NCBI GenBank assembly: GCA_030635415.1
Contig: DAOVYW010000001.1
Location: 1-34,078 of the forward strand
DNA length: 34,078 nucleotides
Reading direction: 5' to 3'
DNA from: Candidatus Firestoneibacteriota bacterium
Lineage (GTDB): Bacteria; Oederibacteriota; JAAXVQ01; JAUVAV01
In this document: positions 1 through 34,078 of the stretch, piece after piece
How positions within the stretch are numbered: the stretch's first letter is position 1
How the letters are laid out: each line of letters opens with the position of its first letter
Notes under the pieces: generated by a model
Databases searched by the model: none
Seen by the model: only the letters and a program-made list of their open reading frames with translations
What the model was told of the DNA's origin: nothing
Translations under genes and position numbers: made by a program

Positions 1-444
1 GGGTATCTTCTTGCAATGCTTCTTGGCGAACTGGAGCATTTCACGCAGCAGCGAAAGCGATCCTTCTCCCTTGGTCATCACTTTCCCATAGCACTCTAAT
101 AGCTCTCTGATCTGGCCAACGCTCCAGTTGTGCCAGTCGGAAAATCTGGTGCCGCCTGACTCCAGGTCCTTCTATTGGGAATAAGATGTCTTTTTCTGTT
201 TCCATCAGACCGCCCTTAGCATTCGTATTTGGGATATGAAATTCCGCTGGAATATGAGAAAATTAAAGTAGTGTCTTGACTGGGTGTCCACTAAATCAGG
301 GGAAGATCAGTGCGTCCCCTATTATTACCATTTATCAAGAGGCGAAAAGTGCCGAAAAGTGTAATTGGTTCGAGAACATATAAAGTTGCAACTCTGTTTA
401 TTATATTATGGGTATCGAATTATTCTTATCCCGGGAGCATAGGT

Positions 445-1350
445 ATGGCTAAAACAAAAATGTCTGATCAAGGATTAAGAACTGAATTGCGAGGGAATGA
501 AAATAAGCAAGAATTATATATAGCTGAAGGTTTTGATAATAATTTTCATTTTATAACGCTAGCTGATAAAAATGAATATCGAGTATTAAAAAGTGTAGAT
601 TTTGGCCGTTGGTTCACTATTGAAGACAAATATAATAATAAATACATTATTAAGAGAAGATTAAGAGAGCTTGCTAGAAGTGGCATGGGGTTGCATGTTT
701 TAAAACCAGGAGAGTTTATGATAACCGATATTTCTTTTCTTGACGGCACCTGGTATGTTATGCCGAAATTGAGAGAGCAGCATGCTGAACCTATGCAGTT
801 TAAAATTACCGGAAATTATACAATTACGAAAAAGGATCTGGAATATGAACACCTATTAATTGAAAATAAAATCCCCTCCGTGAATACCAAAACTAATTCT
901 CTGCTTATATCTTTTTCTCTTGCCTGTATGAAATTGTTAACCAAAGAAATCGATTATACATCTCCGGAGGCGCAACTCCCGGCAAATTTGTATATCCGAA
1001 TTCCCGAAAAACTGGAGGTCCTGGCTCATCCGCAATCATTCGCATGGGAACTGCCAATGCATATAATAAATCGGGGAGAGCAAATATTAAAATGGCAAGG
1101 TAAATCCGATGCTGCCTGGCTAACGATTGGACCCTCTGACGGCAGGGTTAAAAATGACGGAGAGTTTTTTGCTAATTGCAAAGTTAACGCCCAAGGACTT
1201 AAATCGGGCATTTATACTGGCAAGCTTAGAATTGAAGCAACCGCAGCTACCAATGCACCCAAAATAATAACCGTAAAATTAAAAATGTTAAAACCAAGTG
1301 ATCCTATCCCAGATTCGGAGCCGAAAATAATTAGATTAATAGAAAAATAA
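445..1350 (+). CDS. hypothetical protein (orphan) with C-terminal Ig-like/BACON-like beta domain
   Basis: The track ORF 310..1350 starts at GTG. The in-frame ATG at 445 is preceded by GGGAG (433-437) and is the more plausible start. No signal peptide. The last ~90 aa (AWLTIGPSDG...GLKSGIYTGKLRIEA...ITVKLKM) follow the W..S..G / G.Y.G.I.I / I.V.L pattern of BACON/Ig-like domains. The rest has no recognisable motif. The gene is visibly AT-richer than the housekeeping genes. Confidence 0.6.
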   Translation: MAKTKMSDQGLRTELRGNENKQELYIAEGFDNNFHFITLADKNEYRVLKSVDFGRWFTIEDKYNNKYIIKRRLRELARSGMGLHVLKPGEFMITDISFLDGTWYVMPKLREQHAEPMQFKITGNYTITKKDLEYEHLLIENKIPSVNTKTNSLLISFSLACMKLLTKEIDYTSPEAQLPANLYIRIPEKLEVLAHPQSFAWELPMHIINRGEQILKWQGKSDAAWLTIGPSDGRVKNDGEFFANCKVNAQGLKSGIYTGKLRIEATAATNAPKIITVKLKMLKPSDPIPDSEPKIIRLIEK

Positions 1351-1438
1351 GATATGGGGACTTTGTTTGGAGAGTAATAAGGATCATTCATAAAGCGGAA
1401 TTCCGGGTGATAGGGGGCCGCAGATAAGTTAATAAGTA

Positions 1439-1578
1439 ATTCTGCTGCAACCCCCTTTTTGCTGTCTTTGCGAGGAGCGGCAGCGACGAAGCAATCTCGA
1501 TTTTATAAGGATGAAATCAGATTGCCGCGCTCCCTACGGTCGCTCGCAAAGACAGCAAAAAGGGGGTTGCAGCAGAAT
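1439..1578. repeat. palindromic repeat element, copy A (36-bp perfect outer stem, structured 68-nt interior)
   Basis: 1439-1474 (ATTCTGCTGCAACCCCCTTTTTGCTGTCTTTGCGAG) is the exact reverse complement of 1543-1578. An inner 7-bp stem GCAATCT/AGATTGC is also present. The core 1462-1555 is ~95% identical to 21989-22080. It lies between the convergent 3' ends of two genes. Confidence 0.9.
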
Positions 1579-1806
1579 CATAAGTTAACTCCGGCCCCAG
1601 CACCGGCAGCACCAAAGGGAATGAGTTGAACTTGTACTCTGGAATTTTGTAATTAAACCTAGGGTCGTGTTTCAGAAATGCAATTAATATGTCACCCCGG
1701 CGTGAATCTGCGGGAACAAAATAAAATGTTTGCTGATTTGGAAAATAACGCCCAGTTCCCTCAGGCTTCGTTCAAACTGACTTTCTGATCTTCCGGAGTT
1801 TCCCCG

Positions 1807-2772
1807 TCACTTTTTATTTACTGTGTCTTTCCAAGGGCCTATTTTGTTATCATCAGCCTTGACCTGGATCCGGTTCAGTGTGTATTGAACCTTATAATTA
1901 ACCACTTCAACGTCTGCGATGATATCGTCAAGATTAGGTCCTTTGGCTCGAATACTATAACTATAATCTCCTTTAACGGTATCTGGTAACATATCCTTAT
2001 TATTCAAGCTAACTTCAAAAAGACCTTTTGGCGATACCGTCAACGTAAATATATTTATTTCTTCTATAATGGATTGCTCGCTAATCTTAATGGTCATCTT
2101 TAGTTTATCACCTTCATTAGCCAAGCATTTAACCTTGGTGTTAAGGGTTAATCTTCCAGCACCGGCCTTAAGGCGCAACTTGTTTTCCCACACCTCACCC
2201 GGTTTAATTTCCTTTTTATCTTCTGGTAAAAACTGCATTACCGAAGGTAAATAAATCAGATCAAATCGGAGAGGATAACCCGGGAATACAAATAGATTCG
2301 TGTTTTCCGGATAATTAGATTGCAAATCGATCTGATCTGAAAGCCCAAATTCATTTTTTTGGGAACCCATGTTTTTCGCGTGAGCTTCTCGAAGGTCTTC
2401 CAATTTATGGATGATCTTTCCCTTGGCGTTTAATAAAAACTTATCTCCAACAATAAACTCCTCAATAGACCGTTGCCATATTTCCTCACATGAGTCTTTT
2501 TTGACCAGTATTGGCTTTTTTCGTTCATGATCAAATGCTGGAACCAAAGTTGAGGCCGGGCAAACCCTTTTGCCCAATATTTTTCCTTTTCGTTCATAAG
2601 CCTCTCTTATTCGAGGAGTCTGGTCGGTTTCTTGATAGGTTAAATCAACCTGCTGATTCAATAAAAATACGGTGTTTAATGCCTCATTTGCCATAGTGAT
2701 ATTATCTCCGGTTAGCAGGGTTAATGAGAAAAGCAGGATTGCAAATAGTATTACCTTTAATTTAAAAACCAT
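1807..2772 (-). CDS. secreted hypothetical protein (orphan)
   Basis: 321-aa ORF. AAGGAG lies 8 nt upstream of ATG 2772. The N-terminal signal-peptide-like segment is MVFKLKVILFAILLFSLTLLTG. No recognisable catalytic motif. AT-rich. Confidence 0.7.
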   Translation of the reverse strand: MVFKLKVILFAILLFSLTLLTGDNITMANEALNTVFLLNQQVDLTYQETDQTPRIREAYERKGKILGKRVCPASTLVPAFDHERKKPILVKKDSCEEIWQRSIEEFIVGDKFLLNAKGKIIHKLEDLREAHAKNMGSQKNEFGLSDQIDLQSNYPENTNLFVFPGYPLRFDLIYLPSVMQFLPEDKKEIKPGEVWENKLRLKAGAGRLTLNTKVKCLANEGDKLKMTIKISEQSIIEEINIFTLTVSPKGLFEVSLNNKDMLPDTVKGDYSYSIRAKGPNLDDIIADVEVVNYKVQYTLNRIQVKADDNKIGPWKDTVNKK

Positions 2773-2820
2773 TGTTCAAGCTCCTTTCCCAGCCCATAAT
2801 GCCCGGTTATTTTGACTCGC

Positions 2821-3507
2821 CTATTTCCCGGGATCCTTTTTCAGGCATAAGAACCAATCCAAGCAGTGAATGTCTTTGCCGCTTTGGTCCATGCGGTCTT
2901 TAGCGGCGCCGCAGGAACCCGGGGGTGGAACAATCACGTCTTCACCTGGCTGCCAATTGGCCGGCGTGGCAATCTGGTGGGCGTCAGAGCGCTGCATGGC
3001 CGTCAACAACCGTTTGATTTCCTCCATGTTTCGCCCGTTGGATAAAGGATAATAAAGAATGGCCCGTACTTTGGATTTAGGATCCATAATAAACACGGCC
3101 CGCACGGCTTGCGTATCGCTGGCACTGGGCTGAAGCATGCCAAAAGCTTTAGCTACTTCCATCTTCAGATCCGCGATAACCGGAAAATTCACTTCCACAT
3201 TTTTCATACCTTTATATTCGATTTTTTCTTTAATGGTTCTCAGCCAGGCGATGTGACTGAAATGGCTGTCAATGGAAAGTCCGATCAGTGCACAGTTGAG
3301 GGCCTTGAAATCCTCCTGCATGGTGGCGAAGGTCATGAACTCGGTCGTGCAGACCGGGGTAAAATCAGCAGGGTGGGAGAATAAAATCACCCACTTGTGC
3401 TTGTAATCCTTGGGAAAATCAATAGGGCCTTGGGTTGTGAGGGCCTTGAATTGCGGTGCCGGATCTCCGATGAGCGGCAGGTTATTTGTTGCAGCGCTGT
3501 ATTCCAT
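2821..3507 (-). CDS. peroxiredoxin, Prx6/1-Cys-like subfamily
   Basis: WVILFSHPADFTPVCTTEF contains the peroxidatic-Cys motif PVCTTE. The C-terminal Cys pair CLDWFLC resembles archaeal/thermophile-type Prx. AGGAGG sits upstream of ATG 3507. Confidence 0.92.
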   Translation of the reverse strand: MEYSAATNNLPLIGDPAPQFKALTTQGPIDFPKDYKHKWVILFSHPADFTPVCTTEFMTFATMQEDFKALNCALIGLSIDSHFSHIAWLRTIKEKIEYKGMKNVEVNFPVIADLKMEVAKAFGMLQPSASDTQAVRAVFIMDPKSKVRAILYYPLSNGRNMEEIKRLLTAMQRSDAHQIATPANWQPGEDVIVPPPGSCGAAKDRMDQSGKDIHCLDWFLCLKKDPGK

Positions 3508-3687
3508 GTTTGTAGCCTCCTATTTTAGTTAAATTTTAGGAAAGCACTCTGATTTCCCAGGGGAAAGAGCCATTTTCCTAATGAAAAAATATACTATACA
3601 GTATTAAATGTTATTATAGGTAGTAAAAAATGACCTGAAATGTAAACGGGAAAGTGAGATAATCTGGAATCTTCTTGTTCTATTTAG

Positions 3688-3717
3688 TGGACATACCGCC
3701 TAATAAAATTCTATACT
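3688..3717 (+). promoter_or_regulatory. candidate sigma70-type promoter for the helicase gene
   Basis: TGGACA (3688-3693), an 18-nt spacer, then TATACT (3712-3717), about 100 nt upstream of the start codon. Sequence inspection only. Confidence 0.3.
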
Positions 3718-3819
3718 ATCATATTCTGCGGGTTCGCTTTTTTGGCGGAAGTTCAGGTACCGGATAGTTAGAGCCAACCACAGACGGATTGAGAAACTAT
3801 ATTTTCAATCAAATCAACC

Positions 3820-5631
3820 ATGAAAAGAGAAGTTAAAATGAAAAAAACAAAAACATTCGATGAGCTCGGCCTTAGTCCGGTGACCTTGGCTGTTCTTAAA
3901 AAAAGAGGATTTGAAGAGCCAACACCGATTCAAAGTCAGGCTATTCCGGTTTTGTTGCAAGACAATATCGACATCATCGGACAGGCCCAAACCGGGACCG
4001 GGAAAACAGCGGCCTTTGCCTTGCCCATTATTGAAAAACTAAATGACGCTGCCAAACAGGTCCAGGCTTTAATTCTGGCGCCTACCCGTGAGTTGGCTAT
4101 TCAGGTGTCCGATGATATAACCGCATTCAAAGGAGAGCGTGGATTTCATGTAATCCCGGTTTATGGTGGACAACATATTACGGAACAAATACGCCACCTT
4201 AAAAAAGGAGCACAGATTGTCGTTGGTACACCAGGACGTATTCTGGACCATCTTCGCCGGCGTACTTTGAAACTGGGTGGCATCAGATTTCTGGTGCTCG
4301 ATGAAGCGGATGAGATGCTTAACATGGGTTTTATCGATGATGTTGAAGAAATTATGTCCCAATGCAACGAAGACAAACAGGTAGCGCTTTTTTCAGCAAC
4401 CATGCCTGACCGGATTGAAGCGCTGGCGAAGAAACACATGAAGGAAATCAAGCGGGTGGTAGTTAAAAAACAGCAAATCACCTCGGATTTAACGGAACAA
4501 CTCTATTTTGAAGTCCGATCCTCGGACCGTTTTGAAGCGCTTTGCCGCATTATTGATGTGGAGGAAGAATTCTATGGTTTGATTTTTTGCCGCACCAAAG
4601 TTGATGTTGATGAAATAACAGCTAAGTTAATTGAACGCGGTTACGATGCGGAGGGCATTCATGGCGATGTCACCCAAAAACAACGTGGAAATGTTCTTAG
4701 AAAATTTAAAGACAAACGGAACAACATCCTGGTGGCAACTGATGTTGCGGCTCGTGGGTTGGATATCAACAATCTAAGTCATGTCATTAACTATGCGCTA
4801 CCCCAGGATCCGGAAGGCTATGTTCATCGTATCGGCCGCACCGGCCGGGCCGGGAAAAAAGGTGTGGCCATCACCTTTATTACACCCTCGGAATATAGAA
4901 AATTGGCATTTATACAACGTATTGCCAAAGCTGATATTCGAAAAGAGCAGGTGCCGGAAGTTTCAGAGATTATTAAAATCAAACGAAACCGTCTAACCGG
5001 AGAGATTGTGGATATCATGAAACAAGGCCGGTTGGAAGACTTTCATGATATGGCCTTTGGTATGCTGAACAAATATCCGGTGGAGGAATTGGTGCCGGCA
5101 CTGCTTAAACTTATTATTCAGGACAGACTGGATGAAAGCCAATACACGGAAATGGGCAGACCATCCTCTTCTCCGGATGCAGGGGGCAAAACCAGATTGC
5201 TGATTGGTCTGGGTCGCTCTGATGGTTACACTCCCAAAAAAATGATTGATTTTATAAAAGAGCAGACCGGACTGCGTGACCGTTTTATCGATGACCTGTT
5301 GTTAAGCGATGATTTTTCATTTATAACGGTTCCTTTTGCGGATGCTGAAAAAATGGTGAAACTGTTTGAAGCAAAAGCCAAAGGCGGACGTCCGCTTATT
5401 GTTAAAGCCAAAGGCGGGAAAAAGACCGGCAGCAGTGGCAGCGGTCGTAGTGAAACCGGTGGTGAGGATCGCGGCCGACGTAGCGAGGGAGGCCATAGCA
5501 AAGGCAGTGGTGACAACCGCAAGCAGAAAAATGAATTCCGGAAAAAGAGCCGTCTTCCGGGAAAAGGTAAACAGAAGAATAAAGGGAAGCGGAAACAAAG
5601 GGCAGGGGACGTAGTCCGGACAACGGTTTAA
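3820..5631 (+). CDS. DEAD-box ATP-dependent RNA helicase (DeaD/CsdA-like) with DbpA-type RNA-binding domain and G/R/K/S-rich tail
   Basis: Q motif GFEEPTPIQ, motif I AQTGTGKT, Ia PTRELA, II DEAD (4300-4311), III SAT, VI HRIGRTGRAG. C-terminal DbpA-like segment (TRLLIGLGRSDGYTPKKMIDFI...). The last ~75 aa are basic and low-complexity. Alternative start at ATG 3838. Confidence 0.95.
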   Translation: MKREVKMKKTKTFDELGLSPVTLAVLKKRGFEEPTPIQSQAIPVLLQDNIDIIGQAQTGTGKTAAFALPIIEKLNDAAKQVQALILAPTRELAIQVSDDITAFKGERGFHVIPVYGGQHITEQIRHLKKGAQIVVGTPGRILDHLRRRTLKLGGIRFLVLDEADEMLNMGFIDDVEEIMSQCNEDKQVALFSATMPDRIEALAKKHMKEIKRVVVKKQQITSDLTEQLYFEVRSSDRFEALCRIIDVEEEFYGLIFCRTKVDVDEITAKLIERGYDAEGIHGDVTQKQRGNVLRKFKDKRNNILVATDVAARGLDINNLSHVINYALPQDPEGYVHRIGRTGRAGKKGVAITFITPSEYRKLAFIQRIAKADIRKEQVPEVSEIIKIKRNRLTGEIVDIMKQGRLEDFHDMAFGMLNKYPVEELVPALLKLIIQDRLDESQYTEMGRPSSSPDAGGKTRLLIGLGRSDGYTPKKMIDFIKEQTGLRDRFIDDLLLSDDFSFITVPFADAEKMVKLFEAKAKGGRPLIVKAKGGKKTGSSGSGRSETGGEDRGRRSEGGHSKGSGDNRKQKNEFRKKSRLPGKGKQKNKGKRKQRAGDVVRTTV

Positions 5632-5743
5632 CCAATGGGGGATGGCTGAAGATTAGCTCAATTTAATGCTACTTATGACCAGAGATTAATTATGGCCCCG
5701 GAAGGGTGACGATAGGCCTGGAAGGATTGCGGGGGAGGCAACC

Positions 5744-6898
5744 ATGACGGATACTTCTAAATTTATTAGAGAAGCCAAAGCCTTCGAGTTTTATATAAAA
5801 ACCATTTGGCCCTGGAAACGTAAGTTGGTTAAAAGGTATTATTCCAAACGTTGCGTGCGTTGCACAGCTTCCGAACGGTATAGTCCCCTGGATGAACAAG
5901 GTATTTGTCGGTTATGCCGGGATGATAAGACCAGTACTGACAATAATAACCTTCCTCCCAGCGATATTCTTACTGAACAATTGCACCAGACCATGGCTTC
6001 ATATGTGGGCAAGGGTCAAGGGGATCATGATGCCTTAGTGCTGGTTAGTGGTGGTAAAGACAGCAGCTATATGGTCCATCGATTACATGAAGAGCATCCC
6101 AAGTTGCGGCTATTAACCTATACCCATCATAATGGTTTTATGAGTTCAGTGGCACTGGATAATGTGCAACAAGTAATCGGCAAGCTTGGCGTAGACCATT
6201 TTTTTTATCGCCCTCGCATGAACTTTATGATTCGGCTCTTTCGTTATCAACTTACGCACTTGGGTCCCAATGGTGGTTATGGCACGGTTGATTATTCTGA
6301 TGGTGAATTGCTGCTTGATAGTTCCATGAATTTAGCGGTTAAACTTAAAATACCTTTGGTGATTTGCGGGTACTCACGTTACCAACTGCTTGATGGTTTT
6401 GGTTGTGATACCTTCTTGCTGCCTGACCAGCGTCGTTATAGTGATCGCAAGGAAATCGCCGGGAATGCTTTACAAGATATTTTTCCTAACGAAGGTGATC
6501 AAGCGATTTGGTGGCATGCCTCAAAGTGGAAAAAAGAACAAATTCCACAAATGGCATTTCCCCTGTTTGCTTGGGACTTGGCAGAAGAAGAGATCCGCGC
6601 TAAGGTGTTTCAACTGGGACTTTTAAAAGCAGGCATGGTTAGCCCGGTTCTGACTAACGCTGAGTACATTCCTGTGCTGGGCGTGGTAGATATCCATCGT
6701 GACGGGTATTCCAGCTTTGAACCTGAGTTTTCCCGCATGATTCGGGAAGGGAAAGCCAAAAAAGAAAACTGGCAATATATCTGGGAAGTGCTTGAATATA
6801 CTGCGCGAACCGGGAAACTGATTAGTGGTACGATTGATCAAACCCTGGCGCGGTTAGGGCTGAGCCGCCAAGACGTGGGGATTAAGTATCAAAAATAG
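5744..6898 (+). CDS. PP-loop ATP-pyrophosphatase family protein, N-acetyl-sugar amidotransferase-like (WbpG/WbuX-like)
   Basis: N-terminal zinc ribbon CVRC...GICRLC followed by the PP-loop LVSGGKDSSY. Length (384 aa) and motif order match the N-acetyl sugar amidotransferase family as I remember it. GGGGGAGG SD lies upstream of ATG 5744. Confidence 0.6.
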   Translation: MTDTSKFIREAKAFEFYIKTIWPWKRKLVKRYYSKRCVRCTASERYSPLDEQGICRLCRDDKTSTDNNNLPPSDILTEQLHQTMASYVGKGQGDHDALVLVSGGKDSSYMVHRLHEEHPKLRLLTYTHHNGFMSSVALDNVQQVIGKLGVDHFFYRPRMNFMIRLFRYQLTHLGPNGGYGTVDYSDGELLLDSSMNLAVKLKIPLVICGYSRYQLLDGFGCDTFLLPDQRRYSDRKEIAGNALQDIFPNEGDQAIWWHASKWKKEQIPQMAFPLFAWDLAEEEIRAKVFQLGLLKAGMVSPVLTNAEYIPVLGVVDIHRDGYSSFEPEFSRMIREGKAKKENWQYIWEVLEYTARTGKLISGTIDQTLARLGLSRQDVGIKYQK

Positions 6899-7008
6899 AA
6901 ATCTGTAAGACCCATCCCTCAGGCGGCCACCCGATGGCCAAAAGAAATAACGCCGGAATTCCCGCTCCATTCAGGAGCAAAGCTCCCTACGGTGCATTTT
7001 TTAGGCGC

Positions 7009-9378
7009 TTAGAATTTATAAGTATACCCGGCAGTTACCCGCACAATTCTTTCCCCTTTGATGTAATCGTCCTCCATGGTATTATCGGCCATGGCGTTCT
7101 CAAAAACATTAAACACCGCTAAGGTCAAGCTTAGGTCTTGATAAGTTCCGCCCACACTGATGTCATATTGACTCAGCCACTTGGTGTTTATCTTTGACAC
7201 ATTTTCCGAAGCAGTTATTGTTCCGGCTGTGCCAACCTGCCTAGGCGTGCGGCCAAAATGCGCATATAAATTAAGAAAAAAGAGATTTTCATAATTGAAA
7301 CCCAGCATGCTGTTGAATATATCCGCAACCCCTTCCGCCCAGGTGGGGTGTTGTGGTTTCATTCGTGAAGAAAGATTAAACCGGGTATAATTTACTTTAA
7401 ACTGAGTATAAGGGAGCGGACGAACCATACTTTCCAGCTCAAAGCCATGCGTAATGCGGCTGTTGGCATTAGACCAACTAACCATGGAAGGAGCTTGATT
7501 CAACAGCTTAGTAAATAATAATCCCGGAATAGGCGGTATCGATGAACTAATCAGACTTAGATCCGGAAAATAGACATATAAAGGGCCAAACTCATAATCA
7601 AATTGAATCTCATCCTGCGTTTCCCAGTAAAAATATCCGGCTTTTGCCTGGAACCATTTCCCGAATTGATATTCGATACTGGCCTCGCTCTGCTCGATCT
7701 TTTCCGGTTTTAAATCAGCATTACCCGTGACCTCATAAAATCCGTAATTACCTAAGGTGTAACGCTCCATGAAAACCGGTGAGCGGAAGGCACTGCCGTA
7801 TAAAGCCTTAAGGCGCAAGCCCGAAAGCGGAGAATAGATAATACTTCCGCGGGGACTGATATTGCTGCCATAAACCGTATTGTAGTCATACCGCACCCCG
7901 GCCAGAAGAATTAAATTATCCCGGGCATGATATTCATCCTGGAGATAAAGCGCGTAATTCTGGTCCGAGGCCTCATCAAAGGCAAAATACTCCCCCGCCG
8001 ACCAATCGTGAGTGAAACTCAGGCCGGCAATAAAATAATTGTTTTGCGGCCACGCCAGATCATACTGGACCTCAGCCAGTAATTCATTCAACGGGCCACG
8101 GGAAAATTGCCCTTCAACGAGAGCGGTCCCATCCGCCAATCGCATAAAATCATTCAAGCCAATATAATAACCGCCCACGGCCTGGGTGGGATCAAAGGAG
8201 ATATCGCCCATATCATCTACAATTACCATTACCCCTGGCGGCAAATCACTTATAGTGTCAATCTTAATGCGATCTAAAACATAAACAACCTGCTGGCCGG
8301 TGTTATTTATATAAGTGTCTTCCAACCGAAAACTTAGCTTGGACAACTCGCCTAAATCCAAATTATATTTGGTATCCAAATAAAAAGATTCTTCATGATT
8401 ACTATGTCTCGGAGTGGGGGTGTAAACACTGCCTATAAAAGGATCTTCCATTTTGTGATACCCGGCCCGCACCACCCAATCATCCTGGTACTTCAAGGCC
8501 AGATCGATCTTGTTGCCTTCAAACAGTTCATTGGGCTCTTCCCGGTTAACCGGATCAATACCCAGTTGCCGCCAGTAACCGGCGCTCACAGTACAATCAA
8601 TATCACCAAGCTTTTTTCCATAGTTCAGGAGATAATATTGCGACAGCTCGGCGTCACCTGGTTTGGACCCCAGGCTTAACTTGGTATTTGCGCCTTGGAT
8701 GTCTTTTCCGTCCTTAGTAATGATATTAATAACCCCGGCAAAAGCATTAGCCCCGTAGAGGGATGACCCCGGTCCTTTGACAATCTCGATTTGTTTGATA
8801 TTGTCTAAATTGTAACCGAAATGGGTGTTGAAATTGCCCCAATCAACAGTATTCACTTTGCGTCCATTGATTAAAACTAATATTTTGTTGTTATAAGAAT
8901 TCTGCATTCCCCGGAAACGCATGGTTTCAAAAAGACCATCATAGGAAATTTCCGTACCGGGAAAATGCAGCAAAAGTTCCTTCAGGGTTAAGGCGCCTTT
9001 TTCTCTGATTTCCTGCTCAGTAATAATTGTTACGCTGCCCGGCACTTCGGAAAGTTTCTGCAAACGCTTGGTGGCGGTCATGACCATAATCTCTTCACCA
9101 AAGAACATCAGCTCCATACTCGTTTCCGGAGATGACGCTTCCGAAGTGGTTTCACTTAGCTCACTCGCGTTTTCGGCAGGAGAGACAACTTCGGTTTCTT
9201 CAGTAGCCGGATTCTGAGGTGCAACTTGACTTGCCGCCGGGCTTTCCGGCGTTACAGCAGTTATTGGGGGCGCAACCGGGACGGATTCTTCCTGGGCCCG
9301 GACCGCACTCCAACTGAAACTTAAGCCCAAACCTAACATTAATGGCAACATCAACCTCAAACCCTGTATCCATTTCAT
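7009..9378 (-). CDS. TonB-dependent outer-membrane receptor
   Basis: Signal peptide MKWIQGLRLMLPLMLGLGLSFSWSAVRA. TonB-box-like EEIMVMTA. Plug motifs (VPGSVTIITEQEI, RFRGM, ILVLINGRKVN). NIITK/ANAFAGVINI beta-barrel start. C-terminal aromatic ...AGYTYKF. AGGAGGG SD. Confidence 0.93.
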   Translation of the reverse strand: MKWIQGLRLMLPLMLGLGLSFSWSAVRAQEESVPVAPPITAVTPESPAASQVAPQNPATEETEVVSPAENASELSETTSEASSPETSMELMFFGEEIMVMTATKRLQKLSEVPGSVTIITEQEIREKGALTLKELLLHFPGTEISYDGLFETMRFRGMQNSYNNKILVLINGRKVNTVDWGNFNTHFGYNLDNIKQIEIVKGPGSSLYGANAFAGVINIITKDGKDIQGANTKLSLGSKPGDAELSQYYLLNYGKKLGDIDCTVSAGYWRQLGIDPVNREEPNELFEGNKIDLALKYQDDWVVRAGYHKMEDPFIGSVYTPTPRHSNHEESFYLDTKYNLDLGELSKLSFRLEDTYINNTGQQVVYVLDRIKIDTISDLPPGVMVIVDDMGDISFDPTQAVGGYYIGLNDFMRLADGTALVEGQFSRGPLNELLAEVQYDLAWPQNNYFIAGLSFTHDWSAGEYFAFDEASDQNYALYLQDEYHARDNLILLAGVRYDYNTVYGSNISPRGSIIYSPLSGLRLKALYGSAFRSPVFMERYTLGNYGFYEVTGNADLKPEKIEQSEASIEYQFGKWFQAKAGYFYWETQDEIQFDYEFGPLYVYFPDLSLISSSIPPIPGLLFTKLLNQAPSMVSWSNANSRITHGFELESMVRPLPYTQFKVNYTRFNLSSRMKPQHPTWAEGVADIFNSMLGFNYENLFFLNLYAHFGRTPRQVGTAGTITASENVSKINTKWLSQYDISVGGTYQDLSLTLAVFNVFENAMADNTMEDDYIKGERIVRVTAGYTYKF

Positions 9379-9516
9379 CTTATAACCCTCCTTTTTATTT
9401 GGGCTATATCCAAGCAGTGGGGGTGAAAATTGGGAACCCTGAAAAAACCTGGTTTTAACAAAAGTTCGTAGTTGCCCACACTAATTGGAAAAGCTTTTTA
9501 TTGACCTTGCTTTATG

Positions 9517-9571
9517 ATTCTGCTGCAAAATCCCACTTGCTGTCATTGCGAGGAGCGACAGCGACGAAGCA
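9517..9571. repeat. palindromic repeat element, copy B (truncated: outer arm plus L-arm only)
   Basis: ATTCTGCTGCAAAATCCCACTTGCTGTCATTGCGAGGAGCGACAGCGACGAAGCA aligns with the left half of copy A. It is followed by an unrelated 7-bp hairpin AAGCATG...CATGCTT (9568-9592). Confidence 0.8.
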
Positions 9572-9646
9572 TGGCCTTTGAAATCATGCTTGCAAGATGC
9601 GTCTTTGTTTCCATGCCGTGGATTCCACTAAGGTCATGAATCATTA

Positions 9647-11017
9647 TTATGAATTTACCGCATGAGATTTTGGGTTCCATAAATTCTTTTTCCCGTGCCA
9701 AATAATGTGTATGTTCTTCCATTGCTTTTTATCAGGAAAACCATAAAATGTAATTATTGCGCCCTGACGATAGGTCAATCCCAGGGAGTTGCCCAGAATA
9801 ACCGGATCAATTGATTTAGCCGGGCTTAAAACATTAATCGCAATGGGACCTCGAATATCTATGGGTATAATTTTATCAACCCACTCCCAGGCTACTTTAT
9901 CGGCCAATAATTCACTGCTATTTTTGGGATAAATAACTGCTGCATAAGCACAATCAAAACCTGGTTTAGAATAATTTATAAAAATATCAATCGGTTCCAA
10001 TTCTGACAGGCGTTCAACAAATCCCAGCTCTTCGCCATGGGGATGCAGATTATGATAATGATAAGCAAGGTGCCATGAAGCCTGACGCACAATTTCCTGA
10101 TCATTATTATAACCAAGTTTAACCAGGATGGGTTCCAGTGCTTCTATTTTATCACGCCATTCAGTTGCCGCTGCGATAGCGATGTCTGTCCGATGCAAAT
10201 CTATAAGGCGCTGAATTAATCGCGCGCTGCCGGCAAAGAGCTCATGCGCGTAAAAATCAATGCCATTGAAATGTCGCAGTTCCGGTTCAGCCGATTTGCG
10301 TTGTTTGAGTATATCAAACATCCATTCAACCGGATATATTTCCGGATTTAATTCTTTTTTGATATTTTCAAAATCAAAACAAATCGCGCCCCAAAAAGGG
10401 CCGGCAATGCCGGGCCTTTCAATATCTTTTTGCTTAACCATGTCCATCATGCTGTCAAGCGGCGGCATTGATTCATCCTCGGCATAAAATTGTCCAATCT
10501 GATCGGCGGCATATGCTCTTACCATGAGATCATCATGATCCAGGAAACTTAATAATGAATCTTTGGCCTTGCTCCAGGTATGTCCGAAAACCTTTAAAAT
10601 AATTTTGGCAGTCAGTAAAGACGTCGCGCCTATTTTGGTTTTTTTGCCATGTTCTAATTCATCCAGCCATTGCAGGATCAAACTCCGGTAAGGTTTATCC
10701 TCTGCCATGATTTGGGTATGGTAACAAAAAGCTTCAATTATAAGGGGGATTTGCTCTCCTCTAAGTGCAATCGCTTTCAAGATGCCCGGAAGTCTTTGTT
10801 CCGGCAGTCCGGGTTTAAAATCCTTCTGCCGATATGCCTGCATCTTTTCCGCCCACAGAGCCTGGGCCGCTGTTTCTACTGCAAATCCAAGTATGTCAGG
10901 CGGTTCGTGCTTAATGGCTGCAACTAAGAGATTAAATATATCGCTCCATTCCGGTGCGGTATGAAATGAACTAAGGGTAATGTTGTTTAATTGATTTAAC
11001 CTAATATCATTCCTCAT
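9647..11017 (-). CDS. hypothetical cytoplasmic protein with HEAT/ARM-like repeats
   Basis: 456-aa ORF with no signal peptide. DDLMVRAYAADQIGQF and DQEIVRQASWHLAY resemble HEAT-repeat helices. The start codon overlaps the stop of the upstream gene (ATGA at 11014-11017). The function call is weak. Confidence 0.7.
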   Translation of the reverse strand: MRNDIRLNQLNNITLSSFHTAPEWSDIFNLLVAAIKHEPPDILGFAVETAAQALWAEKMQAYRQKDFKPGLPEQRLPGILKAIALRGEQIPLIIEAFCYHTQIMAEDKPYRSLILQWLDELEHGKKTKIGATSLLTAKIILKVFGHTWSKAKDSLLSFLDHDDLMVRAYAADQIGQFYAEDESMPPLDSMMDMVKQKDIERPGIAGPFWGAICFDFENIKKELNPEIYPVEWMFDILKQRKSAEPELRHFNGIDFYAHELFAGSARLIQRLIDLHRTDIAIAAATEWRDKIEALEPILVKLGYNNDQEIVRQASWHLAYHYHNLHPHGEELGFVERLSELEPIDIFINYSKPGFDCAYAAVIYPKNSSELLADKVAWEWVDKIIPIDIRGPIAINVLSPAKSIDPVILGNSLGLTYRQGAIITFYGFPDKKQWKNIHIIWHGKKNLWNPKSHAVNS

Positions 11018-12318
11018 CTTACATTCCTGATTCCCATAAAATTTTCCAGAATTTTCATACCGGCCGGATTTTCCGGCGATCTCTGTTCCGGATGAAATTG
11101 CACCCCATAGATTTCCTTGTTTTTATGTTTTATCATTTGCAATTGTGATGTCCGGCCTTTGATTAACAGTTCGAATTTCCGCGGCAAAGATTTGATTTCC
11201 TCACAATGTGAGACATAGACCTTGGGTTTGGCCGGTAATCCGGCCAGTATTTTATCCGGTTTTATAATTTTGGTTGCAATCATTCCTTCGGAGCGAAAAC
11301 AATTTTTATAAGCAGCAGGTTTGTGTTTCCCTTTGATCAATCCCACCTTGGCGCCGTAAGCCAAAGCAATAAGTTGATGGCCGCCGCAGATGCCCAACAC
11401 CGGAATCGTGGTGTTTTTAAGCAGCGTGAAAATAGCAGTCAGTTCCTCAGCGGCATACAAGTGCCAAGGCGTGGATTGGCCGGCAATAATAATGGTCCGG
11501 GGAGAAAGTTGTTTGATTTTTTCAATATCCGATTCAAGGTAGTGTAATACCACGGGCTGACATCGGAATTTCACATCCAGCGCGGCAATAATGGGGCTCA
11601 CCAATGACAGGTCGTTTTTATCCTTTTGGGGATTGATAATGACGATTTTGGGCAGAACCGAGGATATTTTTTTTCGCATAAAAGTAAGGGGATTGTAAAA
11701 TCTTTGCCGCAGCGCTTCGGTAGTCAGGGTGGCCCAACTGGCAACCCCGTAATCATCAAATTGTTTTCTTATTTCCAAATGCAAATGATCATAGTTTCCG
11801 CCCTGGGCTAAAGCTTCTTTCCGGGTGTACAGCCGTCCTAATTGGGAGTGCCGGGTGACCTGTTCCCCCTGGCTTAAATAAATACTTTCCAAATGCTTAT
11901 AAGCAGTATAGATCAATTGACCGTCCGGCAGCATATGCTTAACCACAATGGTTTTATGCGGATGGCCCAAGTGCACTGAGCACACGACTCCGTTGGCCAG
12001 AGGATAAACATAGATATGTTTTTCCATTGGCTTCTTCGGAATTATATCCAGGCCGGTATGAATATGCCCGGGGAGATAGGAGTTGCGGGGGGAACCGAAA
12101 ACACTGACCACTTGAATGGTTTTTATATCATTGCGGTTTTTGGTGGCAAAAGGAACAAACCACTGACCGGCCAGGGAGGCCGGTGTAAATTCCTGATGAA
12201 ATTCTTTCCAGCGCAGTTTGTCGTCATCAATATAATCCGCGCTGCCAGGTAAAGCTGTTGTCCCGCCCAGGATTAAAGCCAGCAAATAGAAAAGCCGCCA
12301 ATGTTTTAGTAGAGGCAT
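11014..12318 (-). CDS. exported fusion protein: M23/LytM metallopeptidase domain + class-I glutamine amidotransferase (C26-like) domain
   Basis: Signal peptide MPLLKHWRLFYLLALILGGTTALPGSA. M23 zinc ligands HTGLD (12046-12060) and HLHLE (aa 178-182). GATase1 nucleophile elbow GICGGHQ (Cys311, 11386-11388) and GVQFHPE (aa 405-411). GGGAGAA SD upstream of ATG 12318. Confidence 0.85.
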   Translation of the reverse strand: MPLLKHWRLFYLLALILGGTTALPGSADYIDDDKLRWKEFHQEFTPASLAGQWFVPFATKNRNDIKTIQVVSVFGSPRNSYLPGHIHTGLDIIPKKPMEKHIYVYPLANGVVCSVHLGHPHKTIVVKHMLPDGQLIYTAYKHLESIYLSQGEQVTRHSQLGRLYTRKEALAQGGNYDHLHLEIRKQFDDYGVASWATLTTEALRQRFYNPLTFMRKKISSVLPKIVIINPQKDKNDLSLVSPIIAALDVKFRCQPVVLHYLESDIEKIKQLSPRTIIIAGQSTPWHLYAAEELTAIFTLLKNTTIPVLGICGGHQLIALAYGAKVGLIKGKHKPAAYKNCFRSEGMIATKIIKPDKILAGLPAKPKVYVSHCEEIKSLPRKFELLIKGRTSQLQMIKHKNKEIYGVQFHPEQRSPENPAGMKILENFMGIRNVR

Positions 12319-12511
12319 AAATGTTCTCCCGCTGGATTTATCTCAGTGGCCGGTCAACCAAACTAATGATAGCGAAATTTTCAAGAAAAGACAAGTGGGT
12401 TTTTAGGAGAAGAGGACCGACTCATGAGCAGGCCGCAAGCAACGCTCTGGGTTATAGACACCACCACCCCATCAAGCCCTGAAAGGGCGAAACATCTCAA
12501 GGTAAAGTGTT

Positions 12512-12613
12512 ATGGCACAGTCATTATCCCGAATTATTCTTCACATCGTTTTCAGTACCCGGTCCGAGCGCGACCTCTTCAGAACGGGATTTTGTATTGA
12601 CGTGCGATTTTAA
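12512..12613 (+). pseudogene. 5' remnant of an IS200/IS605-type (REP-associated, RAYT-like) Y1 transposase gene
   Basis: ATG 12512 opens MAQSLSRIILHIVFSTRSERDLFRTGFCIDVRF*, ending at TAA 12611-12613. The first ~23 residues match my recollection of the characteristic N-terminus of RAYT/IS200-like transposases (M.QSLS.I..HIVFSTK.R). The frame stops before any HUH motif. It is out of frame with the track ORF that begins at 12507. Confidence 0.55.
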
Positions 12614-12626
12614 CCTTTGTTACAAT
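12597..12626 (+). promoter_or_regulatory. candidate sigma70 promoter of the A2M-pbpC operon (extended -10)
   Basis: TTGACG (12597-12602), an 18-nt spacer ending in TGT, then TACAAT (12621-12626). This is about 70 nt upstream of ATG 12696. Confidence 0.5.
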
Positions 12627-12695
12627 ATTATTATCATTTACCAACGCAATTTTCTATCAACGCCTATCAGCAATTCCCAAAGGGGGTTTAGGTTT

Positions 12696-15600
12696 ATGAA
12701 AAAATCTACTTTCTGCCATTCAATACTCGCCGTAATGCTTTTCCTTGCTGGTTGTGCTCAGAAGACCACGGAGAAATTTGATCAACCAGGGGTGCGGCCG
12801 GTTAGCCTGGAACAAGCTCAGGTGGTTATCGGGCTGCCGGGACGATATATCTCCTACACCTCCCCTTTGAAATTCATTTTTGCCAAAGAAATCGTTGGAC
12901 CCAACGCAGTTGGACAGGCAGACGGACGCCAAATTATTTCTTTTAAGCCGGCAATTTCCGGAAAAGCAGTATGGATTTCCAGATCAGACCTGGAATTTCA
13001 ACCTGACGCCGCTATGAAGAAATTTACGTCCTATACCGGCACCCTGCATTTAGATAACTTATTGGATGATCCGGCAGTGAAGCCGATAGAGTTTATGTTT
13101 GACTCCATGGGGAATGAAGTGGTGGAATTCGAGGGTGAATTCAAGCTGGAGTCTCAAGAGGAACCTAAACAGTTTAGATACCAGGGGAATATTCGATTCA
13201 CCAATGAAGTTAAAAAAACCACCCTGGAGCAGGCTTTAAAGATGAAGTCCGGTACCGGTGCGGTCGCATTGCAAATTGATGGTCCCGCAGAGGGCCGGGA
13301 TTTTACTTTTGCAAGTCCAGCGCTTGCTCAGGGCCGGAAATCAAAGTATTACACACTTATGCTGGATAGTAAGTTACTGGCAACGGCAGCCGACAGCAGA
13401 AAAAAAATCGCGTTACAAGCCGGTAAGCGCTTTGAAGTGGAAAATATTGAGATCCTAAAAAGTGATGACCAAGCCGGTTTGGTAACTCACTTTACAGACT
13501 ATCTTTCCCGGGAGCAAAGTCCGGATGGTTTTGTCAGGGTGTCGCCTTATGTTAAAGTGCAGTTGAAATCCATAGACCGGAAACTCTATATTCGCGGAGA
13601 TTTTGCCTACAACCAGGCGTATGAGGTGGAAGTGCTGGCAGGAATAAAAAACCGTTGGGATGAAACTCTGAAAAAAACCTACGGCACGACCCTGACGTTT
13701 GAGGATATGAAACCGAGCTTGCGATTTAAAAATCCGGGTGTATTTTTAACCTCGGAAAATAATAATAAAATAACCTTTGAGACACTCAATGTAAAAGAGG
13801 TTCGCGTTGAGGTTATAAAGGTATTTGCCAATAACCTGGGACAGTTTCTTCAGTCCGAGAGTTTGCATAGCCGCTATGCCACCACAACTTACCACCGGAA
13901 TCGTTATGCCTGCCGAAAAGTGGGTGTGACGGTTGCCGAAGAAAAAATCTATATTGGGGAGAAGAAGAATGCGGTTTTAGTGCATGCTTTGGACCTTAAG
14001 AAAATACTCAGCCAGGAAGCGCGAGGGCTTTTTATAGTAAAATTATGGTTCGATAAAGATGGGATGTTATATGAAAATGAGGATGAAAGAAAGTCAGCCG
14101 CAAGGGATTATTGGGAGGATTATTATACTAATCCCTACAAAGAAGGTTACCGGCACCAAGCAGGCACTGCCGCGATACAGATAATTGTGAGTGATATCGG
14201 CTTGACGGTTAAACAAGCGCATGAGCGCTACTATGTTTTTGCCAATCATTTGAAAAACACAGAACCATTAGCTAATGTCAAAGTGCGTCTGATGAGTCCC
14301 CAGCACCAGGTTGTAGGAGCAGGGAGAACCAACAGCCAGGGTGTGGTGGAGATTGATAATGTCAAAACCGAGGTGTTTTATGTTGAAGGAGAATGGCAGG
14401 ACCAGCGTAGTGTAGTCAAGCTTTCGGAAATGGCCTGGAATTTATCCGGGTTTGCCATTGCCGGGGTAGAAGGAGGAGCAGGGAAAAACCGGGCTTTTAT
14501 CTACACTGATCGTGGTGTTTACCGGCCGGGAGATGCTATTCATATGTCGGTTTTGGTTCGCAACCGGGAAGGGTCTTTTCCCAAAAATCATCCGGTCACA
14601 CTCAAGTTTTATAACCCCAAAAATCAAATGGCAGCAGAAAAAACCAGCCGGCAGGCAGAAGACGGATTTTATTATTTTCCCCTGAAAACGGAAAGTACGG
14701 ATATGACCGGCAATTGGCGGGTGGAAATAATCGCCGGTGGTTCCACGTTGCATAAAGAAATTAAGGTGGAAACGGTGATTCCCAATCGCCTGAAGGTCAA
14801 CCTGGAGCCGGCGGTGAAAAGTATCGGCCCAACGGATAAACAATTGGTCCTCGCGTTATCTTCAACTTATTTGTTTGGAGCGCCGGCGGCCGAATTACAG
14901 GCTAAAATGAAGGGCGTGGTGGGTGAGGAGGTTAAAACTTTCAGCCGTTTTCCGAATTTCTGTTTTACCCATGAAGGCATAGAGTATCATCCCTATTATA
15001 CGGAGATTTATTCCGGCCACCTGGATGATACCGGTACCCGACAAGTTGTCTGGCGTTTGCCGGATTTCGGCGAAGCACCCTCTGGTTTAGTCCTTTATAT
15101 TGATGCTAAAGTATTTGAGCAAGGCGGAAGATTTACTCAGCAGCAAACCAGAGTTCCGGTAAATCCCTATACGCACTATATTGGCCTGGAAAAAATGGAA
15201 TCGGATTATGGTTATTTTCGGATTCCCAATGATTATGCAGCCAAGGTGGTTCTGGTCACGCCTCAGGGAAAACCGGTTGCCGGCCAAAATTTAAAATACC
15301 GTATTTATCGCAATGAGCGTTGGTGGTGGTGGGAATATCGCGAAGCACGCAACCGGCGATTGAAATTTAAAACCCATAATGCGACGGATTTAGTAAAGGA
15401 AGGCACCCTGGTAACCAGCACCCGTCCTATGAAACTGAAAATACCTTTGGAAGAACGCGGCGAATACTTGCTGGAAGTCCAACATGGAGAAGCCGGGCAC
15501 ACGGCGGGTTACTTTTTCCATGCTTCGCGCTGGGGCGGCGATATCCGGGCAAAAGAGGATGCCGGTAATGTGGTTATTAAAACCGATAAGGAAAAATACT

Positions 15601-18212
15601 TTCCCGGTGATAAAGCCCAAGTACGTTTTCCCGTGCCCGGACAGGGACGGGTGTTGTATTCTTTGGAGCGGGGAAATGAGGTTTTGAAAACCTGGTGGGA
15701 GGAGATTAAAAAAGGTCAAACGGAATGCGTACGTAACATTACGATCAGCAAACGTATGCTGCCCACGACCTATCTCAGCGTATCGATTTTGCAACCGCAC
15801 GCGCAAACCCGCAATGACCTGTCGATGCGGCTATACGGGGTGATTCCCTTGCAGGTGGAAGAACCCGGGACCCGCAAGCCTATTCAAATTAAGATGAAAG
15901 ACGAGCTCAAACCGGGAGAGACATTTTCCATTGAGCTGCAAAGCGAAGATCAATCCGCCTATCAGGCTACCGTAGCGGTCGTGGATGTCGGAGTATTGGA
16001 TTTAACCGGATTTCAAAGCCCGGATCCATGGGAACATTTTTTTCAAAAAATGCGTCTGGGAGTCTCGACCTTTGATTTATACGCTTTCGTGATAGGCGCT
16101 AATAAGAGCGATATTGCCAAGCTTTTTGCTATCGGCGGAGGCGGACCGCTGGCGAGCCAACAAAGCATAATCCGCGCCCAACGCTTTAAACCGGTGGCGC
16201 TGTTTAAAGGACCCTGCAAGTCAAACCCACAAGGTAAAATCGAGGTTGAATTTAAAATGCCGAATTACATCGGAGCGGTTCGCGTAATGGCGGTTGCCGC
16301 TAAAAAGCAAGCCTATGGGTTTGCTGATAAAACTGTGCCGGTCCGCAAAGCCCTGATGGTTCAACCGACCATACCGCGGGTGTTGGGCCCGGCAGAGAAA
16401 TTCATCCTGCCGGTGAATGTGATTACCATGCGAGACGGGGTGGGTGAAATTGAACTTAGGCTTGAAACCCAAGGCCCGCTGGAGGTAGAAGGCGAGCCGG
16501 TGAAAATCCTTCGTTTGCCTAAAGCCGCGGATAAAATGATTTATTTCAAAATCAAAACCAAACCAGCTGTGGGCCCGGCCAGTATTTGGGTGAAGGCCAA
16601 AGCCAAGAAATTTTCAGCTGAATCAAAAACGGAAATAGCGGTCAGACCTTCTGCGCCCCGTAGTTCTAAAACCGAGACGCAGGTTGTCAAACGAGGCGCG
16701 AGTATTAACCTGGCGATTCCCAATGGGGGAATCCGGGGAACTAATCGGGCGAGTATTACTATTCAACGTTTGCCCAGCCTGGATTTGGGAAAGCGCTTGG
16801 AGTGGTTGATTCGTTATCCCTATGGTTGTATTGAACAGACAGTCTCGTCTGTTTTTCCGCAATTGTATTTAAAATCGTTTTTAGCGGATAAAACGCAGAA
16901 AAGTAAAAAAATTGATAAAAACATCCAAAAGGGAATTGACCGTCTGCGAAAATTCAGTCTCCCTTCCGGCGGTTTTTCTTCCTGGCCGGGCGGCACTCGC
17001 AGTTATGGATGGGGGACTAATTATGCCGGTCATTTTCTACTGGAAGCCGAAAAAAAAGGCTACCCGGTTCCGAAAACCATGTTGGAAAAATGGAAAAAAT
17101 TCCAGCATTCCCAGGCCTTAAAGGCGGTGGGAACGGTAAAAGAGCGGGTGTATCGGGTTTATTTGCTGGCGTTAGCCGGAGAACCCGCTCAGGGCCCCAT
17201 GAATTTGCTTAAAGAGAATAATTTAAAAGCTATGGATAATGCGGAACAATGGCTTTTAGCTGCCGCTTATTACTTGTCCGGGTCGTCCCCGGTTGCCGGG
17301 GAAATAGCCGGTAAGGCAGGATTTGAAGTTAAAGATTACCGTGAGACCGGCAATACACTTGGTTCCGGCGTGCGCGATCGTGCGATTATCCTGGAAACCC
17401 TGGTTTTGATGAAAAAAATGGACGCGGCTTTTGAAATGTTTGAAAATGTGGGTGAATCATTGTCCAGCGCCGCTTGGTACTCCACCCAAACCACGGCCTA
17501 TAGCCTGTTGGCGATGGGGAAATATTTGCAGGCGATGGAGGCGGATTATGGCAAGAAAAAGCCAAGGTTGATGGGACAGATTGTTCTGCCGAATGATCGC
17601 CGCGTACCATTTGATACTACGAACTTGATTTTTCGACAGACCGTCACTCAAGGATTCGGACAAAACGCGAAAATCGTTATCGCTTCCGGTACGACGCAGG
17701 ATAAGGTTTATGTCACGCTTAATTGGGACGGTATTCCTTTAATGTCCGGAGCAGAAGCGGTGGTAAAAGACCGCCTATCTTTGCAAACCCAATGGATTGA
17801 CGAGCGAGGCGCTCCTCTGGATGAGTCGGCGCTCAAGCAGGGCACTAGTTTTTACGGGCGCATTACAGTGCGCCGGGACCATGCCTGGCGGGATCAGGTT
17901 TTGGAAAATATAGCGCTGGTTCAAATTATGCCGTCCGGCTGGGAAATTGAAAATTTGCGCTTAACCGGCGAACCATTGCCGGTATGGCTGGCTAAGAAAA
18001 ACCTGGGCCAGGAAGACTACCTGGACATTCGTGACGATCGCGTGATGTGGTTTTTCACCATGGGCAAATACCAAGACCGCTCCGAGTTTGTCGTGAAAAT
18101 CAATACTATTACCGCGGGAGATTTTGTTTTACCGGCAACGCAGGTGGAAGCTATGTATGACATCGACTATAAGGCCACTCAACCGGGAAAAAGGGTGAAA
18201 GTAGTGCAATAA
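12696..18212 (+). CDS. alpha-2-macroglobulin family lipoprotein, thioester-containing (YfhM/ECAM type)
   Basis: The track ORF starts at 12507. The ATG at 12696 has AGGGGG 8 nt upstream and opens a lipoprotein signal MKKSTFCHSILAVMLFLAGC (lipobox LAGC). The thioester motif YPYGCIEQTVSS has CIEQ at 16827-16838. Its large size and the pbpC gene immediately downstream fit the bacterial A2M class. Confidence 0.93.
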   Translation: MKKSTFCHSILAVMLFLAGCAQKTTEKFDQPGVRPVSLEQAQVVIGLPGRYISYTSPLKFIFAKEIVGPNAVGQADGRQIISFKPAISGKAVWISRSDLEFQPDAAMKKFTSYTGTLHLDNLLDDPAVKPIEFMFDSMGNEVVEFEGEFKLESQEEPKQFRYQGNIRFTNEVKKTTLEQALKMKSGTGAVALQIDGPAEGRDFTFASPALAQGRKSKYYTLMLDSKLLATAADSRKKIALQAGKRFEVENIEILKSDDQAGLVTHFTDYLSREQSPDGFVRVSPYVKVQLKSIDRKLYIRGDFAYNQAYEVEVLAGIKNRWDETLKKTYGTTLTFEDMKPSLRFKNPGVFLTSENNNKITFETLNVKEVRVEVIKVFANNLGQFLQSESLHSRYATTTYHRNRYACRKVGVTVAEEKIYIGEKKNAVLVHALDLKKILSQEARGLFIVKLWFDKDGMLYENEDERKSAARDYWEDYYTNPYKEGYRHQAGTAAIQIIVSDIGLTVKQAHERYYVFANHLKNTEPLANVKVRLMSPQHQVVGAGRTNSQGVVEIDNVKTEVFYVEGEWQDQRSVVKLSEMAWNLSGFAIAGVEGGAGKNRAFIYTDRGVYRPGDAIHMSVLVRNREGSFPKNHPVTLKFYNPKNQMAAEKTSRQAEDGFYYFPLKTESTDMTGNWRVEIIAGGSTLHKEIKVETVIPNRLKVNLEPAVKSIGPTDKQLVLALSSTYLFGAPAAELQAKMKGVVGEEVKTFSRFPNFCFTHEGIEYHPYYTEIYSGHLDDTGTRQVVWRLPDFGEAPSGLVLYIDAKVFEQGGRFTQQQTRVPVNPYTHYIGLEKMESDYGYFRIPNDYAAKVVLVTPQGKPVAGQNLKYRIYRNERWWWWEYREARNRRLKFKTHNATDLVKEGTLVTSTRPMKLKIPLEERGEYLLEVQHGEAGHTAGYFFHASRWGGDIRAKEDAGNVVIKTDKEKYFPGDKAQVRFPVPGQGRVLYSLERGNEVLKTWWEEIKKGQTECVRNITISKRMLPTTYLSVSILQPHAQTRNDLSMRLYGVIPLQVEEPGTRKPIQIKMKDELKPGETFSIELQSEDQSAYQATVAVVDVGVLDLTGFQSPDPWEHFFQKMRLGVSTFDLYAFVIGANKSDIAKLFAIGGGGPLASQQSIIRAQRFKPVALFKGPCKSNPQGKIEVEFKMPNYIGAVRVMAVAAKKQAYGFADKTVPVRKALMVQPTIPRVLGPAEKFILPVNVITMRDGVGEIELRLETQGPLEVEGEPVKILRLPKAADKMIYFKIKTKPAVGPASIWVKAKAKKFSAESKTEIAVRPSAPRSSKTETQVVKRGASINLAIPNGGIRGTNRASITIQRLPSLDLGKRLEWLIRYPYGCIEQTVSSVFPQLYLKSFLADKTQKSKKIDKNIQKGIDRLRKFSLPSGGFSSWPGGTRSYGWGTNYAGHFLLEAEKKGYPVPKTMLEKWKKFQHSQALKAVGTVKERVYRVYLLALAGEPAQGPMNLLKENNLKAMDNAEQWLLAAAYYLSGSSPVAGEIAGKAGFEVKDYRETGNTLGSGVRDRAIILETLVLMKKMDAAFEMFENVGESLSSAAWYSTQTTAYSLLAMGKYLQAMEADYGKKKPRLMGQIVLPNDRRVPFDTTNLIFRQTVTQGFGQNAKIVIASGTTQDKVYVTLNWDGIPLMSGAEAVVKDRLSLQTQWIDERGAPLDESALKQGTSFYGRITVRRDHAWRDQVLENIALVQIMPSGWEIENLRLTGEPLPVWLAKKNLGQEDYLDIRDDRVMWFFTMGKYQDRSEFVVKINTITAGDFVLPATQVEAMYDIDYKATQPGKRVKVVQ

Positions 18213-18218
18213 GATCGG

Positions 18219-20657
18219 TTGGGAAGATGCCGGAGCGTTATTATGCGGATGCCGGGAAAACTGTCGGCATTAAGGCGGAGAGTGCAGGGCCAACAGCTTG
18301 GTCTGATAAAAAAATGGAGAAACATACCCCACGGTATACGCTGGATCATGGGTATGGCGGCGGCGGGTATTTTTTGTTACGTGGTTATTCCGGTGCCAAA
18401 CCCGCTTTTTCCCAAAGATTACAGCCATGTAATCTTTGATGAAAGCCAGAAAATATTGCGGGTATTCTTAAATACTCAAGAACAATGGATACTGCCGCCG
18501 GATCCTCGAAAAGCCATTCCCCATAAATTAAAACAAGCGGTACTGAGCTATGAAGATAAAGATTTTTACCGCCATCGGGGAATCAGCCCTTCAGCGCTTA
18601 TGCGCGCGTTTTACCTGAACCTTCGCTATAAAAAAGTCATGAGCGGGGCGAGTACGCTTACTATGCAAGTGGCGCGCATGATGACTCCCAAATCCCGCAC
18701 CTACCCGAATAAACTATTGGAAATGGCCCAAACTCTAAAAATTGAAACCCACTACAGCAAGGATGAAATTCTCCGTTTATATTTAGACCATGCTCCTTAT
18801 GGCGGGAATATCAGAGGCTATCAAGCCGCGGCCTGGAAATACTTCGGCAAATCCGCGGAAGCATTAACCTGGGCAGAGGCTGCCACCCTGGCAGTGTTGC
18901 CAAACTCACCCGCCTTGATAACGCCGGTGGTTAACCGTCAAAAGTTAATCCGCAAACGAAATGTGGTATTGAAAACACTTTGGCGGCAAAAACATATAAA
19001 TCAATCCGCTTATGAGCTGGCCAGGGCTGAGCCGGCTCCGGGCAAAATATTACACTTCCCGGTAGCAGCGCCCCACGCCACCCGCTGGTTGATGAAGCGG
19101 CAGCCGGGGACTTTCAGAATCGAAACGACCTTGAATCGGGACATCCAGGCATTGTGCCGCGAAATTGTACGAAGACATACTTTGTATTTGCGACCTTATG
19201 GTATTAAGAACATTTGTTTGTTAGCGGCGGAAACTAAAACCGGTAAAGTTCGCGCCTATATTGGATCCCAGGATTTTCATGACCATAGTACGCAAGGCAA
19301 AGTGGATGGGGTACAGGCTCCCCGGTCTTCCGGCTCAATTTTAAAGCCGTTTTTATATGCTTTGGCGATGGATGAGGGGTTACTGTTACCGGATATGCAA
19401 ATGAAGGATATCCCCACACATTTTAAAGGGTTTTCTCCGCAAAATTACACGAAAATATTTCAGGGCGTAGTATCCGCCCGTGAAGCCCTGATTAAATCCC
19501 TTAATGTACCCGCAGTTCGTTTGCTGAATTATTATGGAGTATATTCATTCTGCTTTTTTTTGAAGAGCAGCGGAGTGCGCACCCTGTTTCGTGCGGCGGA
19601 GGAGTATGGTTTGGCATTGATTTTAGGTGGGGCGGAAGTGACCTTATGGGATATGGTTGCGCTCTACCGTGGCTTGGGACAGCAGGGACGATTTCAGCCA
19701 TTGCAGCTTCTAAAGGATGGGAGCAGGAGCAAGGCCGGGCCTGGTCAGTTAATCCATCCCGCTTCGTGTCATCTGGTGTTGGACATACTCAAAGCAGTGA
19801 AAAGGCCGGGGAGTGAATATTATTGGGAGCAATTTAATAATCAACGTCCGATCGCCTGGAAAACCGGAACCAGCTATGGCAGCCGGGATGCCTGGGCAAT
19901 TGGTACGAGTCCGCAGTGGACAATAGGTGTATGGGTGGGGAATTTCACGGGAGAAGGCAATGCGAATTTGTCAGGCGCGCGCTGTGCCGGGCCATTGTTG
20001 TTTGACTGTTTTAATGCCTTGCCCCATAAGCCGGGAAAAACCTGGTTTGAAGAACCGGTTAATCAATTCACCAGTTGCGAAATTTGCCGGCATACCGGAT
20101 TTATGGCGGCAGAAAATTGTCCGGATACTAAAATGATGCTTATTCCCTGGCACCATAAGCCTTTCCGGCGCTGTCCGTACCATAAAGTATACTATATGGA
20201 TAAAAATAAAACCCACACAGTTTGTTCACGTTGTTGGGACTCAAATAACCACTCCAAAGAAGTGCGGTTAGTCTATCCGCCGAATATTATGCATTTTATG
20301 CGCAAACAAGGGCACAGAATTAGTAAAATCCCGCCGCACAACCCTAAATGTCCGTCAATTAATACCGACCAAGCCATGGATGTAGTATATCCTTTGGAAA
20401 GAGCTAAAATCTGGATACCTCGCGGTTTGGATGAGAAATTACAAAAACTCATTATTCAAGTGACCCACCGTGATCGTCAATGCCGGATATTTTGGTATCT
20501 GGATGGGAAATATATTGGTGAGACCAGGGACCGGCATGATAAAGCTATTCAGACTACTACCGGTTGGCATACAGTGGAAGTTGTTGATGAAAATGGGGAA
20601 CAGATTAAACGGCGTTTTCAAATCGTCATCCGCGGCAAAAATGCGGAATCAAAATAA
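18219..20657 (+). CDS. pbpC: penicillin-binding protein 1C (bifunctional glycosyltransferase/transpeptidase)
   Basis: N-terminal TM anchor. GT51 motifs EDKDFYRHRG (18552-18581) and GASTLTMQ. Transpeptidase motifs SILK (19335-19346), SLN and KTGTS. C-terminal PbpC-type beta domain (IFWYLDGKYIGE...). The start is uncertain: TTG 18219, ATG 18243 or ATG 18249. It begins 6-36 nt after the A2M stop. Confidence 0.93.
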   Translation: MGRCRSVIMRMPGKLSALRRRVQGQQLGLIKKWRNIPHGIRWIMGMAAAGIFCYVVIPVPNPLFPKDYSHVIFDESQKILRVFLNTQEQWILPPDPRKAIPHKLKQAVLSYEDKDFYRHRGISPSALMRAFYLNLRYKKVMSGASTLTMQVARMMTPKSRTYPNKLLEMAQTLKIETHYSKDEILRLYLDHAPYGGNIRGYQAAAWKYFGKSAEALTWAEAATLAVLPNSPALITPVVNRQKLIRKRNVVLKTLWRQKHINQSAYELARAEPAPGKILHFPVAAPHATRWLMKRQPGTFRIETTLNRDIQALCREIVRRHTLYLRPYGIKNICLLAAETKTGKVRAYIGSQDFHDHSTQGKVDGVQAPRSSGSILKPFLYALAMDEGLLLPDMQMKDIPTHFKGFSPQNYTKIFQGVVSAREALIKSLNVPAVRLLNYYGVYSFCFFLKSSGVRTLFRAAEEYGLALILGGAEVTLWDMVALYRGLGQQGRFQPLQLLKDGSRSKAGPGQLIHPASCHLVLDILKAVKRPGSEYYWEQFNNQRPIAWKTGTSYGSRDAWAIGTSPQWTIGVWVGNFTGEGNANLSGARCAGPLLFDCFNALPHKPGKTWFEEPVNQFTSCEICRHTGFMAAENCPDTKMMLIPWHHKPFRRCPYHKVYYMDKNKTHTVCSRCWDSNNHSKEVRLVYPPNIMHFMRKQGHRISKIPPHNPKCPSINTDQAMDVVYPLERAKIWIPRGLDEKLQKLIIQVTHRDRQCRIFWYLDGKYIGETRDRHDKAIQTTTGWHTVEVVDENGEQIKRRFQIVIRGKNAESK

Positions 20658-20703
20658 AAGCGCCTCCACCCCGGCTATATCATTGGGGCAGGTTTGGAAA
20701 TGA

Positions 20704-20724
20704 GGGCAGGTTTGGAACCTGCCC
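20704..20724. terminator. hairpin between convergent genes (possible bidirectional terminator)
   Basis: GGGCAGGTT (20704-20712), TGG loop, AACCTGCCC (20716-20724). The left arm is duplicated at 20686-20699. There is only a weak T-rich tract after it. Confidence 0.45.
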
Positions 20725-21684
20725 CTACGGTTTGGTATTTAGTCGATAGGCGAGTTGATAAAGAACAGGTTCAGCGAAGTTAACCACAGCATCTCCGCTG
20801 GTGTCACGACCGTAAGCTTTCAGTAAATCGGCGAGAAGAAAATTTCTTGATTGGATAGTCATGCCCCTCATTCCCAAGGAGTAGTAAATCGCGAGTCTAT
20901 AGTTCATCTCAATTATTTGCTCTGTGAGGCTGCCGGCGCCGGCCTTCAGTACGGCTTTGGGAATATCGGGACGGCGATGTTTGTTTTCTACAGAAGCGAG
21001 CAGATCGGACTCCGTAAGCTTCTCCAGGTAGAATGCTATTTTGTCGATTTTATTCGCTATGTAAAATTCCGTCTGAAAAGGGCCGGGATTCTTTCCTCTA
21101 AACTTTATATCCAAATAATTTAGTGCAAATTTATATGAACAATAATATTCACAAGGGGGCAACGCTTTGGAATTTTTTTTATCACACTGCCATGTTTTTT
21201 CGATCCCGTCCCGAAATTCGTCCTCGCCATATACGCCGGCAAGGATCACTGCCGGCTGCGAGGGGATTTTTCCGGTAGGGGAGCATTCCGCGATGTCAAA
21301 AGCCTTTTGCAAGTGCTTCAACAGTAACCGTTTTTCAAGCGATAACAGCTTTCCCACCTGCTCACTTGATAAAACCGGGTGCTCCCCCGGAGAGTGGGTG
21401 AGCAGTCCGGAAAGTGACATCCCAGCGGTATTTTCATTATGCCTTGGATGGGTTTCGTGAACATCCGGGGAGGAAGCACAAGCGACAAGCAAAAGGGTAC
21501 TAATAAGAAGAACAAGACAGGAGCGAATGTGATCCCGGGCGGCAGCAGTTGTTCGGATATATCCGCTGGTCGTGTATTCCGCGCTTGTCCGGGCGTTTTT
21601 GTGAGCGGAATGCGTCCCGGTAGTGTCATCCGGATTTGTTAATGTTAGTTGCTTGGTTCGACCATGACAGGTAAGGGTTGACAT
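20725..21684 (-). CDS. hypothetical membrane-anchored / lipoprotein-like protein (orphan)
   Basis: The track ORF extends to a TTG at 21828. The ATG at 21684 is preceded by AAGGGAGG. A ~55-aa hydrophilic N-region precedes a single hydrophobic segment ending in a lipobox-like LLVAC. No recognisable domain. Confidence 0.65.
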   Translation of the reverse strand: MSTLTCHGRTKQLTLTNPDDTTGTHSAHKNARTSAEYTTSGYIRTTAAARDHIRSCLVLLISTLLLVACASSPDVHETHPRHNENTAGMSLSGLLTHSPGEHPVLSSEQVGKLLSLEKRLLLKHLQKAFDIAECSPTGKIPSQPAVILAGVYGEDEFRDGIEKTWQCDKKNSKALPPCEYYCSYKFALNYLDIKFRGKNPGPFQTEFYIANKIDKIAFYLEKLTESDLLASVENKHRRPDIPKAVLKAGAGSLTEQIIEMNYRLAIYYSLGMRGMTIQSRNFLLADLLKAYGRDTSGDAVVNFAEPVLYQLAYRLNTKP

Positions 21685-21980
21685 ATGACCTCCCTTATAA
21701 AATTTATGGTATAAGAATATTAGTCTGCCCGCCCCTTGCCATCCGGGAGAGCAGCTCCTTTGACGCAATGCCCGTCGACAAGGTGTTGGAAAGGATATGG
21801 TCCGATTGATAGTAATTTCTATTTCCAAATAAATATATCATTTCTGCCCAAAAGCATCAATGCTTTATTCCGCGCCGGTTGCGGCTTACAGAAGTAAAAA
21901 TTATCAAATTATATTTAAGGAGACAGATGAATCAGATTGCTTTTCCTTGGGCGTGTTAGCTGACCCCGTGAAATGAAAAC

Positions 21981-22106
21981 CTCTTTTACTGTCTTTGCGA
22001 GGAGCAACAGCGACGAAGCAATCTCGATTTTATAAGGATAAAATCAGATTGCCACGCTCCCTACGGTCGCTCGCAATGACTTCTTAGGGGATTTGGCAGC
22101 AGAATC
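21981..22106. repeat. palindromic repeat element, copy C
   Basis: 21989-22080 is ~95% identical to 1462-1555 (copy A). The right outer arm ...GGCAGCAGAATC is retained and the left outer arm is degenerate. It lies just downstream of the tonB 3' end. Confidence 0.9.
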
Positions 22107-22136
22107 TTATCTTAAGACCGTCCCACATAAACTTGC

Positions 22137-22694
22137 TTAATTTTCCAGAGAGAAAACATAGGGAATACGAATTTTAACCGGTGCGTTTTGGTCCATAATT
22201 CTGGCCGGTTTAAAGCTTGATTTTTTTAGAGCCGCCATGGCAGCCTGGTCAAAATGCTTGCCGCCACTTTTCAAAACCCGTACCTGCCGCACCAAACCTT
22301 GGGCATCAATATAGGCTTCCAGGATTACCCGGCTGGTTCGGCCGGATTTCCGGGCTTTTTCCGGGTAAACCGGGATAACCCGGGTTTTAAAAACCGGAAG
22401 CAGTTCAACTTTATAAAAAGGCAGGAATATTTGTTTTTTCGGCGCCGGAGGGAGGGAGGCTTTTTGTTCGACTATCTCTTCAGCCGGCGCATCATCGGTT
22501 TTTTTCACGATTTCACGGGGCTTAGGAGGAGCAGGGATATCTTCCGAAAAGTCCATCAATTCAATCGTGGTTTGCAGAGGCCGGAGACGGTTGCCCGGGA
22601 CATGCATTTTAAAAGCAAAGAGCAAACTTAGGTGAATTGCCGCCGAGACGACCAGGGTAATCCGCAGCTTGTTTTCATAATTCCACCTAGTCAT
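22137..22694 (-). CDS. tonB: energy transducer TonB
   Basis: N-terminal TM anchor, a Pro-rich spacer (PAPPKPREIV...PPAPKK) and a TonB C-terminal domain (PVYPEKARKSGRTSRVILEAYIDAQGLVRQVRVLKS...). The start overlaps the exbD stop by 8 nt. Confidence 0.9.
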   Translation of the reverse strand: MTRWNYENKLRITLVVSAAIHLSLLFAFKMHVPGNRLRPLQTTIELMDFSEDIPAPPKPREIVKKTDDAPAEEIVEQKASLPPAPKKQIFLPFYKVELLPVFKTRVIPVYPEKARKSGRTSRVILEAYIDAQGLVRQVRVLKSGGKHFDQAAMAALKKSSFKPARIMDQNAPVKIRIPYVFSLEN

Positions 22695-23103
22695 GAATTC
22701 CCGCTTGCGGAGCTTCCCGGCAGATCAAGGTCACTTTCTCAAAGGCCTGGGCTTTCAGAGCGGTCAGGACCTCATCGATTTTTTCGAAATCACATTCCGC
22801 GTCGGCATAGAGGGATACTTGTTCTTTAGGAAGGGAGAGCCGGGTCAGTAAAGCGGTTATGTCTTTCAGGTAACCCGGCTCCTCATTAACCGCAATATAT
22901 CCGGAAGAATCCAGATAAATCCGCGTGCCTTTTTTCACTTTGACTTCGGCCGTGTTCGGCACCTGAGGCGGAGCCACTTGCAGGGGCGGCGAGGGAGCAA
23001 GGAGTGATGACAGGAGCATGAATATCAGGAGCAGGAAAGCTATGTCCGACATACTAGCCACGGGAATGATACTCACGATACGGTAACTATTATTAAGTTT
23101 CAT
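22687..23103 (-). CDS. exbD: biopolymer transport protein ExbD/TolR (second copy)
   Basis: IPVASMSDIAFLLLIFMLL TM signature. 138 aa. ATGA overlap with the upstream exbD. Confidence 0.9.
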   Translation of the reverse strand: MKLNNSYRIVSIIPVASMSDIAFLLLIFMLLSSLLAPSPPLQVAPPQVPNTAEVKVKKGTRIYLDSSGYIAVNEEPGYLKDITALLTRLSLPKEQVSLYADAECDFEKIDEVLTALKAQAFEKVTLICREAPQAGIHD

Positions 23104-23501
23104 GGCCTCTGCTTTTTTAAGGATATTTTATCAAAGCCGTTGCGCTTAAATTGCTCGATTACCAGGACCGCGGTTTTGTATTGGCTTTTGGCATGAGCCT
23201 GGATGGCGACGAATTGGCGGTTGCGGGACACGGGTTGAGAGAGATAATCGCCTAACTCTTCCAGTGAAACCGAGTCCCCATTTAATTTAAGCGAGTTATC
23301 CCTGGAAATTCGCAGCTCAATAATTTTTTGGTCCGAAACTTTTAAAGGTGGTTTATCCTTATCCGGAAGTCTAAGCGATAATCCCGTCTCCAGGGAGAAT
23401 ACAGCCACAATCATGAAAAAGACAATAAGCAGAAAGGCAATGTCGGACATGGAGGCTACCGGGATTTCCGATGATATTTGGGCCAGACGCTTGATTTTCA
23501 T
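23100..23501 (-). CDS. exbD: biopolymer transport protein ExbD/TolR (first copy)
   Basis: MKIKRLAQISSEIPVASMSDIAFLLIVFFMIV signature. The track ORF extends to a TTG at 23546. ATG 23501 gives the usual N-terminal length, but neither start has a clear SD. Confidence 0.85.
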   Translation of the reverse strand: MKIKRLAQISSEIPVASMSDIAFLLIVFFMIVAVFSLETGLSLRLPDKDKPPLKVSDQKIIELRISRDNSLKLNGDSVSLEELGDYLSQPVSRNRQFVAIQAHAKSQYKTAVLVIEQFKRNGFDKISLKKQRP

Positions 23502-23564
23502 GATGGGGCCGCCCTGGGGCCGGTCACTATTGGCAGGCCTTGACAAACGGCCGGCTTGTCACGA

Positions 23565-24260
23565 TTAATCAAGGGTTTCCAGAAATTCATTAGCCAGTTC
23601 CTCGCAGGTTTTTGTAAAGTTGCTGATCTTATGAACAAAGTAGTTGTAAGCGGAGATGGTGATGATAGCGATGATCAATCCAAAAGCGGTTGTGATCAGG
23701 GCCTCGAAAATACCGCCCGCCACCATACGCGCGTTGACCTGGTCGGCATTGGCAATCGTTCGAAAGGCGTTGATCATGCCGGAAACCGTGCCCAGGAATC
23801 CGGTGAGCGGAGCCAGGCTGCCAATGGAGGAGAGTACATTCAAACCGCGCTCCAGCCGGGAGATGACCACTCCCAGTTTAGCCGCGATGATTTTCTCGAC
23901 TTTTTCGCTCTCTCCCTGCCGTTTGGAATTGGCAAAAGCCATGATATGCATCAAATCATTTTTAGGATGCTTTTCCGCCCAATCTTCAAGTTGCCTGCTG
24001 CTTTCGCCTTTTTTAAAGTTTTCAATAAAATCGCCGACATCTTTCTCGATCCCGAATTTATGCTGGGAAAAATGCCAGAAACGCTCCAAAATGTAAGCCA
24101 GGGAGATAATGGCAAAAACCAGTAGGATCCACATAAAGGGTCCGCCCAGATCAAAAAGCGCGAAAAGGGAGAACCCGGAAGTGTTGCTGGTCAGAGCCCA
24201 TGCCGGGGCGGTAAAAATAAAGAAGGTTATCAGTAATTGAAGGCCTATTTTAAGCAGCAT
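23565..24260 (-). CDS. exbB: MotA/TolQ/ExbB proton-channel protein
   Basis: Three TM segments and the conserved LAPLTGFLGTVSGMINAF motif. AAGGAG SD upstream of ATG 24260. First gene of the exbB-exbD-exbD-tonB operon. Confidence 0.92.
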   Translation of the reverse strand: MLLKIGLQLLITFFIFTAPAWALTSNTSGFSLFALFDLGGPFMWILLVFAIISLAYILERFWHFSQHKFGIEKDVGDFIENFKKGESSRQLEDWAEKHPKNDLMHIMAFANSKRQGESEKVEKIIAAKLGVVISRLERGLNVLSSIGSLAPLTGFLGTVSGMINAFRTIANADQVNARMVAGGIFEALITTAFGLIIAIITISAYNYFVHKISNFTKTCEELANEFLETLD

Positions 24261-24300
24261 GATGATCTCCTTGAGGCAGGGGGATAAAATCCCCCGCTAT

Positions 24301-24463
24301 CCCCTTTTTTCGAGGCTGTGTCATAATGCCTGTTTTAGAGATTGCTTTGTCGCTTACGCTCCTCGCAATGACAGAAAATCCTTTAAAAACAGTCATTGCG
24401 AGCGACCGAAGGGAGCGCGGCCATCACGTTTTTCGAATTGTGACACAGCCTCTTCAAAGGGGG
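24301..24463. repeat. palindromic repeat element, copy D (arms permuted relative to copy A) with its own terminal inverted repeat
   Basis: Terminal inverted repeat GAGGCTGTGTCA (24312-24323) / TGACACAGCCTC (24441-24452), flanked by CCCCTTTT / AAAGGGG. The interior carries the reverse complement of the L-arm (AGATTGCTTTGTCGCTTACGCTCCTCGCAATGACA) and of the R-arm (GTCATTGCGAGCGACCGAAGGGAGCGCGGCC), joined by an 11-bp stem CTCGCAATGAC/GTCATTGCGAG. Confidence 0.85.
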
Positions 24464-24585
24464 AAGTGTTTAAAACCCGCTTTTGTGCCTAAGTCCGACA
24501 GGTGCTACTATTTTTTTATTCAATGATACTACAGTATTTTTAATAAAGTAGTAATCATTTTCAAAAAAAAAAGAGGTTCTCAAGC

Positions 24586-24614
24586 TTGACTTGCTTAGTT
24601 ATTTAATGTATATT
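24586..24614 (+). promoter_or_regulatory. sigma70 promoter of the rplU operon with upstream A-tract
   Basis: TTGACT (24586-24591), a 17-nt spacer, then TATATT (24609-24614). An A-rich tract at 24563-24572 is in UP-element position. The leader to ATG 24738 is ~120 nt. Confidence 0.6.
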
Positions 24615-24737
24615 ACCGTTTCTCTTTTTAACCAAATAAATTATTAGCTGGCAGAACGGAACCGGCTGATTCAGAATGAACTGTTAGGGTTGGGATGAGG
24701 ATGTTTTCAGGCAATTGATAGCAGGAGGAGATTAATT

Positions 24738-25055
24738 ATGTATGCAGTGATTGAAACCGGTGGAAAACAGTATAGAGCAGATAAAGGGGCTCTGCTTAAA
24801 GTGGAGCGTCTGGATACCGAGCGCGGTAAAACGGTTGAGTTAGATAAGGTCCTGCTTCTGCATGACGGGGAGAAGGTTACTATCGGCCGGCCGGTTGTGG
24901 AGGGCGCCAAAGTGATTGGCGAGGTAGTGCGTCAGGCCCGGGCTGCCAAGGTAATTAGTTATAAATATAAACCCCGTAAGCATTCGGCCACGCTGCGGGG
25001 GCATCGGCAGTATTATACCCAGATCAAGATTCTCGACGTAGTAACGGGAAAGTAG
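24738..25055 (+). CDS. rplU: 50S ribosomal protein L21
   Basis: [14 protein letters not shown]... is the canonical L21 N-terminus. 105 aa. AGGAGG SD. Confidence 0.97.
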
Positions 25056-25065
25056 GAGGCTTTTC

Positions 25066-25431
25066 ATGGCACATAAAAAAGGACAGGGTTCTTCACATAA
25101 TGGCCGGAATTCAGCCGGCCAAAGACTGGGCTGCAAACGCTTTGGCGGGCAATTAGTAAGCGCCGGCAGTATTCTGGTCCGCCAGCGGGGCACTAGGTTT
25201 AAACCCGGAATGAATGTGGGAAAAGGCAAGGATGATACCTTGTACGCCAAGATAAATGGCCAGGTGCAATACCTGGGTCAGGAGAAAGGGCGGCGCTATA
25301 TTTCAGTTATTGCCGTGGAAGCACCAAAACCTGAGTTGGCAGCTGTAACTTCTGAAACAGTTCCCGTGCCGGCCGGAGTTCCCGGCATTTCGGCGGAAGG
25401 ATCAGCAGCTGAGGGGATTCAGAATGCCTAG
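25066..25431 (+). CDS. rpmA: 50S ribosomal protein L27 (with ~36-aa C-terminal extension)
   Basis: [28 protein letters not shown]...[11 protein letters not shown] is canonical L27. Homology ends near ...[10 protein letters not shown] (aa ~85) and is followed by an Ala/Pro/Glu-rich tail. AGGAGG SD. Confidence 0.96.
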
Positions 25432-25450
25432 GATCTAAAATGTTTTCCAG

Positions 25451-25485
25451 AGCCCCGAGGAAAGCCTTGGGGCTTTTTTTATTTT
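25451..25485 (+). terminator. intrinsic terminator/attenuator between rpmA and obg
   Basis: AGCCCCGAGG (25451-25460), AAAG loop, CCTTGGGGCT (25465-25474, one G-U pair), followed by TTTTTTATTTT. Confidence 0.75.
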
Positions 25486-25496
25486 AGGAGTTTTTT

Positions 25497-26786
25497 ATGG
25501 GTGCAAAAAAAAATTTTATCGACCGGGCAGTAATCAGAGTAAAGGCCGGGGACGGAGGAAACGGTGCTTCGCATTTTTACCGGGCGAAATATGTCCCCTT
25601 GGGCGGGCCGGACGGCGGAGACGGCGGACGTGGGGGAAGCGTGGTTTTTGTTGCGGAGGAGGGCTTAAACACGCTGCTGGATTTTTCTTATCGCAGAGAG
25701 TATAAGGCGCAGCCGGGCAGTCCGGGTATGGGGAAGAAAAAATACGGGAAACAGGGACAAGAGCGTATAGTCCAGGTGCCGGTAGGAACAGTGGTGCTGA
25801 CGCGGGAAGGCGAACTGGTCGTGGATTTGACACGGCCTGGTCAGCGTGAGGTAGTGGCCAAGGGCGGACGTGGCGGCCGGGGGAATGTACACTTTGCCAC
25901 TGCCCTGCGGCGGGCACCGAAGTTGGCGGAGAAAGGCGAGCCCGGGGAAGAACAGGAACTTGTTCTGGAATTAAAATTGCTGGCCGATGTGGGACTGGTC
26001 GGTCTTCCCAATGCCGGAAAATCCACGCTTTTATCCTCCCTTTCCGCGGCCCGGCCTAAAATTGCGGCTTACCCCTTCACTACGTTGACCCCGCACCTCG
26101 GGCAGGTGAAAATCGGTGGGGAAGCTGGTTTTTTAATGGTTGATATTCCGGGCTTGATAGAGAAGGCTTCCCAGGGCCAGGGATTGGGTCACGAGTTTCT
26201 TCGGCATATCGAACGCACTAGATTACTTATCCACCTGGTGGATATCGGATTCCCGGAAGTAAAGCCGCTGCAGGCTTTTAAGACCATAAATCACGAACTG
26301 ACGAGTTACCACCCGGATTTAGCCAACCGTCCCCAGATAATCGCCCTGAATAAAGCCGACTTGGTTATCAAGCCGGGAGAGCTTGACGCGCTGGTGCGCA
26401 AGTTTAAAAAAGGCGGGCGCGAAGTTTTTGTCATCTCAGCGGCTACCCGCCAAGGTGTTCTGGAGTTAGCCCGCCGGGCTTACATCCTGCTCAAATCGCT
26501 TCCGGTTGAATCTCCGTTTTTCCCCCCACAGGTTAAACCACGAACCGGACCTGAACCCCGATTTACACTGGAATCCCTGGGATCAGGATGCTGGCAGCTT
26601 AAGGGACGCGAGCCGGAGAAATGGGTCGCTATGACGGATTTTGATAATAAAGAGGCAGTAGCCAAACTTCGAAACATTTTTTACCGTCTGGGAATAACCG
26701 CGGCTTTTAAGCAACAGGGAGCGGTTTCCGGGGATACTGTAAAGGTGGGTAAAAAAGAAGAGTTTTATTATCGGGAAGATATGTAA
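25497..26786 (+). CDS. obg: GTPase Obg/CgtA
   Basis: Gly-rich Obg fold FIDRAVIRVKAGDGGNGASHF...GGPDGGDGGRGG. G1 GLPNAGKST, G3 DIPG, G4 NKAD. C-terminal OCT domain (...GDTVKVGKKEF). Confidence 0.97.
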   Translation: MGAKKNFIDRAVIRVKAGDGGNGASHFYRAKYVPLGGPDGGDGGRGGSVVFVAEEGLNTLLDFSYRREYKAQPGSPGMGKKKYGKQGQERIVQVPVGTVVLTREGELVVDLTRPGQREVVAKGGRGGRGNVHFATALRRAPKLAEKGEPGEEQELVLELKLLADVGLVGLPNAGKSTLLSSLSAARPKIAAYPFTTLTPHLGQVKIGGEAGFLMVDIPGLIEKASQGQGLGHEFLRHIERTRLLIHLVDIGFPEVKPLQAFKTINHELTSYHPDLANRPQIIALNKADLVIKPGELDALVRKFKKGGREVFVISAATRQGVLELARRAYILLKSLPVESPFFPPQVKPRTGPEPRFTLESLGSGCWQLKGREPEKWVAMTDFDNKEAVAKLRNIFYRLGITAAFKQQGAVSGDTVKVGKKEEFYYREDM

Positions 26787-26927
26787 TATAATTCTGCGGC
26801 GTAATATTATGACCACGTGAGCGGCCGCGATAATCGGTGGTAGATCCACCTTTTATAAGGATTGAAAAACAGCACCCCGTATTAGTGTATGGAAAAAATC
26901 CGGCAAAGAGTGCATTCGGAGAAAAGC

Positions 26928-28058
26928 ATGCAGCGCAGAGAACTTTTGAAAAATGCTAAACGCCTGGTAGTAAAGATCGGCAGCGCACTGCTGGCCCGGG
27001 AGAGCGGCGGAGTGAATACCGCTTTTATTTCCAAATTGGCCCGGGAGATCGCGGAGTTACACAGCCAGGGCCGGGAAGTGATACTAGTCAGCTCCGGCGC
27101 GATTGGCGCGGGCATGGCGGTTTTACAAAGCAGGGAACGTCCGCGTACTATTCCCGCTAAACAGGCTCTGGCCGCCATCGGTCAGCCGCGCTTAATGCAG
27201 GCTTATGCCGGGGTTTTCGGGCGCCAAGGCTTGATAACCGCCCAGGTGCTTCTGACTGCGGAAGATATTCACAATCGACAGCGGTATTCCCACGCCCGCA
27301 ACGCCTTGTTGGAAATATTAAAACAAGGCGTGATTCCTATCTTTAATGAGAATGACACGGTCTCAGTGGAGGAGATACAATTCGGCGATAATGACGTGCT
27401 TTCCGCGCATATCACAAATATGGCGGAAGCAGATTGCCTGGTGGTACTGACAAATGTAGATGGTTTATATTCCCGGGATCCGCGTTATTATCCGGATGCG
27501 GTTTTAATTTCCCAGGTGGAGAAAATCGATCGAAAAATCGAGAACCTGGCGGCGGCTGCCACCACTAATCATTTAGGCACCGGGGGCATGGCGACTAAGC
27601 TGCAGGCGGCTAAGATGGTTACCGGTATGGGAGAGGAATTGGTGATAGCCAATGGCCAAAGGAAGCATGTTCTGCCGCTTATTATTTCCGGCCGGGAAAT
27701 TGGCACTATTTTTTATCCCCGGGGAGATAAGCTGGGGGCGCGTAAACGCTGGATTGCGTTTGCGCTGCGCCGGAAGGGAGCTCTGCTTCTGGATTCCGGC
27801 GCCGGCACGGCCGTGAAGGAACAGGGCCGAAGTCTTCTGCCTTCAGGCATTTTATCCGTGGAAGGGCAATTCAAACAGGGGGATTGCGTGGGGCTAAGGG
27901 ATCAAGCCGGACGCGAATTCGCATGCGGTCTGGTAAATTATGCCTCAGACGAGATTGAGCGGCTCTGCGGAGTCAAAACCAAGGAGATCGAGCGTATTTT
28001 AGGATATAAGAACAATGATGAAATAATTCGTCGCAACGACCTGGCACTTTTGAAGTAA
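26928..28058 (+). CDS. proB: glutamate 5-kinase with C-terminal PUA domain
   Basis: RLVVKIGSALL...VILVSSGAIGAG...NENDTV...DNDVLSA kinase motifs, then a PUA-like C-terminus. GGAG (26918-26921) lies 6 nt before ATG 26928. The track ORF starts at ATG 26889, which has no SD. Confidence 0.93.
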   Translation: MQRRELLKNAKRLVVKIGSALLARESGGVNTAFISKLAREIAELHSQGREVILVSSGAIGAGMAVLQSRERPRTIPAKQALAAIGQPRLMQAYAGVFGRQGLITAQVLLTAEDIHNRQRYSHARNALLEILKQGVIPIFNENDTVSVEEIQFGDNDVLSAHITNMAEADCLVVLTNVDGLYSRDPRYYPDAVLISQVEKIDRKIENLAAAATTNHLGTGGMATKLQAAKMVTGMGEELVIANGQRKHVLPLIISGREIGTIFYPRGDKLGARKRWIAFALRRKGALLLDSGAGTAVKEQGRSLLPSGILSVEGQFKQGDCVGLRDQAGREFACGLVNYASDEIERLCGVKTKEIERILGYKNNDEIIRRNDLALLK

Positions 28059-28089
28059 ATCGTACCGACGTTAGAGTAGGAGGTTATTC

Positions 28090-29346
28090 ATGAGCATTCG
28101 CGAAGAACTGCAAACCATGGCCAAGAGAGCTAAAAAGGCGGCCCGGATAATGGCGGCGGCCGGAACCGCGGCTAAAAACCTGGCGCTACAAAATATGGCT
28201 CAAACTATTGAGAGCCGCCAGGCCGAAATATTAAAGGCTAATGGAGAAGATCTGGCAGCCGCCCGGCAGGCGGGAATATCCGGTGCCTTGCTGGATCGCT
28301 TAACCTTAAATGGGACGCGTATCCGGGAGATGGTTAAAGGGCTGCGGGAGATGATAGAATTGCCGGATCCGATAGGCGAGGTGGAGATGGAGAGGGTAAG
28401 GCCTAACGGCCTGCGCGTGGGACGGATGCGTGTACCTCTGGGCGTGTTGGGCATGGTTTACGAGGCCCGGCCTAATGTTACGGCGGATGCCGCCGGGCTT
28501 TGTATTAAATCCGGGAATGCTGTCATTCTGCGCGGCGGAAGCGAAGCCATCCGGAGTTGCCGGGCTATTGGGCAATGCGTGACTGAAGCGGTCCAGGCCG
28601 CCGGGCTGCCGTCCGAAGCAGTTCAGGTAGTAGAGACAACCGACCGTCAGGCTGTGACTGAATTAATTACTTTAGATGGCTTGATTGACTGCGTTATTCC
28701 CCGGGGCGGAAGAGCATTCTTGCAGTGGGTCGCTCGTACAGCCACGGTTCCGGTGATTCGGCACGGCGATGGTAATTGTCATGTTTATATTGATTCGCCG
28801 GTTGATATGGAGATGGCGGTGAAAATCGCTGTTAATTCCAAGGTGCAGCGTCCCGGAGTGTGCAACGCGGCTGAGACTTTACTGGTGCATGCCGAGGTGG
28901 CACCCCGGATCCTTCCTGTCCTACTGTCCCGTTTTAGCGAGGCCGGGGTGGAACTGAGGGGATGCCAGCGTACACGGGAAATTTATCCGGCCGCCCAACC
29001 GGCAAAGGAAGATGATTGGATGACGGAATATCTGGACATGATTTTAGCGGTGCGTGTAGTAGAGAACATGACAGCGGCTATGGATCATATCGCCCAATAT
29101 GGCAGTGGTCACTCAGAGGCGATAGTTACCTCGGATTATATGCATGCTGAGCGCTGGCTGCGCGAAGTGGACGCTTCCTCGGTGCTGGTAAATGCCTCGA
29201 CGCGCTTTACGGATGGCGGACAATTCGGCCTGGGAGCGGAGATCGGTATTTCCACCCAAAAGCTGCACGCCCGTGGACCAATGGGAATTCGCGAACTGAC
29301 AACCACGAAATTTATTGTTCGCGGACAGGGACAGATACGGGAATAG
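28090..29346 (+). CDS. proA: gamma-glutamyl phosphate reductase
   Basis: 418-aa aldehyde-dehydrogenase-type protein with VIPRGG and CNAAETLLVH (catalytic Cys), typical of ProA. AGGAGG SD. Adjacent to proB. Confidence 0.95.
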   Translation: MSIREELQTMAKRAKKAARIMAAAGTAAKNLALQNMAQTIESRQAEILKANGEDLAAARQAGISGALLDRLTLNGTRIREMVKGLREMIELPDPIGEVEMERVRPNGLRVGRMRVPLGVLGMVYEARPNVTADAAGLCIKSGNAVILRGGSEAIRSCRAIGQCVTEAVQAAGLPSEAVQVVETTDRQAVTELITLDGLIDCVIPRGGRAFLQWVARTATVPVIRHGDGNCHVYIDSPVDMEMAVKIAVNSKVQRPGVCNAAETLLVHAEVAPRILPVLLSRFSEAGVELRGCQRTREIYPAAQPAKEDDWMTEYLDMILAVRVVENMTAAMDHIAQYGSGHSEAIVTSDYMHAERWLREVDASSVLVNASTRFTDGGQFGLGAEIGISTQKLHARGPMGIRELTTTKFIVRGQGQIRE

Positions 29347-29362
29347 AACAGAGGCGGAAATA

Positions 29363-29962
29363 ATGCGTATTGGAATCTTTGGCGGGACTTTTGATCCCAT
29401 ACATATCGGTCATTTGCGTGCGGCCCAGGAAGTGGCGGAGAAACTGGCGCTGGACCGGGTTTTGTTTATTCCCGCCGGATGTCCGCCGCACCGCTGCGCG
29501 CCCCGTGCTTCTGCGAACCACCGTCTGGCTATGGTCAAACAGGCGGTAGCGGATAATCCGCGGTTTGAGGTTTCGGATATGGAAATCCGGCGGGCCGGAA
29601 AGTCTTTTACAGTGGACACCTTATCCGAACTCGCCCGCGCCGATCCTTTTAATAAATTATATTTAATCGTGGGATCCGACCAGATAGCTAAGATAGATAA
29701 ATGGCGCCAGCCGCAAAAAATTTCCGAGTACGCCCGCTTAGTGGTGATCTCACGCCCCGGGGTAAAAATATCGGCCGTGAAAAAAAAACCTGCCTCCCCG
29801 GCCTTCAGGTCACTGGGAAAAACCCTTATTTTTCTTCCGGTCAGCCTGCTGGACATATCGGCGTCGAATATCCGGAGCCGGCTGCGAGCCGGCCGCGAAG
29901 TGCGTTACCTGGTTCCTGAGTCTGTGATAAAGTATCTGCGCAGCCATAAACTTTATCAATAA
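29363..29962 (+). CDS. nadD: nicotinate-nucleotide adenylyltransferase
   Basis: MRIGIFGGTFDPIHIGHL (HxGH motif) and ISASNIR (ISSTxxR-like). ATG 29363 with GAGG 8 nt upstream. The track start at 29315 would overlap proA. Confidence 0.93.
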   Translation: MRIGIFGGTFDPIHIGHLRAAQEVAEKLALDRVLFIPAGCPPHRCAPRASANHRLAMVKQAVADNPRFEVSDMEIRRAGKSFTVDTLSELARADPFNKLYLIVGSDQIAKIDKWRQPQKISEYARLVVISRPGVKISAVKKKPASPAFRSLGKTLIFLPVSLLDISASNIRSRLRAGREVRYLVPESVIKYLRSHKLYQ

Positions 29963-30132
29963 AAAATCTCTGTGACTCAAGTTCCCTGATTTTTCATCCG
30001 AAAATAAAAATTAGGGTGTTTTCTAGGAGCCGGTTGGGCTTAAGTACAAAATTGGATTTTGAGCACTAGAGTCCAACGAGATCCTAGGCGGTAGGAGTCA
30101 AAATCATCGGATCGGGAACTGAGGGGGCTAAG

Positions 30133-30507
30133 ATGAAAAAATATAAAGTTATGATAGTAGATGATGAGCCGGATATTGTTAGACTGGTAAAAATTTCACT
30201 GGAGATGGCAAATTTTGAGGTGGTCGAAGCCTTTTCCGGACAGGAAGCGCTGGAAAAAGTCCCGGAAATCAAGCCGGATATGATTCTCTTGGATATTATG
30301 ATGCCGGACATCAACGGTTTCGAGGTTTGCAAAAGACTCAAGGCCGATAGCAAAACCAAACACATACCCGTGATTATGCTGACGGCTAAAGGGCAGCGGG
30401 GAGATGCCGAGCAGGGCTTGAAAGAGGGTGCGGATGATTATATTATAAAGCCTTTTGATCCCTATGAGCTGGGCGAGCAGATTTTAGAGATGCTGAAGAA
30501 AGAATAG
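30133..30507 (+). CDS. stand-alone response-regulator receiver (CheY-like) protein
   Basis: 124 aa. Acidic pocket DDE, phospho-acceptor LLDIMMPD, T in MLTAKG, K in IIKPF. No output domain. GAGGGGG SD. Confidence 0.92.
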   Translation: MKKYKVMIVDDEPDIVRLVKISLEMANFEVVEAFSGQEALEKVPEIKPDMILLDIMMPDINGFEVCKRLKADSKTKHIPVIMLTAKGQRGDAEQGLKEGADDYIIKPFDPYELGEQILEMLKKE

Positions 30508-30510
30508 ATG

Positions 30511-30606
30511 CTAGGAGCCTGTCGGACTTATCAGCGTTAATAAAGCCAATCTGAGTATTAAATTACATTTTTACTTAACTTCCCCCTTTTTAAGAGGCTG
30601 TGTCCG
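30511..30606. repeat. second repeat module (partial copy E): CCTGTCGGACTTA block plus CTTCCCCCTTT..GAGGCTGTGTC block
   Basis: 30518-30530 CCTGTCGGACTTA is the reverse complement of 24490-24502. 30579-30606 CTTCCCCCTTTTTAAGAGGCTGTGTCC matches both termini of copy D (24301-24323, and the reverse complement of 24441-24466). Confidence 0.7.
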
Positions 30607-30824
30607 GACCCATTTAATCAGAGGATTTTACTCAATTTATTGCGGAAACCTCAGGGATAAAAAAATAAAGGGAAGGATATTTTTTGTAAAAAAAGATAAA
30701 GTTATATGATACAATACGCCGTGAAAAGCATACCCGTTACAATTGGGGAGCAAGGGGCATATTTTCCCGGTAGCGGCCTGGTGGCCTCAAGCGTGGGCAA
30801 AAAACCGGGAGAACGGGGGGAGGC

Positions 30825-31088
30825 ATGAAATTAAAAAATTATATGGAAACTGCGGTACAAAATGGATTGGATGAATTATTAAAAACCAGAGAGGATGTTT
30901 GCAAGTGCAGCCGTTGCCGCCTGGACATAATAGCCTATACACTGAATAATTTGCCAGCCAAGTATGTTGTGACGGACAAGGGGCATACCTATACCCGGGT
31001 GGCGGAAATGACACAGCAATTTAATGCCGATGTAGTTGTAGCGCTTACCAGAGCAATCCGGCGCGTGGCCAAAAAGCCTCGTCACTAG
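30825..31088 (+). CDS. comFB: ComFB-family protein (late competence development protein ComFB domain)
   Basis: 87 aa. CKCSRCRLDIIAYTLNNLPAKYV matches the C.C..C..D..A..LN..P.Y signature of ComFB. GGGGGAGG SD. Confidence 0.8.
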   Translation: MKLKNYMETAVQNGLDELLKTREDVCKCSRCRLDIIAYTLNNLPAKYVVTDKGHTYTRVAEMTQQFNADVVVALTRAIRRVAKKPRH

Positions 31089-31128
31089 GAGTTTGAGCAT
31101 TTAGTCATAGACTAATTGCTCAAACTCC
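31088..31128. terminator. near-perfect 19-bp-stem hairpin right after comFB
   Basis: GGAGTTTGAGCATTTAGTC, ATA loop, GACTAATTGCTCAAACTCC, with one mismatch. It overlaps the comFB stop codon. There is no clear U-tract, so a terminator role is uncertain. A second AT-rich hairpin CAATAAAAAA...TTTTTTATTG lies at 31156-31191. Confidence 0.5.
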
Positions 31129-31254
31129 AGAGCGATTTAAAATTGACCAATAGAGCAATAAAAAAATCCAATGGCGGTCTCTTTTTTATTGTTCAATTGC
31201 TCAGGCTCCTGAATTAATTAGTCTTTATAAAAAATAATTACTGAAAGGTTATGG

Positions 31255-32565
31255 ATGTTTAAAAAGATATTCTGGATATTAGGGCTGTCCTGCTTGGGTA
31301 TTTTTATGGTGGCAATTTGGTTCCAGAATTATTATTTCGTGAGCGAGTTTCCACAGGAGGGGTTGGTTCTGGAGGTGTGGAATAAACCCCCGGCGCGGCA
31401 GGTCAAAGCGCGTAAATTATGGAAGGAGACTTTGCTGCGTTTTGAACAGGAATTTTCTGACATTAAAATCCGGGGCTTAGAACGCAAATTTTCGCCCCAG
31501 GAGTTTATAACCGCCATGGCCGGAGGAAAAGGGCCGGACGTGATGCACATATGGATTGGAGCCCTTCCCGTATTGGCCCGCAAAGGTTTTATTGCTCCGC
31601 TGGATGAATATATTACGGAGTGGGATCAGAAGGACTATATTCCAGAAAGGGTTTGGGAGCCGGCCAGGGTGAATGGGAAAACTTACGGAATTCCCCGGGA
31701 CACCTATTTTACGGTTTTATTTTACCGTAAGGATTTATTTTACCGGGCCGGGCTGAATCCTGAACAGCCGCCCCGCGACTGGGAGGAATTGGTGCGGTAC
31801 GCGAAAATCCTTACACTTCCCGAAAAGGGGCAATACGGCTTTGGCTGGCCGTCCAATACCTGGAATTTTATGGATTTCGTTTGGCAGAACGGTGGAGAAT
31901 TAGTGGCGCGTAACCCGCAGGGCGGTTGGCGGGCCACACTGGATACCGTCCCGGTAGTCGAGACGCTTAAGTTTTTGCGGGACTTGAAATTGAAGCACCA
32001 GGTGCTGCCGCCGAGTGATCTAACCAGTCACGAGGATGTTTCGCAGATGTTTGCGTTGGGGCGTGTGGCCATGATGATGGGAGTGGCCAATCAACTTCCC
32101 ACCCTGATTAATAAATATGGATTGAATTTTAAAGCCGCCGGAATTGCTCCCTTGCCGGCCGGCCCCGCCGGGCTGCGGGCTTCGCATGCCGGCGGAGAAG
32201 TGTATATTATTAATTCCGCCATTTCCCCTGAACGCCGGGCGGCTGCCTGGAAATATATAGAATTTGAGATCTCTCCCGCCAATCAGCTCTGGAAGTGGGT
32301 GCGGATGAAAGAGTTGAAAATGATGGTATTTCCAGGGGCTTTTTCAGCTTCCACCAACCTTTTAAATGTGCCGGGATTCGCCATGGTTAATGAAGAACTT
32401 CAGTTTGTTCGCAATGAGCCGCATATGGAACAATGGATTTTAGTCAAGGACGCTTTGGATAATGGTCCGCTTCAGGCCATTTTCGTAGATAAGGATTTGA
32501 ACCTGGAGAATTATATGCGGGATTTCAATTATAAGATTAACCGGGATTATTTTTCCAAGCCATAA
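31255..32565 (+). CDS. ABC transporter substrate-binding protein (family-1 extracellular solute-binding, sugar type), membrane-anchored
   Basis: N-terminal anchor MFKKIFWILGLSCLGIFMVAIW. The overall pattern (GPDVMHIW..., YGIPRDTYF, FYRKDLF, WEELV) is typical of MalE/UgpB-like SBPs. A MalF/UgpA-like permease follows. Confidence 0.85.
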   Translation: MFKKIFWILGLSCLGIFMVAIWFQNYYFVSEFPQEGLVLEVWNKPPARQVKARKLWKETLLRFEQEFSDIKIRGLERKFSPQEFITAMAGGKGPDVMHIWIGALPVLARKGFIAPLDEYITEWDQKDYIPERVWEPARVNGKTYGIPRDTYFTVLFYRKDLFYRAGLNPEQPPRDWEELVRYAKILTLPEKGQYGFGWPSNTWNFMDFVWQNGGELVARNPQGGWRATLDTVPVVETLKFLRDLKLKHQVLPPSDLTSHEDVSQMFALGRVAMMMGVANQLPTLINKYGLNFKAAGIAPLPAGPAGLRASHAGGEVYIINSAISPERRAAAWKYIEFEISPANQLWKWVRMKELKMMVFPGAFSASTNLLNVPGFAMVNEELQFVRNEPHMEQWILVKDALDNGPLQAIFVDKDLNLENYMRDFNYKINRDYFSKP

Positions 32566-32577
32566 GGGAGCTTAGAG

Positions 32578-34078
32578 ATGTCAGCCCAAAGAAGAAAAAG
32601 ACTACCAACGGATTTTTTTGATCGATTGCTGTCCAACCAAACAGATAATCAAATCAATGATCTGCTCACTTCCCTGGTTGATGAACAGATCTCTCCGGCT
32701 TTGGAAACAGTCAAGGAAGAACCGCCGCGCCCGGCTCCGGCGATCACAGGCGTTGGTTATCGAAAAGGTATTCAGCAAGGTAAAATAGAGGAGTCTATTG
32801 TTACCCGGGATGAAGAACTGCAAGAAGAAGTGCCGGCTTTAGACCAGGACTCATCCTGGGAAGAGCTGATTCCCCGAACCAGGCAGATGCGAGCTCAGAA
32901 GATCACGTCTGGCGTCAAGGCGCCTGAGAAGACCGAGCCTGAGAAGACCGAGCCAGTTATTGATTTGCGTGGGCAAAACCAATTGGAAGCTGATACCCGG
33001 ATTTTAAAGGAAAATCCTCTGGCAGAGGAAGAAATCATATCAAAAGTTGTCGGTGCGCCGCCTCCCGGAGTGCATGGCGCTCCTGAAACTCCAGAGATTA
33101 CAGACATTTCCTGGCGGCCGGAAGTCCCCTTGCCGCCGCAAGATGAGGCTTCGCCTGGAGCAGATGAGGCTTCGCCTGGAGCAGATGAGGCTTCTGTGAA
33201 GGTGGAAGATGCTGGGAAGCCGGCACCACCGCAAGCCGCGGCACCACCGCAAGCCGCGGCACCACCGCAAGCCGCGGCACCACCGCAAGCCGCAGCACCA
33301 CCGCAAGCCGCGGCTCCGGCCCGGCCGGAGGATCAGGCCCCAACCGAGCCGGCAACTAAACCATCGGCTGGCCCGGCCCCGGATTTGCTTACGTATAAGG
33401 AAGCCCGGCGCAACCGGATTCAAGCACGCTGGGAAAGACCGCCCCGTAGACCTAAACCTCCCAAGATGGCAAAAGCCGTACCGTCTATTACGGTAAAGCC
33501 TTCCAAACTGGCTTTGCTGGATAACTACCTGGCTCCGGGGAGGGTCAGGGAGCGGCGGAAAATCATGACCAGAATTCACCGGGCCGCGCTGTTCTTTCTT
33601 TTGCCGGCCTTTATAGCTTTTTCTCTTTTTTCATGGTACCCCATGTTAAAGGGTTTGATGCTTTCGTTTCTTGACTACCAACCGGCCGGACAATCGCTTT
33701 TTATCGGAATGGACAATTATGTCCGGGCTTTTCAGGATGAAATGTTTTGGAGGACCTTAGGGCATGCCGCAGGGTTCTGCTTCTTGGCAGTAGGCATAGG
33801 ATTCTGGATTCCCATTATGCTGTCTATATTTATTAACGAGCTTCGCTGGGGAAAGGGTCTGCTGAAATTCCTGTTTTTTCTGCCATTTTTAATGCCTACT
33901 GTACCCGCGGCGATTCTTTGGAAATGGATGATGGATCAAGGGTTTGGACTGCTTAATGCCTTTATGGCCCTACTGGGGGCGGCGGATCCGCATATCGGCT
34001 GGCTGACCAATCCCAAGCTGGCGCTGTTCTCGCTCGTGCTGCTATATATTTGGAAAAACACCGGGTGGGCGGTTTTAA
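32578..34078 (+). CDS. carbohydrate-type ABC transporter permease (MalF/UgpA-like) with ~330-aa low-complexity N-terminal extension; 3'-partial (runs off window)
   Basis: Hand translation shows one frame open from ATG 32578 (AAGGGAG 7 nt upstream) to the window end with no stop, which is why it is absent from the ORF track. From ~33565 (MTRIHRAALFFLLPAFIAFSLFSWYPMLKGLMLSFLDY...) it is a typical permease N-terminus with successive TM segments. Alternative internal starts are ATG 33466 and ATG 33565. Confidence 0.8.
   Translation, partial: MSAQRRKRLPTDFFDRLLSNQTDNQINDLLTSLVDEQISPALETVKEEPPRPAPAITGVGYRKGIQQGKIEESIVTRDEELQEEVPALDQDSSWEELIPRTRQMRAQKITSGVKAPEKTEPEKTEPVIDLRGQNQLEADTRILKENPLAEEEIISKVVGAPPPGVHGAPETPEITDISWRPEVPLPPQDEASPGADEASPGADEASVKVEDAGKPAPPQAAAPPQAAAPPQAAAPPQAAAPPQAAAPARPEDQAPTEPATKPSAGPAPDLLTYKEARRNRIQARWERPPRRPKPPKMAKAVPSITVKPSKLALLDNYLAPGRVRERRKIMTRIHRAALFFLLPAFIAFSLFSWYPMLKGLMLSFLDYQPAGQSLFIGMDNYVRAFQDEMFWRTLGHAAGFCFLAVGIGFWIPIMLSIFINELRWGKGLLKFLFFLPFLMPTVPAAILWKWMMDQGFGLLNAFMALLGAADPHIGWLTNPKLALFSLVLLYIWKNTGWAVL
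33142..33194 (+). repeat. 21-nt tandem repeat x2.5 (GATGAGGCTTCGCCTGGAGCA; encodes DEASPGA)
   Basis: Identical units at 33142-33162 and 33163-33183, plus a partial unit at 33184-33194. A further 15-nt x2 repeat CCTGAGAAGACCGAG lies at 32923-32952 (PEKTE). Confidence 0.95.
33223..33312 (+). repeat. 18-nt tandem repeat x5 (GCACCACCGCAAGCCGCG; encodes APPQAA)
   Basis: Units at 33223, 33241, 33259, 33277 and 33295. Four are identical and one has a single synonymous GCG>GCA change. They are in frame within the permease extension. Confidence 0.95.

What the first reader, a model, noticed from the sequence alone, without database searches (positions are those of the whole stretch)
9647..12318. Exported M23 peptidase fused to a class-I glutamine-amidotransferase fold, translationally coupled to a HEAT-like partner
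The 434-aa product of 11014-12318 has three parts.
- A Sec-type signal peptide.
- A complete LytM/M23 zinc site: HTGLD at 12046-12060, and HLHLE.
- A complete class-I GATase catalytic context: GICGGHQ with Cys at 11386-11388, and GVQFHPE.

Class-I GATase modules are normally cytoplasmic ammonia donors, so an exported one attached to a murein endopeptidase domain is odd. It makes more sense as a peptidase-C26-type gamma-glutamyl hydrolase. That would make a two-headed cell-wall hydrolase able to attack both peptide cross-links and the gamma-D-Glu linkage of stem peptides.

Its stop overlaps (ATGA) the start of a signal-less 456-aa HEAT-like protein, which suggests stoichiometric co-production of a chaperone, inhibitor or immunity partner. 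A TonB-dependent receptor follows on the same strand. The block is divergent from the A2M-PBP1C periplasm-protection operon across a 377-bp shared control region. Together these look like one envelope maintenance/defence neighbourhood. I do not recognise this fusion-plus-partner arrangement as a described system.
Basis: partly seen in the sequence, partly recalled or inferred. Interest (0 to 1): 0.7.

Follow-up and report, generated by a model that had tools for sequence, protein, structure and literature searches.

The report
Exported M23 peptidase–amidotransferase-fold fusion enzyme
This is a real but rare secreted enzyme that joins a cell-wall-cutting zinc peptidase to a normally cytoplasmic glutamine-amidotransferase-type domain. 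The neighbouring "partner" gene is a chance neighbour found beside it only in this one organism.

Summary
Window 11014-12318 (- strand) encodes a 434-aa protein with three parts:
- an N-terminal signal-like hydrophobic segment;
- a divergent but catalytically complete M23 domain (H87/D91, H142, H178/H180);
- a complete class-I GATase domain (C311/H409/E411).

All of these residues are invariant in 8 homologues at 42-99% identity, and the AlphaFold model is confident (pLDDT 93.7, pTM 0.84). The ATGA overlap with the 456-aa helical-repeat gene is also real.

The system-level reading fails. The HEAT-like gene lies beside the fusion only in this species. Five other lineages of the fusion have unrelated downstream genes, including 85-89% identical orthologues from the same candidate phylum (FCPU426). 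The HEAT-like family sits alone in unrelated contexts, and the protein has no signal peptide. The A2M-PBP1C and TonB-receptor neighbours are not conserved either.

The GATase half is closest in sequence and fold to archaeal GMP-synthase subunit A, not to classical C26 enzymes. It nevertheless belongs to a small clade that is mostly exported. That clade is repeatedly fused to peptidase domains: M23, degenerate M23, NlpC/P60 and M19. It is also fused to a Pfam caspase (Peptidase_C14) domain.

The best reading is a stand-alone secreted two-headed hydrolase. Its second head is a Cys-His-Glu amidohydrolase working on a glutaminyl or gamma-glutamyl amide. The substrate is unknown.

The parts
11014..12318 (-). 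Gene for the 434-aa exported M23-GATase fusion protein. This is the only conserved unit.
   Evidence: ORF, translation, Pfam. Eight full-length homologues at 42-99% identity. AlphaFold2 pLDDT 93.7, pTM 0.84.
12238..12318 (-). Residues 1-27: signal-peptide-like N-terminus, with a likely cleavage after PGSA.
   Evidence: Direct reading. Hydrophobic N-termini are conserved in all full-length homologues and in the stand-alone M23 relatives, followed by a conserved mature start A-D-Y-I. Heuristic only; SignalP was not run.
11665..12237 (-). Residues 28-218: M23 (LytM-type) zinc metallopeptidase module. It carries HxxxD (H87, D91; 12046-12060), YKH (H142) and HLH (H178, H180; 11779-11787), plus family-specific N- and C-terminal helices.
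   Evidence: Pfam PF01551 35.8 bits, above its cut-off. All five residues are invariant in alignments A2 and A5. The module exists alone as 210-223-aa secreted proteins at 47-62% identity. Weak PDB profile hits to SpoIIQ, M23 peptidase 6jmx and ShyA.
11029..11655 (-). Residues 222-430: class-I (triad) glutamine-amidotransferase-fold domain. Cys311 is at 11386-11388, and His409 to Glu411 at 11086-11094.
   Evidence: Pfam PF00117 E 1.6e-23. The triad is invariant. PDB profile search finds GMP synthase subunit A at E 6.6e-31. Foldseek TM 0.85 to M. jannaschii and 0.81-0.82 to P. horikoshii GATase subunits. NCBIfam GuaA models score far below their cut-offs.
9647..11017 (-). 456-aa helical-repeat (ARM/HEAT-like) plus C-terminal alpha/beta-domain protein without a signal peptide. 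It overlaps the fusion's stop (ATGA) and is a lineage-specific neighbour, not a conserved partner.
   Evidence: Found beside the fusion only in the window and its 99% twin L008.
7009..9378 (-). TonB-dependent receptor, 268 nt downstream of the HEAT-like gene. It is a neighbour only.
   Evidence: Pfam Plug plus beta-barrel. tblastn finds it near the fusion only in L008.
12319..12695 (.). Divergent intergenic region between the fusion gene and the A2M gene. It has a GGAG-like ribosome-binding site 7-13 nt before the fusion's ATG and a promoter-like match at 12394-12366 on the - strand.
   Evidence: These are consensus matches only.

Best explanation
The gene encodes a stand-alone secreted (periplasmic or surface) two-headed hydrolase of a candidate-division FCPU426 bacterium.

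Head 1 is a catalytically intact M23/LytM zinc endopeptidase module. Elsewhere this module occurs as a small secreted enzyme, or fused to NlpC/P60 or to YkuD domains. That company implies a peptidoglycan-peptide substrate.

Head 2 is a GuaA-subunit-A-like class-I GATase domain with an intact Cys-His-Glu triad. Outside the cytoplasm it has no ATP and no synthase partner, so it can only act as a thiol amidohydrolase. It would form a gamma-glutamyl thioester on Cys311 and release either ammonia (glutaminase or deamidase activity) or an amine or peptide (gamma-glutamyl peptidase activity).

My preferred reading is that the M23 head releases or binds cell-wall peptides, and the GATase head then processes a glutaminyl or gamma-glutamyl amide in the freed material.

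Shown here: the domain content, the conservation of both active sites, the export signals across the clade, the recurrent peptidase fusions, and the absence of any conserved neighbour.

Inferred: that the M23 head cuts peptidoglycan, that the GATase head is active, and what its substrate is.

The overlapping HEAT-like gene is probably co-transcribed in this one species, but it is not part of the conserved unit.
For: - Both domains score above Pfam's cut-offs.
- H87, D91, H142, H178, H180 and C311, H409, E411 are invariant in 8 fusions at 42-99% identity.
- The two-domain model is confident: pLDDT 93.7, pTM 0.84.
- The GATase fold matches GuaA subunit A at TM 0.85 and at E 6.6e-31 by sequence profile. 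It still fails the GuaA equivalog cut-offs: 103 bits against 198, and 102 against 172.
- GuaA-type GATases need an ATP/XMP-loaded ATPPase to be activated (PMC10526850). That is impossible outside the cytoplasm.
- 107 of 168 GATase-only relatives with complete N-termini carry a hydrophobic N-terminal segment plus an extension. Lipoboxes (P0016, P0018, P0028, P0052) and a TAT signal (P0051) are visible.
- The same GATase clade is fused to degenerate M23 (P0016, P0021, P0052, L033), SH3+NlpC/P60 (P0042, L039), M19 dipeptidase (P0072, P0239) and caspase-like C14 (P0228, P0229).
- The same M23 module is fused to NlpC/P60 (P0013, P0014, Myxococcota loci) and to a second M23 plus YkuD (P0186).
- One 52% homologue sits beside an SH3-YkuD-DUF1287 protein and a Peptidase_M74-like protein.
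- No conserved neighbour exists in any other lineage.
Against: - No biochemical data exist for any member of either sub-family, and the literature searches found none.
- The acidic residue that aligns with the D of the SHMD motif in the P. horikoshii GATase is kept as an invariant Glu (SHCEE). From my own knowledge of GuaA-type structures, that residue contacts the free alpha-amino group of glutamine. This favours free Gln or an N-terminally free gamma-glutamyl group over the N-acylated gamma-D-Glu of an intact stem peptide.
- The contexts of exported GATase-only relatives are heterogeneous and not cell-wall related.
- About a third of the clade looks cytoplasmic.
- The M23 Pfam score is only just above its cut-off, and PDB matches to the module are weak.
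- The signal-peptide call is heuristic.
Confidence: 0.6

Rival explanations
1. First reader's model. The fusion and the overlapping HEAT-like protein form a dedicated two-gene system, made in fixed ratio, of enzyme plus chaperone, inhibitor or immunity protein. Together with the TonB receptor and A2M-PBP1C they form an envelope-defence neighbourhood.
For: The ATGA overlap with an AGGA ribosome-binding site is real. The same arrangement is present on a second contig, L008, at 99% identity.
Against: - L008 is the same species, so it is not independent evidence.
- The 89% orthologues (L013, L093) are followed by a DEAD-box helicase, and the 85% orthologue (L014) by a convergent ORF.
- The sequence right after the stop of the 85-86% copy L005 does not align to the HEAT gene.
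- The 49-55% homologues are followed by a restriction-modification system, a YkuD protein or a flavodoxin-like gene.
- tblastn with the HEAT-like protein against all fetched loci hits only L008 and its own family's loci.
- 63 HEAT-like family clusters lie in unrelated contexts in Deltaproteobacteria, Mycobacterium, cyanobacteria and others, with no M23 or GATase nearby.
- The protein has no signal peptide, so it cannot inhibit a periplasmic enzyme. There is no PADLOC hit.
Confidence: 0.06
2. The GATase head is simply a periplasmic glutaminase that converts free L-Gln to Glu and NH3, for nitrogen scavenging or pH control. It was fused to an M23 domain that acts independently or merely tethers it to the wall. 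In this model there is no coupled action on peptidoglycan peptides.
For: - The closest sequence and fold relatives are true glutamine-hydrolysing GuaA subunits.
- The invariant Q315 of GICGGHQ and E373 of SHCEE fit a substrate with a free alpha-amino acid moiety (residue roles are from my own knowledge).
- In several relatives the M23 domain has lost its zinc ligands while the triad is kept (P0016, P0021, P0052). This suggests M23 can serve as a binding module.
- Distant cytoplasmic relatives sit beside proB/proA-like genes, which concern glutamate metabolism.
Against: - In the 8 true fusions the M23 zinc and catalytic residues are all invariant, which argues for an active peptidase.
- Recurrent fusion of this GATase clade to catalytic peptidases (NlpC/P60, M19, C14) is hard to explain for an enzyme acting on a free amino acid.
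- The proBA adjacency is confined to one related group of taxa and may be plain synteny. The window's own obg-proB-proA-nadD cluster has no such gene.
Confidence: 0.2
3. The protein is an offensive lysin secreted to attack the walls of other bacteria (competition or predation), not a housekeeping autolysin.
For: - The gene sits in a different place even between 85-89% orthologues, which is accessory-gene behaviour.
- The M23 module fused to NlpC/P60 is found in Myxococcota, which are known predators (lifestyle from general knowledge).
- Distribution across phyla is patchy.
Against: - There is no adjacent immunity gene, secretion-system gene or toxin-delivery domain in any locus.
- There are no phage relatives.
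- This rival concerns biological role, not mechanism, and is compatible with the best explanation.
Confidence: 0.12
4. The fusion is an assembly or frameshift artefact that joins two separate genes.
For: None found.
Against: The continuous ORF is found in at least 8 clusters from independent assemblies and sources (NCBI, ENA, JGI, Logan) at 42-99% identity, with the same junction. The model is confident across the linker.
Confidence: 0.01

Closest known systems
GMP synthase subunit A (archaeal two-subunit GuaA GATase; PDB 2d7j/1wl8, 7d97/8gr3)
   Same: It is the best sequence and fold match to residues about 222-430: profile E 6.6e-31, Foldseek TM 0.85, 28-33% identity. It shares the same compact class-I triad fold and the motifs GxCxGxQ, SHxD/E and GVQFHPE.
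   Different: It scores at about half the NCBIfam equivalog cut-offs. It is exported behind a signal peptide and an M23 domain, with no ATPPase partner gene. It carries clade-specific motifs (GQxTPW in place of GGP, and SHCEE). GuaA GATases are inactive without the ATP/XMP-loaded synthetase.
Peptidase C26 / gamma-glutamyl hydrolase type class-I GATase-fold hydrolases (PuuD, SpuA 7d4r, Lin1909 3fij, plant GGP1 9k7i, eukaryotic folate gamma-glutamyl hydrolase)
   Same: These are stand-alone Cys-His hydrolases of the same fold that cleave gamma-glutamyl amides without a synthase. Eukaryotic GGH is secreted or lysosomal (my knowledge), which is a precedent for this fold working outside the cytosol. 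Pfam PF07722 is above its cut-off (33.1 against 20.5 bits). NCBI names the 89% homologue 'gamma-glutamyl-gamma-aminobutyrate hydrolase family protein'.
   Different: Only the C-terminal half of the C26 profile matches. Sequence and fold similarity are much weaker than to GuaA subunit A: 3fij E 2.6e-6, 9k7i E 3.2e-4, SpuA TM 0.64 at rank 50.
M23/LytM peptidoglycan endopeptidases (LytM, lysostaphin, MepM, ShyA, Campylobacter/Helicobacter shape-determining M23 enzymes)
   Same: It has the HxxxD, YxH and HxH motifs, an extracytoplasmic location and a beta-rich fold.
   Different: It belongs to a divergent sub-family (best PDB E about 1e-3). It has its own N-terminal helix and a conserved C-terminal DDYGVASW...RF.DP helical extension. 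No LysM, SH3 or coiled-coil targeting domain is present; a GATase domain follows instead.
Multi-domain cell-wall hydrolases that combine two catalytic heads (for example M23+NlpC/P60 or CHAP+amidase lysins)
   Same: It follows the same two-active-site, one-polypeptide logic. Direct relatives of this M23 module carry NlpC/P60 or YkuD as the second head.
   Different: Here the second head is a class-I GATase fold. No study of that fold as a cell-wall enzyme turned up in my literature searches.

Membership tests
Peptidase M23 (LytM-type metallopeptidase) | Profile match above the curated threshold | tested here: met
   PF01551 scores 35.8 bits against a cut-off of 28.7, E 9.1e-9, residues 86-186.
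Peptidase M23 (LytM-type metallopeptidase) | Zinc ligands HxxxD and HxH, plus the catalytic His | tested here: met
   H87-x3-D91, H142 (YKHL), H178-L-H180. All are invariant in 8 fusions and 15 module homologues.
Peptidase M23 (LytM-type metallopeptidase) | Extracytoplasmic location | tested here: inconclusive
   The N-terminal segment is signal-peptide-like and conserved across homologues. This is heuristic only, with no SignalP run and no experiment.
Peptidase M23 (LytM-type metallopeptidase) | Hydrolysis of peptidoglycan peptide bonds | not testable with these tools
   This needs a sacculus or muropeptide digestion.
Class-I (triad) glutamine amidotransferase | Fold and profile match | tested here: met
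   PF00117 scores 83.8 bits against 22.8. Foldseek TM 0.85 to the MjGATase subunit.
Class-I (triad) glutamine amidotransferase | Cys-His-Glu catalytic triad | tested here: met
   C311 (GICGGHQ), H409 and E411 (FHPE) are invariant.
Class-I (triad) glutamine amidotransferase | A coupled synthase/acceptor domain or subunit that receives the ammonia | tested here: not met
   No synthase domain is present in the protein, and none is found within 5-8 kb in any of the fusion loci. Export rules out ATP-dependent partners. It therefore has the GATase fold but is not an amidotransferase in function.
GMP synthase subunit A (GuaAA) | Equivalog-level score | tested here: not met
   NF001975 scores 103.4 against a cut-off of 198. 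TIGR00888 scores 102.5 against 172.15.
Peptidase C26 (gamma-glutamyl hydrolase / PuuD type) | Profile match and closest relatives within the family | tested here: inconclusive
   PF07722 scores 33.1 bits against 20.5, but covers only profile positions 102-219. PDB relatives of C26 type score far below GuaA-type ones.
Peptidase C26 (gamma-glutamyl hydrolase / PuuD type) | Hydrolysis of a gamma-glutamyl amide without a synthase | not testable with these tools
   Inferred from export and the absence of a partner. It needs an enzyme assay.
Two-gene enzyme/partner (immunity, inhibitor or chaperone) module with the HEAT-like protein | Conserved adjacency of the two genes across lineages | tested here: not met
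   None of 5 other fusion lineages with readable downstream DNA carry it. The HEAT-like gene is found only in L008, the same species. HEAT-family loci lack M23 and GATase genes.
Two-gene enzyme/partner (immunity, inhibitor or chaperone) module with the HEAT-like protein | Partner located in the same compartment as the enzyme | tested here: not met
   The 456-aa protein has no N-terminal hydrophobic segment.

The most novel reading that the evidence does not exclude
The GuaA-like GATase domain defines an unrecognised family of extracytoplasmic Cys-His-Glu amidohydrolases that act on peptidoglycan peptides. Candidate reactions are cleavage of the gamma-D-Glu-diamino-acid bond, or de-amidation of iso-glutamine or amidated diaminopimelate. 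On this reading the family has been recruited repeatedly as a second catalytic head next to M23, NlpC/P60 and M19 domains. It would be a new class of cell-wall hydrolase built on an 'ammonia-donor' fold.
Probability: 0.3. Interest if true: 0.7.

Novelty: new variant of a known kind. Interest (0 to 1): 0.45.

Why it matters
Class-I glutamine amidotransferase domains are usually described as cytoplasmic ammonia donors wired to a synthase. This GuaA-like version has a full catalytic triad, sits behind a signal peptide and is welded to an active M23 peptidase. It belongs to a clade that is about two-thirds exported and is repeatedly fused to peptidases.

If the domain acts on wall peptides, it adds a new catalytic fold to the set of peptidoglycan hydrolases. 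It would also give a handle on wall remodelling or wall attack in uncultured phyla such as FCPU426, Spirochaetota, Armatimonadota and Myxococcota.

If it is only a periplasmic glutaminase, it is still an unusual route of nitrogen or glutamate handling.

The negative result also matters.

Tried and rejected
- **HEAT-like partner.** I looked for it next to every fusion homologue, using look-up of encoding contigs on P0001-P0008, P0016 and P0310, the genome and metagenome scans, and tblastn over all fetched loci. It is found only in the same species.
- **The 455-aa protein upstream in L005.** I tested whether it was a displaced HEAT-like gene. It is not.
- **Split genes.** I checked whether M23-only loci carry a separate GATase gene nearby. 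There is none within 5-8 kb.
- **Conserved neighbours.** Clustering of flanking ORFs gave nothing for the fusions, the M23-only genes or the exported GATase genes. Only a proBA-like synteny appeared, in distant Verrucomicrobiota/Kiritimatiellia relatives.
- **Phage origin.** No relatives in viral contigs.
- **Defence-system models.** No PADLOC hits.
- **Fold search of the HEAT-like model.** Only generic ARM/HEAT solenoids at E of 2.6e-3 or weaker, and nothing for its C-terminal domain.
- **Literature.** Searches for M23-GATase fusions, exported class-I GATases, and C26 enzymes with peptidoglycan found nothing relevant. The Francisella paper gives only an analogy: periplasmic GGT and ChaC.
- **Promoter and terminator scan.** Uninformative.
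- **Model geometry.** I could not inspect model coordinates, so the relative positions of the two active sites were not analysed.


Full report
**1. What is in the sequence**

The ORF table and translations confirm three consecutive genes on the - strand:
- 11014-12318, 434 aa
- 9647-11017, 456 aa
- 7009-9378, 789 aa

- HTGLD at 12046-12060
- the Cys codon of GICGGHQ at 11386-11388
- HLHLE at residues 178-182
- GVQFHPE at residues 405-411

The stop of the first gene overlaps the start of the second as ATGA (11014-11017), with an AGGA about 9 nt upstream.

Pfam gives these matches for the 434-aa protein:

| Model | E-value | Residues | Note |
|---|---|---|---|
| GATase PF00117 | 1.6e-23 | 251-427 | |
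| Peptidase_M23 PF01551 | 9.1e-9 | 86-186 | 35.8 bits, cut-off 28.7 |
| Peptidase_C26 PF07722 | 6.1e-8 | 301-411 | C-terminal half of the profile only |

The N-terminus (MPLLKHWR / LFYLLALILGG / TTALPGSA|DY) has the n-, h- and c-region layout of a Sec signal peptide. I could not run SignalP, so this stays a heuristic call.

The neighbours are a TonB-dependent receptor and, divergently, a bacterial alpha-2-macroglobulin followed by PBP1C. The 377-bp gap corresponds to the A2M start called on a sister contig.

**2. The fusion is real and under selection**

A search of 5.8 billion proteins found full-length fusions P0001-P0008 at 99, 86, 55, 53, 52, 51, 52 and 44% identity. They come from NCBI, ENA, JGI and Logan assemblies.

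In their alignment every catalytic residue is invariant:
- M23: H87, D91, H142, H178, H180
- GATase: C311, H409, E411

AlphaFold2 with a 69-sequence alignment gives pLDDT 93.7 and pTM 0.84 for the whole two-domain chain. A frameshift or assembly artefact is excluded.

The architecture is rare:
- Among 1.84 billion 50%-identity representatives, only one (P0004) covers the whole profile.
- Among 185,579 GTDB species genomes, only two carry it, and both are 'candidate division FCPU426' MAGs at 89% and 85% identity. This also identifies the window's organism.
- The JGI metagenome scan returned one full fusion among 45 loci.
- There are no phage relatives.

**3. The proposed partner and neighbourhood are not conserved**

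The window's arrangement (A2M-PBP1C, divergent fusion, HEAT-like gene, TonB receptor) recurs only on L008. That contig is 99% identical and so is the same species.

Other lineages of the fusion look different:

| Locus | Identity | Downstream of the fusion | Other context |
|---|---|---|---|
| L013, L093 | 89% | DEAD-box helicase | 2331-aa protein upstream in L013 |
| L005, L014 | 85-86% | convergent 274-aa ORF (L014) | PorV upstream (L005) |
| L004 | 55% | restriction-modification pair | |
| L001-L003 | 52% | SH3-YkuD-DUF1287 protein, then a Peptidase_M74-like protein | |
| L006 | 49-51% | flavodoxin-like gene | |

- L093 comes from the same metagenome sample as L008.
- In L005 the DNA right after the stop no longer aligns with the window.
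- The cluster in L001-L003 is the only neighbourhood that points to the cell wall.

tblastn with the HEAT-like protein against all fetched loci hits only L008 and that family's own loci.

The HEAT-like family itself has 63 clusters. Named members come from Deltaproteobacteria MAGs, Mycobacterium bourgelatii, a cyanobacterium and a Thermoanaerobaculia MAG. It lies in unrelated contexts, with no M23 or GATase gene nearby.

Its model is an alpha-solenoid (residues 1-331) plus an alpha/beta domain (334-456). The only fold matches are weak, generic ARM/HEAT hits. It has no signal peptide, so it could not inhibit or protect against a mature periplasmic enzyme.

The ATGA overlap probably means co-transcription in this one species, but there is no evidence of a functional pair.

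**4. What kind of GATase is this?**

By sequence profile against the PDB, the best relatives are archaeal GMP synthase subunit A (2d7j at E 6.6e-31, 1wl8, 7yc6, 2lxn). TrpG/PabA types follow. C26-type proteins are far behind (Lin1909 3fij at 2.6e-6, GGP1 9k7i at 3.2e-4).

Foldseek agrees. The top-ranked M. jannaschii GATase subunits match at TM 0.85, at 28-29% identity; the P. horikoshii subunits follow at TM 0.81-0.82 and 32-33%. The C26-type SpuA appears only at rank 50 with TM 0.64.

The domain nevertheless scores at about half the NCBIfam equivalog cut-offs for GuaA. It also carries clade-specific motifs: GQxTPW where GuaA has GGP, and SHCEE[IV]K.

So it has the compact GuaA-type fold, yet it is neither a GuaA orthologue nor a typical C26 enzyme.

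**5. The closest relatives are mostly exported and fused to peptidases**

The nearest GATase-only proteins (33-43% identity) carry lipoprotein signals, Sec-like signals or a TAT signal:
- lipoprotein signals, for example P0018 (…IILFSC), P0028 and L041
- a TAT signal in P0051 (Pfam TAT_signal)

These are seen.

With a simple hydrophobicity rule, 107 of 168 GATase-only relatives with complete N-termini have a hydrophobic N-terminal segment plus an N-terminal extension. The remainder, about 220 aa long, look cytoplasmic.

The same GATase clade is fused to:
- degenerate M23 domains that have lost the zinc ligands (P0016, P0021, P0052, L033)
- SH3+NlpC/P60 (P0042, L039)
- M19 membrane dipeptidase (P0072, P0088, P0239)
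- caspase-like C14 domains (P0228, P0229)
- itself, in tandem (P0189, P0197, P0201, P0214)

Independently, the M23 module (residues 1-220) occurs in three forms:
- on its own, as 210-223-aa secreted proteins at 47-62% identity in Spirochaetes, Ignavibacteria-related MAGs, Kapabacteria, Bacteroidales and others
- fused to NlpC/P60 in Myxococcota (P0013, P0014, L025, L027, L029; the Pfam match is weak but the DCQG...H motif is visible)
- fused to a second M23 plus a YkuD L,D-transpeptidase domain (P0186)

Taken together, the M23 module pairs with GATase, NlpC/P60 or YkuD, and the GATase clade pairs with M23, NlpC/P60 or M19. This is the strongest indirect evidence that the GATase domain acts on peptides related to the cell wall.

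**6. Mechanism**

Shown here:
- two intact active sites in one exported chain
- no conserved partner gene

From published knowledge: GuaA-type GATase units are inactive or weakly active until an ATP/XMP-loaded ATPPase activates them (PMC10526850). Outside the cytoplasm neither ATP nor a synthase is available.

Inference: the domain must work as a constitutive thiol amidohydrolase. Cys311 would attack a glutaminyl or gamma-glutamyl amide and form a gamma-glutamyl thioester. Either ammonia or an amine/peptide leaves, and water then releases the glutamyl product.

The invariant Gln315 (GICGGHQ) and Glu373 (SHCEE) bear on the substrate. Glu373 aligns with the D of SHMD in the P. horikoshii enzyme. 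From my own knowledge of GuaA-type structures, these positions hold the alpha-carboxylate and alpha-amino groups of glutamine. That would favour one of two substrates:
- free Gln
- an N-terminally free gamma-glutamyl group, such as gamma-Glu-X, or iE-DAP-like fragments if D-stereochemistry is tolerated

It counts against the N-acylated gamma-D-Glu inside an intact stem peptide. I could not inspect the model's pocket.

My preferred model (confidence about 0.6 for the general statement) is a stand-alone secreted two-headed hydrolase. The M23 head cuts peptidoglycan cross-links or stems. The GATase head processes a glutamyl or glutaminyl amide in the released material.

The simpler rival, a periplasmic glutaminase tethered by an M23 domain, remains plausible (about 0.2). 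Whether the enzyme serves the producer's own wall or attacks other cells is open. The variable genomic position even among 85-89% orthologues hints at an accessory role.

**7. Comparison with known families**

- It is a member of Peptidase M23 by profile and motifs.
- It has the class-I GATase fold and triad, but fails the functional criterion of an amidotransferase because there is no acceptor synthase.
- It is not a GuaA orthologue.
- C26 membership is inconclusive.
- Functionally it most resembles C26-type gamma-glutamyl hydrolases. Eukaryotic GGH is a secreted or lysosomal example of this fold working outside the cytosol (my knowledge).
- In architecture it resembles two-headed lysins.
- Public annotation of homologues is by similarity only: 'peptidoglycan DD-metalloendopeptidase family protein', 'gamma-glutamyl-gamma-aminobutyrate hydrolase family protein', and 'GMP synthase-like glutamine amidotransferase/murein DD-endopeptidase MepM'.
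- I found no study of such a fusion or of exported bacterial class-I GATases in the searchable literature.

**8. Verdict**

The exported hydrolase idea is reasonable and gains support from the clade's export signals and peptidase fusions.
- The partner and neighbourhood 'system' is refuted by lack of conservation.
- The specific gamma-D-Glu cleavage is untested and somewhat disfavoured by the conserved alpha-amino-binding residue.
- Novelty: a new variant of known kinds, namely a rare domain combination plus an uncharacterised, mostly exported GATase sub-family.
- Interest is moderate at 0.45. The system-level claim collapses, but the exported, peptidase-associated GATase clade is an unexpected and testable lead.

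Noticed in passing
window 12507 (or 12696)-18212 and 18219-20657, + strand: This is a classic bacterial alpha-2-macroglobulin plus PBP1C gene pair, with the full set of bMG/A2M/TED domains and Transgly+Transpeptidase+BiPBP_C. The A2M start is ambiguous: GTG at 12507, or the start called on the sister contig at 12696.
   Followed up: partly
window 22137-24260, - strand: An ExbB - ExbD - ExbD - TonB gene cluster (231, 148, 138 and 185 aa). It probably energises the TonB-dependent receptor at 7009-9378.
   Followed up: no
window 5744-6898, + strand: A 384-aa PP-loop protein with a partial match to WbuX-type N-acetyl-sugar amidotransferase (TIGR03573, 75.8 bits, far below its cut-off). It converges on the TonB receptor gene. 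Function unclear.
   Followed up: no
window 25497-29962, + strand: An Obg GTPase - ProB (AA_kinase+PUA) - ProA-like aldehyde dehydrogenase - NadD-like cytidylyltransferase cluster. This is ordinary housekeeping synteny.
   Followed up: no
L055, L060-L087 (Verrucomicrobiota/Kiritimatiellia loci), around positions 8000-10700: Distant, about 30% identical, signal-less 220-aa relatives of the GATase domain are consistently followed by amino-acid-kinase (ProB-like) and aldehyde-dehydrogenase (ProA-like) genes. This may link the clade to glutamate metabolism, or it may just be synteny among related taxa.
   Followed up: partly
L001 9403-12589 (also L002, L003): Downstream of a 52% fusion homologue lies a small cell-wall cluster: an SH3-YkuD-DUF1287 protein, a 248-aa protein with a weak AmiA-like match, and a Peptidase_M74-like protein.
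   Followed up: partly
L013 589-7584 and 11233-12645; L093 10233-11576: Next to the 89% orthologue lie a 2331-aa protein with no Pfam match and a 470-aa protein with eCIS_core plus a transglutaminase-like (TGL) domain. This hints at a contractile-injection-system-type effector.
   Followed up: no
P0189, P0197, P0201, P0214, P0228, P0229 (proteins): Relatives of the GATase domain occur as tandem double or triple GATase proteins with signal-like N-termini, and fused to caspase-like Peptidase_C14 domains. These architectures are unusual for this fold.
   Followed up: partly
window 9647-11017 and family P0122-P0183: The HEAT-like protein belongs to an uncharacterised family of about 450-490 aa. 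It has strongly conserved motifs (EIERPGIAGPF, NGIDFxAHE, WHLAYHY, IIWHG) and a patchy distribution, with named members from Deltaproteobacteria and Thermoanaerobaculia MAGs, a cyanobacterium and Mycobacterium bourgelatii. Its C-terminal alpha/beta domain has no PDB fold match.
   Followed up: partly
L008 and L093 (both from ENA sample ERZ23498528): Two FCPU426 populations in one sample carry the fusion gene in different genomic contexts. One has the HEAT-like gene and TonB receptor downstream; the other has a DEAD-box helicase. This indicates recent rearrangement around the gene.
   Followed up: partly
window 310-1350, + strand: A 346-aa ORF with a BACON_2 domain match at E 9.6e-6, just above its cut-off.
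   Followed up: no

Follow-up and report, generated by a model that had tools for sequence, protein, structure and literature searches.

A conserved N-terminal arm on the first permease of a CUT1-type ABC importer in an order of uncultured bacteria

Described importers and tethered regulatory segments

Where type I ABC importers are known to be controlled post-translationally, the control acts on the ATPase subunit, by way of regulatory domains, EIIA-Glc or trans-inhibition. The described systems closest to the locus analysed here are SugA of the mycobacterial LpqY-SugABC importer (PDB 7CAD, 8JA7), AlgM1 of the Sphingomonas alginate importer (4TQV), and MalF and UgpA of E. coli, which share with it the six-TM type I importer permease, an operon that also encodes a family-1 SBP and a UgpE/MalG-class second permease, and, going by the relatives of the window's genome, a MalK-type ATPase. 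However, none of their chains (277-338 aa, or 472-492 aa for full-length MalF) has an N-terminal arm that extends for hundreds of residues on the cytoplasmic side, the extra length of MalF being made up of additional TM helices and a periplasmic loop. The arm described below matches no PDB entry in either sequence or fold. A review of control mechanisms of this kind lists no permease-borne cytoplasmic arm (PMC10710835), and no description of such an arm on an importer permease was found in the open-access literature, which agrees with the statement of an earlier note on this DNA that no role has been described for it.

Partial parallels are found in other proteins. In BetP and OpuA, charged terminal domains exert regulation by switching between the membrane, loops and the N-terminus of a neighbour (PMC10710835). 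BetP, ProP and OpuA share with the present protein a layout of oppositely charged cytoplasmic extensions, which in the arm take the form of an N-terminus that is acidic and a helix near the membrane that is basic. However, their domains of approximately 25-60 residues have unrelated sequences and are carried by transporters of other classes or by the ATPase subunit, whereas the arm reported here belongs to a type I importer permease, is 5-10 times longer and ends in a sequence-invariant head. A conserved C-terminal peptide on a disordered linker serves FtsZ as a protein-binding handle. For SSB, a preprint describes protein-protein binding through a conserved peptide at the end of a disordered linker (bioRxiv 10.1101/797431). 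The layout in common with SSB and FtsZ consists of an anchoring domain, a variable and poorly conserved disordered linker, and a highly conserved terminal peptide, but the peptide of the permease is N-terminal, comprises 40 instead of 6-15 residues and is anchored to a membrane transporter. Finally, Rv1747 of Mycobacterium tuberculosis is an ABC transporter that likewise has a long N-terminal cytoplasmic regulatory region with a disordered linker, which reportedly drives its clustering. Yet Rv1747 is an exporter with a fused ATPase, two FHA domains and control by Ser/Thr phosphorylation, while neither an FHA nor any other Pfam domain is detected in the arm described here.

The long permease gene and its operon

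The window, i.e., the whole analysed stretch of 34,078 nucleotides, is an entire contig of a Candidatus Firestoneibacteriota assembly. A permease frame of 500 codons (32578..34077, forward strand) runs to its end without a stop codon and stays open on the 3' side, exactly as the earlier note had read it. Because the window is the whole contig, the frame is truncated by the assembly and not by the choice of window; the full-length long permeases of the relatives comprise 572-649 aa, and the remainder of the gene was not found in the rest of the assembly. Frames running past a contig end often stay uncalled. The gene directly upstream (31255..32565, forward strand) codes for an SBP of 436 aa with an N-terminal membrane anchor or signal (SBP_bac_1, 4.5e-34; SBP_bac_8). 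Its TAA stop codon occupies 32563-32565 in the local sequence TAAGGGAGCTTAGAGATG, which also contains a Shine-Dalgarno sequence, AAGGGAG (32564..32570, forward strand), the GGGAG of which lies 7 nt 5' of the ATG at 32578. Direct reading of the sequence therefore bears out the good ribosome-binding site and the start codon 12 nt past the SBP stop that had been proposed.

The C-terminal part of the frame is the beginning of a CUT1 permease membrane domain (33565..34077, forward strand), which breaks off after 171 codons and contains TM1 at residues 336-353 (nt 33583-33636). A Pfam search with the 500-aa product (E up to 0.1) matched no family, because the fragment ends before the PF00528 region; it is 88% identical over 176 aligned residues to the membrane domain (TMD) of a relative from the same genus (L006). 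PF00528 is present in all full-length orthologues, together with the coupling loop EEAEIDGA...P (alignment columns 704-723). An AF2 model of the orthologue P0002 shows six long TM helices past residue 339 at a moderate pLDDT of 60-85, and the permease model matches SugA, AlgM1 and MalF (Foldseek E 1e-7 to 1e-5). The best NCBIfam similarity is to UgpA, albeit under the family cut-off. The frame codes for the first of the two permeases, of the CUT1 type and the UgpA/SugA/MalF class, in an SBP-permease-permease ABC importer, and the assignment of this part to an ordinary MalF/UgpA-type permease holds by the Pfam class of the full-length orthologues and by the fold match.

In all related loci, the SBP gene precedes the long permease and a UgpE/MalG-like second permease of 294-297 aa follows directly downstream, which in the window would fall beyond the contig end. 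The operon contains no ATPase gene, and an unlinked MalK-type ATPase of 371-373 aa is encoded in 5/5 relatives tested; a search of the genome to which the window belongs (89.7% complete) yielded no MalK-type ATPase with its TOBE regulatory domain. Among solved structures, the SBP is closest to family-1 binding proteins for sugar, maltose and trehalose, and SBP and permease together resemble an importer of a sugar or glycerophosphodiester rather than one of an osmolyte. Each genome of the order has a single copy of the importer. A sigma-70-like promoter, but no evident conserved operator, is present upstream of the SBP genes. The transporter is linked to yqeK throughout the phylum, in all clades compared. 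This downstream HD gene was considered as a partner of the arm and rejected, since yqeK codes for a housekeeping Ap4A hydrolase and the linkage yields no mechanism. The same holds for a small single-pass protein encoded between the second permease and yqeK, which is missing in group A and in families f8 and f9, although these keep their arms.

We consider it almost certain that the sequence preceding the membrane domain is a real, translated and cytoplasmic arm under selection. The same frame, start and Shine-Dalgarno sequence recur in 14 other species genomes, and purifying selection at the codon level extends across the arm, which shows that it is translated, as the earlier note had presumed. 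An SD-like GGAG or GAGG stands before the equivalent ATG in all 12 complete loci, and the extension is in frame with the CUT1 permease in each of them; the homologues collected (n = 30) show 45-69% identity to the query, and 24 of them have a complete N-terminus and lengths of 535-656 aa. A frame open by chance or by an assembly error, i.e., an untranslated leader in front of a true permease start at 33466 or 33565, is very improbable. Both positions do carry an ATG (MAKAVPS from 33466, residue 297; MTRIHRAAL from 33565, residue 330), and a GGGAG lies 12 nt 5' of the latter. However, Met297 and Met330 are replaced by Leu, Phe or Val in most orthologues of the alignment, so starts at these internal codons alone are not what the family indicates, and an identical frame, start and head occur in the 14 independently assembled genomes. 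Moreover, the probability of 329 stop-free codons in one frame is about 3e-6 at the local base composition and about 6e-8 at the genome composition, which confirms that a chance origin is unlikely, and all tandem repeats detected by TRF in the extension are multiples of 3 nt. An additional short isoform may exist in the window's species alone.

Architecture and distribution of the arm

The arm measures approximately 290-350 residues in the window's order and about 330 here, and is rich in Pro (14.7%), Ala (13.2%) and Glu (9.9%). Its highest 19-residue Kyte-Doolittle mean is only 0.57, compared to 2.36 for the permease part, so it contains no TM-like segment, in agreement with the first reading, which saw no hydrophobic segment in the acidic Pro/Ala/Glu/Lys-rich region. 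The proposed cytoplasmic location is supported in two ways: the EAA loop of the six-TM SugA/MalF-type fold must face the ATPase, and a net charge of +6 to +15 precedes TM1 (residues 273-334, in 13/13 sequences covering the segment).

The N-terminal head (residues 1-40; 32578..32697, forward strand; KRLPTDFFDRLLSNQTDDQINDLLTSLVDEQI) consists of a basic patch (R5, K7, R8) followed by two helices at residues 12-19 and 23-38 and is nearly invariant across the order, with 24/45 alignment columns unchanged. Its pN of 0.08-0.09 (at a saturated pS of 0.76-0.90) compares to a pN of 0.15-0.17 in the TMD, indicating tighter constraint than in the membrane domain itself, and the head is, as judged from sequence conservation, the most conserved part of the entire protein. 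The short helical-looking head noticed earlier is reproduced by AF2 prediction of the head alone, with a coil at residues 1-11, helices at 12-19 and 23-38 and a mean pLDDT of 73. In the full-length model, the pLDDT of the head drops to 56-66; being lower than for the head folded alone, it gives no prediction of a docking of the head onto the TMD. Both helices are amphipathic (F13, F14, L17 and L18; I26, L29, L30, L33, V34 and I38). Invariant polar residues (N20, T22, D23, Q25, N27, E36, Q37) are found on every helix face, which fits better with an extensive specific interface than with a role in membrane binding or as a spacer. A profile search of PDB and a Foldseek comparison against PDB with the head gave no match, and a second copy was searched for in the window's own genome without result. 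The idea of a module shared with other proteins was rejected, since the head is confined to the long-permease family and occurs in no other architecture among 1.84e9 (1.84 billion) representative proteins.

A second conserved acidic motif extends over residues 69-106 (32782..32895, forward strand; KIEESIVTRDEELQEE ... EELIPRTRQMRA), in which I74, L81, I98, P99 and M104 do not vary and E71, T76 and T101 hardly do, with a pN/pS of about 0.4-0.5. It is followed by an acidic, Pro/Ala/Glu-rich disordered spacer (residues 107-271; 32896..33390, forward strand) with a net charge of -14 and 20% Pro, the selection on which is relaxed, yet still below 1 in pN/pS. The spacer varies between 123 and 181 aa among the orthologues (14 sequences for charge and length), aligns with many gaps and is modelled by AF2 at a pLDDT below 50. 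It carries three in-frame tandem repeats on the forward strand as detected by TRF: a 15-nt unit in 2.2 copies (EKTEP; 32922..32954, 100% matches), a 21-nt unit in 2.6 copies (DEASPGA; 33141..33194, 100% matches) and an 18-nt unit in 5.2 copies (PPQAAA; 33221..33314, 97% matches). At the site of the 18-nt repeat, the closest relatives differ, P0001 having the unit AKPPAEQA and P0002 none; going by such alignments, the spacer changes through in-frame gain and loss of repeats. A conserved island within it (residues 154-170; 33037..33087, forward strand; ISKVVGAPPPGVHGAPE) recurs in many orthologues as (I/V)S+VV.APPPGVHGAPE (alignment columns 283-305). Close to the membrane, the arm carries a basic juxtamembrane helix with a polybasic stretch (residues 272-300; 33391..33477, forward strand; TYKEARRNRIQARWERPPRRPKPPKMAKA), where R280, R284, R290, K293, P295 and A298 are invariant; in the P0002 model, the helix spans 289-301 and the block-mean pLDDT is 62-78. 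The extension is more than the low-complexity sequence of the former description, as several conserved islands also lie within the arm. Its predicted disorder agrees with the models, in which helices are confined to the tip and the membrane-proximal part.

A search across about 185,000 species genomes detected the head in 13. It is present in one copy in each of the 15/15 genomes of the window's order and in 0/85 genomes elsewhere in the phylum. Orthologues from elsewhere in the phylum, in about 48 further genomes, have shorter arms of approximately 140-180 aa with different tips. These arms still have the acidic tip and basic base in common with the arm of the window's order, including a basic helix at the equivalent juxtamembrane position: in all clades, the net charge is -3 to -6 over the first 30 residues and +3 to +17 over the 70 residues that precede TM1. 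Within the order, the charges are -4 to -27 for the spacer and +6 to +15 for the juxtamembrane segment, while the arms of group B are net basic overall (+10 to +16). Homology among the heads of the three clades was not demonstrable by hhalign (E 0.05 and 0.16), and the arm layout is older than the head sequence. Frames of 800-860 aa around paralogous permeases were examined as candidates for still longer arms and rejected, as they represent SBP-TM-permease fusions.

Possible modes of action

We tentatively favour the reading that the arm is a tethered ligand whose binding site lies elsewhere than in the arm. As a docking peptide, the head would fold upon binding and be kept by the flexible chain at a high local concentration near the cytoplasmic face of the transporter, with the remaining conserved islands of the chain contributing weaker contacts. 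A disordered linker ending in a conserved peptide is a familiar arrangement in protein-protein binding, as in SSB. Binding of the head to a conserved cytoplasmic site might then switch import on or off or couple it to a cytoplasmic partner; this site may be part of the MalK-type ATPase of the transporter or of a soluble protein separate from it. The conserved neighbour genes supply no obvious candidate partner, and the lack of demonstrable homology between the heads of different clades would be unexpected for a slowly evolving target surface such as that of the ATPase.

The charge pattern invites a different explanation, namely an electrostatic switch in which the acidic head and spacer fold back on the basic helix next to the membrane, or bind to it in competition with anionic lipids, so that transport would be gated by ionic strength or crowding as in BetP, ProP and OpuA. 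Oppositely charged cytoplasmic segments near the membrane are present in all clades, and this charge dipole is the one feature they have in common despite their unrelated heads; within the order, it is evident from the opposite charges of spacer and juxtamembrane segment. With both partners in a single polypeptide, a fast divergence of the heads between clades would also be possible. BetP and OpuA are described as being regulated by such domains (PMC10710835), and the likeness to them is one of layout, no sequence relation having been found. However, a basic stretch before TM1 is already expected from the positive-inside rule, the net basic arms of group B do not conform to the scheme, and the importer does not resemble those for osmolytes. 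Above all, the near-invariance of 40 residues, uncharged polar ones included, exceeds the needs of a charge interaction, and we regard such a switch as rather unlikely.

Less probable still is a reading in which the arm would be a single-polypeptide 'transceptor': the head would be released or captured with the transport cycle and report substrate flux via a putative cytoplasmic partner, the layout being ancient in the phylum and heads and partners co-diverging between clades.

We see little likelihood that the heads self-associate as helical bundles and that the spacers serve as linkers gathering the transporters in membrane patches or condensates. The amphipathic nature of both head helices and the long, low-complexity, repeat-bearing spacer would suit this arrangement, for which Rv1747 sets a precedent among ABC transporters, but the arm lacks the FHA and phospho-Thr elements to which the clustering of Rv1747 is attributed. 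In addition, one long permease per transporter implies low valency, and an acidic spacer that has few stickers, aromatic or Arg, is poorly suited to homotypic phase separation.

A membrane-tethered DNA-binding domain, by which a ribbon-helix-helix (RHH)-like head would reach the nucleoid and couple transport to transcription in the manner of PutA or CadC/ToxR, is largely refuted and highly improbable: the head sits at the extreme N-terminus as in PutA, and its pattern QRRKR-LPTDFFDRLL-...-DDQINDLLTSLV has a superficial likeness to RHH proteins, with their strand, helix A (LP.ELL..L) and helix B, but Pfam searches with 11 heads (E up to 10) gave no RHH family, an RHH_1 search of 15 genomes found true RHH genes and not the permease loci, a comparison by hhalign between the head profile and 13 genuine RHH domains from the order gave a probability of 0.6%, the PDB profile and Foldseek searches were blank, the AF2 monomer has no predicted strand, helix B is strongly acidic, and the DNA upstream of the SBP genes shows no evident conserved operator.

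The arm offers a clean case, found in nature, of a membrane machine that bears a conserved peptide on a disordered tether, in a system that is small, with three or four genes plus the ATPase, and belongs to an uncultured lineage. Its retention throughout the order, the tighter constraint on the tip than on the TMD, the shorter arms in about 48 further genomes and the kept linkage to yqeK together argue for an as yet unstudied mode of importer regulation or coupling. If the transceptor reading were true, a housekeeping ABC importer would have been turned into a signalling device.

Reading frame and conservation of the extension

The long permease frame (32578-34077, forward strand, 500 aa) is open at its 3' end; the window spans the contig completely, so the truncation of the gene stems from the assembly. 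The respective genome (2.18 Mb, 269 contigs, 89.7% complete) was searched for the remainder of the gene, and none was found elsewhere in this assembly. The ATG at 32578 follows the end of the gene for the solute-binding protein (SBP; 31255-32565, SBP_bac_1, 4.5e-34) after 12 nt and is preceded by GGGAG 7 nt upstream. As judged from the ORF listing, the frame is free of stops from there to the end of the window. It comprises a Pro/Ala/Glu-rich extension of 329 codons, which lacks any hydrophobic segment, as claimed in the earlier note (maximum 19-residue hydropathy 0.57 vs. 2.36 in the permease part), and whose origin as a chance open run is indeed improbable (3e-6 under the local and 6e-8 under the genome composition). 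The extension contains three tandem repeats of 15, 21, and 18 nt, each a multiple of three. Two long ORFs that overlap the repeat tract in different frames (33040-33579, reverse strand, 179 aa; 33209-33496, forward strand, 95 aa) are rejected as genes, representing Arg-rich shadows of the Pro/Ala repeats.

Permease homologues with a similar N-terminal extension, a search for which had been proposed, do exist: a word-indexed search yielded 30 relatives, 24 of which have a complete N-terminus (535-656 aa, PF00528 at the C-terminus, 45-69% identity to the query), labelled by their sources as 'candidate division FCPU426'. Their alignment shows four conserved elements, in N- to C-terminal order a nearly invariant head at the tip of the arm (M..QR.KRLPTDFFDRLLSNQTDDQINDLLTSLVDEQI), a second motif (KIEDSIVTRDEELDEE...ELIPRT..MQ), a Pro-rich spacer with many gaps and small conserved islands (LPGxExLEVPPELL, APPPGVHGAPE), and a basic motif before TM1 (HEEL.R.R..ARW.RP.RKPK.PKLAK). 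All 12 complete loci carry an SD before the head ATG and a frame running into the permease, with products of 572-633 aa. In a codon-level comparison, the head shows pN values of 0.08-0.09 at saturated pS (0.76-0.90), the membrane domain a pN of 0.15-0.17 at a pS of 0.69-0.82 (distant relatives), and the spacer a dN/dS of 0.27-0.63 in comparisons with the two closest relatives. No part of the protein is thus under stronger constraint than the head, and because the synonymous sites are saturated, the constraint acts on the protein, not on DNA or RNA. The common head ATG, SD, and frame and the low pN of the head demonstrate that the extension is translated, and this cross-species evidence excludes an artefact. 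The Met codons at 33466 and 33565, considered earlier as alternative starts, are not conserved among the aligned orthologues; the same alignment reveals no conserved short isoform from an internal Met, although such an isoform may occur in the window's species.

Architecture, topology, and distribution of the arm

The AF2 model of P0002, a full-length orthologue from the same genus (633 aa), contains helices at 12-20 and 23-38, followed by a spacer with pLDDT below 50, in agreement with the proposed disorder, a juxtamembrane helix at 289-301 (block-mean pLDDT 62-78), and six TM helices; the head modelled alone forms helices at 12-19 and 23-38 (mean pLDDT 73). In its membrane part, the protein is a regular CUT1 permease, and a structure search relates the P0002 model to SugA of LpqY-SugABC, AlgM1, and MalF. 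Since this fold brings the EAA loop, located between TM4 and TM5, into contact with the ATPase, TM1 should run from inside to outside with the N-terminus in the cytoplasm. The cytoplasmic location of the arm assumed in the earlier note is thus supported by homology and is consistent with the strongly positive charge ahead of TM1.

A pattern scan for the head in about 185,000 species genomes returned 13 loci, all from FCPU426-like MAGs. Among 99 species genomes of the phylum, a head profile matched all 15 genomes of one order (10/10 of family f1, 4/4 of f2, and the window's own), with exactly one copy per genome; the other 21 families (85 genomes) gave no match. When residues 1-110 were searched as a profile against 1.84 billion representative proteins, only the arm-bearing permease family, its fragments, and two low-complexity matches were retrieved; from this result and the single occurrence in the window's genome, a module shared with other proteins is rejected.

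A search of the phylum in which only the membrane domain served as query revealed orthologues of 43-53% identity in about 48 further genomes, whose open frames (if not truncated at a contig end) span 418-489 aa, compared to about 300 aa for a normal permease. Each of the 13 read individually begins with its own clade-specific conserved head, in most cases behind an SD (M.E.FKPFSIYDDDEE in group A, MSDDIFGKVGSDLSENAI.GM.DDEI in group B, two other clades of the phylum), and in both groups this is followed by a spacer and, some 55-75 residues ahead of TM1, by a basic helix. Their arms measure 137-183 aa; the arm is longest in the window's order, where the acidic spacer spans 123-181 aa. Homology of the group A and B heads to that of the window is not demonstrable (hhalign E-values 0.05 and 0.16); all clades share the layout of the arm and a charge dipole, with net charges of -3 to -6 in the first 30 residues and +3 to +17 in the last 70 before TM1. 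The arm layout is older than the head sequence. Paralogous CUT1 permeases in other families of the phylum occur as fusions of 804-847 aa (L048:319-2862, L049:120-2534 on the reverse strand, L051:254-2704), in the order signal peptide, complete solute-binding domain, one extra TM helix, and permease.

Gene neighbourhood

In the relatives, the unit consists of SBP, long permease, and permease 2 (294-297 aa, UgpE/MalG-like); no ATPase gene is present in their loci, and an unlinked ATPase with a TOBE_2 domain (frames of 371-373 aa) occurs in 5/5 relatives tested. Comparing the coordinates for about 45 genomes shows that permease 2 is followed immediately by an HD-domain gene of the same orientation in essentially every genome with an extended permease, in all clades. 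It is yqeK, coding for a symmetrical Ap4A hydrolase (TIGR00488, 122.8 bits, cut-off 70; 9288-9893 in the same-genus locus L006). Because yqeK is a housekeeping gene, the linkage is read as deep synteny without evident bearing on the arm. This synteny is unusually deep, persisting throughout the phylum whatever genes stand upstream of the cassette. The usual neighbour of yqeK is nadD, which lies a few genes upstream of the ABC cassette in the window's genus. Neither the TOBE_2-type ATPase nor yqeK was found in the window's genome, although both are present in all complete relatives; the rest of the permease, permease 2, the small ORF described below, and yqeK beyond the contig end are simply unassembled there.

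Between permease 2 and yqeK, the order (L006:9112-9291, L009:8424, L011:7688, L012:8749, L013:8734, L015:6479, L017:8353) and group B (L070:981-1154, L071:988-1152, L072:993-1163) conserve a single-pass membrane protein of 54-59 aa, which has a basic N-terminus, contains the motif (Q)ELDMAEHAARLRAIPG (in group B, LDMAEHD.RLK), and ends in a TM helix; its gene overlaps the yqeK start by 4 nt in L006. The protein has no Pfam or NCBIfam match and is missing in group A as well as in families f8/f9, although arms are present there. In L010, the intergenic stretch from permease 2 to the small ORF (8851-9440) holds a long perfect tandem array with a unit of about 42 nt, translating as GTLRSPDRNRYYVK with at least nine repeats.

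Upstream of the cassette, 10-11 of 12 loci encode a giant protein and an OmpA/CHU_C protein (clusters c10 and c7; 3141 aa without Pfam match and 772 aa, respectively, in L003:1-8502), in place of which the window and its genus carry obg-proB-proA-nadD, a receiver gene, and comFB. Five loci (L007, L009, L010, L011, L012) share a conserved sigma-70-like promoter with extended -10, located some 60-110 nt ahead of the SBP start (CTTGACA, a gap of about 17 nt, then TGTATGATC/TGTATTATC), which gives the cassette a promoter of its own in these species; L013 shows just the -10-like TGTATGATC, some 190 nt upstream, at the margin of the sequence read.

Possible roles of the arm

The head is probably a binding element, because its invariance on all helix faces, uncharged polar residues included, fits an extensive, specific interface formed on binding. 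We tentatively favour the view that it would act as a tethered docking peptide, regulating the importer or coupling it to a cytoplasmic partner. The main rival, which we consider rather unlikely, is an intramolecular electrostatic switch, in which the acidic tip would interact with the basic juxtamembrane helix; it draws on the charge dipole common to all clades and the precedent of BetP and OpuA (PMC10710835), and would account for the divergence of the heads between clades. Clustering via self-association is possible at a still lower probability. The acidic nature of the head helices disfavours a membrane-binding amphipathic helix, and the strong conservation of the head disfavours a passive spacer; both points likewise speak for a binding element. 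A ribbon-helix-helix DNA-binding head, suggested by KR-LPxDFFxRLL, failed all available tests (Pfam, hhalign, PDB profile, Foldseek), and no conserved operator was found upstream of the SBP genes.

The arm has no match in Pfam, NCBIfam, or PDB. Disordered regions have been described in exporter-type ABC proteins (PMC13257379), as has regulation through ATPase domains or through the terminal domains that osmoregulated transporters carry (PMC10710835). The open-access literature searched yielded no description of a cytoplasmic arm carried by an importer permease, in line with the earlier statement that such an arm has no described role. The window's order possesses, without exception, a translated cytoplasmic arm that is mostly disordered and bears an invariant two-helix peptide at its N-terminus as well as further conserved islands; this arm is a real, strongly selected, and undescribed feature of an uncultured lineage.
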